A stretch of 41,797 nucleotides of DNA, taken from positions 1 through 41,797 of the IMG/VR virus record IMGVR_UViG_3300048072_000006. One strand, given 5' to 3'. Shown here in pieces: positions 1 to 41,797 of this stretch. A model generated the notes under the pieces. The model saw only the letters and a program-made list of their open reading frames with translations, ran no database searches and was not told the origin of the DNA. How positions within the stretch are numbered: the stretch's first letter is position 1; every line of letters begins with the position of its first letter. The stretch is from a virus. The position numbers and the translations under genes were made by a program.

Positions 1-127
1 GCCTCAAGGACGCAGAGGCCATAGCTGTAGATGTTGCCGAACACGCGGTCTCCGGGCTCCAGCGCATGGAGCAGGCGGTTATACCAGACGCCCTCGATCG
101 TCGTTGAGTGCGCGACCCATCCGGTGA
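1..127. repeat. 127-bp terminal direct repeat, identical to 41671..41797 (circular-assembly overlap)
   Basis: Read directly: 'gcctcaaggacgcagaggcc...cgcgacccatccggtga' occurs at both window ends, base for base. Confidence 0.95.
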
Positions 128-2696
128 TGCCGTCACTGGACCCTGCTGCCACATATTTGTCGAATATGACGACCGGGGGCTGTGCCGCCGGGGTGCTGAG
201 ATAAAGCCCCTGCTCATAGCCATGGAGCATCAGGCGGTAGGTCTGGACGAATGCAGGAGCCGTGTTGAAGCTGACCTCGTTCGACCATTCCCAGTTGATT
301 TCATCGCCCGGCATCCCTGCCGCCACGTCCTGCGCCACCAGCGCGCGCAGTCCGGTCTCGGTGGTGAAGTCATGGACGTTGATCCACGGGTTAAAGCCGC
401 CATCGGCGCAGAAATCCAGGAACAGGCCGACGCCCCGACGAGTCTGCGGGCCGCTCCACCAGCCACGATCCTGCCCCGCTGCCGTCTCGGTGCTCGATGA
501 GCCGCCGTTGATGTCCCATGCACTCATCCAGCGCACCGTCTTCGTGCCGATCGCCTGATAGTCGCTCATCATGAGCGGCTGATATGCAATCTCGGGGCTG
601 GCATCGCCCACCGGCAGGATCGTCCAACTGTTCGTGCTGTTGAGCGTGCCGGAGATTTTCAGGAACAGGCCGCGCTGGGCAACGGTCGTCGGCGAGAAGG
701 TGAAGCGCATCGTGCCGACGCCGGCGACCACCGACCATGCCTGCGTCACCGTGAAGTTGGAAATCTGCTCGACGGAAACGACGAGGCCTGGCTCGCAGTC
801 GTCGACACGGACTTCGTGCTCACCCAGCGAGGCCGTCGAGCCGCCGCCTTCCCACAGCTTGCAGATGACCCCCGTGTCGCCGGAGGGGTAGGCGCTCGGG
901 AAGCGCCCGGATGTCAGCGCGAACGTGCCATCATAAGGCGACTGGTAGTTCGTCCTGGCCCACGTGCCCTTGAGCGCCACATCTTTCGCGACGAGCGCCG
1001 AATAAGCGGACCCCGCATAGTTGACGTTCATGCCGAGCCGGAACGGCAGCGTGCCGGAATAGGGCTCTTCGATGAAGTAGGCCGGGCGATACACCGCGCT
1101 GGCCTCATAGCCGGAGGTGAAGGTCATCTCGGCCGAGAAGGTCGGCGCCGTGCCGAGCAGGCTGTTATATTGCGCCTGCGTCAACGTCAGGTCCGCCGTC
1201 CAGACGCCATCGGTGGACGTGATGTTGCTGCCGGCCGTGGGGGCCAGGAATGTCGTCTCGTCCTGCGCGGTGATGCCGATCAGGACGCTCGACGGGACCA
1301 GCCCGGCGCCATGCTCGCCATGCAGGGTGAGCACGACATTGCCCCCGCTCGGCGGCGCGAAGCTCGCCTCGTTGACGGCAAACAGGCTGGCGACGCGCGT
1401 CATGCGCGGGCCATAGATGCCGGCGCCCGGCACACTGTAGGGGAAAGCCCAGCGAATATAGGTGTTATAGCCGACCTGCTCGACGGAGGATGAGATGTCG
1501 AGCCCGCCGCCGGGGGTCAGCGACGTATAGGTGTCGGAAAAGGCGGTCGTCTCGATCTCGACAAAAAGCCGGTCGCCGATGATCGAGATCAGGACGCCGC
1601 AGTTCGCCTTGCCGGTGCCGAGTGCGCCCGCCGGGAAGGTGTAGACATCGACACCGGATGCGTTGAGTGCCTTCGTGACCTTGGAGAAGGTCGTGCCGAG
1701 CGAGACGCTGTAGAAATAATATTCTGCGGCGCCGGGGACGGTGGAGCGCACGCTGACCGTGACATAGGTCGAGGGGGAGGGAGGGGCGCTCGGGCCGATG
1801 CGGAAAAAGAAATTCTGGTCGCTGTTGCCGCTGTCAAACGCCGTTGCGTGGCTGGCACTCGCCGCCGAGGACAGGCCGAACCACGGCCCCGGCGAACTTC
1901 CGCTCTGCGCTTTCACGACAAGCTTGGCCTCGTCAGTGCCGGACGTGACAAGCCCGGCATGGATACCGGTCAGCGCCTCGATCTGCGTCCCTGGGGTCGC
2001 GCCAGTCAGCGGCCAGTAACCCTCGACAGGCAGCGAGAAGGCCGAACAGAGCCAGTCCGCGCCATATCGCGCGGCGATGCGCAGACTCTTGATGTTCATG
2101 TCGCCGGTGATCTGGTAGCTGCCGGTGGTGGCGCCGCCGATGTCCGTCCATGTGTCGGGCGATCCGCCGTTCCATGGCGCGCTCTGCCACTTCACCTCAT
2201 CCGGGCCGGAGTCGTAGCTGCCCGTCACGGTGCTGCCGACCACGAAGTCCCCGGCGATCGTCGGGTTGTTGTGCGTGATGACGGTGTCGGTGATGACGGT
2301 ATCGGCATGGGCTGCCCCGGCGATCTCGCCCTCGCTCGGGTCTGAGATCGCCGCGCGCAGCACCTTGTCCTCGTCGACGCTGGTCACATAGACGGTCCAG
2401 CCCTGCTCGCCATCCTCGATGAAGCTCAGCGTCGCGGACGGGAAGGCGTCGCCCTCGATGTCCCCGGCGACAACAGTGTTGCTGTAGGGCGCCGTCACCG
2501 CCGCGATGCCGATGGTGGCCGGCGCGGCAGGCGATGCCGAACTGCCGCTCAACGCCACCGTGAAGGTCACGGCGGTGACATCGTCCGTCACTTCATCAAC
2601 GGACGGCAGGGCAGTGATGGACCATTGCGCAGGCGGCGCCGCCCCCCAGTCCCGCCCGCCCAGCCATAAGCCGAGGCCAAGCCCGAAAGCGCTCAT
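1..2696 (-). CDS. Giant tail fibre/host-specificity protein, 5' part (about 898 codons). It continues across the junction into 40560..41670, about 1,268 aa in total.
   Basis: The minus frame is open from ATG 2694-2696 down to nt 1. An in-frame TGA lies at 2715-2717 with no start codon between it and the ATG. Via the 127-nt overlap the frame matches track ORF 40560..41714 (41714-41672=42). My translation ends '...GDRVFGNIYSYGLCVLEA', which is the start of that ORF. It is absent from the track because it has no stop inside the window. The N-terminus has Ig/Calx-beta-like 'VTFTVALSGSSASP'. Confidence 0.85.
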   Translation of the reverse strand, partial: MSAFGLGLGLWLGGRDWGAAPPAQWSITALPSVDEVTDDVTAVTFTVALSGSSASPAAPATIGIAAVTAPYSNTVVAGDIEGDAFPSATLSFIEDGEQGWTVYVTSVDEDKVLRAAISDPSEGEIAGAAHADTVITDTVITHNNPTIAGDFVVGSTVTGSYDSGPDEVKWQSAPWNGGSPDTWTDIGGATTGSYQITGDMNIKSLRIAARYGADWLCSAFSLPVEGYWPLTGATPGTQIEALTGIHAGLVTSGTDEAKLVVKAQSGSSPGPWFGLSSAASASHATAFDSGNSDQNFFFRIGPSAPPSPSTYVTVSVRSTVPGAAEYYFYSVSLGTTFSKVTKALNASGVDVYTFPAGALGTGKANCGVLISIIGDRLFVEIETTAFSDTYTSLTPGGGLDISSSVEQVGYNTYIRWAFPYSVPGAGIYGPRMTRVASLFAVNEASFAPPSGGNVVLTLHGEHGAGLVPSSVLIGITAQDETTFLAPTAGSNITSTDGVWTADLTLTQAQYNSLLGTAPTFSAEMTFTSGYEASAVYRPAYFIEEPYSGTLPFRLGMNVNYAGSAYSALVAKDVALKGTWARTNYQSPYDGTFALTSGRFPSAYPSGDTGVICKLWEGGGSTASLGEHEVRVDDCEPGLVVSVEQISNFTVTQAWSVVAGVGTMRFTFSPTTVAQRGLFLKISGTLNSTNSWTILPVGDASPEIAYQPLMMSDYQAIGTKTVRWMSAWDINGGSSSTETAAGQDRGWWSGPQTRRGVGLFLDFCADGGFNPWINVHDFTTETGLRALVAQDVAAGMPGDEINWEWSNEVSFNTAPAFVQTYRLMLHGYEQGLYLSTPAAQPPVVIFDKYVAAGSSDGITGWVAHSTTIEGVWYNRLLHALEPGDRVFGNIYSYGLCVLE

Positions 2697-2771
2697 GTCG
2701 CCGGCACCATCAGATCACCAGCCAGCATCTGGTGGCGGCGTCTATGGCCGTGATCCGGCAGCATTCCCATT

Positions 2772-4397
2772 TCACACCACTCTGATTTGAAGGATAGAAC
2801 CGTTTCGGTAGAAGCCGCCCACGGGAACGCCGCCAGCCGCAGCGGCAGCGTCATCCGCATAGGATGTGAGGTTTTTGGTCCTCGCCGACACGATGTGGCC
2901 GGCAGGCTCCAGTTCTGTGTTCCCGGCAGAAGTAAACCTGGCCCCCACCCCTTGTCGGGTGATCGAGAAGATCGTGACTCCTGCGGGGTCGATGCCGTAA
3001 TAACCTTCACCGTCAGCGAATGCGCGCGTCTTGATCTTCCCATCAGAAGGAAGCGCCATCATGTTCGTGCCGTGCCCGGTGCGGCAGATATTGCGACAAA
3101 AAAGCCCCGCCACTGAAGGGAGTGTAGCTGCGTCGTCCATCTCGAAGTGTTCGATGATAACCTGCGCGTTCGTTCCGCCGCCAACGGTTACGCCTTGGCC
3201 TACCGCAGCGTGGTAAATATAAACCCGCGCAGGCGCTTCAAACGGCAGTGACGTTCCGAGCAGAAACATACCCCACGGAGATCCGGAGCGCGCCCCGTAG
3301 ACCGTGTTGACAAGCGTGCCGATTGTAACCTCGTCACAATATCCGAGCACAAGACCTTTCCCGCCGGTCCCAGATATACCGCACTGGATTATGCGGATAT
3401 CGGTGACGGTCACATCTGGCCCCCCCGCGACCCTATACCCGTCTATTTTTACACACTCGCCATTATGGCCATAAGGTGAGTAGGCGAACAGGCGGCCGAT
3501 GCAATTCGCGCCCGACAGGACGGAATTGGACCCAACGGTTCCGACGCCGGTACTGTCAACCGTGGCTAATAGAAGCCCGCGCCCACCCGCCTGCCAATTC
3601 ACCGCGACCACGCTGTCAATCGTGCAGGACGAGAACGATTTTGCCTCAAAGCAAAACGATGCGCCGGTTGCCCCGTTGAAGGTCGCGTCGCCATCAAGGG
3701 TAAGATTCCCTATCCAGCGCAGCCCTTGGATCGGCCCCGCCACCTTGAAGAGCGAGCCGCCCGCAACACCACCCCACACGAAACGCGTGCCCGCCTTCGC
3801 GGTAGAATACCACGGGTCTGAAGTGTCAATCAGCGCGTTCGCGTTGGAAGTATCGCCTCCCCAGATAATCGTGCAGTTGTTCCCCACGGTGGACAAGGCC
3901 GTTGTGGTGCCGTTACCGTAAATTACGGTAGAGTTGATCTTGATCTTGGCGCTCGGCATGATGAGCACTTTGCCGGGGCCGCACCAATCGAATGCGGCCT
4001 GCACGGCCACCGAGTCGTCCGTCACACCATCGGCGGCGATGCCGAAGTCCCCCCAGAACCTGATTGTATCAGTGAACCGCTTTAACTGTCCGCCGATCGA
4101 CGTTGACGCATAAGCCAAGGCTTTATCGAAGCTGATCAGATCGGCGCCATCGCCGGAGGCGGCGGAGGCGAGTTCGTCAAAAACTTGAACATCGATAGCC
4201 TGCTTGACCCGAAGTGACGACATGCGGTCGTCATTGGACGAGCCGGCCTCTGCCTCCGCCTGAGACGCAAGAGGAACAGCTACATCAACAAGCCCCTTTG
4301 GCGTCGTCTTCTCGACCGTCGTCCCATTGTCGAAAATGACAGCGGAGCCTGCTGTTGCTGTGCCGGCGGGGAGGTCTTTTGGTCTGATCTGTGCCAT
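2772..4397 (-). CDS. Tailspike with pectate-lyase-like right-handed beta-helix (probable polysaccharide depolymerase), 541 aa
   Basis: 'FWGDFGIAADGVTDDSVAVQAAFDW' matches the Pectate_lyase_3/GH28-type N-terminal motif, followed by Gly/Asn/Thr-rich beta-helix-like repeats. The start was re-picked at ATG 4397 ('MAQIRPKDLP'), 1 nt after the upstream stop at 4399. Confidence 0.85.
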   Translation of the reverse strand: MAQIRPKDLPAGTATAGSAVIFDNGTTVEKTTPKGLVDVAVPLASQAEAEAGSSNDDRMSSLRVKQAIDVQVFDELASAASGDGADLISFDKALAYASTSIGGQLKRFTDTIRFWGDFGIAADGVTDDSVAVQAAFDWCGPGKVLIMPSAKIKINSTVIYGNGTTTALSTVGNNCTIIWGGDTSNANALIDTSDPWYSTAKAGTRFVWGGVAGGSLFKVAGPIQGLRWIGNLTLDGDATFNGATGASFCFEAKSFSSCTIDSVVAVNWQAGGRGLLLATVDSTGVGTVGSNSVLSGANCIGRLFAYSPYGHNGECVKIDGYRVAGGPDVTVTDIRIIQCGISGTGGKGLVLGYCDEVTIGTLVNTVYGARSGSPWGMFLLGTSLPFEAPARVYIYHAAVGQGVTVGGGTNAQVIIEHFEMDDAATLPSVAGLFCRNICRTGHGTNMMALPSDGKIKTRAFADGEGYYGIDPAGVTIFSITRQGVGARFTSAGNTELEPAGHIVSARTKNLTSYADDAAAAAGGVPVGGFYRNGSILQIRVV

Positions 4398-4398
4398 C

Positions 4399-5199
4399 TT
4401 AAAATGCCCGGATGATCTTGTTCGCCACAATAGTGGGCTGAACATTGGGGTGGGCCTCGCCGCCACCGGCAGAGGAAATGCTGTGCGTGTGGGAGCTAGC
4501 TGACGATGTGCCCGCAGAGCCGCTCGTCACAGACTGGTAAGGGCCTGATCCGCCGCCTCCGGGTGTAAATCCGAAGTGCTGCTGGAAGCTGATTGTATGC
4601 GAGTGAGCGCCGTTTGAGCCTGTGGCCGCGCCATGGTCATGCGCAGGCATCTGCTCCAGCGTGAGCGCATGGCTTTGAGCGCCGCCGGCAGCACCGAGCG
4701 TCGTCCCGTCTACAGGGCTGGTGAGGCGGCCAGCGACAGTGCCGCCCATGTCATCACGCCCGGCGGATGTGCGCCCGCGACAGTCCGGGAGGTTGAACGT
4801 CGATGCCCCGTCGCCAGAGCCGTATTTCGTGCCGAGTACAGCGAACAGGGCGGCATAATCGACGCGGGAGATTGCCTGACCATAGCAGAGGAACCAACCA
4901 TCGGGGGCCGTATCGCCCCAGAAGTCAGCGCTCGCGCCAATCGGAAATCCCTGCGTTGAAAGCTGGCCAAGCGTGACAGCATCGCTGCTGTTCGTGCCGG
5001 GGGCGAGATTGATAGCCTTGAAGCCGCCATGGTTGAGATCGGCCTGCATTGCGCCGACCCCGGCACGGCTCAGCGAGCCAGTCAGGGCAGAGGCGATGTC
5101 TTGGAGCGGGGGATTGTGCTGCGACGGGAGAACTTGATCGCCATTATTGACGATTGCCCCCGCAGGCAAAGAATACACGCCAGTGCTATCTCTAGGCAT
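4399..5199 (-). CDS. Tail fibre protein with phage tail-collar domain, 266 aa
   Basis: 'WFLCYGQAISRVDYAALFAVLGTKYGSGDGASTFNLPDCRGR' is the classic collar-domain motif. The C-terminus is Gly/Ser/His-rich. Start ATG 5199 is preceded by GGAGG ('gatggaggcaaggaatATG'). Confidence 0.85.
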   Translation of the reverse strand: MPRDSTGVYSLPAGAIVNNGDQVLPSQHNPPLQDIASALTGSLSRAGVGAMQADLNHGGFKAINLAPGTNSSDAVTLGQLSTQGFPIGASADFWGDTAPDGWFLCYGQAISRVDYAALFAVLGTKYGSGDGASTFNLPDCRGRTSAGRDDMGGTVAGRLTSPVDGTTLGAAGGAQSHALTLEQMPAHDHGAATGSNGAHSHTISFQQHFGFTPGGGGSGPYQSVTSGSAGTSSASSHTHSISSAGGGEAHPNVQPTIVANKIIRAF

Positions 5200-5448
5200 A
5201 TTCCTTGCCTCCATCTGGCATGATGGCAAGGTCATAACCGATACCATCCTGAATAGGGTGGCCGCCAGATCGCGCTTGCGTAAAATTATTTAGATTGGGG
5301 TTGTGCCGCATGAACCCTGGCTTTCCTTGTTTTCAGGAAAGCGCATGAGGTAGGTTCAACCGCGCTATGCCGACCTTGATAGCACAGAGCGGCCCAGCGG
5401 GAAAGCGCCATTGTTGCGGCCAAGGAAGGAATAGGCTATGCCAGATCA

Positions 5449-5706
5449 ATGATCACGCCGCCCGAAGGGCCACTCCGCATTGTGGCGATCTTTTTCTTCG
5501 CGGCGATTCTCCGCGTCGGCGTAAAGTATCTTTGGGATAAGTCGAAGGCGCGCCGAACGGTCGTCCCGATGAAGTTGCGAAAAGGCGTGCATGTCCCGTG
5601 GGGCTTCCATGAGCGCTTTGCCTGGCACGCCGGGACCGTTGCATTCTTCTGGTTCGGCTTTTTCGCGTGCTTCGCTATCTATCTGTCATTAACGGAACAT
5701 AGGTAG
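5449..5706 (+). CDS. Small two-TM membrane protein on the opposite strand inside the late operon (moron candidate), 85 aa
   Basis: Two hydrophobic segments ('LRIVAIFFFAAILRVGV', 'GTVAFFWFGFFACFAIYLSL'). Hand-counted GC3 is about 70% in this frame. AAGGAAGGA lies upstream. The ORF is convergent with the 840-aa gene and overlaps it by 32 nt. Confidence 0.55.
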   Translation: MITPPEGPLRIVAIFFFAAILRVGVKYLWDKSKARRTVVPMKLRKGVHVPWGFHERFAWHAGTVAFFWFGFFACFAIYLSLTEHR

Positions 5707-8197
5707 CAGGAGCGGCAAGAAGCCCCGCAATCGTATCGTTGTTGACAATGATCTCACCGGCTTTGCGGAATGCCTGCGGGCGATCAGATGCCAGAATGCG
5801 CTGAATACCAGCCCGAGCCGCAGGGGAATAGGGCGCGGCAGCCAGTAGTGACGCGATGACAGCAGTCGTCGCGCCAGACCCGGCACGCTCTGCCGTATCG
5901 CCTTCACTCGCCGCATAGCCACCGCCGCCTCCTGCAAGGAATGCCGCAGCGGGTATGAGGGCGCGGCCCGCTGTCCCGCTATCAGGCACCGAGGACGGGA
6001 GCACTTCCTGTCCCGCGCGTTGCAATTCATAGAACGGACGATCACCGCGCGCAGCCGCACGAGCGCCGCCGAAGCGGGTCGTGTTCTGCCGTGCCGCCAT
6101 GCCAAGCTGCGACGGCATGAACGTGCCGCCCTGATTGATGGCGCGGTTCACGGCATTATCGACCACCGACTGATTGCGATAGGCTGCATTTGCAGAGTCG
6201 AAGGCATCCAGCACGTCTGGAGCTTGGCGCTGCACCAGGCCGCGAAGGCTGTCATCCAGCATTCCGAGGCCATGGTCGAACTCATAGGACATGATTTCAT
6301 TGCCCGCCGCATCCGACGCTTGCCTTATGCCGCGAATAGCGTCCTGAAAGCCACGTCCGCTGATATTGCCCTGATTGTCGAACAACGTCCCGATGCGACT
6401 CGCCGCGACCGCATCAAACTGGTCGCCCAACTGCGGAATCTGGCGCCCGTAAGCCAGCGCCGCCGCAACATCGTTCATGAACTGCGGGTCCGCCGTGAAG
6501 GCGCGGCCATTGAGTGCGGCATCATAAGCTCCGCTGATGGCCTGCTGATTGGCATTGACGCCAGCCTCGCCGATATGCGCCGGAGCCGTGGCGCCAATAG
6601 GTGCAACAGCTTCTGCCATCGCAGCGCGGTTGAAGTCCTCGATGCCTTCCATCCTGCGGGCGCCGATCTGGTTCCCGACCATGGGCAGGCTGGTCATCTT
6701 GTCCTCGAAGTTTTTCAAGCCGCCGCCGACAACCTGGCCCGGCGTCATGCGGACGCCCGCACGGTCGAGTGCCTGCACCAGCGGGTCAGTCACGCCGCCA
6801 GCGACTGTTCCAACGCCACGCGCAGCAGTGCGGCCAGCCATGCCGCCGCCAAGCCCGAGGGCCGCGCCGAACAGGGCCTCGGCTCCTCGGCTCTGCTCAG
6901 GATCATCAGCAGACCCAGACCCATAGAATGCACCCGCCGCAAGGTCGCCACCGCGCATACGGCCAACAGCGCCAAGGCCGGCCCGGCCAAGCATCGATTC
7001 CGCTCCGAATGCGCCCATAGCGCCGCCTGCGACTTGTCCGCCGAAATAGGACCATGGGTTCTCCTGAGAGACACCTTCCATGGTTGCGCGGGCCAAGTCC
7101 GGATTCCCGGTTAGATTGTCGAGATAGCCGCCTGTAATCGTGTCAGCCGCACCGATGACAGCAGAGCCAGGAGCTGACATGCCGATCTCGCCGAGCGTCT
7201 GCGAAACACCGCCAGCGGGCGCCCAATACTTCTCAAGGTCAACGCGCGGCATCTCGCCGGGGTTCTGACGGGCGTACTGGATGACAGCCTCAAGGTTCTG
7301 CGGATCGGAGCCAAGCCCAGGGCGGACGTTGTTGAGATAATCGCGCACGCGCTGCGCATCGGCTCCATCGCGAATCATGCGGGCGACCTGGGCGTTGAGA
7401 CCCCGCAATGCCGGGTCATCCTCCGCATTGCCTTCCGCCGTCACACGGCCACGCGCGCCGGGGATTTCGCCATCATTGGCCTGGCCGGGGATGATGCCGT
7501 ATTTCTCGGCAACAGTCGGCTCGCGCGGGTCTTCGTTGTTCAGCAGCGCCAGTGCATTGCGGTAATGGCGCTCGACGGCAGCAAGGCCACGGCGCAGCGA
7601 TTCCGCATCCTGCGTCTGAGACAGCGCGCCAACGGCATTGGCAAGGCGTGTGGCCTCGGTTTCGGTTAGCGCGCCATAGCCAGACGAACCGTTCGCAGAC
7701 GCCGCCTTGAGCTGCTTGATCGTGTCGTTGATGACGTTGCCTTGCAACCCCTGAAGCGTGGCCGCGAGATTTGCGCTGTTCTGTCCGGCGAAAGGCACGC
7801 CCTGGAAGAACCCAGTCCCCGCGACGTTGCCCGTGGACCAACCGCGCCCAATCTGATCGCGCGCGACGTTGATCAACTGCAACACGTTGTCGGTCTGGAG
7901 TTGTTGCTGGATTTTGGCTGTCTGCGGGTTCGGTGCAGTCGCCTGCTCCTTGATCGCGGCCTGCGCGGCCATTTCCGCCTTCAACGCCTCTGCTTCAGCG
8001 CGTCGGCGGTCCGCTTCTAGTGTGGACTGCTGGCGAGCCTCAGCCTGTCGCGCGATGTCAACCCGCTCTGCCTCAAGCTGCGTGCTGGTGTCCTTGCGAT
8101 CCTCCTCCCGAGAGCGGTACGGATCGCGCACAATCACGCCTTGCTGCGGAGAAGACTGCTGATCCGGGACGAGATCGCCAAACGGATTTTGCGCCAT
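5675..8197 (-). CDS. Large internal virion/ejection-type protein (Ala/Gly-rich), 840 aa
   Basis: Long ORF in the podovirus 'internal protein' position after the nozzle genes, with an N-terminal coiled coil, Gly/Ala-rich hydrophobic stretches and a TAATG overlap with the upstream gene. Function is assigned from position and composition only. Confidence 0.7.
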   Translation of the reverse strand: MAQNPFGDLVPDQQSSPQQGVIVRDPYRSREEDRKDTSTQLEAERVDIARQAEARQQSTLEADRRRAEAEALKAEMAAQAAIKEQATAPNPQTAKIQQQLQTDNVLQLINVARDQIGRGWSTGNVAGTGFFQGVPFAGQNSANLAATLQGLQGNVINDTIKQLKAASANGSSGYGALTETEATRLANAVGALSQTQDAESLRRGLAAVERHYRNALALLNNEDPREPTVAEKYGIIPGQANDGEIPGARGRVTAEGNAEDDPALRGLNAQVARMIRDGADAQRVRDYLNNVRPGLGSDPQNLEAVIQYARQNPGEMPRVDLEKYWAPAGGVSQTLGEIGMSAPGSAVIGAADTITGGYLDNLTGNPDLARATMEGVSQENPWSYFGGQVAGGAMGAFGAESMLGRAGLGAVGRMRGGDLAAGAFYGSGSADDPEQSRGAEALFGAALGLGGGMAGRTAARGVGTVAGGVTDPLVQALDRAGVRMTPGQVVGGGLKNFEDKMTSLPMVGNQIGARRMEGIEDFNRAAMAEAVAPIGATAPAHIGEAGVNANQQAISGAYDAALNGRAFTADPQFMNDVAAALAYGRQIPQLGDQFDAVAASRIGTLFDNQGNISGRGFQDAIRGIRQASDAAGNEIMSYEFDHGLGMLDDSLRGLVQRQAPDVLDAFDSANAAYRNQSVVDNAVNRAINQGGTFMPSQLGMAARQNTTRFGGARAAARGDRPFYELQRAGQEVLPSSVPDSGTAGRALIPAAAFLAGGGGGYAASEGDTAERAGSGATTAVIASLLAAAPYSPAARAGIQRILASDRPQAFRKAGEIIVNNDTIAGLLAAPATYVPLMTDR

Positions 8198-9024
8198 TAC
8201 GGACGAACTCCCCAGCCCTTGAGACGATCCATGACCTTATATGGGTCAGCGCCATTGCGCACCGCTTCCTCGGCTTGCTTCAACAGATCGGCATCGGACA
8301 TTCCCGCCGGGCGCTGCGGAGCGCTCGGGGCCGGACTTAGTGGACTGCCGTTCGGAATATTGGCCGGAGATGGTGACGCCGTTCCGGCTACCGGCGAGAC
8401 TGCTTGACCACCTCCTCCCGTTAGTGCCGTCATGAACCCGGACTGCGGGCCACCGTAAAAGCCGCCATCAGGCAGCGACGCCGTAATGAACGGATCGTTC
8501 CGCGACTGAAGCAAGCGCCGGGCCTCAGCCTGATATTCAGGCGTGCCCGGCTGAAACCCGGCGTCGACAAGCATCTGCTGAAATTCCAGCGGCTTTGCAT
8601 GCTTCGGCATATGCGCCTCAAGCATCGCCATCGCCACCTTCTGCGTGACAGGGTCGCCGCTGGAAATGCCCGCTGCGATCTCAGGTGGCAGATTAAGCCC
8701 GGAAAGCGCCTCCTGCGACGCTGTCGCCGCTGCCTGATCCTGCTTGCGCACGTCGCGCATAGACATCGCGCCAAGCACATTATCCGCCACACGGCCAAGC
8801 CCCTGCGTCCAGTGACCGACAGGCGAATAATCCGACTGCATCATGTCTGCCGCGCGCGCGCGTTCTATGGCAAGCTGCTCAGGCGTCATGCGTGCGCCAC
8901 CCTGTCCCCATACGAACGGGGATTGCGGCGCTTCCAGCATGGGCGCGTTGGCGAGGATGGAGGCAATATCGTTATTGCCCCATGGCCTCTCAGGATTAGG
9001 CCCGCTCATGGGCATGATCGTCAC
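8197..9024 (-). CDS. Virion internal protein (hypothetical), 275 aa
   Basis: GTG 9024 overlaps the upstream stop (GTGA); alternative ATGs lie at 9015 and 9009. The C-terminal linker is Pro/Ser/Gly-rich. Function is positional only. Confidence 0.65.
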   Translation of the reverse strand: MTIMPMSGPNPERPWGNNDIASILANAPMLEAPQSPFVWGQGGARMTPEQLAIERARAADMMQSDYSPVGHWTQGLGRVADNVLGAMSMRDVRKQDQAAATASQEALSGLNLPPEIAAGISSGDPVTQKVAMAMLEAHMPKHAKPLEFQQMLVDAGFQPGTPEYQAEARRLLQSRNDPFITASLPDGGFYGGPQSGFMTALTGGGGQAVSPVAGTASPSPANIPNGSPLSPAPSAPQRPAGMSDADLLKQAEEAVRNGADPYKVMDRLKGWGVRP

Positions 9025-9971
9025 TGGACGGCCCTCCCATAATCGACAGCCTTATACCCTCCAACGCCCCCAACGACGGCATCAGGGTTCACCTGCTCAA
9101 CGTCCTGCGCCATCAGACCGATGTGGATCGGGCCACCCCACTTGTAGCGGTAGGAGTAGACGGGCAGGCCATTGTCGAGCGTGCCGACGCGGGAGATGTC
9201 TTGCTTGACGCGCATGTCGGACATGATGGCCGCAGACCCAAGCGATCCAGCCAGCCCGAACAGGCCGCCCATAGCCGACTGACTGGCCGCAAGCTTGTTC
9301 TGATAGTTGTCCCGCACCAGCCCGGAATAGTCCACACCTGCAACACCCGTCTGTGGGGTCGCAGAGGACATGGAAGCCGGGTTGCTCACCTGCGAGCCAG
9401 ACAGTAGTGCAGTAAGCTCGTTGATGGGCTGGTTGCGGGTTGCCAGCGCCTCGGAGAACGCCTGAGAGCGCCCTGTGAGAGCAAGCTGGTTATTCTGGTC
9501 CGTCTGCGTGCGGCCAATGCGCTCCAGCTCGCTATTCCAGCCCGACGAGCCGGGACGCAACCCGCGATTGATGAGCTGCGCTTCAAGGCGCGCCATATCC
9601 TGCTGCTGCTGCGGGGCAATGCGGGACTGCCCGAGATCATAGGCCCAATCCGCCGCTGCCTGATTGTCGAACGTGAAGGGGTCGGACAAGGTATCAGCAA
9701 CGCGCGCGCTCTGATCCTGAGCAATGCCGGCGAGGTTTGTTTGCGCCGCCTGCGACTTGTCGAAAATGGCCTGCTGTTCAGGCGAGAACGTCGTTGTCTG
9801 CGAGAAGGACGGCAACGTCACAACCTTGCCGGAACTGTCCGTATATTGCGTCGTGCCAGTCTGATTATAGGCCACCGAACCCCACGGGTTGTTCTGGTTA
9901 ACCATGTTCAGCAATTGCTGCGAAACCGCCGTGTCGCGGTTCATCCCGGACTGCGCTTGAGCAGTCTGCAT
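9021..9971 (-). CDS. Gln/Asn-rich virion protein with C-terminal Peptidase_S74 intramolecular-chaperone (self-cleaving) domain, 316 aa
   Basis: 'SDMRVKQDISRVGTLDNGLPVYSYRYKW...IGLMAQDVEQVNPDAVV...KAVDY' is the S74 signature. The start is uncertain: I prefer ATG 9971 ('MQTAQAQ') over the track's TTG 10124 extension. Confidence 0.8.
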   Translation of the reverse strand: MQTAQAQSGMNRDTAVSQQLLNMVNQNNPWGSVAYNQTGTTQYTDSSGKVVTLPSFSQTTTFSPEQQAIFDKSQAAQTNLAGIAQDQSARVADTLSDPFTFDNQAAADWAYDLGQSRIAPQQQQDMARLEAQLINRGLRPGSSGWNSELERIGRTQTDQNNQLALTGRSQAFSEALATRNQPINELTALLSGSQVSNPASMSSATPQTGVAGVDYSGLVRDNYQNKLAASQSAMGGLFGLAGSLGSAAIMSDMRVKQDISRVGTLDNGLPVYSYRYKWGGPIHIGLMAQDVEQVNPDAVVGGVGGYKAVDYGRAVQ

Positions 9972-10020
9972 TGGATCAGGGGGGGCGGGTGTCGAAACGA
10001 TTTTACCAACCCTCCGCCAT

Positions 10021-10239
10021 ATGGTATTGAGCCATATGAACTTCCTTGACGAGAAAGACGTCGCCCGCTTTTGGTCCAAAGTTGACCGAAGGGGCGCTGA
10101 TGAATGCTGGCCTACCATGGGCAAATCGGTAGGGAAACCACGGCACCTGAGTGGTGCGCCCTCGGTTGAGGCCCTTAAATCTGGCGGGGTAAGGCGAGGT
10201 TATAACCAATTCACTGCTTCCTATGCCAAGGATGCGTGA
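10021..10239 (+). pseudogene. Possible relic of an HNH homing endonuclease (N-terminal part only)
   Basis: 'VARFWSKVDRRGADECWP...GYNQF' resembles the conserved N-terminus of phage HNH endonucleases ('FWSKVD..G..CW.W.G...GYG.F'), but the ORF stops before any H-N-H catalytic segment. It lies on the opposite strand in a lower-GC gap of the late operon. Confidence 0.35.
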
Positions 10240-10271
10240 AGTGGTGTTCAGCCGCTGGCGGGCACATTAGC

Positions 10272-10682
10272 CTATTGCCGGGATTTTTGCAACACGCCTT
10301 CTGCGGGGACAATGAACTCATCGCGCAGGATGCCGACAATCAAGCCGTCGCACTCCGGCCCGAAATGATTGCGCAGCACGCCCTCACGCTTGCCGCCCAG
10401 CCTTTCGGCGTATCGCGCAACGTCTTCCGATGCAGTGATCATCGTCATCCGCTCGCAGCCGAGCATGCCGTATGCATAGCAGCCCACGGCCCGCAGGATG
10501 GCCTTGTTCCATCCCGTACCGGCTGCAGAGATATGGACATCGCTACCCTCGAAGTGATTGAGCAGCACTCCGTTGATGATCTCGCCGTTCCGTTCCGTCC
10601 CGATAGCAACATAAGGCGGACAGAGGCCAAAGCACAGTTCATCCGAGATGAACTTCGCCACAGCATCCCCGACGACGATCAT
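10272..10682 (-). CDS. GNAT-family N-acetyltransferase-like protein inside the virion module, 136 aa
   Basis: '...CERMTMITASEDVARYAERLGGKREGVLRNHF' fits the GNAT beta4-alpha3/alpha4 pattern. ATGA overlap with the upstream 634-aa gene. Confidence 0.65.
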   Translation of the reverse strand: MIVVGDAVAKFISDELCFGLCPPYVAIGTERNGEIINGVLLNHFEGSDVHISAAGTGWNKAILRAVGCYAYGMLGCERMTMITASEDVARYAERLGGKREGVLRNHFGPECDGLIVGILRDEFIVPAEGVLQKSRQ

Positions 10683-12583
10683 GTCACCACTTCCGCCACG
10701 GTATAGGACAGGTCCATGCGGATAAGCTCATCATCGAATGCGCCTATTGAGCCGCTGGTGACTTGGTAAGTTGGGGCAAGCGTGTAACCATACCCGCCGC
10801 CGCTGTTCCAGGGCTGGTTGATGACGGAGGGGGTTGTGTCTCCCCATCTGGATTCTCCCCAGACGGCTGTTCCCCAGAGGGAGCCTCCGACCTGGGCCAG
10901 CGCGTCAGGGGCGGCGGGGAGGTCTTCGCTGAAGTCATAATTGATCCCGCATTTTGCATTGACCTTCACATTCGCCCGCGACACCGCGCGCACCATGCCT
11001 CCTATCTTTCGGGACATTGGAGAACCGCAGTCCTCGAACATCGGAATAATCGAACCGGTATAAGCCGCGCCATCGTCGCTTCCGCCGACATTGGCGAGGA
11101 AAATCCGCCCCTCCGTCGATCCGAAGTAAAGCTGCCCCTCGAACACCTCCATGCACAGGACCTTCCACCCCGTGAACCGGCACCACGCCCCAGTCTCGGC
11201 ATTGACGACAAACGCCACCGGATTGCTGTCTCCGATCAGGTCAGGCGGAACGACAAGTGCCATCTTCTCTTCGGGCCACAGCTCGCAAATCCAGTTCTCG
11301 GCCCCGCGAAGGGTGAGCGCATTGGACCATGCGTCTGCGATATTGTAGGACACTGTAGCCACGTTGAGACTGGTAACGTCGAGTTCGATCGCTTTGGAAA
11401 GCGGGACCAGTCCGACGCTCGTCGCAATGGCAATGTCGCCGCCGCCACGGAAGAACGCGCGCTTGCCGAGCGGGCGGCCGGTGCGATACGTACCGACTTT
11501 CGTCCATGACACGTCATCGGGGTTGATGCCCTGAAAGATCGCGGCCTGCCCCTCGCTGGTGACGAACACGACCTGCTCGCTCAACCCCCCGCTATCCGAT
11601 GCCTGCAATGACCAATTCGATCCAAACAGCAGTGCGCCACCGAGATCGAAGATGCCCGCCATAGGAAACAATGTGGCGTCACCTCCCACTTGATCGGGGG
11701 GCAGATACCAGACGTTCATGCTCTCCTTTTCGATGAAGTAGATCGCGGACTTGTAGCTGAACACGAACGACATGGCAGCGCTGGAGAGCGTGTCGAATGC
11801 CATGCCCGGCGCCATAAGGACCGGAACGCCATCTGCGGTTGAACTGCCAGCAACATCGCCCGTCAGCGTCTCATTGTCCTGAAAAGTCCCCGTGATGCCG
11901 TAAATGTAGAGATAGCCGACGCCGGGCGCCGTTTCCTCGACAGAATTGACCGTCGCCGTCGCCCCGGACGTTCCGCCCGTCACAATCTCGCCCGGCTCGA
12001 ACGCAGCGCTTTCAGCGTCATAGGCGATGCGATAATAACCTCCGGGCATGTTCGGCCAGAATGCCGTGCCATCGAAAATGAAACCGGGGTCTGTCCCGTT
12101 CACGCCGACCAGATAAACCCCGCCAGTGGTCGCAAATTGAACAACGCTCCAGTCTCCGCTTGTCAGGTCAGTGGCGACATGCATCCCGTCCGTAGAGAAC
12201 CAACCGAACGTGTCGCCGCCCTCGGTTTCGATCAGGTCGTCATCTTCGTCCACGATTTCGGAGCCATCCGGGAAGACAACATTGGTCAAATCGTAAATGA
12301 CCGTCTCACTTGCCCCAAACAGCTTGCGGTTGTTGCCGTTGCGATAAGAGAACAGGGATTTTGCATCCCCGAGATCGGCAAGGGTGGCATAACGCTGTTT
12401 CCCCCGCCGCAGTTTGACCGTCTCGGCGCGGGGGAAGTAATTGTCCATCAACGCCGCGCCTGGCGTCTGCCCCTTGGGAAGCGCCAGAGAGCGATTGCTG
12501 ATCCAGCCGCCCACAGGGGCCGGGAACATCATGGTTTCCGCCCTGCGCGGCTTAGGGCGGATAACCCGGCGCGCGTAGGCCAT
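10679..12583 (-). CDS. Tail nozzle/tubular-protein-B-like structural protein, 634 aa
   Basis: Large beta-rich ORF directly after the adaptor-like gene. The start was re-picked at ATG 12583 ('MAYARRVIRPKP'), giving an ATGA overlap with the upstream stop. Function is positional. Confidence 0.65.
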   Translation of the reverse strand: MAYARRVIRPKPRRAETMMFPAPVGGWISNRSLALPKGQTPGAALMDNYFPRAETVKLRRGKQRYATLADLGDAKSLFSYRNGNNRKLFGASETVIYDLTNVVFPDGSEIVDEDDDLIETEGGDTFGWFSTDGMHVATDLTSGDWSVVQFATTGGVYLVGVNGTDPGFIFDGTAFWPNMPGGYYRIAYDAESAAFEPGEIVTGGTSGATATVNSVEETAPGVGYLYIYGITGTFQDNETLTGDVAGSSTADGVPVLMAPGMAFDTLSSAAMSFVFSYKSAIYFIEKESMNVWYLPPDQVGGDATLFPMAGIFDLGGALLFGSNWSLQASDSGGLSEQVVFVTSEGQAAIFQGINPDDVSWTKVGTYRTGRPLGKRAFFRGGGDIAIATSVGLVPLSKAIELDVTSLNVATVSYNIADAWSNALTLRGAENWICELWPEEKMALVVPPDLIGDSNPVAFVVNAETGAWCRFTGWKVLCMEVFEGQLYFGSTEGRIFLANVGGSDDGAAYTGSIIPMFEDCGSPMSRKIGGMVRAVSRANVKVNAKCGINYDFSEDLPAAPDALAQVGGSLWGTAVWGESRWGDTTPSVINQPWNSGGGYGYTLAPTYQVTSGSIGAFDDELIRMDLSYTVAEVVT

Positions 12584-13287
12584 CAGGCACCCGCGCCCAG
12601 CGGGAATGGCCATGCGGGATAGGAGCCCGGCCATGCCCGCCGTGATTTCGTGCGAATGACAAATGACCCGCTATCCTTGCCGGCGTGATAGCTCAGCGAG
12701 GAATCGAACTGCTCCTGATCGCCGTCCGAGGCCAGCCCCTTGTTGTCACGATACCGCCAGACAAGGCCAAGCATGAGCAGTTCTTCCGGCAGAACGAAGG
12801 CGTCTGCGTCGTTATCGAACACCGCCTTGGGTGCGAGATTGGGCGCGATTGCCCAATTCTTGCTGATGTAAGGGAATCGCGCTTCAGCCCCAGCCGACGG
12901 GGCGGGGTATACGTTGAGCTTGTTACCGAAGATGCACCACACTCCGGGTAGCGAGCTCAGGCTGTTCTGCTTGAAGAACAGGAAGTCATCGACCGTGGCG
13001 CAATGACCGTAGCCCCATGCCCAATTATCCACGTCGCGAATGGTCGTGGTGAGCATCTGCCGAGAATAATCGGCGGGGAGATCGAACGCCTCTTTTGAGC
13101 CGTCGCCGACAAGTGAGGCGATCTTGACCAGCGCCTGCCAGTCATGCTTCTGCGCAACGTCATCCGCAACCGTATTGACCATGTCGGTCATTTCCAGTTC
13201 GAACGTGTCGTCCACACCGAAGAACGCCCCCGGCTTGCGGGCAATCAGCTTGACTGCGGCAGACTGGAGGGCGCTCAGGACGGTCAC
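12583..13287 (-). CDS. Head-tail adaptor/tubular-protein-A-like structural protein, 234 aa
   Basis: GTG 13287 overlaps the upstream stop (GTGA). The size and position between the capsid block and the nozzle gene fit an adaptor. No motif was recognised. Confidence 0.6.
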   Translation of the reverse strand: MTVLSALQSAAVKLIARKPGAFFGVDDTFELEMTDMVNTVADDVAQKHDWQALVKIASLVGDGSKEAFDLPADYSRQMLTTTIRDVDNWAWGYGHCATVDDFLFFKQNSLSSLPGVWCIFGNKLNVYPAPSAGAEARFPYISKNWAIAPNLAPKAVFDNDADAFVLPEELLMLGLVWRYRDNKGLASDGDQEQFDSSLSYHAGKDSGSFVIRTKSRRAWPGSYPAWPFPLGAGA

Positions 13288-13964
13288 TGGCTGGCCTTGG
13301 CTTCATTCAGGAGGGAAATCAGCGTGTCACGGCTCGGGTTGCCGATTGGCTTGGCCCCGACGATAGCCGCGATCTCTTCCTTGATCTGCTGATTGCTCAT
13401 GTCAGCGTATTCGTCCGCTTGGTCGGCAATGGGCTTCTGCAAGGCGGCAAGCTGCGACTTCAGTTCCTCAACCTCACTGGCCAACTTATGCCGGTCGCTG
13501 CGATCAGCAACATATTTGCGAGCCGCATCCTTGAGCGCGTTGGCGTCCATGCCGAGGCTCTTGAGGTTGTGGCCTTCAAGCTGAAGCAATGCCTCGACGG
13601 TATGCACCTTGCGGGCCGCGCACAGCGACACCTGCGCAGGGGTGATGCCATAGTCGCGGAGGGCGGACAGCGGGGTCCCGTGAACGCCCTGCGCCTGCCC
13701 ATCCTTCCATGCGGAATATTCATCAGAGAAGCGCTCCGCCCATGTCACTCGGCGAAAGCCGTCCATGCCGCACTGCTCATTGACGCGGGCCGTGTGGACC
13801 AGATTGCGCTCTCCGGCGATGTGGACTGAAACCATCTCGATCTCTTCAAAGATCGGCTGCCCTGCATGTTCGGATTTGGCGATGTTCTCAATCGTCTCAT
13901 AGGAGAAGATCGGATAAACAGCCTTTTCAGCCAAGTCGGTTTCGGGAACGTAAATCGCGGACAT
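13284..13964 (-). CDS. Hypothetical virion-module protein with C-terminal HeH/SAP-like helix pair, 226 aa
   Basis: Start re-picked at ATG 13964 ('MSAIYVPE') after AGGAG. The C-terminus 'QQIKEEIAAIVGAKPIGNPSRDTLISLLNEA' looks HeH/Rho-N-like. Confidence 0.65.
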   Translation of the reverse strand: MSAIYVPETDLAEKAVYPIFSYETIENIAKSEHAGQPIFEEIEMVSVHIAGERNLVHTARVNEQCGMDGFRRVTWAERFSDEYSAWKDGQAQGVHGTPLSALRDYGITPAQVSLCAARKVHTVEALLQLEGHNLKSLGMDANALKDAARKYVADRSDRHKLASEVEELKSQLAALQKPIADQADEYADMSNQQIKEEIAAIVGAKPIGNPSRDTLISLLNEAKASQ

Positions 13965-13978
13965 AGAAGGCTCCTGTT

Positions 13979-14009
13979 GAAAGGGAAAAGCGGGGACCGA
14001 AGCCCCCGC
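13979..14009 (-). terminator. Intrinsic terminator downstream of the capsid and 110-aa genes
   Basis: The minus strand reads GCGGGGGC-TTCG-GTCCCCGC (8-bp stem with one G.U pair, UUCG tetraloop; 13990-14009), followed by TTTTCCCTTTC (13979-13989). Confidence 0.7.
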
Positions 14010-14022
14010 CCTCATTTAGTTA

Positions 14023-14355
14023 TCAGGGGGCGGTGCCCTTGGTGGCCCAGAAGCGGTCGCCAGCAGCCATCGCGACGCCGGGGACCGAATACCAGCCACC
14101 AGAACCGGTCGCCGCCGTCACGTCGTCGTGCGCAGTCACCGTGATGGCCACCTGCGTACCGGGGGCAGCGGCGCTGGCAATCGTGCCAGATGCCTCAACC
14201 CACATGCGCGTGCGGCCATCGGTGCCCTCGCAAGTCACGCCGAGCTGGGGCGTGCCGAGCTGCGAGCTGCCGTCATAGAAAACCTCGTCCGCCTTCACGA
14301 CCTGCGTGAGATCGGGACCGAGGTTCGGGCTGGTGCGGAAGGGAGTGTCAACCAT
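14023..14355 (-). CDS. Small beta-rich head protein (possible decoration/cement protein), 110 aa
   Basis: A strong AAGGAG lies 8 nt before ATG 14355. The gene is immediately downstream of the major capsid gene. Function is positional. Confidence 0.65.
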   Translation of the reverse strand: MVDTPFRTSPNLGPDLTQVVKADEVFYDGSSQLGTPQLGVTCEGTDGRTRMWVEASGTIASAAAPGTQVAITVTAHDDVTAATGSGGWYSVPGVAMAAGDRFWATKGTAP

Positions 14356-14367
14356 GTCATTTACTCC

Positions 14368-15381
14368 TTATGCGCCGGTGTACGCACGGACGTTGCTGAG
14401 CGGGTTCGTCATGATGAACTGACCCGACCATGCAATGCCCTGCGCAATGGCGTCCTGATTGATGGGGCGAAGGCCCGCGCCGCTGTGGAACGGAACGAAC
14501 GACCGACCGGCGAATTCGCGAAGCTCGAAGCTGCGCGTGTCCAGACCGAACAGCGTGCTTGCCGGCATCACGTTGCCAATGCCGCCTGCTGGCACCAGAT
14601 CAACCGATCCTGCCCCCGTCTGGTAGCTGTAGCCCGCAAGGCCAAGCCGCGCAGACCGCTCGCTGACAATGCGCTGATGCGCCACGAAGGACGATTCAAT
14701 CGCCTGCCAGTTGTCCGACGACACAATCCACAGATCGGGGTAGCGACCGTTGCGAGAACGGGCGAGAGCGATCTGCGAGATGATCGGCAGAGCCGTGGTG
14801 GTATCCCAGGTGGTGAAGCCCGGAATATCGCCGCCCTGAACGTCATAGTAGGTCGTGCGCCAGCGAGCGACGTTGGCCCGGTTGATGCCGGCGTAGGTGC
14901 CCGAGTTGGGAACGGTCGGAACCGCCGCGCCAAGGCCGATCATCTGGCGACCGGCATCGTCCGTACCGGTGCCCGGAAGCGCCTCCTCGAACGCCTGACG
15001 GCAAGCCTCCTCCGCATCGCGCAGATAAAGCTGCATCAGGTTGATGACCTCAGCCTCGCCACGGTTATAGCGAAGCTCATCGCCGGTCAGGGAGAACATG
15101 GTGGTCATGTTCGTCCACGGCATATAAGCCGAATTGACCAGTTCCTTCGGCGTGATCGAGAGGTAATCGTAACCACGATACCACTGCGCCTTGAGCGTGT
15201 CGTACTGGACCGGCCAGCGGAACTCAGGGCCGGTTGCGGTTTCGGGCCGGATGGCGCCATTCTCGCGGAGAATGCGCGTCAGCGGCTGGGCATTGTAGAC
15301 GATATTGGCGATTTCAGGCGAACGCTGTTGCGCCGAGACGGTAAGCGCCTGCCCAAACTGCCGTTCAGTAACGATAGTCAT
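14368..15381 (-). CDS. Major capsid protein (HK97-fold, T7-size class), 337 aa
   Basis: Position after the scaffold gene, size near 340 aa and capsid-like composition, followed by the terminator. No database check was possible. Confidence 0.8.
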   Translation of the reverse strand: MTIVTERQFGQALTVSAQQRSPEIANIVYNAQPLTRILRENGAIRPETATGPEFRWPVQYDTLKAQWYRGYDYLSITPKELVNSAYMPWTNMTTMFSLTGDELRYNRGEAEVINLMQLYLRDAEEACRQAFEEALPGTGTDDAGRQMIGLGAAVPTVPNSGTYAGINRANVARWRTTYYDVQGGDIPGFTTWDTTTALPIISQIALARSRNGRYPDLWIVSSDNWQAIESSFVAHQRIVSERSARLGLAGYSYQTGAGSVDLVPAGGIGNVMPASTLFGLDTRSFELREFAGRSFVPFHSGAGLRPINQDAIAQGIAWSGQFIMTNPLSNVRAYTGA

Positions 15382-15407
15382 GGGTATAACCTTTCAAACT
15401 GCGGACC

Positions 15408-16586
15408 CTAGGCAGTTCCCATCGCCTTACGGAGTGCGGCACGAGCGACTGCCGTCATGTCCTTGGAATCGACGCTGTCCTCACTTGGAGAAACAGCGCC
15501 CGGACTGGAACGGATGGATTTGCGCCCGCTGGAGTCGAGGTCAACGCGGTCTGATCGGTCAAGGGCATCCGATTGGCTCTGACTGCTGCCGGGAGACGGG
15601 TTTAACCGTTCAGCCATGGCATAGGCAGCTTCGAGACGGTCTAGATGGCTCAAGCCTTCAGGTATCCTACCTGATTTCAGGAAAAATGCAATATCGTCAT
15701 GCAACTCGCCAAAGCGGGGATGGGTCTGCTTGAACGGGGAGACGATACGCGCATCAATGTCGCTCACGAAGCGCTCGGCCTTGAGCGCTTCATTCTCCTG
15801 CCGCAGCCGTTCGGCCTCACTGTCGCGCTGCTGCACCTGCATTTGCCGGTTGGCCTGTGCAATGGCCTGCTGATAGCCCTGTGGCCCCTGCTGGACGATG
15901 ACATTCGCCACCTCATAGAGCGAGAGTGGTGAACCGTCAGCCTTGCGCGGGCCGATCTCTGCAAGGATGGCATTCAGGCCTGCGATGGGGTTTGATTGAA
16001 GCTGATTCTCGATGTGATTGATCTTCAGAAGGCTCTCGCGCAGGTCGCGGCCATTTTGTTTCGCCAGATCATCGAATTGCCGCAGAGCCTCATAGCGCTC
16101 GGTATCCTTGCGCGCCGTCTCGATGGTGCTCTCATACTCGCGCACCATGTTTTCTATGTCGCGCTGCACCGGGCGAGGCGTGTTGATCCACTTTTCCCGC
16201 GCGTCTGGCAGCAACTTGGCGGGGGGATTAATCTTCGGCCCGTGGCCTTCTTCCGCCTCGGCTTCCGCCTTCGGCTCAACCTCCCTTACCGGCTTGGCAT
16301 CCGGTTCCTTGGCGGCGAACTTTCCGCCTTCTCCACGCGGCTTTGCCGGCTTGTCCTCGGGCTTCTCTTCCGCCTTGGCCGGCTCTTCCTTGGCAGGCTT
16401 TTCGGCAATGTCGTCCTTTTCAGGCTCCTTGGCGACGGGGGTGTCGTCATCGTCAGGCATGTCCTTTACGCTGTCGAGCGCGAGGCGGATTGTCTCCGTC
16501 ATGCTCGAACTGGCGCCAGAGGCTTCTGCCCCCGGCTCTGTCAGCGGAATGAATGTGTCAGCGGCGGGTGCTGTCTCTGTGGTCAT
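15408..16586 (-). CDS. Scaffolding protein, 392 aa
   Basis: Highly acidic, Lys/Glu/Pro/Ala low-complexity N-terminal third ('EKPAKEEPAKAEEKPEDKPAKP') followed by coiled-coil segments. It lies directly upstream of the capsid gene and has an ATGA overlap with the upstream gene. Confidence 0.75.
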   Translation of the reverse strand: MTTETAPAADTFIPLTEPGAEASGASSSMTETIRLALDSVKDMPDDDDTPVAKEPEKDDIAEKPAKEEPAKAEEKPEDKPAKPRGEGGKFAAKEPDAKPVREVEPKAEAEAEEGHGPKINPPAKLLPDAREKWINTPRPVQRDIENMVREYESTIETARKDTERYEALRQFDDLAKQNGRDLRESLLKINHIENQLQSNPIAGLNAILAEIGPRKADGSPLSLYEVANVIVQQGPQGYQQAIAQANRQMQVQQRDSEAERLRQENEALKAERFVSDIDARIVSPFKQTHPRFGELHDDIAFFLKSGRIPEGLSHLDRLEAAYAMAERLNPSPGSSQSQSDALDRSDRVDLDSSGRKSIRSSPGAVSPSEDSVDSKDMTAVARAALRKAMGTA

Positions 16587-16978
16587 GCTGCGATGTCCTT
16601 CGGGACAAGGTTGATCGGAGGAATGTTGCCGGACTTCACGTCATGAAGCGCCTTCTTGACCACCTCTACGCGCTCGGCCTCGGTCGATTTGACCTGCTTG
16701 AACACGGGCGCCGGCTCGTCCGAGTTCAGGATATGGAAGCGCTCGCCCTTGGGGTTGCCTTCCGGGGTCAGTGAGAACTCATAGGATGACTTGCTGTCAT
16801 GCATCCGCCCATCCGCGCCCATGATCGGCGCAATGTAGTCGGATCGAATGGCGGGAGCGCAAATCACACGACTTGCCTCCGCGCCGCATTCGCAGTGCTG
16901 CGGGCCATCGAACTGTGCAAGCGGAACAATCCGCTCGAACCGATGCCCATCAGCGCATGAGAAGTCATATAAAGGCAT
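16583..16978 (-). CDS. FmdB-type zinc-ribbon protein, 131 aa
   Basis: N-terminus 'MPLYDFSCADGHRFERIV...HCECGAEASRVI' follows the FmdB/CxxC_CxxC_SSSS pattern ('MPIYEY.C..CG..FE'), with the first CxxC degenerated to C-x3-H. Confidence 0.65.
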   Translation of the reverse strand: MPLYDFSCADGHRFERIVPLAQFDGPQHCECGAEASRVICAPAIRSDYIAPIMGADGRMHDSKSSYEFSLTPEGNPKGERFHILNSDEPAPVFKQVKSTEAERVEVVKKALHDVKSGNIPPINLVPKDIAA

Positions 16979-16980
16979 CG

Positions 16981-17244
16981 TTATGCCTTGAGCGCCGCGA
17001 TGATGGCGTTGACCTTCGCGGCAAGCGATGCAAGCTGATTGGCCAGCGTCGCCTCGGTATATGTGCCGGGCACATCGGCAATCGTGTCGCCTGCCGTGCC
17101 GCCACTGCTGTCGGTCAATGCGACCAGCGCCGCGATCTCAGCCTTGGTATTGGTCGCGCCTTCAATCTGGTTCACGACTTCCTGTGCCAGTTGCGGCACC
17201 ATCGAATTTGCCGCAAGGCGGCGCACGTTCTCTGCATCAGCCAT
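16981..17244 (-). CDS. Ala-rich helical head accessory protein (possible head fibre/decoration), 87 aa
   Basis: GGAAGGAA Shine-Dalgarno motif before ATG 17244. 'LTDSSGGTAGDTIADV...LANQLASLAAKVNAIIAALKA' looks coiled-coil-like. Function is tentative. Confidence 0.6.
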   Translation of the reverse strand: MADAENVRRLAANSMVPQLAQEVVNQIEGATNTKAEIAALVALTDSSGGTAGDTIADVPGTYTEATLANQLASLAAKVNAIIAALKA

Positions 17245-17258
17245 TGTCTTTCCTTCCT

Positions 17259-17528
17259 TCAGTTATAGAGGGCCAAAATGTCGCTGGCAGTCGTGTTGGT
17301 CGCCAGCACGCGACTGCACGAGACCGGCAGAAGTGTCCCTGCGGACACAGCCGTGAACACCCGAGCGACAGTGTCATCGGCAGCGATCACTTCCACATCG
17401 CCAGCCGAGCCAACCCAAAGTGCCCGGCATGGTGAAATCGTGAGATCGTTGTCGTCATGTGGCGTCACGGCTCGCACCCGGTTCGCCGTTTCCATTCCCG
17501 TGCTGACGGGCGGGGCCATTCTAGGCAT
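17259..17528 (-). CDS. Small protein resembling the RcGTA head-spike base family (Rcc01079-like), 89 aa
   Basis: 'RALWVGSAGDVEVI...VFTAVSAGTLLPVSCSRVLATNTTASDILALY' matches my memory of that family's pattern ('RALYVG.aGDl.v...G....f..v.aG..LP.rv.rV.atGTTA..lvaLy'). Needs an HMM check. Confidence 0.6.
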   Translation of the reverse strand: MPRMAPPVSTGMETANRVRAVTPHDDNDLTISPCRALWVGSAGDVEVIAADDTVARVFTAVSAGTLLPVSCSRVLATNTTASDILALYN

Positions 17529-19908
17529 CGTCTTTCCTTTCGTTCATTGCGGCTTGTTCGGCGAGCGACTGCTGACGATCAGCGCGATCATCGCCCCGTT
17601 CCGCGCGCTCATGATCCTTGGCGCGGAATTCCATGTCTGCCTGCACGCTCTGCGCATTCATGGCCTGATCGGACTGGCGCATTTCAACGTCAGCCACGCT
17701 CTTGAATTCGTCGATGGCCTGCCTTTGGTTCGCGAGGCCGATGTTGTTAAGTATCTCAAGCGTCTGGGCGCGGACCTTGTCGATTTCAGCCTCAAGCTTG
17801 GTCTGCGCCTGCTGTGCCTTTGTGCCCATGTCTGCCATCTGGAGTTGCAGCCTGTCGCGCTCCTGGGCCGCCTTCTGCTGGTCCGCCTGAGCCTTCATCT
17901 GCATCTCTGCCATCTTGCGCTGCATCTCGGCCTGTTTCGCGGCGGCATCGGCCTGCACCTTCATGTTGGCAGCCTTGGCCTTTTCCATCTCGGCCGCAGC
18001 CAGCGCCTTCTGTGCCTCGGCCAACCCTTCATCGCCTTCAACAGCGCCGGGCGCGCTCATATCGGGCAATGCCTTGACCAACTTGTCGATTGCCCCCTCA
18101 AGCGCGCGGCCGGCGCGATACGGGGCCACGGAGAACTTCATCACAGAACCGACGAATTCAGCCATTTCGCCATTGCCTGCGGCCAACGGAGCCGCCTGTT
18201 GCAGCAGGCCGCCGATCATCGTCACGAACTCGGCGCGACTGGATTTTTCCTGCATCTCATCGGTAAGGATCGTGCTGTCGCTTTCAATGTTGAACGTGAA
18301 GGACCGCACCCGATCATCACGCAGAAGCTCGACCACGGATTCAATCGCGACCTTGCCCTCTGCCTCCTGAAGCATAGGCGCGTACTTCTCGATGATCTGC
18401 CGCTGAGCCATCTGGTATTGCTGCTCAAGCTGCTGGGGGTCGGCCTCGGGCTGATGCTTGGCCTGTTCGACCTTGTCGGCCAGACCCTTCATTTCCTCGC
18501 CAGCGGCCTTCTCGATGTCCTTGATGCGCTTTTCGACTTCCTTGCGCGTCATCAGCTTCATGCCGGACATGTCGAGCAGGCTCTTCTGTGTGAACTTCTC
18601 GGCAATGATCTCACTGGCGACCTTCACTGCATCGGCGGCAATGCGCTGCAATTCGTCTATTTTCTCACGAACGCGAACCGATCCATACTGCGACTTGAGC
18701 TGTTGCGCCCCAAGCGTCTCTTCCGCATCGGTCGCCCCCCGCATGATATCGCTGATGCCGGACAGTTCATAGAAGTTATTGATCAACTCTTGTCGCGCCC
18801 CGATGAGGCCCGTGATTGCCTCTGCGATGGCTTGGAGCGGCATCCACTGTACGAAATCCCCAGCGCCCTGCTGCAACAGCGCGCCGGGCACGCCAATGAC
18901 CGTAGCATCGCTTGTGTCTGCCAGCGCTGCGCGGATCGAATCCGCCATATCCGCGCCACCCGGCACAAGCCCCTTCATCTTCACCCACTCAAGCAGGGAG
19001 TAGATGCGGCCCGTTAGTTCGCTGATCTTCTTGAAGTGCTCGACATAGCGCTCATAATCCGGAACAGGGGTAAGGCTGCGCAGTTTCGTCGTGCCATAAG
19101 CCGGGCGCGGGCATGGGAAGAAGTCACGCAACTTGAGGTGCGGCTCGCTCTCGTCGAGAATGTCCTGAGCGCCATCGGTAACCCAGTAGACCTTGTTGTC
19201 GGCGCGGTGCCAGACCTCCCACACGCCGCATTTCTGCGGGGCGCTGGTGTTCGATCCCGCATCCGTTGCGACATCGTTGGCACGGTGGACAGTGCTGTAA
19301 TTGGCCTTCTCAGCGACTTCTTCACTGAATCGCTTGGTCATTTCCTTCTTCGATAGCCATGAGCGCTTGGCAACCCATCCGACACGATCCCAATAACGGG
19401 CGCATTCATGGCGGAAGTCGTCACGGTCCACATGCTCGATGCACACACGCTGTCCGTCATCGCTTTCATAGGTGAGCCACATGGCTCCGCGTCCAAAGAA
19501 CAGCAGGTCGTCGCGGACCAACTTCATCACCAAGTCGATGTTGTTCTGGTCGAGCGTCGTGATCGCCACACGCTCCAGAAGCTCGGCGGCCGTATCGATG
19601 ACCGGGTCGCCATCGGAGAACTTGGCAGCAACAGCGGGGACGGGAGCCTTGGCGTAGACTGCCGGCTTCATCACCTCATAGGAAGACCAGAACAGGTCGA
19701 GCCGCCCGCCGCCGTCGGCATAGTCTTCGCCATAGAACAGGCCTGGGGCCGCTGATGTGGCCGAGTGATCGCCATAGACCATTTCGATGACGCGGCACTG
19801 GTCACGCCATGCACGCAGGCCATCGTCATTGTGCGCCTTCTCAAGCGCAGACAGGATCGGCCCGGCTGACTTGCCCGCTGCGATCGTGGTGGTTTCTTCG
19901 TCCATCAT
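17521..19908 (-). CDS. Portal protein with long C-terminal coiled-coil extension, 795 aa
   Basis: Large ORF immediately downstream of terL (ATGA overlap at 19908). The C-terminal roughly 250 aa are Ala/Gln/Glu/Lys coiled coil. The assignment is positional and size-based. Confidence 0.8.
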   Translation of the reverse strand: MMDEETTTIAAGKSAGPILSALEKAHNDDGLRAWRDQCRVIEMVYGDHSATSAAPGLFYGEDYADGGGRLDLFWSSYEVMKPAVYAKAPVPAVAAKFSDGDPVIDTAAELLERVAITTLDQNNIDLVMKLVRDDLLFFGRGAMWLTYESDDGQRVCIEHVDRDDFRHECARYWDRVGWVAKRSWLSKKEMTKRFSEEVAEKANYSTVHRANDVATDAGSNTSAPQKCGVWEVWHRADNKVYWVTDGAQDILDESEPHLKLRDFFPCPRPAYGTTKLRSLTPVPDYERYVEHFKKISELTGRIYSLLEWVKMKGLVPGGADMADSIRAALADTSDATVIGVPGALLQQGAGDFVQWMPLQAIAEAITGLIGARQELINNFYELSGISDIMRGATDAEETLGAQQLKSQYGSVRVREKIDELQRIAADAVKVASEIIAEKFTQKSLLDMSGMKLMTRKEVEKRIKDIEKAAGEEMKGLADKVEQAKHQPEADPQQLEQQYQMAQRQIIEKYAPMLQEAEGKVAIESVVELLRDDRVRSFTFNIESDSTILTDEMQEKSSRAEFVTMIGGLLQQAAPLAAGNGEMAEFVGSVMKFSVAPYRAGRALEGAIDKLVKALPDMSAPGAVEGDEGLAEAQKALAAAEMEKAKAANMKVQADAAAKQAEMQRKMAEMQMKAQADQQKAAQERDRLQLQMADMGTKAQQAQTKLEAEIDKVRAQTLEILNNIGLANQRQAIDEFKSVADVEMRQSDQAMNAQSVQADMEFRAKDHERAERGDDRADRQQSLAEQAAMNERKDDA

Positions 19909-21299
19909 CAGCGGCCTCGGTATTGGATCTGGGGGGCGACCATGATGCCGCCGCTCAAAGTGGATGGATGGGGTGGGGGCGCCGCCTTCTGAGCAGGCAA
20001 GGACTGATCAAGCCGCCATGCCGTAGCGAGATATCGGAACGCGTCCGCAAGGTGACTGGTCCAGTCGTGGACTTCGCTCGCCTTGAAGGTCTTGCGGTCG
20101 TCATCCCATTCGCGCCGATACATTTCGAGCGCAGGAATGCCTGCATCGTCACAGCGACTGTGGAACACGCAGCGAAGCAGGGTGCGCCGGACAGCATTAA
20201 TGCCATCAAGCTTGTTGGCCATCGGCACGACTTCAGGATCAAGTCCAAGAGCCTGCATCGTTTCAACGCGTGTGCGCCCCGTGCCCCACTCCTTCACACG
20301 AGCGTCATGCGGAACGTAATCCTTGCCCGACTTCCACCCGTACTGTTGCTCGCGCTTGTGGATGATCTCAGCGTAATGATCGACGCCAGCGCCTGAAGAT
20401 GTGTAGCAATCGAGAATGTAGAGCTGAGCGCCGACAGCCTGGAACCACCAGATTGACGTGTCATCGCGAACGCCGATGTCCCATGCCCTATGAACAGGGC
20501 GCCACGGAACAGGCTCAAGGTCTGACACGATGCGGCCCTCAGCTCGGACCTTTGCCATCTCACGGGCGTAGAATGCGCCCAGGATCGCAGCATTGAACGA
20601 GCATAGATATTCCTGATCGAACTGCGCCCTGCCTATGTCCTCGCCGTATAGCGCGATATACTCAGCGAGAGATTCCTCGATCTGCGCCGCGCTTAGCGCG
20701 CCAGTGTCGTGAATAGAGGACAGTTCAGCGAACCAGCGCCCGCCGTTATCCATATCGGCCTTAGCCATGTCGTAGAGAGACTTGGCGTGGTTGCGTCCGC
20801 GAGGCGTGGTGATGAACGTTGCCCAGCCTTCGTTCTCTTCCAGCATCGGACGAATGTAGCCCCATGCACTCGGGTTGGCCAAAGCGAACTCCGAGAACGT
20901 GACGCCAGCGATGCCAGCGCCGACAAGGCCATCATAACGATCCGAGCCGACAAGCTGCCACGTTGACCCCACCTTGAACCTGATGAACATTTCCTGCTCA
21001 TTGGTGCTGGCCCGAATGTCGTGAGGGAATGCTTCGTCTATCCGCCGCTTGCCCGTGTGTGGATTGACCGCTGACCAGAGCGCCTTACGGGCCTGTGCAT
21101 ATTCAGGGAGGCAGTGCCAGTAGCTCGCCACGCGCTCATGGGCCGCAATGGCTGTGCGGTGCAGGACAAGGTCATCCTTGCCCCACCGGCGATGCGCGAT
21201 CTCGATTGCCCGCTTGCCCCCCTTCTCCAGATATTTCCAGAGCGGGGCCTGATATGGCCGTGGGCGCCATCCTCCGTTTGGCAGTTCAATCGTCGGCAT
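19908..21299 (-). CDS. terL: Terminase large subunit, 463 aa
   Basis: ATPase-like 'AHRRWGKDD' and 'GVTFSEF'. Nuclease-half motifs 'RAWDIGVRDDTSIWWFQ' and 'HDWTSHLADAFRYLATAW'. The start was re-picked at ATG 21299 ('MPTIELPNGGW'), overlapping the upstream gene end by 14 nt. Confidence 0.9.
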   Translation of the reverse strand: MPTIELPNGGWRPRPYQAPLWKYLEKGGKRAIEIAHRRWGKDDLVLHRTAIAAHERVASYWHCLPEYAQARKALWSAVNPHTGKRRIDEAFPHDIRASTNEQEMFIRFKVGSTWQLVGSDRYDGLVGAGIAGVTFSEFALANPSAWGYIRPMLEENEGWATFITTPRGRNHAKSLYDMAKADMDNGGRWFAELSSIHDTGALSAAQIEESLAEYIALYGEDIGRAQFDQEYLCSFNAAILGAFYAREMAKVRAEGRIVSDLEPVPWRPVHRAWDIGVRDDTSIWWFQAVGAQLYILDCYTSSGAGVDHYAEIIHKREQQYGWKSGKDYVPHDARVKEWGTGRTRVETMQALGLDPEVVPMANKLDGINAVRRTLLRCVFHSRCDDAGIPALEMYRREWDDDRKTFKASEVHDWTSHLADAFRYLATAWRLDQSLPAQKAAPPPHPSTLSGGIMVAPQIQYRGR

Positions 21300-21606
21300 C
21301 AGACAGCCGCTTGATGACGATCTGTAGCGGCCCGCCGTCGTCGCCAGCGAGTTGCAGCGGAAGAACCTTTCCGAGCAGCGGGAGGAATGATTGCGGATTT
21401 TCTGTTGCCTGCTTTGCGAGATAGCCGACCAAACCCTCTTTGCCGCCTGCCTGTGTCGCGGCAGCGAGGATCGCATCTTTCAGGAGCGTGGTGTTTTTGT
21501 TTGGCACGCCTTTGGGGCGACCGGGGCCTGGCGTCCCATCGCCAACACGACGTTTCCCAGTCGTTTTTCTTTCGGGAGCGGCCTGCCCTTCCATGGGGCA
21601 GACCAT
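21286..21606 (-). CDS. Small-terminase candidate (DUF5681-like basic N-terminus), 106 aa
   Basis: Directly upstream of terL and overlapping it. 'GRPKGVPNKNT' resembles DUF5681-type proteins commonly found in this position. Confidence 0.55.
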   Translation of the reverse strand: MVCPMEGQAAPERKTTGKRRVGDGTPGPGRPKGVPNKNTTLLKDAILAAATQAGGKEGLVGYLAKQATENPQSFLPLLGKVLPLQLAGDDGGPLQIVIKRLSDADD

Positions 21607-21620
21607 TTACAGCATAGGAA

Positions 21621-21797
21621 TCAGCTTGGGACGGGGGCAAAAATCGCCGTGTCAATATTTTCTTTGCGCAGCATCCGCCTGACGTAAGATCGCTCTGCTC
21701 CAGTCACTCGGCATATCTGGCGGACAGGGCAAGGGCCGTGCTTGCGCCAGTAGTTCAATATCCTTGCGCGTGTCACCGCCGGCCTGCCCCGTGCCAT
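21621..21797 (-). CDS. Small HTH-like protein, 58 aa (below the ORF-track size cut-off)
   Basis: Hand translation: 'MARGRPAVTRARILNYWRKHGPCPVRQICRVTGAERSYVRRMLRKENIDTAIFAPVPS'. AAGGGGTAGG lies before the ATG. GC3 is about 65%. Confidence 0.45.
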   Translation of the reverse strand: MARGRPAVTRARILNYWRKHGPCPVRQICRVTGAERSYVRRMLRKENIDTAIFAPVPS

Positions 21798-21846
21798 ATC
21801 CTACCCCTTGGTTTGTTGATGATCGCCGCGTTCGATGGCGGCTGAA

Positions 21847-22086
21847 TCAGGCACCCAGCGGCCATTGCCCATCGGATGCCTGATCGACTTTAGCAATCGC
21901 CTCATCCGCCGCCGCGATGCGCTCGGCAACCTCAGCCCGCCGTATGGCATCGGCGAGTTGAGCCTGAAGATCGCCGACAATGCGCAGGCGGTCCTTGAAG
22001 CCGGTGAGGTCTGACATCGCGGACCTTTGCCCGCATAAAGGACATGCTCGATCCCCCTCTCGCTCTTGCTGGGGTGTTGTGGTCAT
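21847..22086 (-). CDS. Hypothetical protein, 79 aa
   Basis: ATG 22086 forms an ATGA overlap with the upstream ORF. 'MTTTPQQEREGDRACPLCGQ...' is followed by a helical C-terminus. Confidence 0.55.
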   Translation of the reverse strand: MTTTPQQEREGDRACPLCGQRSAMSDLTGFKDRLRIVGDLQAQLADAIRRAEVAERIAAADEAIAKVDQASDGQWPLGA

Positions 22087-22277
22087 GGCTGCATCCCCAT
22101 GGCTGACATAGGCCGGCGAGGGCACAGTGGTCCGCGACAGGTTTTCTCGGCGCCGGGCGGGCAGATGCAGCCATGCGTGATCGGTGAAGCGTGTCCGCGC
22201 TGGAGCTTGCAACCGCGCAGTCGGCAATCAGGGTCCGTGCATCCACACGCAACCGGGCGCGGATAGAACTCGCTCAT
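22083..22277 (-). CDS. Cys-rich small protein, 64 aa
   Basis: A strong AAGGAG lies 8 nt upstream of ATG 22277. The protein has nine Cys residues ('CGCTDPDCRLRGC...HGCICPP...CRGPLC'). Confidence 0.55.
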   Translation of the reverse strand: MSEFYPRPVACGCTDPDCRLRGCKLQRGHASPITHGCICPPGAEKTCRGPLCPRRPMSAMGMQP

Positions 22278-22323
22278 GCCAGCTTCTCCTTACTCACCAT
22301 CCCAGCGTTTCGTTCTGTGGGGT

Positions 22324-22950
22324 TCATGGTTGGTCTCCCTCGGTCATGGCTTCCACGACGAGCGGCGGGCGCAGCGCGTATCCTTCCTTAGTCCGCCGCA
22401 GGTATCCGCGCGTCTCGCCAATCGACTGCCAGCGTGGGGGAAGTGCATCGATCTCGGATTGCGTGATCGTGCCGTCGCGCATCGCCTGCATGGCTTCCTC
22501 CATGCGTTGCTGCTTTTCACGACCGATTGCGGCGAGGGCATTGGCCTGGTTACGCACCGCCTCGTCGTCGCGCTCCCACTCGGCCCCGATGCTCATGCAC
22601 TCGGCAATCGTGGGGAACCACTTGCATCGCTCAAGGGCCTGATCGGCGATAAAGTTGATCTGGTCTTTCGGCATGTGGCCGAGCTTGCGCTTGTAGGCGG
22701 CGACGAACAGTTCGCCGGACAGGTCATCCGAACCTTGGCGGGGCAGGGCAGCGCTCATGACCCGCAGGCATTGCGTGAAATGACGATCATCGCAGGGCGG
22801 CAAGGCGGGCAACGGGGCTACCGCCACCTTCTCCAGTTCCGCCAGTTGAGTATCCGTCAGGCGGATCGTAGCCAAGGCTCCTGTCGAGCGCTCTGGCAAC
22901 ACCGTCACGTTTGTCGCGATGGCCTCCGAAATTCTGATTGCCTCTGCCAT
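22324..22950 (-). CDS. Hypothetical replication-module protein, 208 aa (start uncertain)
   Basis: In 22801-22860 this frame has GC3 near 80%, against about 40% for the overlapping tail of the DUF1376 ORF. ATG 22950 ('MAEAIRISEA') is preferred; an alternative ATG lies at 22758. Confidence 0.55.
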   Translation of the reverse strand: MAEAIRISEAIATNVTVLPERSTGALATIRLTDTQLAELEKVAVAPLPALPPCDDRHFTQCLRVMSAALPRQGSDDLSGELFVAAYKRKLGHMPKDQINFIADQALERCKWFPTIAECMSIGAEWERDDEAVRNQANALAAIGREKQQRMEEAMQAMRDGTITQSEIDALPPRWQSIGETRGYLRRTKEGYALRPPLVVEAMTEGDQP

Positions 22951-23623
22951 TGTTTCCAGTCCTTGGATCGTAGATTCCTGCCCAACCATTCTCGACGCAC
23001 GCTCGGAACACTGTGCCGGGTGGCCATCCTGTCTCTCGAGACCAGTGGGCGACATCGCGCAGCAGCTTGGCGTGAGCAGACCCGCTGTTGTTCAAATGTT
23101 TCTTCTTCCGGTTCCCGAGGAAGTCCGACCAGTCGTCAGGGTCAGCAAAATCAGGCCGAGGAAATTTTTCAACGCGCGCGCTCTGTGTCGAAGAAGCTTT
23201 AGCTTCTGAGACTACTTCTGGAGGTGGAGGTGGAGGGGCATTGCGTTCGCTTGTGCGTTCGCATTCATCCGTTTGTTTGTTTTCAGCAACTTGGCCGTTC
23301 CAACGCGCATCAGCAGCAGATTTATTCTTGGCCCTTTTTTCATCGACAAATGCGCGCTCTTTGCTCAAGCGCTTCTGCGCCCACCCTTTCTCAGTGAGCG
23401 TCCAGAAGGCCATCACCGTGCTTTTAAGCTTCGCCCAACGGCCAGCGGTAATGCCCAGCATTCGCGCAAGGCGCGTGTCATCGTCGGGCAGAACGCAGTC
23501 GCTCGAGCGCCAGGCGATCATCATCAATTGCAGATACGCGCCATGCTCCTCGAGCGAGAGGTGCCGAGTGTCTGCTAGATAAGCATCGCCGAACAGCGGC
23601 ATTGAGGGTGCGTTGCTGCTCAT
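22787..23623 (-). CDS. DUF1376-family phage replication-associated protein, 278 aa
   Basis: 'MPLFGDAYLADTRHLSLEEHGAYLQLMMIAWRS...LPDDDTRLARMLG' fits the DUF1376 pattern. ATG 23623 makes an ATGA overlap with the upstream gene. Confidence 0.7.
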   Translation of the reverse strand: MSSNAPSMPLFGDAYLADTRHLSLEEHGAYLQLMMIAWRSSDCVLPDDDTRLARMLGITAGRWAKLKSTVMAFWTLTEKGWAQKRLSKERAFVDEKRAKNKSAADARWNGQVAENKQTDECERTSERNAPPPPPPEVVSEAKASSTQSARVEKFPRPDFADPDDWSDFLGNRKKKHLNNSGSAHAKLLRDVAHWSRETGWPPGTVFRACVENGWAGIYDPRTGNNGRGNQNFGGHRDKRDGVARALDRSLGYDPPDGYSTGGTGEGGGSPVARLAALR

Positions 23624-24309
23624 CAGTTGTTTTCGGAGTTCACCACCAGAGTATCGATAATCTCGTCGGCGCACTGTTCGGCGTCTGCGTAAATCTCCGA
23701 GCCAGTGAAGCGTAAAACGGTAATCCCGCGCCGCGCGAAATAGCGGTCACGCTGCTTATCGCGCTTAGCCTGTTCTTTGGTCTTTTCGTGGTACTGGTGG
23801 CCGTCGCATTCGACTGCGATCCAGCGTGCTGGCTTTGTGCTGCGCGACTGATCGTATACCATGATATCTACGCGGTATGGCCCAACATCTACTTGGGTGA
23901 AAACCAGTGCGCTCTTCTCATCCTCCATCATGGGGTATGGCGCGAAGTTTTCGAAATCGATCACGCGAGCAGAAAAATCTATCTCCTCAATGGCAGTCTC
24001 GGCTTGGGACATTAGAGCCAACATCAAGTGGCGCTCAATTGGGCTTTCGCATCGGCGGGCCATTAAATCGAAGCCCTCGATCCAGCGGATCGCGACGGTC
24101 TGAGCGAACTCCTCGCTCATGCGCTCTGTTCTGGCGCTAAGGTCTTCCCCCTTGCTACCCGTTACCAGTTTCATGGTTGGCACTCCCTTTCCCAGATACC
24201 TTGAACGATGGACCGACACGCGCGGGCCAGTCTTGCCGATGCACTTCGCGCCGGGCTCAACCCCGCAATCAGGGCAATGACGTTTGAACGCTGCGGCTCT
24301 CTTGCTCAT
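23623..24309 (-). CDS. DUF559/Vsr-like PD-(D/E)XK endonuclease-fold protein with N-terminal zinc-finger-like segment, 228 aa
   Basis: 'ESPIERHLMLAL...VGPYRVDIMV...IAVECDGHQYHEKTKEQAKRDKQRDRYFARRGITVLRFTGSEI' is the DUF559 pattern. The N-terminus has 'CPDCGVEPGAKC'. The region is visibly more A/T-rich than its neighbours. Confidence 0.7.
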   Translation of the reverse strand: MSKRAAAFKRHCPDCGVEPGAKCIGKTGPRVSVHRSRYLGKGVPTMKLVTGSKGEDLSARTERMSEEFAQTVAIRWIEGFDLMARRCESPIERHLMLALMSQAETAIEEIDFSARVIDFENFAPYPMMEDEKSALVFTQVDVGPYRVDIMVYDQSRSTKPARWIAVECDGHQYHEKTKEQAKRDKQRDRYFARRGITVLRFTGSEIYADAEQCADEIIDTLVVNSENN

Positions 24310-24593
24310 CCCTGCCGTGCCCTTTCATAAGCAGCGCGGTATTCAGGGTTTTCCCGAATGAGCTTTTCGGCCTTCTGGATGCCAGACATGATCGTGGTGT
24401 GGTGGCGCTCGCCCATGATGCGCCCGATGCGTGCGTAGGAGTAGCCCAGCTTGTCTCTGATCAGCTTGTAGGCCCCGTGACGGACGCAGCTCAGGCCATA
24501 GTCGGACCAGCCAGCCGCATGCCTCTTCAGGCCATCCACAGGGACGCCGAAAGCATTTGCAAGGTCGATCAGGATGCGATCTGACGGCTCTAC
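24306..24593 (-). CDS. DnaA-domain-IV-like HTH protein; 5' end unresolved (no ATG/GTG/TTG near the domain start)
   Basis: 'ILIDLANAFGVPVDGLK...CVRHGAYKLIRDKLGYSYARIGRIMGERHHTTIMSGIQKAEKLI' resembles Bac_DnaA_C. GC3 in this frame is high only downstream of the DUF1064 stop at 24590. The first canonical start is GTG 24539, inside the domain. Confidence 0.55.
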   Translation of the reverse strand, partial: VEPSDRILIDLANAFGVPVDGLKRHAAGWSDYGLSCVRHGAYKLIRDKLGYSYARIGRIMGERHHTTIMSGIQKAEKLIRENPEYRAAYERARQG

Positions 24594-24970
24594 CGGATTT
24601 CGCGCAATTCGATCGATCGATGCAGGTGTTTGAATATCGCTTTGCGCAATGGCCAGTCCCGGCTGTCCGCCAGCCGGCTCTTCGGCTTCACGTCCTCCGC
24701 GATCATTGAGCCATCCGCCGTCCTGTAGGAGAAATCCAGAGTCACCCCGGCGCGTTGGCCGTTGAGCATCTTCACTGTTTCCCCGGCTATCACGAACGGG
24801 TAGAATGGCTGGCGCTCCAGATGTGTAATCTCCCCCGCGCGTTCCAGCAGGGAAAGTTCCATGCATCGGCGCTGCTCCTTGGCGCTGTCGTGGATCAGGC
24901 CGCATACGCACGGTGTCCTTCTGGCTACGCTGTGCTTCGACGGGCCAGTTGCCTGCCAACCTTTCCTCAT
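24590..24970 (-). CDS. DUF1064-family phage protein, 126 aa
   Basis: 'HDSAKEQRRCMELSLLERAGEITHLERQPFYPF...DFSYRTADGSMIAEDVKPKS' fits the DUF1064 pattern. GGAGGG lies 3 nt before ATG 24970. Confidence 0.65.
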   Translation of the reverse strand: MRKGWQATGPSKHSVARRTPCVCGLIHDSAKEQRRCMELSLLERAGEITHLERQPFYPFVIAGETVKMLNGQRAGVTLDFSYRTADGSMIAEDVKPKSRLADSRDWPLRKAIFKHLHRSIELREIR

Positions 24971-25105
24971 TGTCCCTCCATGTCGCTTCAAGGATGCCGG
25001 CGAGGGGCTTGCGACCCAACTTCGCGTGATAGGCAGACATGCGCGCGAGCAGGGAATTGCAGCCCCTTGCCTGCGGTGTCGTCCAGCTTTCTCGACTTGA
25101 GCGCG

Positions 25106-25360
25106 TCACAGGTCAAACGCCCCCTGCATCCCGAGTGCCGAAGCATAGGCCTGGAGGATAGCAGCAGCTTCAGCGCGGTCGTTAGGGTCCATCTTGCGAA
25201 GGCGCACGATCTTGCGCATGATCTTCGGATCGTAGCCGGTCGCCTTGCCCTCTCCGTAAACGTCCTTGATGTCGTCGAAGATGCCAGCCTTCTCGCTTTC
25301 GAGCCGTTCAATGCGCTCAATGAGGAGCCTTAATTGGTCGGCGGCGATGATGTTGCTCAT
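25106..25360 (-). CDS. GapR/DUF2312-family nucleoid-associated DNA-binding protein homologue, 84 aa
   Basis: '[64 protein letters not shown]' aligns by eye with Caulobacter GapR ('LKSIIDRVERLEVEKAEI...[28 protein letters not shown]'). Confidence 0.8.
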
Positions 25361-25465
25361 AATTCTCTCTTCCATTCACGATCAGGCATTGAGGCACGAA
25401 GCTTTCGGGCTGTCTCAATGACCTCGCGGCGGTGTCGGGATACGAAGCGGCCGGACTCGTCGCGC

Positions 25466-25654
25466 TCAGTCGGCGTAGCGGATGGCGATGATGTCAAACG
25501 GCCAATCAGGCGCACCATCATGGATACCATTCCAGTCCTTTGCCGGGATGATCGTGGGGCCTGCGTGAGTGCCGGCGATCTTACCGTTGCGGAATCTGAC
25601 GAGGACAGGGCGCGCGCTCGTGAACGCTCGGGTGCCGGGCCAGTTTGTCCACAT
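25466..25654 (-). CDS. Hypothetical protein, 62 aa
   Basis: GGAGAGG lies about 10 nt before ATG 25654. Only the C-terminal 62 codons of track ORF 25466..26083 look protein-like; its Arg-rich N-terminal part is a shadow frame. Confidence 0.5.
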   Translation of the reverse strand: MWTNWPGTRAFTSARPVLVRFRNGKIAGTHAGPTIIPAKDWNGIHDGAPDWPFDIIAIRYAD

Positions 25655-25683
25655 GTCATGCTGCCTCTCCTGTGCGGAATAGA

Positions 25684-25866
25684 TCACCTTGACGTTGAGC
25701 GTCCTCGATGCGCTTGCAGGCAAAGCTGCGATTGTCCGGACGGCGGGGATGTGGGAGTACCCCCGCCGTCCAGCTTGGCGACCCGGTGGGAGGAGTCGTC
25801 GCCAAGAATGAAGAGCCCCGAACTCACCCGGAGAGCGGCTTGCCCTGGATGGGGGAGGGAGGGCAT
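25684..25866 (-). CDS. Possible small ORF, 60 aa
   Basis: Fills the gap and its start abuts the upstream stop. GC3 is about 68%. No recognisable motif. Confidence 0.3.
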   Translation of the reverse strand: MPSLPHPGQAALRVSSGLFILGDDSSHRVAKLDGGGTPTSPPSGQSQLCLQAHRGRSTSR

Positions 25867-26019
25867 TTATGCGGCTTCCGTGACGCTGATCACATCGCAG
25901 TTGAACTCGATGCTGTCGCCGTCGTCCCAGCCGAATTCGTCCGTGATGTCTGCCACGATGACGACGCGCAGGGGGCCGTCCTTCTTGATGCGCTTGGCCA
26001 GCCTCTTGCGGCCCTTCAT
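25867..26019 (-). CDS. Small protein, possibly AbrB/SpoVT-like, 50 aa
   Basis: The native start is probably ATG 26019 ('MKGRKRLAKRIKKDGPLRVVIVADITDEFGWDDGDSIEFN...'). The track's 15 extra N-terminal codons include 'MYIIP', which is encoded by the IS left inverted repeat. Confidence 0.45.
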   Translation of the reverse strand: MKGRKRLAKRIKKDGPLRVVIVADITDEFGWDDGDSIEFNCDVISVTEAA

Positions 26020-26041
26020 CACGTCGAGCAGGCAATAGGCG

Positions 26042-26049
26042 CTTGTGAA
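26042..26049. repeat. Target-site duplication, left copy (CTTGTGAA)
   Basis: The identical 8-mer is found at 28055..28062, immediately outside the two inverted repeats. Confidence 0.8.
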
Positions 26050-26072
26050 GGGAATTATATACATGACTCCCT
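26050..26072. repeat. IS left terminal inverted repeat
   Basis: See the mobile_element entry: 21/23 match to the right end. Confidence 0.8.
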
Positions 26073-26079
26073 TTTCCTC

Positions 26080-26934
26080 TCATGCCGCTTCACTCGAACA
26101 CCACGCGCCGCACTCGCTATCGGCAGCGTCCGCCTCAATTTCGTCCATTGGAAGCAAGGGGCTGGTTTGCGCGGCCCGCAGCACTTCGTCGAAGCTCTGG
26201 TATCCGAAAGAAAAGTTCCGCGCCTTTTCGTGCGCCGCCCAATACTGTGTGCCAACCGGATCGCGGCGGGCGCGGGATACGCGGGTCTTGAATTGGAGGA
26301 AGGGGCAATGATCGCAGTTGCCGGTCCCTCGCTCCAGCATCAGGTCAAAGGGCTGGACGGCCCAGAAATCCAAAACGTCACCTTTGCGCACACCATCGGT
26401 GGCCAGCGGGAAGGCCAACCTGCGCTCCGCATTACGAGGCTTGCGGGGCAGTTCATAAACCCGGTCATATTCGTCGGCGCGGAAGCCGATCACTTCGGTG
26501 TATTCGCCACGCGCGTAGCCTTGCGCCTCCATAAAATCATGCATCACGCCTACCTTGCACCGTTCGGTGCACCAGCGCCCGGTGATGGTCGAGAACAGGG
26601 CTTGCTTGCGGGCGATCAGCCTATCCAACGGCTCGCCCTTCCGGCTCGCGCTGTTGTAGCCAACTTCTTGAAATCGACTTGCCGGGCCGCCCTTCCTAAG
26701 ATCGGTCACAAATTCCAGCCAACTCACCCGGACGTTCCACCTGGTGGCGCACTCGTGAACGAAACGAAGAGTTTCCTCGCGCTCTTTGCCGGTGTTGGCG
26801 AAGAGGACGAATATATTCTCCGGCAGCGATCCGCCGTGGGCATCGATGATGCGCTTGAGCATCTTCCCGCTGGTGCGCCCACCCGAGAACGAAATCGCTG
26901 CCGGACCGGTGATGAGATATGGATTGCTACCCAT
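26080..26934 (-). CDS. PAPS-reductase/PP-loop ATP-pyrophosphatase-family protein (IS passenger gene), 284 aa
   Basis: PP-loop 'AISFSGGRTSGKML', 'RWCTERCKV', and C-terminal Cys cluster 'GNCDHCPF'. The start was re-picked at ATG 26934 ('MGSNPYLITGP'). Confidence 0.72.
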   Translation of the reverse strand: MGSNPYLITGPAAISFSGGRTSGKMLKRIIDAHGGSLPENIFVLFANTGKEREETLRFVHECATRWNVRVSWLEFVTDLRKGGPASRFQEVGYNSASRKGEPLDRLIARKQALFSTITGRWCTERCKVGVMHDFMEAQGYARGEYTEVIGFRADEYDRVYELPRKPRNAERRLAFPLATDGVRKGDVLDFWAVQPFDLMLERGTGNCDHCPFLQFKTRVSRARRDPVGTQYWAAHEKARNFSFGYQSFDEVLRAAQTSPLLPMDEIEADAADSECGAWCSSEAA

Positions 26935-27066
26935 CGGCCTGCGCCTTCTTCGCCCGTTTGGCGCGCTTCTTTCGCTCCTTCGCGGCATCTGAAACAGGCT
27001 TTGGCCGGTAGCGCAGCACAACGTCTGCAATCGCGTCCAGAGCGGCGGGAGGCTTTGGAGCGTCTA

Positions 27067-27987
27067 TCATGCGATCAGCGCCCCATAGGTCAGGCGCTTG
27101 CCCGCCGAATTGATGATAAAGCTATCCAGACGGTCCAGCGTGTGGCGCTTCACGTCGCCTTCGTTCAGCCGGAAGGCAAACTCATTGACGTAGCGGCCAA
27201 GGTGCTTCGGCGAGGCGTGGTGATAGACACCATGGATGCCGCGCTTGAGCACCGCGAACACGCTCTCGATACCATTCGTGGTGACGTTACCCCGGACATA
27301 CTCGCCAGCGCCGTGGTTGATCGTTTCATGCTTGTAGAGCAACCCGCCCACTCGGCTGTAGATTGCGCTTTCGTCAGTGTGGATGGTCGAGCCTACCTGA
27401 ACGTGGCGATGGGCGAAGCCTACCGCGTTACGCCCAGTGATCGAAGCCTTGACCTCCGCTTTGACGCGACCACTGCCCCGCTCCCGTCCAGCAATAACAG
27501 GCGTCTTGCCTACGCCGCCCCGGCCAAGTCCGAGCCGTTTGTGCTCGTGCTTCGCCGACTCCTTGCCGCCTACATAGCATTCGTCAATCTCGACAATGCC
27601 AGCCAGTTCAGTCGGATCATTGCCGCACGCTTCGCGCAACCGGTGCAGGATGAACCACGCCGTCTTTTGAGTGACGCCGATCTCCTTGGCCAGTTGCAGG
27701 CTGCTGATGCCCTTCCGGGCGGTGACCAGCAGATACATCGCATAGACCCATTTATGCAGCGGGACATGGCTGCGCTCGAAGATGGTCCCGGTGCGAACGG
27801 TGAAATCCTCTTTGCAGGCGTTGCAACGGTAATAGCCGCCCTTCCTCGCCGTAATCCTCTCGCCGCTGGTGCACACCGGGCAGCGCGGGCCTTCCGGCCA
27901 CAGCCGGTTTTCAAGGTAGGTGCGGGCGGTTTCCTGATCGGGGATCATCGCGAACAACTCGAAAGTGGAAATGGTGGACTTGGACAT
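27067..27987 (-). CDS. IS1595-family DDE transposase, 306 aa
   Basis: N-terminal zinc ribbon 'CPVCTSGERITARKGGYYRCNACKEDFTVRTGTIFE', followed by 'VEIDECYVGGK', '...IHTDES.IY...' and 'NGIESVFAVLKRGIHGVYHH', typical of Zn_Tnp_IS1595 plus DDE_Tnp_IS1595. Confidence 0.92.
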   Translation of the reverse strand: MSKSTISTFELFAMIPDQETARTYLENRLWPEGPRCPVCTSGERITARKGGYYRCNACKEDFTVRTGTIFERSHVPLHKWVYAMYLLVTARKGISSLQLAKEIGVTQKTAWFILHRLREACGNDPTELAGIVEIDECYVGGKESAKHEHKRLGLGRGGVGKTPVIAGRERGSGRVKAEVKASITGRNAVGFAHRHVQVGSTIHTDESAIYSRVGGLLYKHETINHGAGEYVRGNVTTNGIESVFAVLKRGIHGVYHHASPKHLGRYVNEFAFRLNEGDVKRHTLDRLDSFIINSAGKRLTYGALIA

Positions 27988-28031
27988 GGATTATTCCTCG
28001 GTTTCTCTAGCGAAACTAGCACAAAATACCG

Positions 28032-28054
28032 AGGGAGTAAAGTATATAATTCCC
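28032..28054. repeat. IS right terminal inverted repeat
   Basis: See the mobile_element entry. Confidence 0.8.
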
Positions 28055-28062
28055 CTTGTGAA
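28055..28062. repeat. Target-site duplication, right copy (CTTGTGAA)
   Basis: Identical to 26042..26049. Confidence 0.8.
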
Positions 28063-28067
28063 GGCCG

Positions 28068-28310
28068 TCACGACGCCCCTCCCTGTGTCCCGTTACGGGC
28101 ATCCTCGGGCGGATAGATGTCCGGGCGCAACTCGTGGCGAGGCAAGCCCAGCGCACGCTCAATTGCAATGACCAGTTGCGGAGGGCACGGCCTCTCGCGC
28201 TGGAACAGCGAGTAGAGATTGGCGGGAGTGCGATCTACGATGCGGGCAAGAGCAGGAATGCCGCCCGCCATATCTCGCGCTTTGGCGAAGGGAATGTGCA
28301 TTTTGTCCAT
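28068..28310 (-). CDS. Cro/YdaS-like HTH regulator, first gene of the leftward arm, 80 aa
   Basis: 'GGIPALARIVDRTPANLYSLFQRERPCPPQLVIAIERALGLPRHELRPDIY' fits the YdaS/Cro-type HTH pattern ('...IE..T.G.v.r.eLRPD'). The start was re-picked at ATG 28310; the track's N-terminal extension runs through the promoter region. Confidence 0.6.
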   Translation of the reverse strand: MDKMHIPFAKARDMAGGIPALARIVDRTPANLYSLFQRERPCPPQLVIAIERALGLPRHELRPDIYPPEDARNGTQGGAS

Positions 28311-28345
28311 GGCGTAACGATAGCGGCGAGCCTCGGGTAACGCAA

Positions 28346-28397
28346 CACAATTTATTTTACGATTGTGCTTGACCGAGCACCAATCGCATTTTACAAG
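28346..28397. promoter_or_regulatory. Divergent early promoter/operator region
   Basis: IR1 is CACAAT-N10-ATTGTG (28346-51/28362-67). IR2 is CGATTGTGC-N8-GCACCAATCG (28360-68/28377-86, one indel). The plus strand has TTGACC (28369-74)-N17-TACAAG. The minus strand has TTGGTG (rc of 28378-83)-N18-TAAAAT (rc of 28354-59). This is the most A/T-rich patch between the two arms. Confidence 0.4.
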
Positions 28398-28477
28398 GAT
28401 GACAGGCGCCACGGAGGGTCCATACTCTCCAGCACGCCCAAGCACAGGCAGCCGATTGCTGCTCACTGGAGGATAAG

Positions 28478-28648
28478 ATGACCCTTGCAGCAGAATTCTA
28501 CAGCGGCACCCGCGCTAAGGCTCCGGTGCTGGATATCGTGCGCATCGGAGACGGTCGTCGCGAGCATGTCGAGACGATCAACGTCATGGGCAAGCGCGAG
28601 GCTCGGGCAGTCGCCCGCGATCTCGGCGCCACTCCTTGGAACTTCTGA
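28478..28648 (+). CDS. Small early protein, 56 aa (below the ORF-track cut-off)
   Basis: Hand translation: 'MTLAAEFYSGTRAKAPVLDIVRIGDGRREHVETINVMGKREARAVARDLGATPWNF'. It is preceded by the same 16-nt TGGAGGATAAGATGAC initiation region as the next gene. Confidence 0.55.
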   Translation: MTLAAEFYSGTRAKAPVLDIVRIGDGRREHVETINVMGKREARAVARDLGATPWNF

Positions 28649-28709
28649 AGTCACCAGAGCACGGTCCCCCACCACCGTGCCGAGGCTGACTTTAGCTTTG
28701 GAGGATAAG

Positions 28710-29534
28710 ATGACAGAGCCAGCATTCCTGAATGAGAAATACGAGGCCACTGGCGAAACGAAGGTTTGGCTCGGCGTCACACTGCACCGCATCCGTGCCG
28801 TTGCCGCTATCGCTGCGCTCGGTATTTCCGCTGGCGATCTCGGCGGGTGGATCGAGAAGCCGGAGAATTTGCAGGCCTATGGCAACGCGTGGGTCTATGG
28901 CAACGCGCAGGTCTATGGCGACGCGCAGGTCTATGGCGACGCGCAGGTCTATGGCAACGCGTGGGTCTATGGCAACGCGCAGGTCTATGGCAACGCGCAG
29001 GTCTATGGCAACGCGCAGGTCTATGGCGACGCGCGGGTCTATGGCGACGCGCAGGTCTATGGCAACGCGTGGGCCTATGGCAACGCGTGGGTCTATGGCA
29101 ACGCGCAGGTCTATGGCGACGCGCGGGTCTATGGCGACGCGCAGGTCTATGGCAACGCGTGGGTCTATGGCAACGCGTGGGTCTATGGCAACGCGCAGGT
29201 CTATGGCAACGCGCAGGTCTCTGGCGACGCGTGGGTCTATGGCAACGCGCAGGTCTATGGCGACGCGCAGGTCTCTGGCCGAAATCACCTCGGATGGTTC
29301 TCCTGCGTCGGCAGCGAGAATGGAACGCTCTGTTGGTTCCTTAACAAAGACAAGGGTGTCACGGTCAATCGCGGATGCTTCTCCGGCTCGCTGGATCGGT
29401 TCCGCGAGGCCGTTGAGGAGACACACGGCGACAGCCCCAACGGGGAGCAATACCGCCTGCTAATCCAGTTCATCGAACTGCGGTCTCAGGATGCGCTCAA
29501 GGACTTTGATCCTGCCGAAGCGGAGGCAGGATGA
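28710..29534 (+). CDS. Hexapeptide-repeat (predicted beta-solenoid) early protein, 274 aa
   Basis: Start ATG 28710 follows GGAGGATAAG. N-terminal domain 'YEATGETKVWLGVTLHRIRAV...GISAGDLGGWIE', then 22 x (Y/S)G(N/D)A(Q/W/R)(V/A), then a Cys-containing C-terminal domain. A paralogue lies at 35394..35867. Confidence 0.8.
   Translation: MTEPAFLNEKYEATGETKVWLGVTLHRIRAVAAIAALGISAGDLGGWIEKPENLQAYGNAWVYGNAQVYGDAQVYGDAQVYGNAWVYGNAQVYGNAQVYGNAQVYGDARVYGDAQVYGNAWAYGNAWVYGNAQVYGDARVYGDAQVYGNAWVYGNAWVYGNAQVYGNAQVSGDAWVYGNAQVYGDAQVSGRNHLGWFSCVGSENGTLCWFLNKDKGVTVNRGCFSGSLDRFREAVEETHGDSPNGEQYRLLIQFIELRSQDALKDFDPAEAEAG
28878..29273 (+). repeat. Tandem repeat: 22 copies of an 18-bp unit (consensus TATGGCAACGCGCAGGTC), in frame within the CDS
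   Basis: Counted unit by unit. Variation is confined to four sites (TAT/TCT, AAC/GAC, CAG/TGG/CGG, GTC/GCC). Units 9-13 and 14-18 form a 90-bp higher-order repeat that differs at a single base (unit 11 GCC vs unit 16 GTC). Confidence 0.97.
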
Positions 29535-29827
29535 TGCCCCCCGCCAATGACCTTGAAGCCCGCGCTGATCGTATTGCCCGGCAATACAAGACAGCAGACT
29601 TGTTCAGGATCGCGGCACGGCTTGTGGAAGTCGCGAGCACAGAGCTTGACGGCGCCGTCGATGAGCATGGCGACGAGATCGACCTTAGCATTGAGACAGG
29701 GGAGGCCTTCGACAAGCTGGAGGCCCTTGCCGGCATGGCTGAAAACGCCCGCGATCCGGTGGACCCTCGCGACTGGGATATGTCCCGCAGCTTCGCCCAG
29801 CTCGGCCTTGTGCGGAGGGCGTCATGA
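29531..29827 (+). CDS. Hypothetical acidic early protein, 98 aa
   Basis: ATGA overlaps at both ends. No motif recognised. Confidence 0.6.
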   Translation: MMPPANDLEARADRIARQYKTADLFRIAARLVEVASTELDGAVDEHGDEIDLSIETGEAFDKLEALAGMAENARDPVDPRDWDMSRSFAQLGLVRRAS

Positions 29828-30192
29828 GCGGGTTCAAGGGAACGCCGGGGCCGTGGGCCGTGTCTTACGCCGACAACCCGAATCATGGGTCTTCGTGGGG
29901 TGGGTACTGGCAGATCGACGATCAGTACGATGCGGTCGCCTGCAACCAGTCTTGTTTCGCTGGCATCAATAAGCCGGACGTGAGCGAGGCCAACGCCCGC
30001 CTGCTCGCCGCCGCTCCTGATCTACTTGAGGCACTGCAAGAGCTTTATCATGCATACTGCTCTGAAACCGGATTTGCTGCCGCCGTGCGCATGGAAAGCG
30101 GGAAAGCCTACCCGTGGGAGCCGGGCGATATCGCTGAGGCGAAGGCCCTCGCCGCAATCTCTCGCGCCCTCGGTGAGGGAGAGAATGCATGA
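29824..30192 (+). CDS. Hypothetical early protein with 'GTPGPW...ANARLLAAAPDLLEAL' motifs, 122 aa
   Basis: ATGA-coupled. It shares 'AAPDLL(E/D)AL' and the C-terminal '(L/T)GEGEN' with 35864..36091. Confidence 0.65.
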   Translation: MSGFKGTPGPWAVSYADNPNHGSSWGGYWQIDDQYDAVACNQSCFAGINKPDVSEANARLLAAAPDLLEALQELYHAYCSETGFAAAVRMESGKAYPWEPGDIAEAKALAAISRALGEGENA

Positions 30193-30428
30193 GCGAGATC
30201 ACGCAAGCACAGCGCGACGCTTTGAAGTGGATGCGCGAGCGGGGCGGAGACGCTGCCGTGGTGCGCGTTCGCGGCGGCGGCAGATACATTCTTGCGCAGG
30301 GCGAGACGGCTCCATTTAGGCCGATAACGTGCCGCGCGCTGATCGACAACGGCCTTGCTGAATACGTCGATCTGAATGGCCGCAGGTCCGTTCGGTTTCG
30401 GCTTACTGCGAAAGGATTGGCAGCATGA
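30189..30428 (+). CDS. Hypothetical protein, 79 aa
   Basis: ATGA-coupled on both sides. Confidence 0.6.
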   Translation: MSEITQAQRDALKWMRERGGDAAVVRVRGGGRYILAQGETAPFRPITCRALIDNGLAEYVDLNGRRSVRFRLTAKGLAA

Positions 30429-30685
30429 CCCCCACCACCAACCACAGCCGTGCAGCAGCCCACTACACCGGACTTCTGGATCAGCTCCACGGTGAGAAGA
30501 TCATGGAAGCTCTGCGTGAACTGGAGCGCGCCCAGATCGATGCAAACAAGGCCAGCGTCATCTGCCAGTCGCGGGACTACGAGATTGCTCACCACGAGTT
30601 GCGCACCGCTCAGATCACGCTCTGGCGCGCCCTCAGCAATGCCGGGTTCGATCCGGCTGTTATCAGGGAGGGGATGGGGCAATGA
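30425..30685 (+). CDS. Hypothetical helical protein, 86 aa
   Basis: ATGA-coupled start. Confidence 0.6.
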   Translation: MTPTTNHSRAAAHYTGLLDQLHGEKIMEALRELERAQIDANKASVICQSRDYEIAHHELRTAQITLWRALSNAGFDPAVIREGMGQ

Positions 30686-30743
30686 GCAAACCCAAGCAGC
30701 TTTCCGCGAGCCTCGCCCGCGCCGCTCTCAGAGGAGAAGGGTG

Positions 30744-31067
30744 ATGGAGTTCTTCCGGGAAGGCACAGTTTCATCACGCAAAGAGCGTCAGTGCGACGCC
30801 TGTGGAACGATGATTGATCCGGGCGAGCGCCACACCTACATGGCCGCGAAATATGATGGTCAGTTCTACACTATGCGGAACCATGCCGAGTGCCGCGAAG
30901 CCGAATGCGCGCTTGCCAAGCTGCATGACCTCTACGGCGGCGATGATGGCTGGATAATGCTCAGCGACATGGATGAGCCGGATGATCTGGCTTTCCTGAA
31001 AGAGCACCATCCGGTCGCCTATGCGCGCGTCGCCCCACGCTATGCCCATTGGGAGACGGGAGAATGA
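30744..31067 (+). CDS. Hypothetical Cys/His-containing protein, 107 aa
   Basis: GGAGAAGGG lies before ATG 30744 ('MEFFREGTVSSRKERQCDACGTMIDPGERH...HAEC'). The track's longer N-terminus is a shadow frame of the previous gene. Confidence 0.6.
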   Translation: MEFFREGTVSSRKERQCDACGTMIDPGERHTYMAAKYDGQFYTMRNHAECREAECALAKLHDLYGGDDGWIMLSDMDEPDDLAFLKEHHPVAYARVAPRYAHWETGE

Positions 31068-31174
31068 CCCCCCGTCAAGCCATCGCCAGCATCAGCTTGT
31101 CCGATGCTCTGTGTGCATCAGCCTTAGTTGGCTTTGTTGCCTCCCTTATTGGAATGATGGGGATGATGCCGTGA
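31064..31174 (+). CDS. Possible 36-aa single-TM peptide
   Basis: ATGA-coupled. 'MTPRQAIASISLSDALCASALVGFVASLIGMMGMMP'. Confidence 0.3.
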   Translation: MTPRQAIASISLSDALCASALVGFVASLIGMMGMMP

Positions 31175-31319
31175 CCCGTCCGTTCGGCTGCGCAGCCAGC
31201 ATCAAACACGGCGGCCGGTCAACTGATCGCTCCGCCCACAAGCAACACCGCATATCACTTATGCCCATGGATCAAGAGAAGCGGTCCATTTGGGATATGT
31301 TCAGGAGGAAGATGTGACA

Positions 31320-31940
31320 ATGGAAGTCTACAAAGCTATTGCCGCCGTGCAAGGTGAACTTGCCAAGGTCGGGATTTCAAAGGATCGGCGCAATACTCAG
31401 GGCACCGGCTACAATTTCCGGGGCATTGATGACGTTTACGCCGCGCTAGCCCCGTTGCTGGCCAAGAACGGCCTGTGCGTTATTCCCCGTATGACCGAGC
31501 GCAGCATGATCGAGCGCACGACCAAGAATGGCGGTGCGATCTTCTACACAACGGTCAAGGCCGAGTTTGACTTCGTCGCCGTCGCAGATGGGTCGAAGCA
31601 CACCGCTTGCACCTATGGAGAGGCAATGGACACGTCCGACAAGTCCACCAACAAGGCAATGTCGGCGGCTTACAAATATGCCGCTTTCCTGACGTTCGCG
31701 ATCCCCACCGATGGGGATAACGATGCTGATGCAGCGACTCATGAGGTCCAGGCACGGACGACGATCAGCAATGAGCAGTTTGCTGAACTGAGCGACTTGG
31801 TTGAGCGCACCAACACTGACCTGGAGCCGCTTTGTAAATATTACAAGATCGACGCACTGGCCATGCTGCCAGCCGCCAAGTTCGGCCACTGCAAAGCACA
31901 GTTGGCCAAGAAGATCAAACCAGAGCAGGAGGCCGCGTGA
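31320..31940 (+). CDS. erf: ERF-family single-strand annealing protein, 206 aa
   Basis: 'VYKAIAAVQGELAKV...GTGYNFRGIDDVYAALAPLLAKNGL' is the ERF N-terminal signature. AGGAGGAAG lies before ATG 31320. Confidence 0.8.
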   Translation: MEVYKAIAAVQGELAKVGISKDRRNTQGTGYNFRGIDDVYAALAPLLAKNGLCVIPRMTERSMIERTTKNGGAIFYTTVKAEFDFVAVADGSKHTACTYGEAMDTSDKSTNKAMSAAYKYAAFLTFAIPTDGDNDADAATHEVQARTTISNEQFAELSDLVERTNTDLEPLCKYYKIDALAMLPAAKFGHCKAQLAKKIKPEQEAA

Positions 31941-32383
31941 TGGAGCAGAGGCGCCTTCTTTGGGTGTGGTCGGACATAAAGGGGCGCTGCCTCAATCCGA
32001 ACCATCGCCAGTACAAGGACTATGGCGGGCGCGGCATCACTGTCTGCGATCGATGGATGGCATTTGCCAACTTCCTAGCGGACATGGCGCCGCGACCTGC
32101 CGGGCTAATGCTCGATCGCAAAGACAATGACGGCCCTTACTCGCCCGAGAATTGCCGTTGGGCGACACGCAAAGAGCAGAACAGCAATCGGCGGAATTGC
32201 ATCTACATTGAAGACGTGGACGGCAAAGTGACCCTGAGGGAATACTGCCGCCGCCGCGAGCTGGCTTACCGGCCGATCGTGAAGCGCATTCAGGACCGCA
32301 ACTGGCCGGTCGAGCTGGCGCTGTCCGTACCTGTCGGCGCGCCAACTCATTTCCTCAAGTCGACACAAAGGAAATCCGCATGA
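31940..32383 (+). CDS. Conserved phage DNA-binding/HNH_3-like (degenerate) protein, 147 aa
   Basis: 'W..IKGRCLNPNH..YKDYGGRGITVCDRW..F..FLADMAPRP.G..LDRKDNDGPYSPENCRWATRKEQNSN' is a recurrent phage motif resembling the second half of HNH_3, with His replaced. Confidence 0.6.
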   Translation: MEQRRLLWVWSDIKGRCLNPNHRQYKDYGGRGITVCDRWMAFANFLADMAPRPAGLMLDRKDNDGPYSPENCRWATRKEQNSNRRNCIYIEDVDGKVTLREYCRRRELAYRPIVKRIQDRNWPVELALSVPVGAPTHFLKSTQRKSA

Positions 32384-33048
32384 CCGTGGATCTTGTCCAA
32401 GGCACCCCTGAGTGGCTGGCTGCTAGAGCGGGAAGCTTGGGAGCCTCCCAAGTTGCAGACGTAATTGCGAAAACGAAATCTGGCTGGGGCGCATCGCGGG
32501 CAAATGTCCGCGCGCGTATCGTAGCCGAACGGTTGACTGGCCGTCCCTCTGAAACGTTCACCAATGCCGCCATGGACTGGGGCCGTGAACAAGAGGAGGC
32601 CGCGCGCGTCGCTTATGCCTTCTTGGAAGGGCGGTCAGTCACCGAATGCGGGATTTTCCTTCATCCCGAGATCAAGGGAACACACGCCAGCCCAGACGGC
32701 TTGGTGGACGACGACGGGCTTGTCGAGATTAAGGCGCCCAACACCTCGACACACATCGACACGCTTAAGTCTCAGGCCATCCCAGGCCGCTACGTCACGC
32801 AGATGCAATGGCAGATGGCTTGCACCGGTCGCCAGTGGTGCGACTTTGTGTCGTTCGATCCCCGGATGCCCGAGGAAATGCAGTTGTTCGTGAAGCGGCT
32901 GCATCGGGATCAAACCCTGATCGAAGAACTTGAAAGCACGGTTTGCGACTTCCTCGCCGAAGTGCAGGCCGACGTGGACCAACTCACCAGACTTTACCGC
33001 AGCGCCGTGGAAGCGCCGCGCGTCTTTAGCCCCCTGGAGGCAGGATAA
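32380..33048 (+). CDS. YqaJ/lambda-Exo-like PD-(D/E)XK recombination exonuclease, 222 aa
   Basis: 'QGTPEWLAARAGSLGASQVADVI', 'ASPDGLVDDDGLVEIKAP', 'QMQWQMACTG' are YqaJ-family motifs. Confidence 0.85.
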   Translation: MTVDLVQGTPEWLAARAGSLGASQVADVIAKTKSGWGASRANVRARIVAERLTGRPSETFTNAAMDWGREQEEAARVAYAFLEGRSVTECGIFLHPEIKGTHASPDGLVDDDGLVEIKAPNTSTHIDTLKSQAIPGRYVTQMQWQMACTGRQWCDFVSFDPRMPEEMQLFVKRLHRDQTLIEELESTVCDFLAEVQADVDQLTRLYRSAVEAPRVFSPLEAG

Positions 33049-33461
33049 TGCAGAACATCACCGTGGCAGGCCGCATCGGAGCAGATGCCGTCACCCGCTC
33101 GACCAACAGCGGCGACAAGGTCACCAGCTTTAACGTGGCCGTCGATTTCCGCGATGGGCGCGACAAGGCAACCAACTGGTGGCGCGTCTCATTCTGGGGG
33201 AAGCGCGGCGATGCCTTGCAGCCATACTTGCTCAAGGGGACGAGCGTCACCGTAACCGGCGAGTTCAGCCTGTCCGAATACGAGGGCAAGCCGCAACTCA
33301 ATATCCGCGCCAATGACGTGACGCTGCAAGGCTCACGAGGCGAGGGCCGGGGCAATGGCGGCAACACTGCCCCGCGCGATGAGAGCCGGGCGGCAGGCGG
33401 CTTTGATGATGGGTTGGACGGGGACGAAATCCCCTTTATCCGCATGGACGGCATGCTCTGA
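33048..33461 (+). CDS. ssb: Single-stranded DNA-binding protein, 137 aa
   Basis: OB-fold N-terminus 'ITVAGRIGADAVTR...WWRVSFWGKRGDAL..YLLKGTSVTVTGE', a Gly-rich linker and the acidic 'DGDEIPF' motif. Confidence 0.88.
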   Translation: MQNITVAGRIGADAVTRSTNSGDKVTSFNVAVDFRDGRDKATNWWRVSFWGKRGDALQPYLLKGTSVTVTGEFSLSEYEGKPQLNIRANDVTLQGSRGEGRGNGGNTAPRDESRAAGGFDDGLDGDEIPFIRMDGML

Positions 33462-33880
33462 TGCTCCGCGCCGTCGCCTTTAAGCCGCGCAGACAGAACA
33501 GTAGGCGTGCTGACGAATGGAAAAGGTGCGAGCCTTACCTTCGCTGGCTGCGTCGGCTGCCCTGCTTCCTGAGCGTCCATGACAAGGATCATGTTTGCGA
33601 AGGCAAGGTGCGCGCGTGCCACTTTGATCCTTGGGGCGACAAGGGAGTGTCGAGCAAGGTGGCGGATGCCTCCGCCCTCCCGATGTGTGACGGAGCCCAT
33701 GCGGAGCAGACTGATCGGATTGGCTGGCCCAAGTTTCAGCGCAAATATGCTTTCGATGGCGGGCACGTCGTCACGGCCTACTGGCTGGAATGGCTCAAGA
33801 CGCCAGCGGGCCGCGCATGGGAGATCGAACACGAGGCAGCAGCTTCCTACGTCGAGACTATGCGGAGGCGTTGGGCATGA
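33461..33880 (+). CDS. DUF968/Ref-like (degenerate HNH-type) protein, 139 aa
   Basis: 'CEGKVRACHFDPWGDKGVSSKVADASALPMCDGAHAEQ' resembles the DUF968 core ('HH....KG.g.K..D...iPLC..HH.E'). Confidence 0.5.
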   Translation: MLRAVAFKPRRQNSRRADEWKRCEPYLRWLRRLPCFLSVHDKDHVCEGKVRACHFDPWGDKGVSSKVADASALPMCDGAHAEQTDRIGWPKFQRKYAFDGGHVVTAYWLEWLKTPAGRAWEIEHEAAASYVETMRRRWA

Positions 33881-34269
33881 GCGGACACACCATCCGGCTT
33901 ACCGACGACTGGCAGCGCGCCCGTGCTCAACGCCTGATCGCGAAGGCCCCCGCTGGCTACGTTGTCACGGTGAACGAACCAAAGCGGACATGCGCTCAGT
34001 CGGACAAGATGTGGGCAATGCTCACGGACATTTCGCACGCAATGCCGATGGGCCGCCGCCACACGCCTGACGACTGGAAAGCGATCGTCATGAACGCCTG
34101 CGGTTGGGAGTGCCAGTTTGTCGAGGGGCTGGACGGGCGACCGTTCCCCAAGGGTTTCCGGTCATCGGAGCTTACCAAGTCGCAAATGTCCACGATGATC
34201 GACTGGATGCAGGCGTTCGGAGACGGTCACGGCGTCCAGTGGGGCGATGAGGCGGAGAGGGCAGCATGA
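33877..34269 (+). CDS. ninB: NinB/Orf-family recombination mediator, 130 aa
   Basis: By eye it aligns with lambda NinB: 'VVTVNEPKRTCAQSDKMWAMLTDIS' vs 'VVTIQERNRSLDQNRKLWACLGDVS', and 'MIDWMQAFGDGHGVQWGDEA' vs 'LLELIQAFGTERGVKWSDEA'. ATGA-coupled start at 33877. Confidence 0.85.
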   Translation: MSGHTIRLTDDWQRARAQRLIAKAPAGYVVTVNEPKRTCAQSDKMWAMLTDISHAMPMGRRHTPDDWKAIVMNACGWECQFVEGLDGRPFPKGFRSSELTKSQMSTMIDWMQAFGDGHGVQWGDEAERAA

Positions 34270-34405
34270 CCTGCTCTATCGGGCGGATCAGGCTCAGCCA
34301 GAACTGTCCATTGTACGAGGATGAGTTTTCCAACGCCACCCGCAGGCAAGCCCCAGGCAGCGGGACACCGGAAGTGGTGGATATGTCTGGGGAAAGGGAT
34401 TTGTG

Positions 34406-34654
34406 ATGGCAGATGAAGTTATTCCGCAGCGCCTGTCTGAACTGGCCGGCGAGCGCATTCTGGAAGCTGTGCCCAATTTAGAGGTGCGGCACCCGTTTGA
34501 TCCAGACGCTTCTGGAGCATGCTTCACGCTGGATGACCGAACTTATCTGGTCTTTGAAGACCCGAGCGACGGGTATCGCAGCACCGCATCCCCGCTGATG
34601 AGCTTTGCAGGCTCGGAGCCCTCAAATGGCCGACATGCCGTGACAGGAGTATAG
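34406..34654 (+). CDS. Hypothetical protein, 82 aa
   Basis: ATG 34406 is coupled (TGATG) to a possible 46-codon ORF at 34266..34406. No motif recognised. Confidence 0.5.
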   Translation: MADEVIPQRLSELAGERILEAVPNLEVRHPFDPDASGACFTLDDRTYLVFEDPSDGYRSTASPLMSFAGSEPSNGRHAVTGV

Positions 34655-34748
34655 CAGTGCGCAAAGGGGCTGAGCCACTGGCTGCAATGCGATGTCGGTC
34701 AATTGATGGACGAGGCCCGCAGTCGCCATGGCGGCGATTGATGATCAG

Positions 34749-34937
34749 CTACAAGGCTGATTCGCGCCTCTCGATCTCAGCTTCAATGGCGGCACGGATG
34801 AAGCTGGATTTCTTTTCGGCGCCGGAAAGAACCGCCTTGATCCGATCAAGCGTTCCGGCGCGAAAGCGCGCCAGCGTCTGTTCGCCGTTGATCTTGGGGC
34901 GCCCAACCTTGGGTCGGCGCTTCGGTCGCTCTTCCAT
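34749..34937 (-). CDS. Ribbon-helix-helix (CopG/Arc/Mnt-type) DNA-binding protein, 62 aa
   Basis: A basic N-terminal arm is followed by 'TLARFRAGTLDRIKAVLSGAEKKSSFIRAAIEAEIERRE' (beta-strand, helix, helix pattern). AGGAG lies 11 nt before ATG 34937. It is the lone minus-strand gene inside the plus arm. Confidence 0.7.
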   Translation of the reverse strand: MEERPKRRPKVGRPKINGEQTLARFRAGTLDRIKAVLSGAEKKSSFIRAAIEAEIERRESAL

Positions 34938-34941
34938 TTTT

Positions 34942-35006
34942 GCGATATCTCCTATTGACGTACCGGATGGCACCAAATATATAGGTGATATCGCCTGTGG
35001 TGGCAA
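34942..35006. promoter_or_regulatory. Face-to-face promoters sharing one -10 box, bracketed by a 14-bp inverted repeat (putative RHH operator)
   Basis: Plus strand: TTGACG (34955-60)-N17-TATATA (34978-83). Minus strand: TTGCCA (rc of 35001-06)-N17-the same palindromic TATATA. The inverted repeat is GCGATATCTCCTAT (34942-55) / ATAGGTGATATCGC (34981-94), matching at 13 of 14 positions. Confidence 0.55.
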
Positions 35007-35049
35007 GTATTGTGAGAGCGGCTGCCACTTATGAACAAGGACAAAGCCA

Positions 35050-35394
35050 ATGACTGACAACGAAGGCCCGCCGCAATGGGCAATGGATCGCGCCCGCGAA
35101 CTGGTCAGGGCGCAATGTCAAGCACAGGGGGTGTCCGTCGCATTCGCCGCTGACATCTTTCACCCGGAAAGGCACCCTGCGGTCAAAGTCCTCGCCGGCA
35201 TCATCGCGACGCACGAGAAGCCGCCCGTCGATCCCGATCTTGAGATCGCGCGGGAGGCTTTGGCGCTGACTTGTGAGGGGCATAGCAATCCCGGTTCCGC
35301 CGCCATGGCCCGCGCCGGGGAATACGACGACACGGCTGGCGTCACCGCCGCCCGCCATGCCCTGCGCCTCGCGCGCGAGAGGGGGGTGCTGTGA
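35050..35394 (+). CDS. Hypothetical protein, first gene of the RHH-adjacent operon, 114 aa
   Basis: AAGGA lies 8 nt before ATG 35050. No motif recognised. Confidence 0.6.
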   Translation: MTDNEGPPQWAMDRARELVRAQCQAQGVSVAFAADIFHPERHPAVKVLAGIIATHEKPPVDPDLEIAREALALTCEGHSNPGSAAMARAGEYDDTAGVTAARHALRLARERGVL

Positions 35395-35867
35395 TGGCAA
35401 AGCGTTATGAATTTACCGGCGAAACCGAGGTCTATGCGGGCCACACTTTGCACCGCATCCGCGCCATTGTTGACATGCCGGCCATCGGCGTCTCGGTCGG
35501 CGATCTGGGCGGCTGGATCGAAAGCGAAGACAATCTGCCCCATGACGGGACCGCCTGGGTATTCCCTGCCGCCAAGGCCATGGGAGAGTTTACAAGACTC
35601 ATGGGCGGCACCTTCCGGGGCGGCGCCTTCGAGGGCGGCACCTCTACCAAGTTGCAGCCGCTCTACCTCGCCGGGCTGTGCTGGCAGATCACCATCACCG
35701 ACGAACATATGACGATCGGGTGCGAGACCCACAAGCTCAGCGACTGGTGGGCCTTCGATGACAGCACCATCGATGCCATGGATCGAAATGATGCGTTGCC
35801 CTTCTGGCGCGCGCACAAGGCGACCTTGCGGGCCCTTTGCGCCGCAACCGGGAGGATCGCAACATGA
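35394..35867 (+). CDS. Repeat-poor paralogue of the hexapeptide-repeat protein, 157 aa
   Basis: 'YEFTGETEVYAGHTLHRIRAI...GVSVGDLGGWIESEDNL' parallels 28710's 'YEATGETKVWLGVTLHRIRAV...GISAGDLGGWIEKPENL'. The C-terminal 'LCW...MTIGC' parallels 'LCW...VTVNRGC'. TGATG coupling. Confidence 0.7.
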   Translation: MAKRYEFTGETEVYAGHTLHRIRAIVDMPAIGVSVGDLGGWIESEDNLPHDGTAWVFPAAKAMGEFTRLMGGTFRGGAFEGGTSTKLQPLYLAGLCWQITITDEHMTIGCETHKLSDWWAFDDSTIDAMDRNDALPFWRAHKATLRALCAATGRIAT

Positions 35868-36091
35868 AAGGCAAGGCAACCGCCGGCGGCGACCACTACG
35901 ACACCGCCGCGCCCGACCTGCTTGATGCGCTGATCGACATTCTCGGCTCGCTCAACGTGGCATCCCGGAACCCGAACATCCCCGACGACACCATTGTCCC
36001 GGTGGACATGACGATGGGCGAAATCCGCAAGGGCCTCGCCGCGATCTTGCGCGCCACTGGCGAGGGAGAGAATCGCCATGATTCTCGGTGA
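35864..36091 (+). CDS. Short paralogue of 29824..30192 ('AAPDLLDAL...ATGEGEN'), 75 aa
   Basis: GGGAGGA lies before ATG 35864, with an ATGA overlap. It shares motifs with the 122-aa protein. Confidence 0.65.
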   Translation: MKGKATAGGDHYDTAAPDLLDALIDILGSLNVASRNPNIPDDTIVPVDMTMGEIRKGLAAILRATGEGENRHDSR

Positions 36092-36260
36092 CACCTGCGC
36101 CGAATGCGGCGGGCAGGGGGCCGGCGCGCGACAGCTCTGCCCGGCGTGCGAACCGCTCTATGCGGCGCTCGATCCCCGCCATGACGCGCTGGTGACGGAC
36201 GAATGCCTGTGCGCGGACTGCATCAGGCCGGCGGCATTGCGGACGCAAAGCCATGACTGA
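36078..36260 (+). CDS. Cys-rich zinc-ribbon-like peptide, 60 aa
   Basis: 'CAECGGQG...CPACEP...CLCADC'. It overlaps both neighbours by 8-14 nt. Confidence 0.45.
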   Translation: MILGDTCAECGGQGAGARQLCPACEPLYAALDPRHDALVTDECLCADCIRPAALRTQSHD

Positions 36261-36783
36261 AAGCATGATCGCGGCGGTCGAAATCCTAGATGCATTATCA
36301 CGTCAGGTTGGCGACGCCATCTTCGCGACCGAGTTGGCTTTCTGCGGCGGCGCGCGCCGGTGTGATTTCTGGACTATCAGCCCGAATTCATCGGCTGGCT
36401 TCAAGGCGCGAGCCTACGAGGTGAAGGTCTCGCGCGCGGACTTCCGCCGCGATACCGCCATGAAGCAGCGCGAGGCGCGGCTGTTTTCGGACCAATTCTT
36501 CTATGTCACGCCGCCTGGATTGGTGCGGCCTGAAGAAGTGCCGGACTGGGCAGGACTGATCGAGTTTGACGGAGTGTCGCTCAAGACCATCGTGCCGGCT
36601 CCGTACCGCGACAAGGATGCTCCCACTTGGGAGCTTGTCGTCTCCCTGATCCGCAATAGCGGCCATATCAACCGCGACACCGACCTTTTGAAGCTGAGAT
36701 TGCGCGAGGCGGAGCGGACGATACGCCGCGCGCGAAAGTTGATCGAGGATGCCGGACGCATGGCGTGGGAGTTCGGCCTATGA
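36253..36783 (+). CDS. MmcB-like PD-(D/E)XK nuclease-fold protein, 176 aa
   Basis: 'RRCDFWTIS...AYEVKVSRADFRRDTAMKQREARLFSDQFFYVTPPGL' fits D...E.K plus the MmcB/DUF1052 pattern ('VEIKSS.ADFR.D.K....Y...CDRFYFA.P'). Confidence 0.6.
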   Translation: MTESMIAAVEILDALSRQVGDAIFATELAFCGGARRCDFWTISPNSSAGFKARAYEVKVSRADFRRDTAMKQREARLFSDQFFYVTPPGLVRPEEVPDWAGLIEFDGVSLKTIVPAPYRDKDAPTWELVVSLIRNSGHINRDTDLLKLRLREAERTIRRARKLIEDAGRMAWEFGL

Positions 36784-36843
36784 GCAGCGCGCCCGCCGCC
36801 GATCACGGGCCTGTGGCGGATACACGGGGGGAGGCTGGCGACC

Positions 36844-37527
36844 ATGCGTGATCCATCCCCGCGCGTCCTGATCGCCTGCGAGTTTTCCGGCACGGTGCGC
36901 GACGCCTTTCTGGCGCGCGGCTTCGATGCTTGGTCCTGCGACCTGCTGGCCGATGAGCGGGGCAGCAACCGGCATATCCGGGGCGATGTCCGCGATGTGC
37001 TGGGCGATGGCTGGGACCTGCTGATCGTCGCGCATCCGCCCTGCACGAGGCTGTGCAACTCGGGCGTGCGCTGGCTCAGCCGGCCGCCTCGAGGCAAGAC
37101 GCTGGCGCAGATGTGGGCTGATCTGGACGCGGGCGCGGCGCTGTTTTCGACCCTGTGGACGGCGGACGTGCCGCTGGTGGCGATCGAGAATCCGGTGATG
37201 CATCGCCATGCCGCCGCGCGCATCGCGGACTGGCGGCCGCCGGCGCAGTCTGTCCAGCCATGGCAGTTCGGCGAATGGGAGACCAAGCGGACATGCTTCT
37301 GGACGCGCGGCCTGCCGCTGCTGCGGCCGGACCATGCGACGCTGGCAGATGCCAGGCGCGCGCTCGGGCTCGACGAAGCCGCGCGGCCGGCCGCACGGGT
37401 GCACAGGATGCCGCCCGGCGCCGATCGCGCCCGCGAGCGCTCCCGCTTCTTCCCCGGCATGGCCCGCGCCATGGCCGCGCAATGGGGCGACGCCGCGCTG
37501 GCGCGGGCGGGGAGGGTGGCGGCGTGA
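36844..37527 (+). CDS. Short DNA (cytosine-5)-methyltransferase-like protein, 227 aa
   Basis: Motif-I-like 'IACEFSGTVRDAF', motif IV 'HPPCTRL', motif VI 'AIENPV', C-terminal 'FFPGMARAMAAQW'. GGGGGGAGG lies before the ATG. The local GC is very high. Confidence 0.62.
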   Translation: MRDPSPRVLIACEFSGTVRDAFLARGFDAWSCDLLADERGSNRHIRGDVRDVLGDGWDLLIVAHPPCTRLCNSGVRWLSRPPRGKTLAQMWADLDAGAALFSTLWTADVPLVAIENPVMHRHAAARIADWRPPAQSVQPWQFGEWETKRTCFWTRGLPLLRPDHATLADARRALGLDEAARPAARVHRMPPGADRARERSRFFPGMARAMAAQWGDAALARAGRVAA

Positions 37528-37570
37528 GCTGGTCGATCGTCCCCGCCGCGTCCTGCGCACAGATCGAGCC

Positions 37571-37717
37571 ATGGCTGTGACGCGCCCGGCGCACCCGATG
37601 AGCGCGCAGGCCAGTTGCGAGGCGGCGCGGGCGCACGATCTCTATCGGCGGGCACGGATGATCCACGAGCTGGCGGTGGCTGGGGTCCTGCTTTGTAGCG
37701 GGTGGATTGCACCTTGA
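37571..37717 (+). CDS. Possible 48-aa terminal ORF of the plus arm
   Basis: 'MAVTRPAHPMSAQASCEAARAHDLYRRARMIHELAVAGVLLCSGWIAP'. Weak support. Confidence 0.25.
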   Translation: MAVTRPAHPMSAQASCEAARAHDLYRRARMIHELAVAGVLLCSGWIAP

Positions 37718-38091
37718 GAACACAGGGTGAATCCGGTATATCAAAGGGGTGATGCGGCGGCGCTGAAATGCAGAAGCGCACCGCCTAAAAGTAGGCTCCG
37801 GCCGCGCGAGATAGCCCTGACGCTTAAGCCAAGGGACGGCGAGAAACGTGGAACTCGGACGCCAGAGTAGCGACTGGCCCACATCACACGGCGAGCGACT
37901 ATGGATTTGGCATTTCCCGGTCGCTCGCTCGCCACTTTGATTGGCGGCGCCTGCCAAACTGGATCGCGACCGGCGAAGTGGTGTGGAGGTGAAGCGCTGA
38001 GCACAAAAGGCGGGGCATGACCCTGAGCTGGCCTAGAGCACTTCTGGAAGCGGGAGCCGGTAGAGATTACCCCGCACTTTTTGCTAACGCG

Positions 38092-38349
38092 TCAACCCGC
38101 CCAATAGTCGCGGTTCCAGTTCAAGTTATTCCAGCACTCAGCCCACGCCGCGTAGAGCCCTTCGATCCATGCAGCGCGGTTCCGCCCCTCTGTGGCTGGA
38201 TCGGCGCTCAGGGCGGGTACAGGAGGCGCCTGCGGGCATGTCAAACGATCAGGGGGCGGCGGGAGCCGGCTTGGTGCCGCCAAGTCCCCGCAGGCGCCCA
38301 AACAGAATATCGACAGAACTGCTATTGGAGATGCGATCCAGCGTTTCAT
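38092..38349 (-). CDS. o-spanin (outer-membrane lipoprotein), 85 aa
   Basis: Signal peptide plus lipobox 'SIFCLGAC', then a Pro-rich mature part. The start lies inside the i-spanin gene in another frame (overlapped architecture). Confidence 0.7.
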   Translation of the reverse strand: MKRWIASPIAVLSIFCLGACGDLAAPSRLPPPPDRLTCPQAPPVPALSADPATEGRNRAAWIEGLYAAWAECWNNLNWNRDYWAG

Positions 38350-38581
38350 CGGTGACTGCCCTTCTCTCTGCGGATGCCTTGTCTGCGGCGGCGGCGGCTC
38401 TTGCGCTCTCTTTGCGCGCTGCCTCCTGTAGTTCGACCAGATATTCAGCACGGACGGCCCGGTCATGCGCCGGCAGCCATGCGAACTTGAACGCGGCGAA
38501 TCCCAGCACCACCAACAGCACAGGTAGTCCGTATTTCACGAGCGGCTTTGCAAAGAGGGTTGCGATGGATGGTGGGATCAT
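38249..38581 (-). CDS. i-spanin (N-terminal TM plus coiled coil), 110 aa
   Basis: 'LPVLLVVLGFAAFKFAWL' TM segment followed by an Ala/Glu/Arg helical region. AAGGA lies before ATG 38581. Confidence 0.7.
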   Translation of the reverse strand: MIPPSIATLFAKPLVKYGLPVLLVVLGFAAFKFAWLPAHDRAVRAEYLVELQEAARKESARAAAAADKASAERRAVTDETLDRISNSSSVDILFGRLRGLGGTKPAPAAP

Positions 38582-38767
38582 GGTAGATTCCTTATGCTGC
38601 GGCGGTTAAAAACCAGCGGTTCCGTCCAAGACGGCGTGCGGCAGCTAGGTAGGTACAGTGGTGCAGCCGAGGCCGAGCCGAATTGATTCCTGCGTCCGGA
38701 TTGGCAGACGAAACGGGCGAGTAGATCGCGGGCGTGAGCCTAGAAGCAGCGTTCCAAAACCCGGCCA

Positions 38768-38959
38768 TCACTCATCATTCCAAACAAAGCCGATAGGGTT
38801 CGCCGCGCGAAAGATCGGATTACCATCCACATCGAGCAGGCCCGTATCGGCCGCCTCGTGGTCGCTAACGGTAAGCGTCGGGACGAACGGCCTGGCACCC
38901 CACGTTTCATCCTCGATCCACTGTGAGGGGTGCTTGCGGGTAAAATAGCGGGCCATCAT
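38768..38959 (-). CDS. Hypothetical soluble protein in the lysis cassette, 63 aa
   Basis: ATGA-coupled to the upstream 83-aa gene. Confidence 0.45.
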   Translation of the reverse strand: MMARYFTRKHPSQWIEDETWGARPFVPTLTVSDHEAADTGLLDVDGNPIFRAANPIGFVWNDE

Positions 38960-39207
38960 TCCTTCTCCGTCACCTTGGCTCGTGCCACATTGCGGTCTTT
39001 CAGGGCGATCGATCCGGCCGTCGCCCCGATGCATGTCGCGATTCCCATCGTGTAGGCTATGCAGAAACTGTCGAATGTCGCATGCACCTTCCCGGCCCAC
39101 ACCAGCGCGGGGGCTGTCACGATATAGACGGCAGAACCGAACGCCCCAAGAATGCGCTGTATTTCATACTCGCCAGAGATTCCCTTGAGAGCGTTCAGGA
39201 TGGTCAT
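38956..39207 (-). CDS. Two-TM holin-like membrane protein, 83 aa
   Basis: ATGA-coupled to the endolysin stop. TM segments 'ILGAFGSAVYIVTAPALVW' and 'FCIAYTMGIATCIGATAGSIAL', with a charged C-terminus. Confidence 0.6.
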   Translation of the reverse strand: MTILNALKGISGEYEIQRILGAFGSAVYIVTAPALVWAGKVHATFDSFCIAYTMGIATCIGATAGSIALKDRNVARAKVTEKE

Positions 39208-39767
39208 GTCACACCTCGATAGATTCGCTCCTCCGCCGCCCGGCGCCGCGTCAATCCATTGAGGACATGCCCGGCTTGCTTGTTCCACCGCCCGAACTGC
39301 GCTGCGGCACCGGCATAGTCGCCCTCTTTATGCAGGCGCCGCAACGTGCTTTCCTTGAAAGCCTCGGCCCCGATGTTGTAGGCAAGCGACACCATGGCAT
39401 CGAACTGGTCCTGGGTTGTCGGCGCCGATCCGAGCCCGGACGACACCGCTGATGCGAACTTGCCCATGTCCCGTTCAAACCTGGCGTCGGCTTGCGCCTC
39501 GGTCCAGACCATGCCCATCTTGACATCAGGGCCGGTCGAGCCCCATCCGATGGTCGGAACATCGTGGGCTGTCGGCATATAGGCTTGCAGGCGAAGGCTC
39601 TCAAATCCCTTGATGAAATCCTTGATGCGCTTGGACGGCTCTCGGCTCGCCACCACGCTGTGCAGCCCGAGGCCCTTTGCGATGGCGGCCCATGTCACCG
39701 GGCCGGCGATGCCATCATCGTCGACGCCAAGATGGCGCTGAATTTCCTTGATGATCTCTGTCGTCAT
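39204..39767 (-). CDS. Endolysin: PG_binding_1-like domain plus GH24 (T4/lambda-type) lysozyme, 187 aa
   Basis: 'IQRHLGVDDDGIAGPVTWAAI' (peptidoglycan-binding repeat). 'IKGFESLRLQAYMPTAHDVPTIGWGST' is the GH24 catalytic Glu/Asp/Thr region. ATGA-coupled start at 39767. Confidence 0.88.
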   Translation of the reverse strand: MTTEIIKEIQRHLGVDDDGIAGPVTWAAIAKGLGLHSVVASREPSKRIKDFIKGFESLRLQAYMPTAHDVPTIGWGSTGPDVKMGMVWTEAQADARFERDMGKFASAVSSGLGSAPTTQDQFDAMVSLAYNIGAEAFKESTLRRLHKEGDYAGAAAQFGRWNKQAGHVLNGLTRRRAAEERIYRGVT

Positions 39768-39943
39768 TTGACGCCTTTCAATCCTTGCCATGCGGCGATG
39801 CCAATCATCCCGGCGATCAGGGCCTTCCAGACAAACGCCCAGAGCCCGCGACCGAGATCGCGATAAAACTCATTCTTGATCTTTTCGCACAGAGCGTCGA
39901 CGACTGCGGCTACATCTTCGTCTGTCAGTGTTCTCTGGCTCAT
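39764..39943 (-). CDS. Single-TM holin/antiholin-like protein, 59 aa
   Basis: 'LWAFVWKALIAGMIGIAAW' TM segment near the C-terminus. ATGA couplings on both sides. Confidence 0.55.
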   Translation of the reverse strand: MSQRTLTDEDVAAVVDALCEKIKNEFYRDLGRGLWAFVWKALIAGMIGIAAWQGLKGVK

Positions 39944-40392
39944 CGATCCGTCCAAGTAAGAACCTTATCGAGCATAGAAGCCCGACAATGATGGTCACGT
40001 CGAAAACGATATAGCCCATGCCCCAGCGTCCATATTGAGACCGTAAGAAGCTGTATGAGGAACAGGCCGTCGAGCCCGCCCAGATACAGCGCCGTGGCCC
40101 CACCACGGATGCCGAATCCGGCGTGAAAGCCGAATTGAAACATGTATGTAATTGCGATGAATGACTGCCACCGGCTTACCGGCGGGAACGTGATCGCCGC
40201 CGCCGCCAGAAGGTCCATCGCCCAGAACCATGCCCAAGGCGTGTAGTTGCCTGAAATGGCGACGAAGCTTGAGCACATCGCCCAGTTGAGTGCCAGCACC
40301 AGCGCACAGCGGCGCGCGCCATCGGGCCCGACCGCGAACGATGCGGACACGACGAGCGCGAGCAGAAGAAACGCGGTGCCAGCTTCGATCAT
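39940..40392 (-). CDS. Multi-pass (4-5 TM) membrane protein at the head of the lysis cassette, 150 aa
   Basis: Hydrophobic segments run throughout the protein. No family recognised. Confidence 0.6.
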   Translation of the reverse strand: MIEAGTAFLLLALVVSASFAVGPDGARRCALVLALNWAMCSSFVAISGNYTPWAWFWAMDLLAAAAITFPPVSRWQSFIAITYMFQFGFHAGFGIRGGATALYLGGLDGLFLIQLLTVSIWTLGHGLYRFRRDHHCRASMLDKVLTWTDR

Positions 40393-40508
40393 TAGCCGCC
40401 ACCCTCGCCCGGAGGCGGTTTCGGCGTCCCCCCGCTCAACGGCTCCGGCGCCGGATCAGGAAGAGGGATTGGCTTCTTGTCCTTGTCTGTCATGTCTCTG
40501 CCTTTCAT
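40392..40508 (-). CDS. Possible 38-aa Pro-rich peptide
   Basis: 'MKGRDMTDKDKKPIPLPDPAPEPLSGGTPKPPPGEGGG'. TAATG coupling to the next gene. Weak support. Confidence 0.25.
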   Translation of the reverse strand: MKGRDMTDKDKKPIPLPDPAPEPLSGGTPKPPPGEGGG

Positions 40509-40559
40509 GCTCACGAAATCCCATGGTAATCCATCATCTTCTGGACCAGCGCCGCCATC

Positions 40560-41797
40560 TCACGCACTCGCCCGCACGGTGATGTCGATCTCGTCCGACC
40601 ATGTCCCGATCGTCGCCGTCCCGGTGACGGCGGTCAGGCCGAAGGTGGCGGCGGTGTCGGATGCGACATCGCCGGTCGTGATCGAGACGGGCTTGAACCA
40701 TTCCCCGGCGGCGAATGACACGCTGCCGGTCTGGCTGCCGAGCGAGAATGCCCAGTCGACGCTGTGCGCGCTGTCCAGCGGGCCGACGCGGTAGATATAG
40801 GCCCGCAGCGTTCCCTCGATCGGCGATTTCTTGGTGTAGAGGTGGAAGACCGGGATGTCGTTTTCCCACGCCTCTTTCCACTCCTCGACGGCGACGCCGA
40901 TCGGGTTGATGTTGCCCGATGCGCTGCCGGCGGTGCGCTCGCCCATGCCCCACCAGACCGCCCAGTTTGCCGCCTCTTTCCAATAGTCGGCGAACAGGAC
41001 CAGCTCCCCGCCTGGGTTGTTGTTCCCGTAATATTGCAGGCCCATCTGGATGATCTGGCCCATGCGGAAGTCGCGGCGGATAGCGGCGGCATAGGCGGTG
41101 TCGGCATCATTGCCGCTGGTTCCCGCCTCATGGAAAAGCCATTCGTAGCCGTTGGTACACCGGCTCAACAGTGCGTGGCCCCCTGCTTCGGCCTTCGCCC
41201 GCATGTCAGTGCGCAGACCCTTGGCGCGGGACATGTTCGTCACCATCGTGCCGGCACCTGTCGGGGCGGCGCCGTTGCTGTCGTGGAAGTAGGTTGAAAA
41301 GGCACCATCAAGCTGCTCGGCCAGTGGCCGGGTGTCGTTCGTCACGTCATAATCGGGGATGTAGGGGGCCTGAGAAAACTTGATCGGATAATCCCACATA
41401 TCCGCATAATCAAGCACATTGGCGTCCAATGTTCCGTCGCTGCGGCTCCCGTAAGCCATCAGGAAGCGCACACGCTTGCGCCAGTCCAGCACGCCCTGCT
41501 GCTCATACTCGTCGGCGACAATATCGATCATCCATTTCGTCTTGACCGCATAGGCGCGCCTCCATGCTGTGTCGATCTGGCCCGCCGTCACCACGCGGGT
41601 GAGCACCGGAGTGCCGGAACTGTTCGTGAAATCATCGGCGAAATAGGTGCTGGCGGGCAGGCTGGTCAGCGCCTCAAGGACGCAGAGGCCATAGCTGTAG
41701 ATGTTGCCGAACACGCGGTCTCCGGGCTCCAGCGCATGGAGCAGGCGGTTATACCAGACGCCCTCGATCGTCGTTGAGTGCGCGACCCATCCGGTGA
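40560..41797 (-). CDS. Giant tail fibre/host-specificity protein, 3' part (the last 127 nt duplicate nt 1..127)
   Basis: Same frame as 1..2696 across the circular junction. The track's 'M' at 41714 is an internal codon. The stop is at 40560. Confidence 0.85.
   Translation of the reverse strand, partial: TGWVAHSTTIEGVWYNRLLHALEPGDRVFGNIYSYGLCVLEALTSLPASTYFADDFTNSSGTPVLTRVVTAGQIDTAWRRAYAVKTKWMIDIVADEYEQQGVLDWRKRVRFLMAYGSRSDGTLDANVLDYADMWDYPIKFSQAPYIPDYDVTNDTRPLAEQLDGAFSTYFHDSNGAAPTGAGTMVTNMSRAKGLRTDMRAKAEAGGHALLSRCTNGYEWLFHEAGTSGNDADTAYAAAIRRDFRMGQIIQMGLQYYGNNNPGGELVLFADYWKEAANWAVWWGMGERTAGSASGNINPIGVAVEEWKEAWENDIPVFHLYTKKSPIEGTLRAYIYRVGPLDSAHSVDWAFSLGSQTGSVSFAAGEWFKPVSITTGDVASDTAATFGLTAVTGTATIGTWSDEIDITVRASA
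41671..41797. repeat. Second copy of the 127-bp terminal overlap
   Basis: Identical to 1..127. Confidence 0.95.

Follow-up and report, generated by a model that had tools for sequence, protein, structure and literature searches.

A contig-wrapping phage gene and its product, a candidate tail-associated depolymerase with a predicted clan GH-A barrel

The window, by which we mean the whole 41,797-nt stretch of viral DNA that was analyzed, carries a 1,268-codon gene that crosses the ends of the contig and whose product is homologous to a large, unannotated family of sphingomonad proteins. Taken as a whole, we think it rather probable that this product is a large, modular, tail-associated polysaccharide depolymerase with a GH-A barrel. 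A broader proposal seems to us evenly balanced: a new GH-A family would be common to sphingomonad exopolysaccharide loci (more than 1,000 unannotated genes) and a few phage tail proteins, with the phage version depolymerizing that exopolysaccharide and passing, as a plug-in cassette of roughly 3.75 kb, from podophage to podophage and also to a P2-like myophage baseplate-J protein.

A gene across the contig junction

End comparison showed that positions 1–127 of the window are an exact copy of 41671–41797 (127 nt), and the contig is therefore a 41,670-bp circle; the IMG/VR record is classed under direct terminal repeats with a completeness of 100%. Joining complement(40560..41670) and complement(1..2696), as the initial annotation had advised, gave an open frame of 3,807 nt, or 1,268 codons plus TGA with zero internal stops, in which codon 899 straddles the junction (nt 2, 1, and 41670). 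Identical ends and a frame open through the join are both as required of a wrap-around gene on a circular contig. The parts of the gene and its protein are as follows.

1–2696, minus strand: 5′ part of the gene, codons 1–898 plus bases 1 and 2 of codon 899 (start codon ATG, 2696–2694)
40560–41670, minus strand: 3′ part, from the third base of codon 899 through codon 1268 (TGA at 40560–40562)
41671–41797, no strand: assembly overlap or terminal repeat
2634–2696, minus strand: N-terminal 21 residues (MSAFGLGLGLWLGGRDWGAAP), the sole part with no DNA-level match in contig L005
1062–2633, minus strand: non-catalytic body, residues 22–545, with no family match and conserved in the relative P0004
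1–1061, minus strand: predicted catalytic (beta/alpha)8 domain, first part, residues 546–898
Residues 555–557, minus strand: strand 1 'LGMN', in the first part
About 597–974, minus strand: beta-sandwich insert, residues about 575–700, in the first part
Minus strand: strand 2 'VRWM' (R722), strand 3 'PWIN' (W771), and strand 4 'INWEW', in the first part
276–281, minus strand: codons of N806-E807, the predicted acid/base Glu after Asn, just past strand 4
Residues about 837–931, minus strand: phage-specific insert, beginning in the first part and ending in the second
40851–41670, minus strand: predicted catalytic (beta/alpha)8 domain, second part, residues 899–1172
Minus strand: 'APY' 1000–1002 (strand 6) and 'YEW' (strand 7), in the second part
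41142–41147, minus strand: codons of Y1074-E1075, the predicted nucleophile Glu, strand 7
Minus strand: 'RRDFRMG' 1097–1103 and 'LVLFADYW' (strand 8), in the second part
40563–40850, minus strand: C-terminal beta-strand domain, residues 1173–1268, conserved in the relatives P0004 and P0005 and absent from the bacterial family

The ORF list, made without open ends, held only 40560..41714 from this gene, a 384-aa ORF with a GTG start, which agrees with the remark in the initial annotation that the ORF track was limited to the last 384 codons. This ORF was listed because GTG 41714, an internal codon of the 1,268-codon gene, sits in the repeat 41671..41797. The general lesson for annotation is that, when a circular contig is opened at an arbitrary point, ORF callers truncate any gene that spans it.

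Uninterrupted homologous genes were found in L003 (10001–13816; 1,271 aa, 91% amino acid identity) and L005 (93% amino acid identity). Nucleotide identity to these two copies was 91–95%, with substitutions mostly at third codon positions. L003 and L005 are independent contigs from other samples, and their junction-spanning sequence is the same. Comparison with both independently shows that the gene is continuous over the junction, and the earlier claim of a 1,268-codon gene wrapping it was borne out.

The 1,268-codon frame had a GC3 of 0.83, and its differences from L003 fell 84/64/202 over codon positions 1/2/3. Codons with only synonymous change numbered 162 in that comparison and those with non-synonymous change 113, and amino acid change clustered in residues 301–400 and 901–1100. 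We conclude that this frame is a genuine coding sequence, with purifying selection acting on both sides of the junction. The plus-strand ORFs in 108..2345 are antisense shadows, as had been claimed, because the minus frame is the coding one by GC3 and the codon-position pattern.

The long ORF could still be an assembly artefact, with contig ends that do not join or a join that makes a chimeric frame, since the window by itself cannot prove that reads extend beyond the 127-nt repeat. We regard this as highly improbable: the two contigs from other samples keep the gene whole with the same junction sequence, the frame is open and constrained on both sides, and the alignment with the bacterial family described below covers both sides as well.

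The sphingomonad family and the predicted barrel

Searches of Pfam, PHROGs, and NCBIfam gave no match for the 1,268-aa protein or its pieces, and nothing usable was obtained from the PDB (phmmer and profile) or INPHARED (tblastn). Searching with a profile built on the phage domain uncovered a sphingomonad family of at least 1,204 unannotated members. To our knowledge this family has never been characterized, and its members likewise had no sequence match in Pfam, PHROGs, NCBIfam, or the PDB. The match of the phage domain to this cellular family in a genome search had an E-value of 2.5e-8, and hhalign scored the pair at 99.5% (E 3e-23, 470 columns), with the phage motifs placed on the bacterial motifs in the HMM alignments. 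With no significant model match to an existing named GH, Pfam, NCBIfam, or PHROG family, the catalytic domain is, by these comparisons, a barrel family unnamed in Pfam, PHROGs, and NCBIfam. Identity between the phage proteins and the bacterial family is only about 17–20%, a distance too great for the phage to have captured its copy recently.

The initial annotation had proposed a clan GH-A (beta/alpha)8 fold and suggested AlphaFold and Foldseek as a check. For the phage domain itself this check gave little (P0001 residues 541–1271, 6-row alignment; mean pLDDT 41), and that model was unused for the fold search. MAFFT of phage and bacterial sequences put the phage strand-3/strand-4 segment in the wrong place, treating it as an insert, and for this reason a bacterial homologue was modeled instead. 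The AlphaFold model of this member, P0007, had a pLDDT of 85 overall and about 96 over residues 110–575, and its eight beta-alpha units form a (beta/alpha)8 barrel. Foldseek against the PDB returned 163 matches at E<=1e-3, the best being GH51, GH10, GH53, GH79, GH2, GH5, GH26, and GH1; the top matches were all clan GH-A with a probability of 1.00 and modest TM-scores of 0.40–0.57. The fold proposed earlier is thus supported for the phage catalytic domain by transfer, in two steps, with hhalign linking phage to bacterial family and the P0007 model linking that family to clan GH-A.

The motifs named in the initial annotation are where it placed them (PWINVHDF at residue 770, WEWSNE at 802–807, and YEWLFHEAG at 1074–1082). 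Strand 4 of P0007 (349–353) is followed by N355-E356, which align to N806-E807, and E498 lies in the strand-7 segment 493–504 and aligns to E1075 of 'YEW'. N355, E356, Y497, and E498 were present in 120/120 bacterial members, and N806-E807 is invariant in P0001, P0003, P0004, and P0005, so that the earlier reading of 'NE' after a beta-strand as the GH-A acid/base signature is well placed. E803 is kept along with N806 and E807 in all phage relatives, as is the 'YE' pair ('YEF' in P0004 and 'YEV' in P0005, which MAFFT shifts by 4 columns). An Arg on strand 2, a Trp on strand 3, and a Tyr on strand 6 are also conserved in phage and bacterial proteins.

E807, preceded by N806, is the predicted acid/base and E1075 the predicted nucleophile. 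The proposal that 'YEWLFHEAG' supplies the nucleophile was right as to the stretch, which would contribute the Glu of 'YEW', E1075, because this residue aligns with E498. E1080 of 'HEAG' was considered as the nucleophile and rejected, as this Glu is replaced in P0004 ('YEFLHGD'). E807 and E1075 are about 268 residues apart, far wider than in most GH-A enzymes, because of the inserts.

GH-A enzymes cleave glycosidic bonds with the configuration retained. By analogy, the phage enzyme would act in the same way, with E807 as acid/base and E1075 as nucleophile. One could instead picture a tail receptor-binding protein with a lectin-like barrel that binds glycan and has lost cleavage. The activity of the phage protein is predicted only, its identity to the bacterial family is about 17–20% with large inserts, and its amino acid change is clustered as binding surfaces would show. 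However, inactive glycosidase derivatives usually lose one catalytic Glu, and here every phage relative retains the Asn-Glu and the strand-7 Glu, although their mutual identity is only 25–29%, together with the Arg, Trp, and Tyr of strands 2, 3, and 6. A binding-only barrel therefore appears quite unlikely to us.

The bacterial relatives sit at the end of Wzy-type exopolysaccharide loci in Sphingobium and Sphingomonas, genera known for industrial gums and biofilms; 5/6 of the homologues examined come after Poly_export/Wzz/Bac_transf/Wzy_C genes. Because the only cellular relatives end such loci, the likely substrate of the phage depolymerase would be a host exopolysaccharide or capsule.

Genome context and phage relatives

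The terminase, portal, capsid, tail tube A/B, internal protein, and collar genes are syntenic with those of Brucella phage Tb, and the phage appears to be a temperate-looking podophage related to it. Its host is probably a sphingomonad, judging from the relatives. The 564-aa and 1,268-aa genes stand in place of the Tb fiber and tailspike genes, with the lysis genes next. The neighbors are as follows.

2772–4466, minus strand: upstream neighbor, 564-aa fiber- or spike-like protein with weak tail-fiber PHROG matches
4399–5247, minus strand: tail-collar fiber protein (Pfam Collar E 2e-21; 42% identical to Brucella phage Tb ORF27)
39204–40392, minus strand: downstream lysis region of three genes
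39940–40392, minus strand: 150-aa protein with hydrophobic stretches that resemble membrane spans by eye
39764–39955, minus strand: 63-aa protein with a hydrophobic C-terminal stretch
39204–39791, minus strand: endolysin (Phage_lysozyme and PG_binding_1)

Within the tail module, the 564-aa gene belongs to the host-recognition section, which is not conserved. The 1,268-codon gene comes after it and the collar fiber gene and before the lysis genes, a position that is the same in L003, L006, and L007.

Relatives of the window protein are rare, with only about five among 1.8 billion representatives. Exhaustive phmmer of 1.84e9 representatives matched only P0001, P0004, and P0005, and only L003, L005, P0004, and P0005 came out of word-based searches and of scans for sequence patterns in viral, genome, and metagenome collections. 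In 401 Sphingomonadaceae genomes, a profile scan turned up zero further phage-type copies, and the literature search yielded nothing specific on depolymerases of Sphingomonas phages or on tail enzymes of clan GH-A.

On a podophage contig, P0004 closes the series of structural genes. The locus of P0005 is a P2-like prophage in a Sphingobium MAG, and the N-terminus of this protein is a Baseplate_J domain (Pfam E 4e-21) that matches nearly the whole R-pyocin baseplate protein PA0618 (PDB 6u5b, E 2.6e-34). In L005, the same body as in the window follows another N-terminal module, of 433 aa, with the join at codon about 20; the GRDWGA motif of the N-terminal 21 residues recurs at the N-terminus of the L005 protein, and these 21 residues may be a short attachment peptide. 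The whole frame from ATG to stop, including the start codon, is common to phage with unrelated tail genes. This pattern of sharing indicates that unrelated phages exchange the gene as a cassette.

The earlier designation as a tail protein receives indirect support from the position of the gene, last in the tail module, and from the fusion of the distant relative P0005 to a baseplate-J/PA0618-type protein. Against a tail enzyme, the window protein has no PHROG tail matches and no known tail-attachment domain, and no N-terminal tail or baseplate docking domain was detected in it with Pfam or PHROGs. Start-to-stop sharing with an unrelated phage is also unusual for a protein that docks onto a specific tail. 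The same observations, with the location of the gene at the boundary of the tail genes and the lysis cassette, would suit a real GH-A-type depolymerase outside the virion: soluble, expressed late alongside the structural genes, and freed at lysis, it would strip exopolysaccharide off neighboring cells or a biofilm matrix. We consider a soluble enzyme unlikely, given that P0005 includes a full baseplate-J/PA0618-type protein in the same polypeptide, that the L005 body joined to another large module has an anchor-plus-body pattern, and that 1,268 residues with about 520 non-catalytic N-terminal ones is the size of a fiber or spike.

As a tail-associated depolymerase, the protein would begin with the short N-terminal peptide, followed by the roughly 520 non-catalytic residues, probably carbohydrate-binding or spacer domains; residues 22–545 look beta-rich, Ig-like or lectin-like, as predicted from the sequence pattern. 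The barrel would occupy residues about 546–1172, with the beta-sandwich between strands 1 and 2 and the phage-specific insert after helix 4, and the small C-terminal beta domain would close the protein. By means of this enzyme, the virion would dig through the polysaccharide layer to the cell surface.

Comparison with known systems

The nearest folds are those of clan GH-A (the '4/7 superfamily'), namely GH51 alpha-L-arabinofuranosidases (PDB 6ZT7, 2VRK, 3UG3), GH79 beta-glucuronidase/heparanase (5BWI, 7PR9, 7PSH), GH53 galactanase (6GPA), and GH10 xylanase (2WYS). The predicted barrel shares with this clan the (beta/alpha)8 architecture, the Asn-Glu at the C-terminal end of strand 4, the Glu on strand 7, and the conserved Arg, Trp, and Tyr on strands 2, 3, and 6. 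Unlike the named GH-A families, to which identity is 9–15%, it has no Pfam, NCBIfam, or PDB sequence match, its TM-scores are 0.40–0.57, and between its strands 1 and 2 it carries a beta-sandwich of roughly 130 residues. Two further features are confined to the phage version: after helix 4 it has the insert of roughly 95 residues, and strand 7 is preceded by a long helical segment.

In Pseudomonas aeruginosa, the psl locus includes PslG, a GH39 enzyme of clan GH-A, and PslG-type enzymes trim the polymer of their own locus. The bacterial relatives resemble PslG as GH-A-fold proteins that end a Wza/Wzz/priming-transferase/Wzy locus, but they belong to a different, unnamed sphingomonad family whose exopolysaccharide role is predicted. 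Starting from one phage gene, the analysis arrived at a large Sphingobium and Sphingomonas family whose members lack annotation and are probably enzymes that trim exopolysaccharide. If active, these proteins would represent a new glycoside-hydrolase family and a pair of cellular and viral enzymes that maybe act on the same exopolysaccharide.

Like phage tailspikes and capsule depolymerases, the window protein is a large late protein at the variable host-recognition end of the tail module, with module exchange and presumed polysaccharide degradation. Its predicted fold is unlike the P22 gp9-type beta-helix and the K1F endosialidase beta-propeller. A survey of phage depolymerases in INPHARED counted 85.8% as beta-helices, 12.1% as beta-propellers, and only 1.0% as TIM barrels (DepoScope, doi 10.1101/2024.01.15.575807). 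Depolymerases are thus nearly all of the first two folds, whereas the window protein has a predicted barrel from a family that no searched database names. The nearest viral models, a Lactobacillus phage Bacchae glycosyl hydrolase and an Escherichia phage Goslar tail protein, match weakly (TM 0.24–0.34).

A last comparison is with P2 gpJ and the R-type pyocin baseplate wedge protein PA0618 (PDB 6U5B), a complete copy of which starts P0005, unlike the window protein, which has no PA0618-type domain. Since P0005 carries the complete PA0618-type protein, the depolymerase body would be physically part of the baseplate in that prophage. If active, the enzyme would plainly illustrate how a host-recognition cassette can pass from one phage tail to an unrelated one.

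A gene across the contig junction

In an end-to-end sequence comparison, window positions 1–127 were an exact copy of the last 127 bases, and the IMG/VR entry describes a complete virus whose ends are direct terminal repeats. An exact overlap of 127 nt is the remnant expected on a circular path when the largest k of a de Bruijn assembler is 127. The identical ends, the IMG/VR class and the size of the overlap are therefore best read as a circular genome of 41,670 bp. A minus-strand frame ran from the ATG at 2696 to base 1 (898 codons plus two bases), resumed in frame at 41670 and closed at a TGA at 40560–40562, for a total of 1,268 codons uninterrupted by any stop. The listing of closed ORFs contained only 40560..41714 (384 aa), whose start is an internal GTG within the repeated end.

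Uninterrupted copies of the gene were found in an ENA contig (L003; 90–92% nucleotide identity) and in the IMG/VR contig IMGVR_UViG_3300049436_000043 (L005; 93–95%), with amino-acid identities of 91–93%. Substitutions between the copies were distributed 84/64/202 over codon positions 1/2/3, and GC3 of the frame was 0.83. The junction of the contig ends is therefore not an artefact, and the same observations indicate a real gene evolving under purifying selection. This bears out the initial annotation, which had proposed a single gene wrapping the junction and had regarded the plus-strand ORFs in 108..2345 as its shadows; by GC3 and codon-position bias, the minus frame is the coding one.

The window phage is related to Brucella phage Tb, and the compared late proteins occur in the same order in both. 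Identities were 50% for the portal, 58% for the capsid, 44–52% for tail tube A/B, 42% for the collar fibre and 56% for a 367-aa virion structural protein (window 9021–10124). In Tb, the endolysin is preceded by one fibre-like gene and one tailspike of pectin-lyase-like type; in the window phage, this slot is taken by an unrelated spike-like gene of 564 aa and by the 1,268-aa gene. The latter thus falls at the end of the tail module that is variable and serves host recognition. Downstream of it are two small hydrophobic proteins and then a lysozyme-type endolysin. Between the end of the 564-aa gene and the start codon of the large gene lies a 75-nt spacer (window 2697–2771), in which inspection by eye found no clear Shine-Dalgarno sequence. 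The large gene has a GC content of 0.646, and its GC3 exceeds that of the terminase, portal, capsid, tail and endolysin genes (0.66–0.75), which suggests that it was acquired recently from a source of higher GC content.

Predicted fold and catalytic residues

Sequence searches with the phage protein against Pfam, PHROGs, NCBIfam, PDB sequences and profiles, and INPHARED returned no match, and an AlphaFold model of the phage domain built on six alignment rows was unusable, at a pLDDT of 41. A profile of the phage domain matched a chromosomal 595-aa ORF in a Sphingobium MAG (P0007; E 2.5e-8 and 3.4e-5). P0007 had no Pfam, NCBIfam or PDB match; its family comprises at least 1,204 proteins, nearly all named 'hypothetical protein' and from Sphingobium and Sphingomonas. 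Judged by eye from the P0007 sequence, family members have a hydrophobic stretch at the N-terminus and then a Pro/Thr-rich linker. Profile-profile comparison aligned the phage and bacterial families with a probability of 99.5% (E 3e-23) over 470 columns, spanning phage-domain positions 6–632 and bacterial positions 102–581. The AlphaFold model of P0007 (121 rows) had a pLDDT of 85 overall and about 96 over residues 110–575, with a pTM of 0.82, and placed a helix after each of eight strands.

Elements of the P0007 AlphaFold model (residues)
111–116: strand 1, motif GMN
138–247: beta-sandwich insert
269–272: strand 2, motif RFM
318–323: strand 3
349–353: strand 4, then N355-E356
411–416: strand 5
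440–450: strand 6, motif APY
493–504: strand 7, motif YE498AGQH
538–541: strand 8

Foldseek comparison of this model with the PDB gave 163 matches at E<=1e-3, the best of which all belonged to clan GH-A (GH51 arabinofuranosidases, GH10, GH53, GH79 glucuronidase/heparanase, GH2, GH5, GH26 and GH1). The GH-A matches had a probability of 1.00, TM scores of 0.40–0.57 and identities of 9–15%. Residues R271, W320, N355, E356, Y446, Y497 and E498 were kept in 120/120 bacterial members. The modelled bacterial family thus has a predicted GH-A fold in which the NE and YE pairs are invariant, and homology would carry the (beta/alpha)8 fold over to the phage domain.

The motifs quoted in the initial annotation were located at residues 770, 802–807 and 1074–1082 of the window protein. 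Its reading of 'NE' after a beta-strand as a GH-A signature agrees with the alignment of N806-E807 to N355-E356, after strand 4 of the P0007 model. Its suggestion that 'YEWLFHEAG' could supply the nucleophile held for the first Glu (E1075), which aligns with E498 of strand 7; the second (E1080) was ruled out by its lack of conservation. Two distant phage relatives retained both pairs, as 'VEWTNEP' and 'YEF' in P0004 and as 'CEYSNEE' and 'YEV' in P0005.

Motifs of the window protein (minus-strand gene) and their P0007 counterparts
554–557: LGMN; GMN
R722: VRWM; R271
W771: PWIN; W320
E803, N806, E807: INWEWSNE; E352, N355, E356
1000–1002: APY; 444–446
Y1074, E1075: YEW; Y497, E498
1097–1103: RRDFRMG; DPRMG
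Window 276–281: codons N806-E807
Window 41142–41147: codons Y1074-E1075

The phage proteins have an additional segment of ~95 residues after helix 4 (about 837–931), which spans the contig junction by chance, and a C-terminal beta domain (1173–1268) that the bacterial family lacks.

Phage relatives and exchange of modules

Very few proteins belong to the phage family. When 1.84 billion representatives were searched exhaustively by phmmer with residues 541–1271 of P0001, the 1,271-aa L003 homologue (which shares 91% identity with the window protein), the only hits were P0001, P0004 and P0005. P0004 (1,527 aa, 29% identity) is the last structural gene on a podophage contig, and P0005 (1,741 aa, 28% identity) belongs to a P2-like prophage in a Sphingobium MAG, where the next two genes encode an 84-aa protein and a muramidase.

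When the window was compared with L003 at the nucleotide level, similarity began exactly at the ATG and stopped 9 nt past the stop codon; the other late genes of the two phages were unrelated. The sole nucleotide similarity outside the large gene was 107 nt of 79% identity (window 39661–39767, L003 14136–14242), where the endolysin genes begin, within their peptidoglycan-binding part. Similarity to L005 started at about codon 20 of the window gene, and in L005 (4702–6000) the body was fused to a different 433-aa N-terminal part, in which at least five 23-residue repeats, nearly identical to one another (GNLMTLSGDIADLPSGLTYAYFL) and leucine-rich-repeat-like in look, are followed by an Ig-like stretch. 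The motif 'FGRDWGA' was common to the L005 N-terminus and the first 20 residues of the window protein. The N-terminus of P0005 was a Baseplate_J domain (Pfam E 4e-21) covering almost all of the R-pyocin baseplate protein PA0618 (PDB 6u5b, E 2.6e-34). In its MAG contig (Sphingobium sp. JAMHVU010000141.1, 8001–13226), this baseplate-J protein is lengthened by about 1,400 residues, including the GH-A-like barrel, and its gene lies on the opposite strand to the other tail genes. One body of roughly 1,250 residues thus follows no fewer than four distinct N-termini, spread over different types of tail. Such an arrangement is a hallmark of tail-borne host-recognition modules and gives the strongest evidence so far that the window protein would be carried on the tail.

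Amino-acid changes among the three near-identical phage copies clustered in two segments, at 13–19 per 100 codons:
Residues 301–400: nt about 1497–1796, minus strand
Residues 901–1100: nt about 41067–41666, minus strand
Residues 501–800 and 1101–1268 were almost invariant in protein sequence despite many synonymous changes. The variable segments are possibly specificity-determining surfaces.

Likely substrate, host and relation to known enzymes

Five of the six bacterial homologues examined directly follow a conserved exopolysaccharide locus, with a Wzc-like ATPase, Wzz/GNVR, an outer-membrane protein and Poly_export on one strand, and a TPR protein, a Bac_transf priming transferase, glycosyl- and acyl-transferases and Wzy_C on the other. 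The sixth lies among polysaccharide O-acyltransferase genes. In Sphingobium and relatives (L015 10001–11746, L017, L022, L023 and L024), the family gene closes the Wza/Wzz/Bac_transf/Wzy locus, in one case near a PEP-CTERM domain gene. Other exopolysaccharide loci keep a glycanase for their own polymer at this position, PslG being an example. The most economical reading is that the bacterial family cleaves a sphingomonad exopolysaccharide and that the phage version would be its tail-borne counterpart.

The P0005 prophage copy resides in Sphingobium, the G+C content of the window is 61%, and Tb-like capsid genes occurred in 2/401 Sphingomonadaceae genomes sampled; together these point to a sphingomonad host, without proving it. 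The two prophage capsid genes (L020, L021) were 55–58% identical to the window major capsid protein, so that podophage heads of the Tb-like type are present in sphingomonads.

TIM-barrel depolymerases are already known in phages but are rare, at 10 of ~980 fold-assigned cases (1.0%) in the DepoScope survey (doi 10.1101/2024.01.15.575807). In fold comparison, the nearest viral models matched weakly, and the phage body and its cellular relatives are both without a family name. The window protein is probably a tail-associated glycanase, and its unnamed catalytic family is probably new within clan GH-A.

Follow-up and report, generated by a model that had tools for sequence, protein, structure and literature searches.

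Architecture of the Element

The window referred to throughout is the whole 41,797-nt stretch of IMG/VR record IMGVR_UViG_3300048072_000006. Within it, three overlapping and co-oriented open reading frames (ORFs) on the minus strand, encoding a transposase, a 47-aa protein and a PP-loop cargo, are enclosed by terminal inverted repeats (IRs) at 26050-26072 (cargo end, GGGAATTATATACATGACTCCCT) and 28032-28054 (transposase end, AGGGAGTAAAGTATATAATTCCC). A previous sequence-only reading had claimed 23-bp repeats matching at 21 of 23 positions with identical 8-bp copies outside both ends, and both claims hold: direct reading and a repeat finder agree on arms of 23 nt with 21/23 positions matched (91% complementary) and 1,959 nt between them, and the target-site duplication CTTGTGAA is present on the left (26042-26049) and on the right (28055-28062). 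As these copies lie directly outside both arms, the element spans 26050-28054, or 2,005 bp. With up to two mismatches allowed, the only two matches to the 13-nt IR tip GGGAATTATATAC in the 41.8-kb window are those at the element ends, against a chance expectation of 0.17 matches (two matches were reached in 2 of 100 shuffles). The IR variant CATGACTCC recurs at the cargo-side end of many of the sister elements described below, which makes the mismatches at two positions of the arms a lineage-conserved feature and rules out decay as their explanation.

The transposase gene (27067-27987, minus strand) encodes a full-length protein of 306 aa, the modal length among its homologues. It was claimed to be an IS1595 zinc-ribbon/DDE transposase, and all three relevant models score above their cut-offs, namely PF12762 (DDE_Tnp_IS1595; 144.5 bits, cut-off 27), NF033547 (197.5 bits, cut-off 75) and, for the N-terminal zinc ribbon at residues 16-59, PF12760 (40.5 bits, cut-off 25.4). 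The zinc-ribbon cysteines and the acidic motifs EIDECY, HTDES and NGIES can be read in the translation; an N-terminal zinc ribbon is found in all groups of the IS1595 family except IS1016. Within the family, the terminal sequence GGGAATTAT and the 8-bp duplication presumably place the element in the ISNwi1 subgroup, whose ISfinder end consensus, ggnnatTAT, is consistent with GGGAATTAT. Homologues in databases are named only "IS1595 family transposase" or "transposase-like protein." A megablast search of the element against GenBank phages and PLSDB plasmids returned no match, and a more distant blastn search of plasmids gave only a 153-nt match within a Bosea PAPS-sulfotransferase gene. The nearest plasmid-borne transposases share at most 44% identity, and the 50,697 GenBank phage records hold no close homologue (best 36% identity). 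The suggestion that intact insertion sequences (ISs) are rare in phages stands for the GenBank phage records; in metagenomic viral contigs, however, this particular clade is common.

Between the transposase and the cargo is a conserved ORF for a basic 47-aa protein (MIDAPKPPAALDAIADVVLRYRPKPVSDAAKERKKRAKRAKKAQADG; 26927-27070, minus strand), which the earlier reading had overlooked. Its start overlaps the transposase stop (ATGA) and its end is overlapped by the ATG of the cargo (ATGGGTAG), an arrangement by which the small protein would be translationally coupled to the transposase as part of the backbone. No Pfam or PHROG family matched it, and 91/91 database homologues are called "hypothetical protein" or are unnamed. 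An HMM search detects it in 54 of the 56 complete sister elements. In 53 of these it follows the transposase in the same orientation; at locus L080, which has two opposed transposase copies, the match is on the other strand. In PMC8101967 the IS1595 family is characterized by a single transposase gene, a description from which this clade differs in its conserved second ORF, and our literature search found no paper on a second small ORF in IS1595. The 47-aa protein may be a new IS accessory factor in a family described as transposase-only.

Two stretches of the element resemble promoters. The transposase leader (27988-28031, minus strand), taken together with the IR, contains a -35-like TTTACT with TAGTTT 17 nt on, and although a promoter scan made no call there, the layout is kept in sister elements and may represent the promoter of the transposase. 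A second, outward-facing site (26054-26083, minus strand; ATGAGA-18-TATAAT, 10/12 consensus matches) has its TATAAT -10 box within the cargo-end IR, directed into the downstream phage genes, and its match to consensus suggests that it could be functional.

The Phage Genome and the Insertion Site

The first 127 nt of the window equal its last 127 nt, and the contig is a complete, circularly assembled 41.7-kb phage. Genes for a portal protein, TerL, a major head protein and an amidase are present, in keeping with the phage genome that had been proposed, and the phage (61% GC) likely infects a sphingomonad. An independent Logan assembly of run SRR35523485 (locus L001) has 100% identity to window positions 16080-28906 (12,827 bp) and reproduces both IS-phage junctions, which makes a chimeric assembly, the concern raised earlier, unlikely.

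Upstream of the element is a YdaS/Cro-like helix-turn-helix gene (28068-28466, minus strand; PF15943, 37.2 bits), for which the Logan assembly has a 114-aa gene call and whose stop lies 5 nt before the duplication. The downstream flanking phage ORF (25867-26064, minus strand) was called as a 65-aa gene with its start ATG inside the IR; this call is hence an IS-phage hybrid, and the phage gene itself probably starts with the ATG at 26019. Excision of the element in silico leaves a 35-nt spacer from the YdaS/Cro-like stop codon (28068) to that ATG, with no ORF interrupted, as expected from the continuous intergenic sequence described before. The restored empty site reads ...GGCGCTTGTGAAGGCC....

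An exact 28-mer across this site was not found in IMG/VR. The exact YdaS-like protein was found only on the same Logan contig, so that it led to no IS-free sibling phage, and its relatives in IMG/VR (36-39% identity over most of the length, and one further 28-residue match at 68%) include no close relative of the phage.

Sister Elements and the Cargo Slot

Homologous transposase loci in viral contigs number 113 after confirmation, and the clade statistics given here use the best 80 of them; some IMG/VR contigs may include host DNA. Complete elements were delimited at 56 of the 80 loci. All 56, which range from 1,308 to 4,344 bp, have the IR tip of the window element, are flanked by perfect 8-bp duplications and contain additional DNA. 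A+T makes up 82% of the duplications, compared with 41% of the flanks, and positions 2 and 7 are A or T in 49/49 distinct sites, a target rule that the duplication in the window also obeys. The transporter IS (tIS) category of the IS1595 family, in which a passenger gene unrelated to transposition lies within the IRs, goes back to Siguier, Gagnevin & Chandler 2009, as cited in a passage of PMC3129680, and a definition of tIS is given in bioRxiv 10.1101/2021.05.26.445724. The window element has in common with ISNwi1-type tIS a single DDE transposase with an N-terminal zinc ribbon, IRs that start with GG and enclose passenger gene(s), and an 8-bp duplication, and differs in residing in a phage and in its phage-derived PP-loop cargo. 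It is an addition to a known category and not a new kind of element. Our literature search found no paper on IS1595 tIS in phages.

Cargoes of the clade could be recognized as DNA methyltransferases (five), phrog_424 proteins (four divergent lineages) and an ASCH protein (one). The methyltransferases (L020, L047, L049, L085 and L092) occupy the same slot as the cargo in the window and are of several types, namely N6/N4 (L020), C5 methylase, Dam-like, phrog_757 and phrog_954. The comparison with L020 is the most direct: backbone positions 1-1121 align at 80% nucleotide identity and the last 37 nt at 97%, and the cargo ORF is the sole difference, a PP-loop enzyme in the window vs. an N6/N4 methyltransferase in L020. 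The four phrog_424 lineages are far apart, with best BLASTP identities of 25-35% between lineages over partial alignments. The link between the slot and DNA modification is drawn from approximately 11 recognizable cargoes among 52 distinct elements, most of the others being small ORFs without assigned function. Orphan DNA methyltransferases are flexible phage genes thought to counter restriction (PMC7468147). While they fill the same slot in sister elements, their chemistry differs from that of the window cargo, and PMC7468147 does not tie their mobility to IS1595 tIS.

The Cargo Protein

The passenger gene (26080-26934, minus strand) lies inside the IRs, as claimed, with the small ORF on one side and the IR at 26050-26072 on the other, and encodes a PP-loop protein of 284 aa. 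Its description as PAPS-reductase-like is supported, since SFSGGRTSG is present and the PHROG profile phrog_424 ("PAPS reductase") matches residues 5-280 with 129 bits (E = 4.7e-37). Pfam PF01507 reaches 20.9 bits, just under its gathering score of 22.5, and is precomputed for only about 12 of the 120 cargo homologues listed; a search of PDB sequences with the cargo profile gave nothing significant. An AlphaFold2 model (mean pLDDT 88) was compared with the PDB using Foldseek, and the top matches are CysH/APS reductases, NcsA/TtuA and LarE, with TM scores of 0.33-0.54 over those listed. Given these scores and the sub-threshold Pfam match, the fold is assigned at superfamily level only. Residues S17, G18, G19, S22, C122, C207, C210, C275 and C279 are invariant, with C275 in the motif SECGAWC on a low-confidence C-terminal tail. 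The catalytic C-terminal motif of CysH, which reduces PAPS or APS with thioredoxin, is ECGLH, which the ECG motif of the cargo resembles. The SGGxxS PP-loop is the signature of ATP-pyrophosphatases, in place of which CysH has SSFG.

A closer assignment to DndC or IbrA had also been proposed, and this we reject: NCBIfam models of that kind (PRK06850, PRK13795 and PRK08557) score 15-20 bits against cut-offs of 366-1086. Neither the DndC partners DndA/D/E nor IbrB, the ParB-like partner of IbrA, was found inside the element, and the dozen or so annotated ORFs of the window include no Dnd/Ssp/Brx partners. Its relatives in GenBank phages include the phrog_424 proteins of Rhizobium phage RHph_I1_23, Microcystis phage Mae-JY30 and Erythrobacter phage vB_EliS_R6L (40-45% full-length identity), and GenBank annotates such proteins as NinC-like or PAPS reductase. 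The window copy differs from this phage family in being IS-borne. We know of no phrog_424 protein whose function has been demonstrated, nor of an explanation for lambda NinC. DndC, SspD and BrxP are PAPS-reductase-like enzymes of DNA phosphorothioation and type-4 BREX (PMC12707154, PMC12839542). They share with the cargo the superfamily fold, the PP-loop and cysteines suited to Fe-S or sulfur transfer, although DndC and BrxP are much larger, and they show that proteins of this fold can take part in DNA modification.

Origin and Mobility of the Cargo

The same cargo lineage with the same IRs was found at two further sites. At L003, just downstream of the major head protein gene of another phage, a 1,046-bp cassette (5831-6876) has lost the transposase but keeps both IRs and a duplication (CAAAGAAG). 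It consists, in order, of the IR, the transposase leader, the initial 14 codons of the transposase joined to the tail of the small ORF, the cargo (83% aa identity to that of the window) and the IR. The retained leader and 14 codons identify it as a deletion derivative of a window-type tIS. Mobile insertion cassettes (MICs), of which MIC231 of IS231 is an example cited in a passage of PMC3129680, likewise have both IRs, a cargo and a perfect duplication without a transposase. The likeness holds for L003 only, as the window element keeps its transposase, and the L003 cassette could be mobile only with transposase supplied in trans. At L102 the cargo is 94% identical and the end from the stop codon to the IR is identical, after which the flank differs. 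The recurrence of one cargo-IR end at L003 and L102 with different flanks shows that the cargo and the IRs travel as one unit. We reject a passenger native to this locus with an IS inserted beside it, because both genes lie within the IRs and the duplication and the cargo-IR junction is found again elsewhere.

Homologues with 80-82% identity also occur without IRs, in ordinary phage operons (L100, L101, L103 and L104) in early or nin-like regions by repressor, integrase or terminase genes, which indicates that the cargo was captured from phages. The earlier reading had proposed that an IS-free copy in related phages at this locus would make the passenger a phage gene. Such homologues do exist, but at other loci of other phages; they show the source of the cargo and do not refute the element. 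Scans for the passenger in metagenomes and GTDB genomes gave 15 and 4 loci, respectively, none with an IR, by a peptide-pattern method that probably missed closer copies. The cargo is under purifying selection, with dN/dS of 0.054 for the window and L102, 0.079 for the window and L003, and 0.05-0.09 against other IS-borne copies. The IS-borne copies cluster in a neighbor-joining tree without support values, and dS between the window and L003 cargoes is saturated (approximately 1.5), so that a single capture rests mainly on the homologous junctions.

Interpretation and Alternatives

Taken together, the element is with high probability an intact and probably autonomous IS1595-family tIS carrying a phage-derived PP-loop cargo, for which a nucleic-acid-modifying role is suggested. 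The cargo would have been captured once from the phage gene pool and then moved to at least three sites, and in the window an A/T-biased octamer of the 35-nt spacer that directly follows the cro/YdaS-like gene would have served as the target. A single cargo gene occupies the slot, which reaches from the small ORF to the distal IR. The element is oriented as the early operon, so all three ORFs could be read, and are presumably expressed, from early transcription as well as from the element's own promoter. The outward TATAAT in the distal IR may in turn keep the downstream phage genes expressed.

It is extremely improbable that an IS from a bacterial genome was collapsed into the phage contig during assembly. 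The source is metagenomic and IS elements are classic misassembly sites, but the intergenic insertion has a perfect duplication, its excision gives a continuous spacer, the contig closes into a circle, and other contigs have sister elements placed between phage structural genes; with the second assembly (Logan, SRR35523485) 100% identical over 12.8 kb through both junctions, a chimera is largely refuted. A dead relic, that is, a one-time insertion with an inactive transposase and an ordinary phage accessory gene (moron) as cargo, is a more serious but still unlikely alternative. The element is a single copy in the window, its G+C (approximately 0.60) equals that of the phage (0.61), neither the IMG/VR 28-mer search nor those with the flanking protein found an empty-site variant, and the transposase-less L003 shows that the cargo can persist without the transposase. 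Against decay stand the full-length 306-aa transposase with its zinc ribbon and acidic motifs intact, the perfect duplication, IR mismatches common to sister elements and not random, and the 49 distinct sites with perfect duplications, which speak for recent activity of close relatives. We accordingly favor an intact tIS, for which the single copy and the lack of an empty-site relative make current transposition activity something that we infer.

The presence of methyltransferases in the same slot of sister elements hints that the cargo may modify nucleic acid and not serve sulfur metabolism. Its chemistry would begin with ATP-dependent adenylation and go on to sulfur chemistry on nucleic acid, mediated by cysteine or Fe-S; it would mark or protect phage DNA, as orphan methyltransferases would in the slot of sister elements. 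We regard this biochemistry as a tentative reading, somewhat short of an even chance, and an anti-restriction role through DNA modification as a conjecture. The cargo could conversely be a true auxiliary metabolic gene (AMG), with the IS as its chance carrier: it would encode a PAPS/APS reductase of the CysH kind and raise assimilatory sulfate reduction in the infected host. Phage PAPS reductase is regarded as a sulfur AMG in the current literature (PMC13369170). An AMG would agree with the PHROG annotation "PAPS reductase" and with best Foldseek matches that include CysH (6vpu, 1sur) and APS reductases (2goy, 7lhr, 4bwv). The flexible C-terminal tail, with the invariant C275 in its ECG motif, likewise resembles the ECGLH tail of CysH. 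However, the canonical SGGxxS PP-loop, absent from CysH, is present with S17, G18, G19 and S22 invariant, Pfam PAPS_reduct stays below threshold with TM scores of only 0.33-0.54, and the [4Fe-4S] tRNA thiolases NcsA/TtuA and LarE are equally good structural neighbors. The slot in sister elements holds DNA methyltransferases and an ASCH protein and no metabolic genes, and the native homologues lie in early or nin-like phage regions beside repressor, integrase or terminase genes. We judge a sulfur-metabolic AMG unlikely, and nucleic-acid modification remains our preferred reading.

A broader and rather doubtful proposal is that the whole clade is a phage-adapted gene shuttle, comprising tIS and transposase-less cassettes that use A/T-rich intergenic octamers of phage genomes and need the hitherto undescribed 47-aa protein, and that it has time and again taken up and swapped anti-restriction DNA-modification genes, with phrog_424 proteins being nucleic-acid-modifying. 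If so, the widespread phrog_424 "PAPS reductase/NinC" proteins, captured at least four independent times, would not be sulfur-metabolism AMGs. Phage "PAPS reductases" are routinely counted as such in virome studies, and the slot shared by methyltransferases and phrog_424 offers independent circumstantial evidence that they act on nucleic acid. That phages harbor the clade, with perfect target duplications and in places with an element inserted between the capsid and portal genes, provides a concrete mechanism for the movement of single accessory genes between phages, of which the flexible orphan methyltransferases of phage pan-genomes are one example.

Structure and Setting of the Element

The layout proposed at 26042-28062 in the sequence-only reading was recovered exactly, arms and flanking duplication alike. 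The longest inverted repeat that a repeat finder detected in this region has its arms at 26050-26072 and 28032-28054 (23 nt, 21/23 complementary, spacing 1,959 nt), which gives an element of 2,005 bp, and copies of CTTGTGAA can be read abutting both arms on the outer side. With up to two mismatches allowed, the 13-nt tip of the terminal inverted repeat (IR), GGGAATTATATAC, is present in the window only at the two element ends (0.17 expected). The two mismatches between the arms (CATG vs. CTTT) recur as the same pair in many relatives and are, on that recurrence, a feature of the lineage rather than decay. Window 16080-28906, both junctions included, recurs with 100% identity in a Logan assembly of run SRR35523485, and at the level of sequence the element's junctions are real. 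The G+C content of element and phage is equal (~0.60 vs. 0.61).

All coding in the element is on the minus strand and runs in the same direction as the early operon of the phage. The transposase (306 aa, 27987..27067) carries a zinc ribbon (PF12760) and DDE_Tnp_IS1595 (PF12762), and scores 197.5 bits against NCBIfam NF033547 (cut-off 75). Its stop is overlapped, as ATGA, by the start of a very basic 47-aa ORF (27070..26927, minus strand), and the end of that ORF is in turn overlapped by the start codon (ATG) of a 284-aa passenger (26934..26080, minus strand). A gap of 7 nt separates the stop of the passenger from the distal IR. By these overlaps the small ORF is translationally coupled to both the transposase and the cargo. 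Transposase and passenger had already been recognized from the sequence, but the 47-aa ORF had been missed.

The phage-genome setting claimed earlier is borne out by both PHROG matches and a closed circle. The window matches portal (667 bits), major head protein (308 bits), large terminase, a further virion structural protein, an amidase and tail-fiber-like proteins, and the host replicon is, on this gene content, a real phage. Positions 1-127 are identical to 41671-41797; by this overlap the contig closes into a circle of ~41.67 kb and, as a circularly closed assembly, represents a complete genome. Homologues of both element genes bear the names Sphingomonas, Novosphingobium, Sphingopyxis and Altererythrobacter; the phage host is probably a sphingomonad.

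No ORF is broken by the insertion: a YdaS/Cro-like HTH gene (PF15943) ends 5 nt before the element, and the next ATG is 22 nt past it. Early genes downstream (~23600-25400, minus strand, Logan gene calls) encode GapR-like (PF10073), DUF1064, DnaA_C-like and DUF559/MTES_1575 (Vsr-like endonuclease fold) proteins. The 65-aa protein that gene callers place at 25867-26064 (minus strand) begins at an ATG within the IR and is thus an IS-phage hybrid, the native start probably being the ATG at 26019. Beside the YdaS-like gene, and transcribed divergently from it, is a 349-aa ORF (28485-29534, plus strand) with a repeat array at 28871-29279, in which an 18-bp unit encoding the hexapeptide YGNAQV or YGDAQV is present in 22.7 tandem copies with 90% matches.

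A consensus scan detected a promoter-like site facing outward with its TATAAT within the distal IR. The transposase-side IR has a -35-like hexamer, as in relatives; both are consensus matches only. The TATAAT is perfect (window 26054-26059), lies 5 nt from the IR tip, faces outward and is found in both IRs of the clade. Such sites could form hybrid promoters driving neighboring genes.

A Clade of Phage-Dwelling Transporter IS

The concept of transporter IS (tIS) goes back to Siguier et al. (2009), as cited in PMC3129680, and these elements form a defined class said to be limited to the IS1595 and IS66 families (bioRxiv 10.1101/2021.05.26.445724). The identification as an IS1595 "transporter" stands, with every testable defining feature of the family and of tIS present in the element. 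The category is already known and the element therefore adds one member to it, presumably within the ISNwi1 subgroup by its ISfinder end consensus. More unusual is that a whole clade resides in phages, that it has a conserved small ORF and a cassette derivative without transposase, and that PAPS-reductase-like and methyltransferase genes recur as its cargo. Our literature search found no paper on the clade's phage residency, small ORF, cassette or cargo pattern, though an earlier description is possible. The finding bears on gene flow between phages and offers a testable hypothesis on the long-unexplained phage NinC or "PAPS reductase," for a cargo function that we infer.

Transposase homologues number in the thousands in metagenomes; the best match is 44% identical among 72,556 plasmids and 36% identical among 50,697 GenBank phage records. 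A relative is encoded at 113 loci in IMG/VR, of which the 80 best-matching (59-83% identity) were examined. Complete elements, with the IR tip as in the window and a perfect 8-bp duplication, were found in 56 of the 80 (52 distinct sequences; 1,308-4,344 bp), and all 56 hold DNA beyond the transposase. This cargo lies upstream of the transposase, between transposase and small ORF, or, as in the window, between small ORF and IR. Several sit among virion genes: the L020 element has a head maturation protease gene on one side and the portal gene on the other, that of L003, in another phage, follows closely on the major head protein gene, and that of L049 is close to the terminase gene. These comparisons place the element in a large clade of phage-dwelling tIS. 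A+T makes up 82% of the duplications vs. 41% of the flanks across 49 distinct sites, and positions 2 and 7 are A/T in 49/49, to which CTTGTGAA conforms. The target preference of the clade (56 elements, L020-L098) can be written as a symmetric N-W-N4-W-N.

The IS1595 family has been described with a single transposase gene (PMC8101967), whereas this clade adds a conserved small ORF. An HMM built from eight copies detected it in 54/56 complete elements, in 53 of the 56 downstream of and co-oriented with the transposase; the match in L080, which has two opposed transposase copies, is on the other strand. The encoded protein has the motif P-x-x-LDAIAD-x-VL-x-YRPKPK, after which comes a tail rich in Lys/Arg. 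In L042, L048, L051 and L088 the cargo lies between transposase and small ORF, and the small ORF stops ~26-35 nt short of the element end. Its distribution assigns the ORF to the IS backbone. No family was found for it in Pfam or PHROG, and its 91 database homologues are all either unnamed or called "hypothetical." The ORF may encode an accessory protein of the IS that has escaped description, and could act as a regulator or DNA-binding helper.

The PAPS-Reductase-Like Passenger

The passenger scores just below threshold against Pfam PAPS_reduct (20.9 vs. 22.5 bits), but its match to phrog_424 ("PAPS reductase") is strong (129 bits). Searches by tblastn gave matches in 436 GenBank phage records, the best being full length, 40-45% identical and annotated "NinC-like recombination protein" or PAPS reductase. 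Its AlphaFold2 model (mean pLDDT 88, pTM 0.86) resembles PP-loop/adenine-nucleotide alpha-hydrolase folds (CysH, APS reductases, the [4Fe-4S] tRNA thiolases NcsA and TtuA, and LarE); TM-scores are only 0.33-0.54 among the hits listed, and the match is thus at superfamily level.

Invariant across 37 homologues are the PP-loop residues S17, G18, G19 and S22, together with C122, C207-x-x-C210, and two cysteines of a flexible tail, C275 and C279. The canonical SGGxxS loop, lost in CysH, is the signature of ATP-pyrophosphatases such as TtuA, QueC and DndC, which adenylate their substrate, and a Cys triad fits an Fe-S or persulfide centre. On our reading, loop and triad together would favor an ATP-dependent sulfur or adenylation chemistry acting on nucleic acid. 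Family models place the passenger outside DndC, so the earlier DndC-like label does not hold; it shares a fold with DndC/SspD and BrxP, which are precedents for DNA modification by PAPS-reductase-like proteins (PMC12707154, PMC12839542), but lies outside those families. In the prevailing literature, phage PAPS reductase is a sulfur AMG (PMC13369170).

Origin and Exchange of the Cargo

Homologues of the passenger at 80-82% identity (L100, L101, L103, L104) are ordinary, IS-free phage or prophage genes, one the first gene and adjoining an S24 repressor (L100), another upstream of a GpA terminase (L101) and a third adjoining an integrase (L104); an IR search at these four loci, allowing up to three mismatches, found none. 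L003 (IMGVR_UViG_3300043391_000280), a 36.4-kb viral contig, holds a 1,046-bp derivative of the window element at 5831-6876, flanked by a perfect CAAAGAAG duplication. Its order is IR, transposase leader, 14 transposase codons, small-ORF tail, cargo and distal IR, a deletion having joined the first 14 transposase codons (MSKSTISTFELFAI) in frame to the small-ORF tail. With its transposase deleted, and IRs and cargo (83% amino acid identity to that of the window) retained, this is a mobile insertion cassette in ISfinder terms. The cargo of a third locus, L102, is 94% identical, and its stop-codon-to-IR end is identical to that of the window before an unrelated flank begins.

In a neighbor-joining tree without support values, the IS-borne copies (window, L003, L102) group together inside the IS-free ones, and their junctions with small ORF and IR are homologous. 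Cargo dN/dS is 0.054 between window and L102 and 0.079 between window and L003, dS being saturated for the latter. The most economical reading is one capture from the phage gene pool followed by transposition, with the cargo long retained under purifying selection, even past transposase loss.

The slot itself appears exchangeable. The window and L020 elements have positions 1-1121 (IR, transposase, small ORF) in common at 80% nucleotide identity, and their last 37 nt, the cargo's TGA included, are 97% identical; the sole difference is the intervening cargo ORF (element positions 1121-1969). Replacement is, as read from this alignment, ORF-precise and cassette-like. The L020 cargo is an N6/N4 methyltransferase (92.6 bits), and other elements carry a C5 cytosine methylase (L049), a Dam-like protein (L047; 27.9 bits, just below the Pfam gathering score of 28.1), a phrog_757 methyltransferase (L085; 222 bits), a weakly matching phrog_954 methyltransferase (L092; 27.8 bits) and an ASCH protein (L048). 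The phrog_424 cargoes form four mutually divergent lineages (window; L088; L031/L033; L032), which score 102-214 bits on the profile and align with each other only partially (best pairwise BLASTP 25-35% identity). Most other cargoes in the clade are small ORFs without recognized function. Repeated phrog_424 capture alongside orphan methyltransferases suggests a common selective role, which might be the shielding of phage DNA from restriction.

Some loci are more complex. The 4,344-bp element of L080 (2727-7070) contains its second transposase copy in opposite orientation, and L045 (4955-4989), L049 (7937-9064) and L078 have extra IR copies that adjoin the element or lie beyond it, a pattern that hints at nested or tandem insertions or at solo IRs.

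Follow-up and report, generated by a model that had tools for sequence, protein, structure and literature searches.

YdcK of Salmonella and E. coli is a trimeric, LpxA-like left-handed beta-helix protein (PMC4372379). In its sequence an N-terminal domain is followed by a beta-solenoid of G-x-A-x-V hexapeptides, and the same order of parts was found in a 274-residue protein predicted from the window, by which we mean the whole 41,797-nt stretch of viral DNA analyzed here (IMG/VR record IMGVR_UViG_3300048072_000006, positions 1 to 41,797). However, YdcK is a 326-residue chromosomal protein, and its aligned repeats are much less regular than those of the window protein. The window protein scored 102.4 bits against the Pfam family for the YdcK beta-solenoid repeat (PF18836; E value 2e-30, 11 stretches), passing the gathering cutoff of 30. 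A phmmer search against the YdcK structures (PDB 2F9C/2PIG) gave an E value of 1.8e-20, with query residues 25-188 aligned to residues 26-177 of chain 2f9c_A and the N-terminal domain included in the match. Against the NCBIfam equivalog for the YdcK family (NF040481), the score was 66.8 bits over residues 22-114 only, below the cutoff of 350; the protein is therefore not a YdcK ortholog.

The nearest described relatives in phages belong to PHROG 7964, which the window protein matched at an E value of 5.2e-88 over nearly the full length of the profile (residues 8-260 on profile positions 25-265 of 269). This group includes orf229 of Streptococcus phage Sfi19, which shares about 40% identity and the three-part architecture with the window protein. 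Like the window gene, orf229 consists of near-uniform 18-bp units in which the columns that vary are fixed (18 units versus 22), and its placement is also the same, with cro shortly before it and genes for recombination and replication after it. The residue sets at the variable positions differ in part: Y/C, G/D, N/D, and R/W/E in Sfi19 and Y/S, N/D, and Q/R/W in the window. Judged by sequence, the gene adds one more to a repeat family that has already been catalogued (PF18836, PHROG 7964), with more than 7,700 homologs detected at an E value of ≤1e-10 and 80 phage records carrying one. The nearest proteins are 67 to 68% identical to the window protein, an identical protein is absent from the records, and a megablast search of phage records with the surrounding 8 kb returned zero matches. 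In the literature searched, we could not find a paper on the solenoid family or a description of its pattern of 18-bp, DNA-identical rungs. Family arrays have been annotated as CRISPR arrays, glycerol kinase, acyltransferases, and cytoskeletal proteins, and they give rise to spurious alternative-frame open reading frames and to truncated or chimeric gene models.

Architecture and context of the solenoid gene

The coding sequence lies on the plus strand at 28710-29534, including the stop codon, with its ATG at 28710; a Shine-Dalgarno-like GGAGG (28700-28704, plus strand) was seen by eye 5 nt 5' of the start. Residues 1-56 (28710-28877) form a YdcK-N-like domain that closes with a conserved GDLGGWIE..NL motif. 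This domain aligns with YdcK residues 26-60 in PDB 2f9c, was modeled by AlphaFold2 at a pLDDT of 75 to 88, and contains three glycines (G42, G45, and G46) that are invariant in 72 homologs. The repeat array follows at 28878-29273 (residues 57-188). Tandem Repeats Finder reported a single array at 28871-29279 (period 18, 22.7 copies, 90% matches, 0 indels, score 622), and slicing of 28878-29273 into 18-mers yielded 22 in-frame units encoding (Y/S)G(N/D)A(Q/W/R)(V/A), predicted to be the rungs of the beta-solenoid. The 22 tandem hexapeptide repeats of the preliminary description are thus real. Degenerate partial units border the in-register units on the 5' side (LQAYGN) and the 3' side (SGRNHL). 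In a scan of the window, the consensus unit had 21 matches at ≤3 mismatches, all within the array, versus 0.06 expected by chance; no copy of the unit was found in the rest of the window.

Variation among the 22 units is confined to five nucleotide columns: 2 (1 unit), 7 (8 units), 13 (7 units), 14 (9 units), and 17 (1 unit). These translate into four residue positions, so that the four variable sites described earlier hold for the peptide, whereas at the nucleotide level there are five. As had also been described, units 9-13 (29022-29111) and 14-18 (29112-29201), both on the plus strand, are the two copies of a 90-bp internal duplication; they differ at exactly 1 of 90 bases. The longest exact repeat inside the array is 74 nt and joins positions 29000 and 29090.

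AlphaFold2 placed a four-residue strand (A-x-V-Y) in every unit, and so predicted strand and not disorder, although the pLDDT of the array was 44 to 69 and the pTM 0.45. AlphaFold2 is known to overpredict solenoids on perfect repeats (PMC11795689). Foldseek matched the full model to 2pig weakly (E value 0.057, TM-score 0.20), with the array modeled at low confidence. Since the array model is of low confidence and the structural match is weak, the handedness of the helix and the count of three units per turn rest on homology to YdcK in sequence. On that homology, the array is read as encoding a hexapeptide beta-solenoid, in agreement with the preliminary description. That description had also placed the variable residues on one face. 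This is not expected of such a fold: a hexapeptide would form one side of a three-sided helix, and at 18 residues per turn, with one hexapeptide per side, the variable residues would lie on all three sides and at the corners. In the unit-type order of 236 arrays, a three-units-per-turn signature was absent (no peak at lag 3); autocorrelation was lowered at lag 1 and mildly raised at even lags. Tables of unit pairs mainly reflected residue sets peculiar to individual lineages, with almost no overlap between Q-type and E-type arrays.

The C-terminal domain (residues 189-274; 29274-29531, plus strand) carries conserved G-C-F-x-G...F and T-H-G motifs. Modeled alone, it reached a pLDDT of 92 and a pTM of 0.81, with four beta-strands followed by two helices. 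Sequence-profile and fold searches gave no counterpart of this domain in the PDB; with Foldseek the domain, like the full model, matched nothing there significantly. Weak Foldseek matches (E value ≥0.34, TM-score ≤0.41) were to an RNA polymerase beta subunit and a PipX-like fold. A resemblance of G-C-F-x-G to the active-site motif of MsrA was local, with an E value of 0.3 in a PDB profile search, and was taken as chance. Clustering at 50% identity gave 3,707 clusters that contain the domain, and some members of the solenoid family carry a different C-terminal domain. A long hydrophobic stretch of the kind found in a membrane segment or signal peptide is absent from the window protein, which is accordingly predicted to be probably cytoplasmic.

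A divergent, repressor-like helix-turn-helix gene (28068-28466, minus strand; phrog_35, Pfam YdaS_toxin) marks the early switch region. The first open reading frame of the rightward arm (28478-28648, plus strand) encodes 56 residues without a family match, and the solenoid gene comes next, the second place assigned to it in the preliminary description. Farther on are genes for an ERF single-strand annealing protein (31320-31940, plus strand) and a YqaJ exonuclease (32380-33048, plus strand), followed by SSB and NinB; the ERF and YqaJ genes were identified by Pfam match among genes called in a contig (L134) 100% identical to window positions 29245-37620. The order in Sfi19 is comparable, with the homolog again past the switch gene: cro, orf40, orf229, Gam-like, Sak4, helicase, and SSB. 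In S. thermophilus phages, a strong early promoter drives the genes downstream of cro (PMC13575424). Across about 130 loci, no conserved partner gene was found near the solenoid gene, the neighbors being generic recombination and replication genes. PADLOC defense models matched neither the solenoid gene nor its three neighbors. Anti-defense and host-takeover genes usually occupy the first positions past a lysis/lysogeny switch, and this position, together with the hypervariability described below, suggests that the solenoid protein may have an anti-defense or host-interaction role.

Homogeneity and turnover of arrays across the family

In 72 homologs, the G, A, and V of the unit were invariant or almost so. 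Family-wide residue frequencies were 89% for G2, 94% for A4, and 91% for V6 at the core positions; the other positions were dominated by small sets, namely, Y (53%) and S (26%) at position 1, N (55%) and D (35%) at position 3, and R (30%), W (28%), and Q (18%) at position 5. In DNA, columns 2, 7, 13, and 14 were polymorphic in 91, 94, 98, and 83%, respectively, of 103 distinct homologous arrays, and every remaining column in at most 13%. Fourfold-degenerate third positions were polymorphic in merely 2 to 9% of arrays, while the codon itself differed from array to array: the major alanine codon was GCT in 40 arrays, GCG in 36, GCA in 15, and GCC in 12. The unit is therefore conserved between arrays as a peptide only and not as a DNA sequence. 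This array-specific choice of codon indicates concerted evolution of the units, in which three presumably exposed residues differ from repeat to repeat (Y/S, N/D, and R/W/Q). About 100 arrays, from hosts of 30 to 68% G+C, showed near-identity of their units. Such near-identity is the standing condition throughout the family and is not, as had been proposed from this sequence by itself, evidence of a recent expansion in this phage.

Comparison of closely related genes showed that arrays also turn over rapidly in length and order. Genes with 100% identical flanks differed in unit number (16 versus 22, 14 versus 22, 33 versus 24, and 19 versus 16 versus 21) in comparisons drawn mostly from short-read assemblies, which are able to collapse such arrays. 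The differences include block duplications and deletions, and unit order differs too. Sibling Vibrio phages with flanks 99.4 to 100% identical have gene lengths of 768, 783, and 804 nt, and the Liberibacter phages SC1 and P-JXGC-3 are separated by a 72-nt (4-unit) duplication. A possible example of such collapse is P0147, a family protein with flank sequences very similar to those of the window protein yet just one or two units. Complete E. coli genomes gave no match when searched with the DNA of an enterobacterial homolog (Obesumbacterium, L142).

Sequence change was likewise found to concentrate in the array. Between Sfi19 and CHPC919, 14 of 18 differences in 2,687 nt fell in the 324-nt array (binomial P = 2.6e-10), almost all of them at the variable columns, and the array had diverged by 4.3%, compared with 0.1% for sequence outside the gene. 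Arrays thus change roughly 40 times faster than adjoining DNA between sibling phages. However, Sfi19, Sfi18, and CHPC919 have genes of equal length, and length change is therefore not universal on short time scales. The length variability suggested earlier for this locus is borne out among same-flank relatives, as distinct from the window phage itself. Of its suggested contingency-type behavior, the part that stands, again in relatives, is a tract evolving faster than its surroundings. On/off switching does not: the unit is 18 nt (6 codons) and lies inside the coding sequence, so slippage would keep the frame. Phase switching of the frameshift type was excluded, with all 22 units in frame within the coding sequence.

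Taken together, these data make it probable that the array is a coding minisatellite within an early YdcK-type beta-helix protein, and we infer that this protein is a binding rod, tunable in both surface and length. The phage would be of a temperate, tailed type and would make the solenoid protein early. Each 18-bp unit would encode one side of a three-sided left-handed helix, with V6 and A4 facing the core, G2 and N/D3 at the corner, and positions 1 (Y/S) and 5 (Q/R/W) pointing outward. Near-identical units would recombine or slip in register, producing duplication, deletion, and conversion, such that the array stays homogeneous by concerted evolution and polymorphism persists only at exposed positions. 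Likely drivers would be replication slippage and the phage's own single-strand annealing recombinase; the downstream ERF and YqaJ genes may drive such recombination between repeats. The product would be a cytoplasmic rod of about 7 to 8 turns, offering a partner from the host or the phage a surface for binding or scaffolding, to which the C-terminal domain may add a constant module. The outward orientation of the variable residues, the route of recombination, and a part in binding, host interaction, or anti-defense are each put forward here as suggestions.

The chief competitor of the tunable rod is a neutral account, which we regard as unlikely, though still a serious contender. Here, the solenoid is a spacer rod or domain cap, its instability follows from the repeated DNA, positions 1, 3, and 5 are merely tolerant, and nothing is tuned. 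Several observations agree with it: the three variable positions are almost mutually independent (observed/expected, 0.8 to 1.25), the stacking signal at lag 3 is missing, the three Streptococcus phages above have kept the same length, and no partner gene is conserved nearby. In the window array alone, all five variable columns are nonsynonymous, which is not significant (P of about 0.28), and the argument for selection therefore rests on the family. There, the neutral account meets its main difficulty. Fourfold-degenerate sites should be at least as tolerant as the variable columns, yet they are polymorphic in so few arrays (2 to 9% versus 83 to 98%) that homogenization must be fast and something must maintain heterogeneity at the variable positions. 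Moreover, these positions draw repeatedly on one limited choice of residues (Y/S, N/D, and R/W/Q or E) across hosts ranging from Firmicutes to Proteobacteria.

A second concern is the size of the array, since arrays of this kind break short-read assemblies. A second assembly of this phage, made independently at k=31 (Logan, SRR35523485), agrees with the window at 100% identity on either side of the array; it breaks at both array edges, leaving 28907-29244 missing. In the family at large, many truncated or chimeric gene models end in the array, and one Vibrio record has stop codons within it. These observations would fit an array that is real but whose true copy number is not 22, or is not the same throughout the phage population. 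We consider this quite unlikely. With the longest exact repeat at 74 nt, no 77-mer is repeated in the window array; the count could be resolved with reads from about 100 nt upward, and ordinary reads of 100 to 150 nt would bridge the array unambiguously. A copy number of 22 is therefore plausible.

Alternative functions for the solenoid

Among specific functions other than a tunable rod, mimicry of DNA in the manner of Qnr and MfpA, with the rod acting early in infection as a block to a nuclease, restriction enzyme, or RecBCD-type complex of the host, appears improbable. Such a role would suit the acidity of the window protein (pI 4.5, net charge -13), and the fusion of its C-terminal domain to pentapeptide-repeat solenoids in other phages and the proximity of the gene to Gam-like and recombination genes point the same way. 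However, the family as a whole is weakly acidic (median pI 5.7, net charge of about -1.5 per 100 residues), and known DNA mimics carry far more negative charge. Arginine is, furthermore, the commonest residue at the presumably exposed position 5. By periodicity, the window protein is not a pentapeptide-repeat protein, its period being 6 residues (18 nt) and not 5.

A bactofilin-like polymer, in which the proteins would assemble end to end into filaments, is a decidedly improbable reading. Beta-helical G/V/A periodicity is common to bactofilins and the window protein, the Pfam Bactofilin model (PF04519) scored 27.2 bits, just below its cutoff of 27.9, and NCBI and UniRef label several homologs "polymer-forming cytoskeletal protein." However, that score remains below the cutoff, and what the model picks up is the generic G-x-A-x-V periodicity. 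Bactofilins have disordered tails. In place of these, the window protein carries a folded domain on each side of its solenoid (pLDDT 75 to 97), and these domains would be expected to cap the polymerizing ends.

Enzymatic activity as a hexapeptide-repeat acyltransferase of the LpxA, GlmU, or NeuO type is very hard to credit, despite the shared fold class and phage records annotated, for example, as "putative acyltransferase." Matches to acyltransferase models were weak, falling well below the respective cutoffs: 16.2 versus 27 bits for Hexapep (PF00132) and, in NCBIfam, 18.1 versus 666 bits for GlmU and 15.9 versus 207 bits for LpxD. In addition, the repeat is featureless and perfect, without insertion loops, and a freely varying number of rungs is hard to square with a fixed active site. 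Finally, hypermutation by a diversity-generating retroelement, or a role of the repeats at the DNA level as iterons or an origin, can be given next to no weight: variation at fixed nucleotide columns only, several of them adenines, and the similar-length repeats that lambdoid origins have within a gene are outweighed by the lack of a template copy of the unit elsewhere in the window, of a reverse transcriptase in the open reading frames scanned with PHROGs and Pfam (part of the window's, with genes called over 20.5 to 37.6 kb) or among the conserved neighbors at about 130 loci, by C/T changes at column 13, and by the conservation of the unit between arrays as peptide alone.

Comparison with known repeat systems

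NeuO of prophage CUS-3 is described as a phase-variable left-handed beta-helix O-acetyltransferase (PMC3046976). It shares with the window protein the hexapeptide left-handed beta-helix fold class, and it is prophage encoded. Phase variation of NeuO, a proven enzyme, depends on a 5' tandem repeat of changing number whose 7-nt unit turns the reading frame on or off, and this repeat does not make up the helix. In the window gene, by contrast, the unit is 18 nt, stays in frame, and would itself be the helix.

Pentapeptide-repeat phage proteins offer a different parallel. The C-terminal domain of the window protein is also found fused to such solenoids, as in A0A068CBC1 of Listeria phage LMTA-57, and Foldseek matched the domain to these proteins with E values of 7.5e-5 to 1.8e-2 and TM-scores of 0.58 to 0.74. 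Another example (P0217) joins an A-N-L-x-G array to the same C-terminal domain. However, the solenoids of these proteins have a period of 5 and not 6, and their sequences are unrelated to the window array.

Thousands of early genes in phages share the family-wide pattern, in which only three presumably exposed residues per rung vary. Should the variable surface serve in recognition, the family would represent a new class of fast-evolving phage-host interface and also a natural modular beta-solenoid scaffold. A stronger version of this idea, which we offer as a doubtful extension, is that of a programmable phage scaffold: the variable residues and rung number would encode specificity for a host target (e.g., an immune sensor or effector), the array would be continually reshuffled by the phage's single-strand annealing recombinase, and the C-terminal domain would be an effector or anchor module. 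Such a scaffold would be comparable in function to the repeat diversification of TAL effectors and lamprey VLRs, but in an early phage gene and in hosts from Firmicutes to Proteobacteria. As an analogy, TAL effector repeats are similarly near-identical in DNA, vary at fixed exposed residues, are reshuffled by recombination, and differ in copy number between alleles. The two systems share no homology, and TAL effector units are helical, 34 residues long, and read DNA bases, whereas the units here are 6-residue beta rungs.

Array anatomy and family membership

Tandem Repeats Finder detected one strong array in the window (28871-29279; period 18, 22.7 copies, 90% matches, no indels, score 622) and three short tandem repeats, at 2275-2305 (15 bp × 2.1), 16320-16364 (22 bp × 2.1), and 35603-35643 (15 bp × 2.7). 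Cutting 28878-29273 into 18-mers gave 22 in-frame units translated as (Y/S)G(N/D)A(Q/W/R)(V/A), which confirmed the near-perfect repeats of the preliminary description as well as its 90-bp duplication: units 9-13 and 14-18 differ at 1 of 90 bases. The consensus unit has 21 matches at ≤3 mismatches, all within the array (chance expectation, 0.06). Variation had been placed at four fixed nucleotide sites; we counted five variable columns, namely 2 (1/22 units), 7 (8/22), 13 (7/22), 14 (9/22), and 17 (1/22), corresponding to four residue positions. The solenoid gene (28710-29534, plus strand) encodes 274 aa, with GGAGG five bases 5' of the ATG. Because the repeat is stop-free in several frames, long ORFs cross the array in other frames as by-products (28692-29450, minus; 28732-29463, plus; 28766-29344, plus). 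One such alternative-frame ORF, orf129, annotated inside orf229 in the Streptococcus phage Sfi19 record (3610-3999 of the fetched locus), is probably spurious.

The protein scored 102 bits against the Pfam YdcK beta-solenoid repeat family PF18836 (cut-off, 30), matched PHROG 7964 almost end to end (5e-88), and matched the YdcK crystal structures 2F9C/2PIG by sequence (1.8e-20), N-terminal domain included. YdcK has been described as a left-handed beta-helix protein that is LpxA-like and trimeric (PMC4372379), and this homology supports the beta-helix solenoid proposed from the periodicity. Judged by sequence homology, then, this is a YdcK-type hexapeptide-solenoid gene, and its product is a relative of YdcK; orthology was ruled out by the NCBIfam YdcK equivalog score, which at 67 bits fell far short of the 350-bit cut-off. 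This is a very large family, with over 7,700 proteins at E ≤ 1e-10 among 8,000 candidates examined, and homologues are present in 80 phage records (Streptococcus, Bacillus, Vibrio, Xanthomonas, Liberibacter, Mycobacterium, and others). The gene adds one more member to a family that is known but uncharacterized. Product names in phage records include glycerol kinase, acyl-carrier-protein, MFS-type transporter, UDP-3-O-acyl-glucosamine N-acyltransferase, and polymer-forming cytoskeletal protein, as in Streptococcus Javan prophages, Achromobacter phage Motura, Aeromonas Aer_P220, and Chryseobacterium MA9V; none of these unrelated names was backed by the domain scores of this analysis.

Homogenization and turnover of the repeat units

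For comparison, 133 loci were fetched from genomes and viral contigs. Within most arrays (about 130 homologous loci, hosts of 30-68% G+C), the same residue is encoded by the same codon, and the preferred codon varies from array to array: among 103 distinct arrays, that for Ala was GCT in 40, GCG in 36, GCA in 15, and GCC in 12, with Gly, Val, Tyr, and Asn codons differing similarly. Columns 2, 7, 13, and 14 were polymorphic in 91%, 94%, 98%, and 83% of these arrays, and every remaining column in ≤13% (fourfold-degenerate third positions, 2-9%). Family residue frequencies were Y 53% and S 26% at position 1, G 89% at position 2, N 55% and D 35% at position 3, A 94% at position 4, R 30%, W 28%, and Q 18% at position 5, and V 91% at position 6. 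Variation is thus restricted to three residues per rung, which combine almost freely. The pattern is that of concerted evolution: homogenization outpaces synonymous divergence, and three positions predicted to be exposed stay heterogeneous. In the window array taken by itself, the excess of non-synonymous variable columns was not significant (P about 0.28); the argument rests on the family. Unit order was analyzed in about 236 arrays from the fetched loci and 120 homologous proteins. Neighboring unit types tended not to be identical, with a mild identity excess at even lags (2, 4, 6, and 8); no lag-3 peak was observed in these arrays, although a three-unit helical turn would lead one to expect it. 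At position 5, an array had either Q or E as its third residue option, almost never both.

Repeat numbers among related phages, a comparison proposed in the preliminary description, differed: among homologues whose N- and C-terminal flanks are 100% identical, units numbered 16 versus 22, 14 versus 22, 33 versus 24, and 19 versus 16 versus 21. Most copy-number comparisons in this analysis draw on short-read assemblies, which repeat collapse could affect. The arrays differ by block duplications and deletions, with 60 nt of identical flanking DNA on each side. In three Vibrio breoganii phages with flanks 99.4-100% identical, the genes measure 768, 783, and 804 nt, and in the third record (1.139.B) stop codons inside the array split the gene. 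Each of these records (1.034.X, 1.034.O, and 1.139.B) annotates the array, at about 1640-2000 of the fetched locus, as five or six "CRISPR spacers," which are false calls on a coding tandem repeat. Liberibacter phage SC1 carries an extra copy of a 72-nt, four-unit block relative to P-JXGC-3; in both prophages, the homologue (1302-1950 and 1266-1878 of the respective loci) lacks the C-terminal domain, is split by a frameshift between N-terminal domain and array, and is annotated as two genes. Between Streptococcus phages Sfi19 and CHPC919, 14 of 18 differences across 2,687 nt fall in the 324-nt array (P = 2.6e-10), at columns 2, 5, 7, 8, and 12-14. Divergence was 4.3% in the array versus 0.1% outside the gene, and array length remained constant while unit types were exchanged.

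These comparisons demonstrate rapid array turnover in relatives and rungs encoded by a self-homogenizing 18-bp minisatellite. Near-identity of the units, previously read as recent expansion or ongoing slippage or recombination in this phage, is a property of the family. The proposal of a contingency-type length-variable locus held as to length in relatives; because the unit is six codons, the array is no on/off switch and would at most tune length and surface. In-register slippage and recombination would drive these dynamics, plausibly assisted by the phage annealing protein (ERF in this phage; Sak4 or RecT in others).

For the window array itself, 22 is the count in this assembly. Database look-up found no record of the exact 274-aa protein, and a single sample, SRR35523485, contained the proteins neighboring the gene. 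In its k=31 Logan assembly, two contigs match window 20478-28906 and 29245-37620 at 100% identity and stop at either edge of the array, so that only the array interior (28907-29244) is missing. In the window sequence, exact repeats inside the array do not exceed 74 nt and every 77-mer is unique; reads of ordinary length can bridge it. Numerous homologues in the databases have sequences cut short or made chimeric at the array (e.g., P0124, P0150, and P0147); the last, a possible case of repeat collapse, has flanks very similar to those of the window protein and only 1-2 units.

Predicted structure and candidate functions

AlphaFold2, run with a 72-sequence alignment, was confident for the N-terminal (pLDDT 75-88) and C-terminal (85-97) domains and not for the array (44-69). 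The structure prediction, suggested as a check, placed a four-residue strand on A-x-V-Y in every unit; the top Foldseek match of the whole model, YdcK, was not significant (E 0.057). Since AlphaFold2 is reported to over-predict solenoids for perfect repeats (PMC11795689), the fold assignment rests on sequence homology. Judged from the predicted strands, A4 and V6 would point inward and positions 5 and 1 outward, with G2 and N/D3 at the corner.

Modeled alone, the C-terminal domain (about 80 aa; 29274-29531) reached pLDDT 92 and pTM 0.81; sequence-profile and fold searches found no PDB counterpart. A search with its profile retrieved 3,707 clusters (50% identity). Some family members have a different C-terminal domain. 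In a viral structure library, the domain recurs both within the family and at the C terminus of pentapeptide-repeat phage proteins, and possibly in a leucine-rich-repeat protein (BFVD matches A0A6J7X720, A0A6J5NJK4, A0A6J5RFV7, and A0A068CBC1); homologue P0217 explicitly joins a pentapeptide solenoid to it. This suggests a constant module attachable to different repeat rods. The conserved G-C-F-x-G...F motif of the domain (aa 221-233; about 29370-29408) resembles G-C-F-W-G in the active site of methionine sulfoxide reductase A (MsrA; profile versus PDB, E 0.3), probably by chance; the motif Cys, like a His lying 16 residues further on, is conserved in ≥90% of aligned family members. A long hydrophobic stretch, such as a membrane segment or signal peptide would give, is absent from the protein.

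We infer that the outward Y/S, N/D, R/W/Q ladder is a putative binding surface, with the C-terminal domain, also found on pentapeptide solenoids, as a constant functional module. That the protein is instead a neutral spacer has low but not negligible probability; a role as a DNA mimic is unlikely. A bactofilin-like polymer is improbable, the Pfam Bactofilin score (27.2 bits) lying under the 27.9 cut-off, and an acyltransferase likewise, with Hexapep at 16 bits against 27. We give little credence to a retroelement target or an iteron array. Together, these data confirm the original observation and partly support its interpretation; what merits follow-up is the family-wide pattern of repeat-variable residues and rapid turnover.

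Conserved early position

The window is a tailed-phage genome whose minus strand encodes the large terminase, portal, major head protein, amidase, and a tail-collar protein. Facing the rightward arm is a repressor-like HTH gene (28068-28466, minus); the arm itself is ordered 56-aa ORF, solenoid gene, six small genes, ERF, 147-aa gene, YqaJ exonuclease, SSB, 139-aa gene, and NinB. Two genes downstream of the solenoid gene is a 122-aa small early protein (29824-30192, plus; Pfam PF27050, Phage_P22_Y8K6). Directly left of the repressor-like gene, a 306-aa IS1595-family transposase (27067-27987, minus; Pfam Zn_ribbon_IS1595 and DDE_Tnp_IS1595) shows that the early switch region of this phage contains an insertion sequence. 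An 802-aa ORF antisense to the transposase and its neighbors (25708-28116, plus) is most likely an artifact of 61% G+C and not a gene.

Across the fetched loci we found no fixed partner gene; the neighbors are recombination and replication genes. The early position of the solenoid gene is conserved. In Streptococcus thermophilus phages, early transcription from a promoter 5' of cro is strong (PMC13575424), and Sfi19 has its homologue, orf229, at the corresponding site, in the order cro, orf40, orf229, Gam-like, Sak4, helicase, and SSB.

What the first reader, a model, noticed from the sequence alone, without database searches (positions are those of the whole stretch)
28710..36091. Partly duplicated early cassette: repeat protein plus 'AAPDLL' protein at 28710-30192 and again at 35394-36091
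Both cassettes open with the same N-terminal domain (YE.TGET.V..G.TLHRIRA......G.S.GDLGGWIE) and share a related 'LCW...T(V/I)..GC' C-terminal domain. Only the first copy has the expanded hexapeptide array; the second has a few degenerate units ('GTAWVFPAAKAMGEF...GGTFRGGAFEGG'). Each is followed by a protein with 'AAPDLL(E/D)AL' and a '(L/T)GEGEN' C-terminus, directly in the second cassette and after one intervening 98-aa ORF in the first. The two copies sit under different controls, the main early promoter and the RHH-guarded promoter. That suggests a two-gene functional unit that has diverged into differently regulated versions. I do not recognise this unit as a described system.
Basis: partly seen in the sequence, partly recalled or inferred. 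Interest (0 to 1): 0.6.

Follow-up and report, generated by a model that had tools for sequence, protein, structure and literature searches.

The report
Two recurring phage early-gene neighbours
This phage carries two separate pairs of early genes, each a rod-like repeat protein followed by a small P22-orf78-type protein; the two families are neighbours in other phages more often than chance allows, but neither needs the other, the two pairs did not arise by duplication in this genome, and the function of both families is unknown.

Summary
The genes are real and lie where stated.

**The repeat proteins.** A1 (28710-29534) and A2 (35394-35867) share a YdcK-type N-terminal cap (52% identity over 65 aa, E 1e-21). 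Their repeats differ: A1 has 22 hexapeptides, A2 has about 2 pentapeptide units. Their C-terminal heads show no detectable similarity, so the 'LCW..GC' match is chance.

**The small proteins.** B1 (29824-30192) and B2 (35864-36091) both belong to Pfam PF27050 / phrog_1273, the family of P22 orf78. B2 lacks the N-terminal half.

**Not a duplication in this genome.** Each of the four genes has closer relatives in other phages than its partner here.

**The neighbourhood is real but optional.**
- Among 111 dereplicated loci seeded on the two head types, a PF27050 gene lies within 700 bp in 8. That is about a 10-fold local excess (p 7e-6).
- Gene order and spacing vary, and the partner B proteins are scattered over their family tree.
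- About 90% of A genes have no B nearby, and about 99% of B genes have no A nearby.
- In the nearest relative of cassette 2, A2 is intact while B2 is reduced to 23 codons.

**Verdict.** This is an undescribed, optional gene neighbourhood between two catalogued families of unknown function. It is not an obligate two-gene system. Earlier reports of this scan described both families separately on other DNA.

The parts
28478..28648 (+). 56-aa first ORF of the rightward early operon. Its 16-nt translation start TGGAGGATAAGATGAC is repeated exactly in front of A1.
   Evidence: phrog_20574 at 7.7e-7
28710..29534 (+). A1: a 274-aa capped beta-solenoid protein, made of a YdcK-type N cap, 22 hexapeptide units and a 'c1' C-terminal head
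   Evidence: PF18836 2e-30; phrog_7964 5e-88; NF040481 1.5e-18 (66.8 bits, cut-off 350); PDB 2f9c YdcK 1.8e-20
28871..29279 (+). 18-bp tandem array, 22.7 copies, 90% matches. It encodes (Y/S)G(N/D)A(Q/W/R)(V/A) hexapeptides. The ten closest homologues have 3-9 units.
29531..29827 (+). 98-aa ORF between A1 and B1. It is kept together with B1 in the nearest relative (L005, tblastx 82% identity), is not found in any other A-B locus, and matches no family.
29824..30192 (+). B1: a 122-aa full-length member of PF27050 (Phage_P22_Y8K6) / phrog_1273, with a TPGPW N-terminal part, the ANARLLAAAPDLLEAL helix and a C-terminal helix
   Evidence: model with mean pLDDT 64, helices at 51-79, 85-92 and 100-116
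34749..34939 (-). 63-aa divergent ORF read by the first stage as an RHH regulator. The reading is plausible from the sequence pattern only; nothing supports it.
   Evidence: no hit in Pfam, PHROGs or PDB
34942..34994 (.). 14-nt inverted repeat GCGATATCTCCTAT / ATAGGTGATATCGC bracketing the proposed TTGACG-N17-TATATA promoter of the second operon
   Evidence: the site is not called by the promoter scan
35050..35394 (+). 114-aa ORF upstream of A2. It is kept together with A2 in the relative L089/L090 and matches no family.
35394..35867 (+). A2: a 157-aa protein made of a YdcK-type N cap, about 2 GGxFx pentapeptide units and a 'c2' C-terminal head
   Evidence: phrog_5070 2.7e-19 (residues 1-65); phrog_31567 1.9e-12 (residues 84-150). 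Model with pLDDT 82 and both end domains near or above 90. Foldseek matches YdcK 2pig for the first 70 aa only.
35603..35643 (+). 15-bp repeat, 2.7 copies. It is the contracted remnant of a pentapeptide array that is 20 units long in the homologue P0037, whose 77-aa C-terminus is identical to A2's.
35864..36091 (+). B2: a 75-aa short member of PF27050/phrog_1273. It covers profile positions 57-101 only and has no TPGPW half. Its ATGA start overlaps the A2 stop. In relative L089 it is reduced to 23 codons.

Best explanation
The two 'cassettes' are two independently acquired pairs of genes. They come from two large, mobile, often multi-copy families of phage early accessory genes. They are not a duplicated unit.

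**A proteins.** A1 and A2 are capped beta-solenoid proteins. Each has a YdcK-type N-terminal cap, a repeat rod and a small C-terminal head.
- The rod changes in length quickly, presumably by slippage or unequal recombination: 22 hexapeptides in A1 against 3-9 in close relatives, and 2 pentapeptides in A2 against 20 in a near-identical homologue.
- The rod can also change in type.
- The head comes in unrelated kinds, called c1 and c2 here.

**B proteins.** B1 and B2 are PF27050 proteins, the family of P22 orf78. B2 is a short form.

**The neighbourhood.** Solenoid-head genes and PF27050 genes tend to sit side by side in the promoter-near accessory part of early operons. The tendency is real, but it is an optional neighbourhood. 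The genes are exchanged singly or sometimes together, and each persists intact without the other.

**Shown:** the homologies, the array variation, the excess of adjacent pairs, and the independent loss of either partner.

**Inferred:** that both act separately as early host-directed binding proteins (host takeover or counter-defence), with the solenoid serving as a stiff spacer of variable length that presents the head.
For: **Homology and family membership:**

**Not each other's nearest relatives:**
- A1's cap is 76-78% identical to P0156/P0160 but 56% to A2.
- A2's cap is 87% identical to P0037, and A1 ranks 260th of 324 among its homologues.
- B2's best match is P0029, not B1.

**Heads unrelated:**

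**Array length varies between near-identical genes:**

**Excess of adjacent pairs:**
- c1-seeded loci: 13 of 80 hold a PF27050 gene, 11 of them within 700 bp (6 of 51 clusters).
- c2-seeded loci: 9 of 79 hold one, 4 of them within 500 bp.
- Dereplicated: 8 of 111, p 7e-6.

**The pairing is optional:**
- Of 160 PF27050-seeded loci, 3 hold an A-like gene within 10 kb and 1 has it adjacent.
- In 401 alphaproteobacterial genomes, PF27050 occurs in 22 and the cap in 2, with no genome in common.
- Within A1's own cluster (at least 70% head identity), L174, L175, L260 and L261 lack B altogether despite room on the contig, and L262 has one only 8.5 kb away.
- L089 keeps A2 while B2 is a 23-codon remnant.
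- L005 keeps the 98-aa ORF and B1, but a different repeat protein sits in A1's slot.

**Order and spacing vary**, and the intervening genes are not homologous.

**Partner B proteins are scattered on the family tree:** 13 changes against 12-15 in shuffles.

**Both families are often multi-copy:** 18 of 160 loci hold two or more PF27050 genes, and the 78 cap-seeded loci hold 111 cap genes.

**ATGA gene overlaps occur at several junctions of both operons** (A1/98-aa ORF, 98-aa ORF/B1, B1/next ORF, A2/B2), so they say nothing special about A and B.
Against: - The peak of adjacent pairs is sharp: 8 hits within 700 bp against 3 between 0.7 and 5 kb. It is tighter than the spacing between paralogous PF27050 copies. 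A shared 'accessory zone' alone does not easily explain that, and it leaves room for a functional link.
- Both unrelated head types show the tendency.
- The pair occurs twice in one 42-kb genome. A simple placement model over about 21 early genes gives p of about 0.02-0.07 (my own estimate from the ORF list).
- No function is known for either family, so 'they act independently' is inference only.
Confidence: 0.55

Rival explanations
1. Optional functional pair. The PF27050 protein works together with the solenoid protein, for example by binding its cap or head as a modulator, adaptor or partner in host takeover or counter-defence. Selection therefore keeps the two genes adjacent wherever both are present. 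The phage carries two such pairs, with different heads and under different promoters.
For: - A roughly tenfold local excess of PF27050 genes next to c1- and c2-type genes after dereplication (p 7e-6).
- Seen in contigs from 43% to 65% G+C.
- Direct A-to-B adjacency in about seven lineages.
- The partner B proteins come from many branches of the family, so the juxtaposition arose repeatedly.
- Two pairs lie in this one genome.
Against: - About 90% of A genes have no B within 10 kb, and about 99% of B genes have no A.
- Order flips in 3 lineages, and one or two unrelated genes intervene in 4.
- A2's relative has lost B2 but keeps A2 intact.
- B1's relative has swapped A1 for a different protein.
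- No model of a known defence system matches any of the proteins.
- Translational coupling is generic to the operon.
Confidence: 0.3
2. Ancient segmental duplication of one A-B pair inside this phage lineage, followed by divergence, replacement of the head domain and change of repeat type.
For: The same two families occur in the same order twice in one genome. The N-terminal caps are clearly homologous.
Against: - Each gene has much closer relatives in other phages than its supposed duplicate: caps at 76-87% identity against 56%, and B2 at 48% to P0029 against 38% to B1.
- The heads are unrelated.
- The repeats have different periods.
- Each cassette has its own relatives that carry only that cassette: L173 and L264 for cassette 1, L089 for cassette 2.
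Confidence: 0.05
3. Pure coincidence. Two abundant early accessory families happen to lie next to each other twice, with no preference of any kind.
For: - The first three surveys (PF27050-seeded, cap-seeded, alphaproteobacterial genomes) found almost no co-occurrence.
- Repeat-coding segments in general are not enriched next to PF27050 genes: 7 observed against about 5 expected.
Against: The head-seeded surveys show a significant peak of adjacent pairs after dereplication.
Confidence: 0.1

Closest known systems
YdcK of Salmonella / E. coli (PDB 2F9C, 2PIG; NCBIfam NF040481; Pfam PF18836 B_solenoid_ydck)
   Same: - A1 and A2 share YdcK's N-terminal cap: NF040481 positions 23-113 (A1) and 23-64 (A2), and Foldseek probability 1.0 over 70 aa of 2pig.
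- A1 also has the YdcK-type hexapeptide repeat (PF18836 2e-30, 11 stretches).
   Different: - Scores are far below the equivalog cut-off: 66.8 and 23.3 bits against 350.
- The phage proteins are shorter.
- Their arrays are near-perfect and variable in length.
- They end in c1 or c2 heads, and no match to YdcK extends into either head.
- A2 has pentapeptide units instead of hexapeptides.
- YdcK itself has no known function; the library search found none.
Pfam PF27050 Phage_P22_Y8K6 / PHROG phrog_1273 (P22 orf78, between ral and gene 17 in the early-left operon)
   Same: - B1 is a full-length member.
- B2 matches the C-terminal half.
- My profile of the family finds P22 orf78 at 29076-29312 (3.9e-6).
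- Like P22 orf78, these genes sit in early operons.
   Different: B2 lacks the TPGPW half, a form seen in only 7 of 179 surveyed genes. No function is known for the family, and no association with solenoid proteins has been described in the material I could search.
Pentapeptide-repeat proteins of phages (e.g. Caulobacter phage BL94 gp020; 'pentapeptide repeat' proteins in BFVD)
   Same: The c2 head of A2 occurs at the C-terminus of annotated phage pentapeptide-repeat proteins (53% identity to BL94 gp020). Sister proteins of A2 carry 4-20 GGxFx or GGxMx units.
   Different: A2 itself has only about 2 units and no Pfam pentapeptide hit. The GGxFx unit is not the canonical A(D/N)LXX unit. The DNA-mimic roles known for Qnr/MfpA-type proteins were not tested here and are only an analogy.
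Mosaic accessory ('moron') gene slots of lambdoid early operons (the P22 ea/ral region, the lambda b-region and nin region)
   Same: Small, translationally coupled genes of unknown function. They are swapped one at a time between related phages and are often multi-copy. They sit between the early promoter and the recombination genes (ERF, YqaJ, SSB, NinB), as in the window and in L173.
   Different: Here two specific families show a statistically supported preference for being immediate neighbours. That is not a general feature of such slots.

Membership tests
YdcK family (NCBIfam NF040481, equivalog) | Whole-protein score at or above the curated cut-off of 350 bits | tested here: not met
   A1 scores 66.8 bits and A2 scores 23.3 bits
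YdcK family (fold level) | N-terminal cap domain that leads into the beta-helix | tested here: met
   NF040481 positions 23-113 (A1) and 23-64 (A2). PDB 2f9c at 1.8e-20 for A1. The A2 model matches 2pig over 70 aa with probability 1.0 and E 0.04.
Pfam PF18836 B_solenoid_ydck | YdcK-type 17-residue solenoid repeat above the gathering score (30 bits) | tested here: met
   A1: 102.4 bits, 11 stretches. A2: no hit, so the feature is met for A1 only.
Hexapeptide acyltransferases (Pfam PF00132) | Score above the gathering cut-off of 27 bits | tested here: not met
   A1 scores 16.2 bits, E 0.0087. The array is uninterrupted, with no loop or catalytic insert visible in the sequence.
Bactofilin (Pfam PF04519) | Score above the gathering cut-off of 27.9 bits | tested here: not met
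   A1 scores 27.2 bits, just below the cut-off
Pfam PF27050 Phage_P22_Y8K6 / phrog_1273 | Match over the whole profile: TPGPW part, AAAPDLLEAL helix and C-terminal helix | tested here: met
   B1: phrog_1273 3.9e-16 over positions 3-101 of 103, with PF27050 precomputed. B2: 1.2e-4 over positions 57-101 only, so B2 is a partial member.
Pentapeptide repeat family (Pfam PF00805 type) | Pfam hit to a pentapeptide-repeat model | tested here: not met
   No such hit for A2 at E up to 1. Only about 2 GGxFx units are present.
Known anti-phage defence or toxin-antitoxin two-gene systems (PADLOC-DB) | Match of any component to a defence-system model | tested here: not met
   No hit for A1, A2, B1, B2 or the 98-aa ORF at E up to 1. 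A genes also occur without B in about 90% of loci, which does not fit a toxin needing its antidote.
   8 of 111 dereplicated head-seeded loci, about a tenfold local excess, p 7e-6
   Order flips, non-homologous intervening genes and independent loss of either partner

The most novel reading that the evidence does not exclude
Solenoid-head proteins (c1 or c2 type) and PF27050 proteins form an optional two-component early module. The small PF27050 protein binds or tunes the rod protein, and the pair travels between phages as a mobile host-takeover or counter-defence cassette. This phage would carry two versions with different heads, expressed from different promoters.
Probability: 0.25. Interest if true: 0.55.

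Novelty: new member of a known kind. Interest (0 to 1): 0.33.

Why it matters
Both families are among the commonest unexplained genes in the early regions of tailed phages. The c2 head alone has 1158 representative clusters at 50% identity. PF27050 occurs in 22 of the 401 alphaproteobacterial genomes sampled.

A statistically supported preference for sitting side by side is a cheap, testable lead to the function of either family: interaction assays, co-expression, or tests against panels of defence systems in laboratory strains.

The case also documents two general points:
- Capped solenoid proteins keep their end domains while the rod changes in length (2 against 20 units, 22 against 3-9 units) and even in repeat type.
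- The outcome of a neighbourhood survey depends strongly on which family seeds it. Three surveys were negative before the head-seeded ones were positive.

Taken alone, the pair in this window is ordinary accessory cargo.

Tried and rejected
**Negative co-occurrence surveys**
1. PF27050-seeded surveys of IMG/VR (80 loci) and of named bacterial genomes (80 loci) found an A-like gene within 10 kb in only 3 loci. I first read this as refuting the pairing. The head-seeded surveys overturned that reading.
2. The cap-seeded survey (78 loci) gave one weak case, L130. That set held 41 c1-type genes.
3. In 401 alphaproteobacterial genomes no genome had both the cap and PF27050. The c1 profile hit one genome weakly.

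**Profiles and searches that failed**
- phrog_31567 and phrog_5070 proved unspecific, because they also match ordinary penta- and hexapeptide proteins.
- tblastn of B1 against 50,697 phage records found nothing.
- A single-protein scan of genome contigs with B1 found nothing.

**A more general idea, 'any repeat protein next to PF27050'**
- Tandem repeats at DNA level: 6 observed against 5.0 expected within 2 kb.
- Repeats of period 5 or 6 at protein level: 1.57 against about 1.1 per 100 kb.
- Neither is significant.

**Other ideas tested and dropped**
- Homology between the c1 and c2 heads: rejected by BLASTP, by hhalign and by a shuffle control.
- A third conserved component: the 98-aa, 114-aa and 56-aa ORFs have homologues only in the immediate relatives.
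- The c2 head occupying an ocr-like first-gene slot in Yersinia phage fEV-1: dropped, because g01 lies next to the terminase genes.

**Structure and literature**
- Fold search of the A2 model: only YdcK and uncharacterised phage proteins matched, and nothing matched the c2 head in the PDB.
- The B1 model was too uncertain (pLDDT 64) to search with.
- Literature searches for YdcK, xkdD and phage pentapeptide anti-defence proteins gave no functional data.
- 'Relatives' of a virus record cannot be drawn by the genome search.

Full report
**Setting.** The window is a complete 41.8-kb virus record with direct terminal repeats. A rightward early operon starts at about 28478. It runs through A1, a 98-aa ORF, B1, small ORFs, ERF, YqaJ, SSB and NinB-like genes to about 34654. 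A short leftward ORF follows at 34749-34939. A second rightward operon (35050-37717) then holds a 114-aa ORF, A2, B2, a small Cys-rich ORF, an MmcB-like nuclease and a DNA methyltransferase. Several gene junctions in both operons are ATGA overlaps, including A1/98-aa ORF, 98-aa ORF/B1 and A2/B2, so translational coupling of A and B is not special.

**The observation.**
- A1 (28710-29534, 274 aa) and A2 (35394-35867, 157 aa) share an N-terminal domain: 52% identity over 65 aa, E 1e-21.
- B1 (29824-30192, 122 aa) and B2 (35864-36091, 75 aa) are homologous over B2's length: 38% identity over 63 aa, E 1e-6.
- A1 has 22.7 copies of an 18-bp unit. A2 has 2.7 copies of a 15-bp unit.
- The claimed common C-terminal 'LCW..GC' domain does not hold. 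BLASTP gives E 4.8. Family profiles of 88 and 16 sequences give an hhalign probability of 0.4%. Their score is reached by 37 of 200 column shuffles. LCW is not conserved in A1's family. Only a short motif, GCx4LxE[FW], is in register.

**What the A proteins are.**
- A1 matches Pfam PF18836 (YdcK beta-solenoid repeat, 2e-30), phrog_7964, NCBIfam YdcK_fam (66.8 bits, far below the 350-bit cut-off) and the solved YdcK structures 2F9C/2PIG.
- A2 matches the same models through its cap only.
- The A2 model (pLDDT 82) has two confident end domains and a poorly defined middle. In the PDB only YdcK matches, over the first 70 residues. In the viral library only uncharacterised YdcK-like and pentapeptide-repeat phage proteins match.
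- Aligning A2's full-length homologues shows a constant cap and a constant 'c2' head, with a middle that varies in length and in kind: GGTFx or GGVMx pentapeptides, or YGNAQV hexapeptides.
- P0037 has a C-terminal 77 aa identical to A2's and a cap 87% identical, but 20 units instead of 2. P0040 and P0041 differ only by 9 against 15 units.
- A1's ten closest homologues have 3-9 hexapeptides against its 22.
- The c2 head alone has 1158 representative clusters at 50% identity. It is always C-terminal, in proteins of 59-295 aa, and it also occurs as a stand-alone small protein such as Yersinia phage fEV-1 g01.
- The same architecture was described by earlier reports of this scan on other DNA.

**What the B proteins are.**
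- B1 is a full-length member of phrog_1273 and of Pfam PF27050 'Phage_P22_Y8K6'.
- A profile built from its homologues finds P22 orf78, which lies between ral and gene 17 in the early-left operon.
- The family has an N-terminal TPGPW part, an invariant ANARLIAAAPDLLEAL helix and a C-terminal AxAAIAKAxG helix.
- The B1 model is helical from residue 51 on but of low confidence overall.
- B2 covers only the second half of the profile, a form seen in 7 of 179 surveyed genes.
- No function is on record in the library I could search.

**Not a duplication in this genome.**
- A1's cap is 76-78% identical to those of other phages but 56% to A2's.
- Among 324 homologues of A2's cap, A1 ranks 260th.
- B2's best match is P0029 (48%), ahead of B1 (38%).
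- The rods have different periods, and the heads are unrelated.
- Each cassette has relatives that carry only that cassette.

**Is A-B a unit? The first surveys said no.**
- Of 80 IMG/VR and 80 bacterial-genome loci seeded on PF27050 (2.3 Mb), three had an A-like gene within 10 kb. Only one was adjacent: L226, a Magnetovibrio MAG, where a pentapeptide protein with a c1 head sits directly upstream.
- Of 78 cap-seeded loci, one had a weak PF27050 gene nearby.
- In 401 alphaproteobacterial genomes PF27050 occurred in 22 and the cap in 2, never together.
- Five contexts of full-length A2 homologues had no adjacent PF27050 gene.

**The head-seeded surveys changed this.**
- Among 80 IMG/VR loci seeded on c1-type proteins, 13 hold a PF27050 gene within 10 kb. 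Eleven of those lie within 700 bp, in 6 of 51 clusters at 85% head identity.
- Among 79 c2-seeded loci, 9 hold one and 4 lie within 500 bp.
- With one representative per cluster (111 loci), the density of PF27050 genes is 5.55 per 100 kb within 700 bp of the A gene. It is 0 per 100 kb at 0.7-2 kb, 0.57 at 2-5 kb and 0.43 at 5-10 kb. Binomial p is 7e-6, or 4e-5 when only 0-5 kb is considered.
- The peak is tighter than the spacing between paralogous PF27050 copies.
The two families are preferential neighbours.

**It is nevertheless not a tight system.**
- The order is A then B directly in the L293 group, L346, L226, L288 and cassette 2 of the window.
- It is A, x, B in cassette 1 of the window, L173, L264 and L312, with one or two x genes that are not homologous between loci.
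- It is B then A in L285, L366 and L130.
- The 15 partner B proteins are spread over the family tree: 13 changes, against 12-15 in shuffles.
- Within A1's own cluster (at least 70% head identity), only the window, L173 and L264/L265 keep a nearby B. L174, L175, L260 and L261 have none, and L262 has one only 8.5 kb away, all with ample flanking DNA.
- L089 and L090 share the 114-aa ORF and an intact A2 homologue with the window. Of B2 they retain only the last 23 codons, recognisable at DNA level.
- L005 shares the 98-aa ORF (82%) and B1 (63%), but has a different repeat protein in A1's place.
- No component matches a known defence system. A without B is the rule, which excludes a toxin-antidote logic.

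**Regulation.**
- A promoter-like site lies at 28399-28426, upstream of the first operon.
- The second operon's proposed promoter is bracketed by a 14-nt inverted repeat, but the scan does not call it.
- The divergent 63-aa ORF has no family or structure match.
- Separate control is plausible but unshown.

**Reading.**
- Most likely (0.55): these are two independently acquired pairs from two mobile early accessory families that tend to be neighbours but work and persist separately.
- An optional functional partnership remains a serious rival (0.3), because the peak of adjacent pairs is sharp and is seen for both head types.
- Function is unknown on both sides. My commitment that these are early host-directed binding proteins, with the solenoid as a stiff spacer of variable length, is inference from position and architecture only.

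Noticed in passing
G391:C1:1049356-1052484 and 1136582-1138323 (alphaproteobacterial genome): At least seven tandem paralogues (open frames of 214-332 aa) with a c2-type head, matching phrog_31567 positions 45-138. They lie in two clusters in a 2.1-Mb genome, which has no PF27050 hit.
   Followed up: no
G401:C13:4325-5629: A pentapeptide-repeat-like ORF (5420-5629, minus strand) lies about 800 bp upstream of a PF27050 gene (4325-4597, minus strand) in an alphaproteobacterial genome. This may be a further example of the neighbourhood.
   Followed up: no
L005:3-308: In the closest relative of cassette 1, the slot of A1 holds a different repeat protein: S(K/Q)LAA(S/A)G-type units and a C-terminal domain with no Pfam hit. 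So the slot is one where repeat proteins get swapped.
   Followed up: partly
L089:6776-7168: Directly after the A2 homologue and the B2 remnant comes a gene made of near-perfect 17-aa tandem repeats (ADPAVRAKMSEASKKAL).
   Followed up: no
L173:6550-7197: The 215-aa gene between A and B in this relative ends in a low-complexity (A/Y/D/N) run, AYADAYADVYANANANAYADADADANAYAYAHAYADANAYAYA.
   Followed up: no
window 28467-28482 and 28699-28714: The same 16-nt translation start, TGGAGGATAAGATGAC, precedes both the 56-aa first ORF and A1.
   Followed up: no
L073:1-477 and L226:5186-5812: The c1 head also occurs behind pentapeptide arrays (TIGGG/TIEGG units in L073, ANLRG units in L226). Both head types therefore combine with both repeat periods, and in L226 without a YdcK cap.
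   Followed up: partly
L095/L103, L124/L128, L132/L138 (IMG/VR contigs); Lactobacillus phage LfeInf: Several phage contigs carry two or more cap-domain paralogues: five places in LfeInf, and 111 cap genes in the 78 cap-seeded loci.
   Followed up: partly
window 36078-36260: A 60-aa ORF after B2 has a CxxCxGxG...CxxC pattern and weak hits (E 0.03-0.06) to zinc-ribbon and DnaJ-finger models.
   Followed up: no

Follow-up and report, generated by a model that had tools for sequence, protein, structure and literature searches.

Omega of pSM19035 and ParG of TP228 are ribbon-helix-helix (RHH) proteins with a flexible N-terminal arm that read closely placed repeats, direct as well as inverted, upstream of genes. 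In the immI region of P22 two RHH repressors are encoded, Arc inside an operon and Mnt divergent from it, with the antirepressor Ant as cargo. Arc acts on a pair of overlapping divergent promoters, which it represses from an operator that lies within them and has inverted boxes of 4 bp, and for RHH proteins a dimer of dimers is the smallest DNA-binding unit (PMC2724298); CopG of pMV158 binds cooperatively as multiple dimers (PMC2724298).

The locus described here lies in a stretch of viral DNA of 41,797 nucleotides, positions 1 to 41,797 of the IMG/VR record IMGVR_UViG_3300048072_000006, which we call the window. The list of open reading frames places a gene for a 62-aa protein, probably an RHH repressor, at 34749-34937 on the minus strand (stop codon counted; ATG at 34935-37). 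As a first-pass annotation had recognized, it is the sole minus-strand gene within the plus-strand early region, alone opposing the flow in a block of ~9 kb. A spacer of 112 bp that holds two promoter-like elements separates it from an operon on the plus strand. Our best explanation, with a probability of roughly 0.7, is that the protein is a dimeric RHH-type autorepressor which acts through palindromic operators and also shuts the divergent early accessory operon. The comparison drew on ~45 related loci, located from a 10-sequence alignment, and on a canonical set of 15 loci aligned in strict register; it supports the earlier view that the operon is headed by a divergent gene for a small DNA-binding regulator.

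The first-pass annotation had likened the locus to the immI switch, a likeness that holds as a functional analogy only. In both, a small phage RHH-type repressor is paired with operators embedded in overlapping opposed promoters, such that one binding event affects both (PMC2724298). In the cassette this arrangement is predicted at the level of sequence. The outer operator boxes are inverted and 4 bp long (TAGA in Arc, TAGG/CCTA in the cassette), the repressor gene is divergent from the operon it would control, like mnt, and early expression should be held down by negative feedback, as it is by Arc. Unlike P22, however, the cassette encodes one repressor rather than two, without significant similarity to Arc or Mnt, and its cargo comprises unknown proteins, a nuclease-like protein and a methyltransferase in place of Ant, with no antirepressor (Ant, KilA or Bro-type domain) or sar-type element detected. 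Where P22 has one operator per repressor, the family has two to four separate ones over ~100 bp, of which one falls within the repressor gene itself; the -10 hexamers of its two promoters coincide, and its hosts are Alphaproteobacteria. By analogy, then, the cassette may work like P22 Arc/Mnt, yet we do not regard it as a member of immI.

CopG resembles the window protein in its minimal RHH size and, if our reading is right, in repressing itself from a palindromic operator over its own promoter, and a CopG-family regulator (7by2) is the top match in a PDB profile search. On the other hand, CopG acts on one promoter of the co-directional copG-repB operon rather than on a head-on pair, it does not have the family's basic arm, and the sequence matches are sub-threshold (E = 0.41 for 7by2; hhalign not significant). 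With omega and ParG the cassette has in common several closely spaced repeats, and the family gives weak matches to RHH centromere-binding proteins, but there is no adjacent partition ATPase gene, the repeats are 16-bp palindromes at fixed promoter-related positions rather than contiguous heptads, and there is no significant sequence similarity. The sole curated model matching the window protein describes YlcI/YnfO (NCBIfam NF041551, YlcI_YnfO_N), likewise small prophage proteins, from cryptic lambdoid prophages of E. coli; it aligns to residues 20-58 with E = 3.6e-4, but at 20.5 bits against a cutoff of 30 bits, so that the window protein is not a member. A search by name found no paper on the function of YlcI or YnfO.

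Predicted promoters and operators of the spacer

Both promoter-like elements of the first-pass annotation are where it had put them: TTGACG (34955-60), N17 and TATATA (34978-83) on the plus strand, and TTGCCA (the reverse complement of 35001-06), N17 and the same TATATA on the minus strand. They may also be read against the alphaproteobacterial sigma-70 consensus, CTTGAC-N17-CTATAT (PMC2873474). In that register the predicted operon promoter, P_div, has its -35 box ATTGAC at 34954-34959 on the plus strand and its -10 hexamer ATATAT at 34977-82 (aTTGAC-N17-aTATAT), and the predicted repressor promoter, P_RHH, has its -35 box CTTGCC at 35002-35007 on the minus strand and its -10 hexamer CTATAT as the reverse complement of 34979-84 (CTTGCc-N17-CTATAT), the two meeting in a shared -10 region, ATATATAG, at 34977-34984. 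P_div matches the consensus at 10 of 12 positions and P_RHH at 11 of 12, the best score in the window, which over its entire 41.8 kb contains six sites with at least 10/12 where 0.84 would be expected; overlapping promoter pairs arose in none of 100 simulated sequences. An E. coli-type promoter scan returned nothing at this locus, because that scan demands T at position 6 of the -10 hexamer.

Overlap of the head-on -10 hexamers, as predicted from sequence, recurs with the same geometry in some 20 independent loci; both promoters at N17 and the same 2-bp offset between the -10 hexamers are found in ~20/44. The -35 box of P_div, which reads GTCAAT in the orientation of the RHH gene, is kept in 11 of the 15 canonical loci, and the CTTGCC of P_RHH in most of them; the window retains this CTTGCC though the adjacent GGAGG Shine-Dalgarno motif of its relatives has been lost here. 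Some loci have poor -10 hexamers (CTACGT), and the CTA/TAG bases that flank the -10 region double as the outer boxes of two operators, O1 and O2, so that conservation of the -10 region is no independent proof of -10 function. From the geometry, the two predicted transcripts would overlap by ~20 nt at their 5' ends. The geometry also suggests that RNA polymerases at the two promoters would exclude one another and that the operon would be gated, as the first-pass annotation had proposed.

The imperfect inverted repeat noted earlier is real and operator-like. Its arms, GCGATATCTCCTAT at 34942-55 and ATAGGTGATATCGC at 34981-94, match at 13 of 14 positions across the 25 bp between them, a score reached by 1 in 1000 dinucleotide shuffles of the 112-bp spacer, and each contains GATATC (34944-49 and 34987-92). 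The arms do not cover the -35 and -10 boxes of the plus promoter, as had been supposed, but merely abut them, with overlaps of 1-2 bp at the -35 and 3 bp at the -10; nor do they form a single bracket, being instead two separate copies, O1 and O3, of a family operator that is a palindrome of ~16 bp, TAGGTGATATCACCTA. Predicted operator O1 (34982-34997, TAGGTGATATCGCCTG), which corresponds to the right arm with its GATATC core, is the sole match in the window to the family palindrome (2 mismatches; 0.03 matches expected), and it covers the predicted start of P_div while sitting in the -35/-10 spacer of P_RHH. Predicted operator O3 (34939-34954, TAGGAGATATCGCAAA on the minus strand) corresponds to the left arm and includes, besides its GATATC core, the sequence CTCCT at 34949-53; this is AGGAG on the minus strand, the Shine-Dalgarno motif of the repressor gene that the first reading had located in that arm. 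O3 abuts the upstream edge of the P_div -35 box, and a site of its type (AGGTGATATCAACAAAATG) takes the same position in 13 other canonical loci.

Register alignment also reveals a degenerate remnant of O2 at 34968-34975 (TGGCACCA, reverse complement TGGTGCCA), at a position where relatives have an intact TGATATCA or TGGTATCA core. With O2 decayed and O4 absent, two of the family's four sites remain in the window, and control may be weaker here. The centres of O1 (34989.5) and O3 (34946.5) are 43 bp apart, close to four helical turns, which puts the two operators on the same face of the DNA. Relative to the predicted start of P_div the centre of O3 lies at approximately -43.5, and regulators bound at such a position sometimes activate rather than repress. 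Operator-like sites occur across the 41.8 kb only at this locus, setting aside a copy at 1458-71 (2 mismatches) that was rejected because it lies in coding sequence, has no partner, and belongs to a class of match expected by chance.

The 62-aa protein and its relatives

The GC content of the 62-aa reading frame by codon position (0.62/0.49/0.70) is coding-like and differs from that of an overlapping plus-strand frame. The protein belongs to a family of 220 cluster representatives, one copy of which was found in the window by tblastn. An AF2 monomer model based on a 72-sequence alignment (mean pLDDT 85) has residues ~20-28 extended, with high confidence, followed by helices at 29-36 and 43-61, which is the strand/helix A/helix B topology within ~45 residues of the RHH superfamily; the chain stops two residues past helix B. 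Hydrophobic residues alternate in the family consensus, ARF-xGTL-RI-AVL...FIR-AVEREL, as is expected of an RHH protein, and an N-terminal basic arm, GR(P/K)(K/R)IN, is conserved. Searched member by member, the 72 sequences give 17 weak matches to RHH-type models (RHH_1 5, PSK_trans_fac 6, CB_ParB_C 6; best E = 0.0015), and there is a weak match to 3no7, the RHH ParB of pCXC100. No curated model or solved structure was matched significantly: the window protein has no match in Pfam, even at E <= 10, or in PHROG; Foldseek found none for the monomer model in the PDB, an outcome to be expected where 62 residues fold only upon dimerization; and hhalign comparison of Arc, CopG and Mnt with the family profile gave no significant score, with a probability below 1% for Arc and Mnt. 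The RHH label of the first-pass annotation is therefore retained as probable, from a predicted topology that fits and RHH-type matches that all lie below curated thresholds. The short local hhalign alignments to Arc, CopG and Mnt do line up in the structurally correct register. AF2 modelling of a natural tandem-domain relative (P0010), run without an alignment, gave a pLDDT of 57, too low to reveal a beta-ribbon; all models were of single chains.

Family members are labelled 'hypothetical' in NCBI and UniRef, and no characterized one was found in the literature. Searches by tblastn detected none in cultured phages (INPHARED) and one marginal match in plasmids. The cassette recurs in dozens of alphaproteobacterial prophages, where it carries three or four operator copies in a fixed register, with O1-O4 spacings of 18, 25 and 35 bp in the 15 aligned loci. 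At least three copies of one 7-mer are present in the 180 bp upstream of the gene in 86% of loci, against 8.5% of control windows. In the closest homolog (72% identity) the layout is the same and an inverted repeat stands in the same place, but it reads differently (TTGATACCACCTA / TAGGTGGTGTCAA). Within a locus the operator cores change together (four copies of GGTATC in L021, three of GCATATGC in L018, GGTGGC in L015 and L038), and they are tracked by the predicted beta-strand residue at window position 22, which is Pro with GATATC, Val with GATAAC, Met with GGTATC, and Thr, together with an insertion, with GGTGGC. Since the cores covary within a locus and track one strand residue, and since the flanking genes are hypervariable, such that none of the neighbours can encode a protein that binds at all loci, the repeats are best read as operators, as the first-pass annotation had supposed, and very probably as sites bound by the 62-aa protein. 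The same co-variation lends indirect support to the supposed obligate dimer, in which two N-terminal strands would pair into a DNA-reading beta-ribbon.

The elements seen in the sequence, the register in which they are conserved and the way protein and operator vary together lead us to infer an RHH fold, binding, promoter activity, polymerase exclusion and a physiological timing that would run as follows. A dimer would bind TAGGTGATATCACCTA-type operators, of which O1 and O3 flank the head-on promoters. Occupancy of O1 would cover the start of P_div and block the spacer of P_RHH, and occupancy of O3 would place the protein next to the P_div -35 box and on top of the ribosome-binding site that the P_RHH leader carries for the repressor, so that both promoters would be shut. 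The 62-aa protein would in this way repress itself and gate an operon whose last two genes encode a nuclease-like protein and a DNA methyltransferase. In the absence of repressor, as at the start of an infection, each promoter would be open to polymerase, though only one of them at a time; as repressor builds up the gate would close, so that the operon would be expressed in a pulse, and a lysogen would be expected to settle at a low, self-limited level.

A different role for the same protein would be that of the principal lysogeny (immunity) repressor, an analogue of lambda CI that silences the early operon and defines immunity groups by operator specificity. Its operator specificities do diversify as immunity specificities would, it appears autoregulated by design, and in relatives the cassette is often found at the prophage edge or beside the integrase, heading an early operon (the integrase is convergent with it in L018, a host gene is adjacent in L007, and an integrase gene closes the divergent operon of L028). 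We nevertheless consider this fairly unlikely, because in the window the cassette sits in the middle of the early region, past ERF, YqaJ, SSB and NinB genes that are transcribed toward it, while a second strand switch carries a separate YdaS/Cro-like HTH gene (28068-28466); moreover, no integrase was found among the scanned window ORFs, the cargo is accessory (methylases, Lar) rather than concerned with replication or lysis control, and the 62-aa protein has no obvious signal-sensing part. A further idea is that the opposed gene and its bound operators are a roadblock or collision zone that tunes read-through from the upstream early operon into the downstream genes, with P_div minor. Between the end of the upstream operon (34654) and the end of the repressor gene (34749) there is neither an intrinsic terminator nor a significantly stable structure, and read-through may therefore feed the downstream genes; if these were largely expressed in that manner, P_div and its gate would matter less. 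The isolated orientation of the repressor gene and the overlap of the predicted transcripts would suit such interference. However, most relatives have no transcription toward the cassette from the repressor side, where the neighbours vary (integrase, host genes, tail fibre, transposase), and the strictly conserved ATTGAC-N17 argues for a real P_div, making interference a quite unlikely main function.

RHH proteins serve other ends as well, and the family might instead comprise type Ib partition centromere-binding proteins, type II antitoxins, or regulators or cofactors of a transposase. The short-repeat arrays upstream of the gene resemble centromeres of the ParG or omega type, and the weak matches to 3no7 and CB_ParB_C point the same way, but no ParA-like gene is found among the window neighbours or in the examined neighbour sets of relatives, which are variable and mutually unrelated, and two -35 boxes, each at exact N17, stand among the repeats, an arrangement for which a centromere has no need. 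As for an antitoxin, there is no adjacent toxin gene in the window or in the examined neighbour sets of relatives; no minus-strand gene follows the repressor gene, the next gene (34403-34654) being convergent with it; and helix B all but completes the protein, leaving no C-terminal extension that could serve as a toxin-binding tail. An ISL3-type transposase gene lies directly downstream in four relatives, with a 4-bp overlap in L001, but these are only 4 of ~45 loci. The antitoxin, centromere-binding and transposon-end readings were accordingly rejected, lacking partner genes and with repeats interleaved with promoter boxes, and we regard any such function as very unlikely.

The downstream operon and a possible cassette family

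The operon that the proposed autorepressor would gate comprises six well-supported genes at 35050-37527 on the plus strand, delimited from the ORFs, gene calls on an identical contig (L003), PHROG matches and the GC profile, and encodes proteins of 114, 158, 75-84, 60, 176 and 227 aa. The 176-aa protein matches a PHROG 'DNA repair protein' and is nuclease-like, and the 227-aa protein is a DNA methyltransferase; none of the six has an RHH, Pfam or PHROG regulator match. The first-pass annotation had counted seven genes up to 37717. Its seventh ORF (37208-37717) lies partly over the methyltransferase gene, in a different frame, and at most a 49-codon tail (37570-37717) could be real. A candidate 13-codon mini-ORF in the leader (GTG 35012 to TGA 35053, overlapping the ATG at 35050) was rejected as not coding-like (GC3 0.29), and no tRNA or Rfam element was found around the cassette. 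Among relatives the cargo is hypervariable, although the accessory operon often includes DNA methylases or anti-restriction genes (Lar); distant relatives of the cargo gene gp158 (L053-L062) have no cassette.

Taken together, these observations allow a broader reading that we hold only tentatively, in which the locus represents an undescribed and widespread family of alphaproteobacterial prophage cassettes, each with a minimal RHH repressor whose conserved arm, GRP(K/R), is AT-hook-like, with four palindromic operators in phase (of which one falls in the repressor's first codons) and with two promoters that share one -10 region. Such a cassette would move between phages as a unit, heading whatever early anti-restriction or DNA-modification cargo it meets, and changes at what is essentially one beta-strand residue would diversify its specificity, giving orthogonal repressor-operator pairs that amount to immunity types. 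Phage gene regulation in Alphaproteobacteria is poorly characterized, and the cassette, if confirmed, would supply a repressor-operator-promoter module that is small and portable, for use in Methylobacterium, Sphingobium and similar hosts. It would likewise provide a natural specificity series, with one strand residue tracking the core, for the study of RHH-DNA recognition and the design of orthogonal switches, and it would illustrate the timing of early anti-restriction and methylase genes by phages. Conceptually nothing is overturned; the cassette is an extension of the Arc/Mnt/CopG paradigm. GATATC, the core of both window operators, was also considered as the target of the downstream methyltransferase and set aside, being neither over- nor under-represented in the window (8 copies against 6.9 expected).

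Predicted overlapping promoters in the spacer

The putative repressor ORF (62 codons, 34749-34937, minus strand) has a coding-like codon-position GC profile and is the single opposite-strand gene within a long plus-strand early block, with a 112-bp spacer between it and the following plus-strand gene (start 35050). All elements that the first-pass annotation had placed in this spacer were found: a predicted plus-strand operon promoter (P_div; TTGACG 34955-60, N17, TATATA 34978-83), a predicted minus-strand promoter for the repressor itself (P_RHH; TTGCCA as the reverse complement of 35001-06, N17, the same TATATA), an inverted repeat with 13 of 14 positions complementary (GCGATATCTCCTAT, 34942-55; ATAGGTGATATCGC, 34981-94), and the AGGAG Shine-Dalgarno of the repressor gene within the left repeat arm. 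Of 1000 dinucleotide-shuffled spacers, only one contained a repeat of at least this quality.

An E. coli-type promoter scan called no promoter in the spacer, because it demands T at the last -10 position. Promoters were therefore scored against the alphaproteobacterial sigma-70 consensus CTTGAC-N17-CTATAT (PMC2873474), judged the fitting yardstick for such a genome. P_div (aTTGAC-N17-aTATAT) matches it at 10/12 positions and P_RHH (CTTGCc-N17-CTATAT) at 11/12, the top score in the window; sites of at least 10/12 numbered 6 in the whole window against 0.84 expected, and 100 simulated sequences yielded no overlapping promoter pair. The conserved CTA/TAG bases of the -10 region double as putative operator boxes, and so are no independent proof of -10 function. 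Other promoter-like sites include CTTGAG-N17-GTATAT (10/12; 37713-37741, plus strand), directly past the gated operon and before convergent minus-strand genes, and two minus-strand matches (39122-50 and 39577-605) around the lysozyme gene.

A conserved map of putative operators and their probable reader

Comparison with related loci provides what we regard, on sequence grounds, as the deciding evidence. Loci L001/L002, which encode a 72%-identical homolog, share the window's divergent layout and its TTGAC and GGCAAG boxes, and have an inverted repeat in the same place as in the window, of different sequence (TTGATACCACCTA / TAGGTGGTGTCAA). A further 49 loci were drawn from IMG/VR contigs and from genomes of Alphaproteobacteria (among them Methylobacterium, Sphingobium, Novosphingobium, Sphingomonas, Pseudolabrys, Rhodoplanes and Chelativorans); in about 20 of the 44 analysed, both promoters have N17 spacing and -10 hexamers offset by 2 bp. 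Upstream repeats are a family trait: one 7-mer occurs at least three times within 180 bp upstream at 86% of loci, against 8.5% of control windows.

Gap-free alignment of 15 loci gave one stereotyped map, which runs from the ATG and GGAGG Shine-Dalgarno of the divergent gene, overlapping CTTGCC, through O1 within the N17 spacer, CTAnnT (the repressor promoter -10), O2, GTCAAT (the divergent promoter -35) and O3, which extends into the repressor ribosome-binding site and ATG, and then over ~30 bp to O4 within the first codons of the repressor. Each putative operator is a ~16-bp palindrome of the type TAGGTGATATCACCTA, with centre-to-centre distances of 18, 25 and 35 bp. Because this map places the sites in register, the window's inverted repeat, although present, is better read as two operators 43 bp apart, O1 (34982-97) and O3 (34939-54), than as one unit. 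O2 has decayed to TGGTGCCA (34968-34975), and O4 is missing because the window repressor has a shorter N-terminus, without the extension that carries the O4 motif. The decayed O2 is one base off the GGTGGC-type core TGGTGGCA of another specificity group (L015, L038) and two bases off the GGTATC type found in the nearest relatives of the window. It could have been left over from an ancestral specificity, or it could bind a heterologous repressor. In L007, L008, L014, L021, L023 and others, O4 lies ~30 bp past the RHH start codon, inside the repressor coding sequence, so that the same DNA would serve as operator and codons at once; it appears from the sequences to impose a recurrent N-terminal peptide motif, (L/V)(V/M)IS or STQFVVS.

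Flanking genes differ in almost all loci, which leaves the small protein as the sole constant candidate binder. Within loci the operator cores shift together: L021 has four copies of GGTATC and L018 three of GCATATGC; GGTGGC is the core in L015 and L038, and GATAAC in L005 and L043. The core also follows the residue at position 22 of the window protein, which is predicted to lie in a beta-strand: Pro with GATATC, Val with GATAAC, Met with GGTATC, and Thr plus a two-residue insertion with GGTGGC. Such covariation is the signature expected when a repressor co-evolves with its operators.

The probable repressor family

The 62-aa protein had no match in Pfam or PHROG, and a word-indexed search of 5.8 billion proteins returned one homolog; exhaustive HMMER searching expanded the family to 220 cluster representatives (consensus GR(P/K)(K/R)IN-E--ARF--GTL-RI-AVL---E-R-DFIR-AVERE--RRE), named 'hypothetical protein' in public databases. 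No member was found among INPHARED cultured phages. An AF2 model built from the family alignment (pLDDT 85) shows, with confidence, an extended segment at the N-terminus and helices at 29-36 and 43-61, as modelled the topology of an RHH monomer. Sequence links to RHH families turn up repeatedly, none of them above threshold: 20.5 bits for NCBIfam YlcI_YnfO_N (cutoff 30, for which reason membership of YlcI/YnfO was rejected), 17 per-member hits to RHH_1, PSK_trans_fac and CB_ParB_C over 72 family members, and a CopG-family regulator as best PDB profile match (E = 0.41). Foldseek with the model, hhalign of the family against Arc, CopG and Mnt, and the model of a tandem-domain relative added no support. 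We therefore grade the RHH label of the first-pass annotation as probable rather than established.

Some family hits carry 2 to 9 tandem domain copies per polypeptide (P0004, 1277 aa; P0040, 1002 aa; P0010, 122 aa; P0006; P0043; P0097); P0010 is a clean two-domain fusion, hence a natural single-chain pseudo-dimer. The N-terminal arm GR(P/K)(K/R)IN (34902-34919, residues 7-12+) is near-invariant family-wide and similar to the AT-hook core (GRP), and may contact the A/T-rich operator centre via the minor groove.

Proposed switch, cargo and phage setting

Our proposed mechanism is based on promoter/operator geometry. O1 spans the predicted P_div start (~34990) and sits in the -35/-10 spacer of P_RHH; O3 borders the P_div -35 box and, in the P_RHH leader, overlies the ribosome-binding site of the repressor gene; O2 of the relatives mirrors O1. 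Given these positions, filled operators would silence both promoters, resulting in autorepression and gating of the divergent operon, while without repressor the coinciding -10 hexamers would admit polymerase to either promoter but never to both together. After infection the operon is likely to be expressed in a burst until accumulating repressor shuts it off, and in the lysogen expression is likely to be low and self-limited. Centred near -43.5 relative to P_div, O3 could in principle activate instead of repress. No terminator was found between the upstream operon and the cassette, so transcription reading through from upstream could supply the genes beyond it.

Functionally, the cassette seems closest to P22 immI (Arc/Mnt) and CopG-type autorepressors; Arc represses the overlapping divergent promoters Pant and Pmnt through an operator that is embedded in them and has inverted 4-bp boxes (PMC2724298). 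The earlier 'immI-like' description holds for this likeness and not for membership: the cassette has a single repressor, no antirepressor was found among the window operon proteins, and hhalign detected no significant similarity to Arc or Mnt. Type II antitoxin and partition readings were likewise rejected, as no partner gene was found beside the cassette in the window or among the neighbouring genes examined in relatives. The kind of switch is already known; what is new is an RHH-like family without a name and its distinctive conserved architecture. The alignments suggest that this consists of a shared -10 region and as many as four operators in phase, one of which lies within coding sequence.

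The gated operon, previously described as seven genes, does contain a nuclease-like and methyltransferase pair but comprises six genes (35050-37527), of which four code for unknown proteins, one for a nuclease-like protein with the PHROG label 'DNA repair protein', and one for a DNA methyltransferase. Cargo in relatives is a variable string of small genes, recurrently DNA methylases, Lar restriction-alleviation proteins and a PAPS-reductase-like protein, with an integrase at the end of the L028 operon; such content is consistent with an early accessory operon directed against restriction. The cassette behaves as a portable unit, since its other flank also varies (integrase, host gene, tail fibre or ISL3-type transposase). 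In L001 (10001-11463), L009, L047 and L049 an ISL3-type DDE transposase gene (Zn_ribbon_ISL3 + DDE_Tnp_ISL3) follows the RHH gene on the same strand, with a 4-bp start/stop overlap in L001; the two genes may form a conserved operon of repressor and transposase, or a transposition module carried by the phage.

The window (G+C ~60%) is a phage genome or prophage, encoding an SU10-like capsid protein, a tail-fibre chaperone domain, a lysozyme, an ERF/YqaJ/SSB/NinB recombination block and a YdaS/Cro-like HTH protein. Contig L003 (Logan SRR35523485, 8376 bp), from a second sample, is identical over the 420-bp aligned control region and has the same gene order from methyltransferase to ERF block, which indicates that this phage was sampled independently. 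An IS1595-family transposase gene (27067-27987) lies inside the phage genome (26080-27987 region, minus strand), adjoining a PAPS-reductase-like gene (26080-27030) similar to one in the RHH-gated operon of L018. A second strand switch (28068-29534), between the YdaS/Cro-like HTH gene (28068-28466, minus strand) and, ~18 bp away, a YdcK beta-solenoid repeat protein gene (28485-29534, plus strand), may serve the phage as its primary control region; CGTGAC-N17-TTATAT, at 28044-28072 on the minus strand, is promoter-like.
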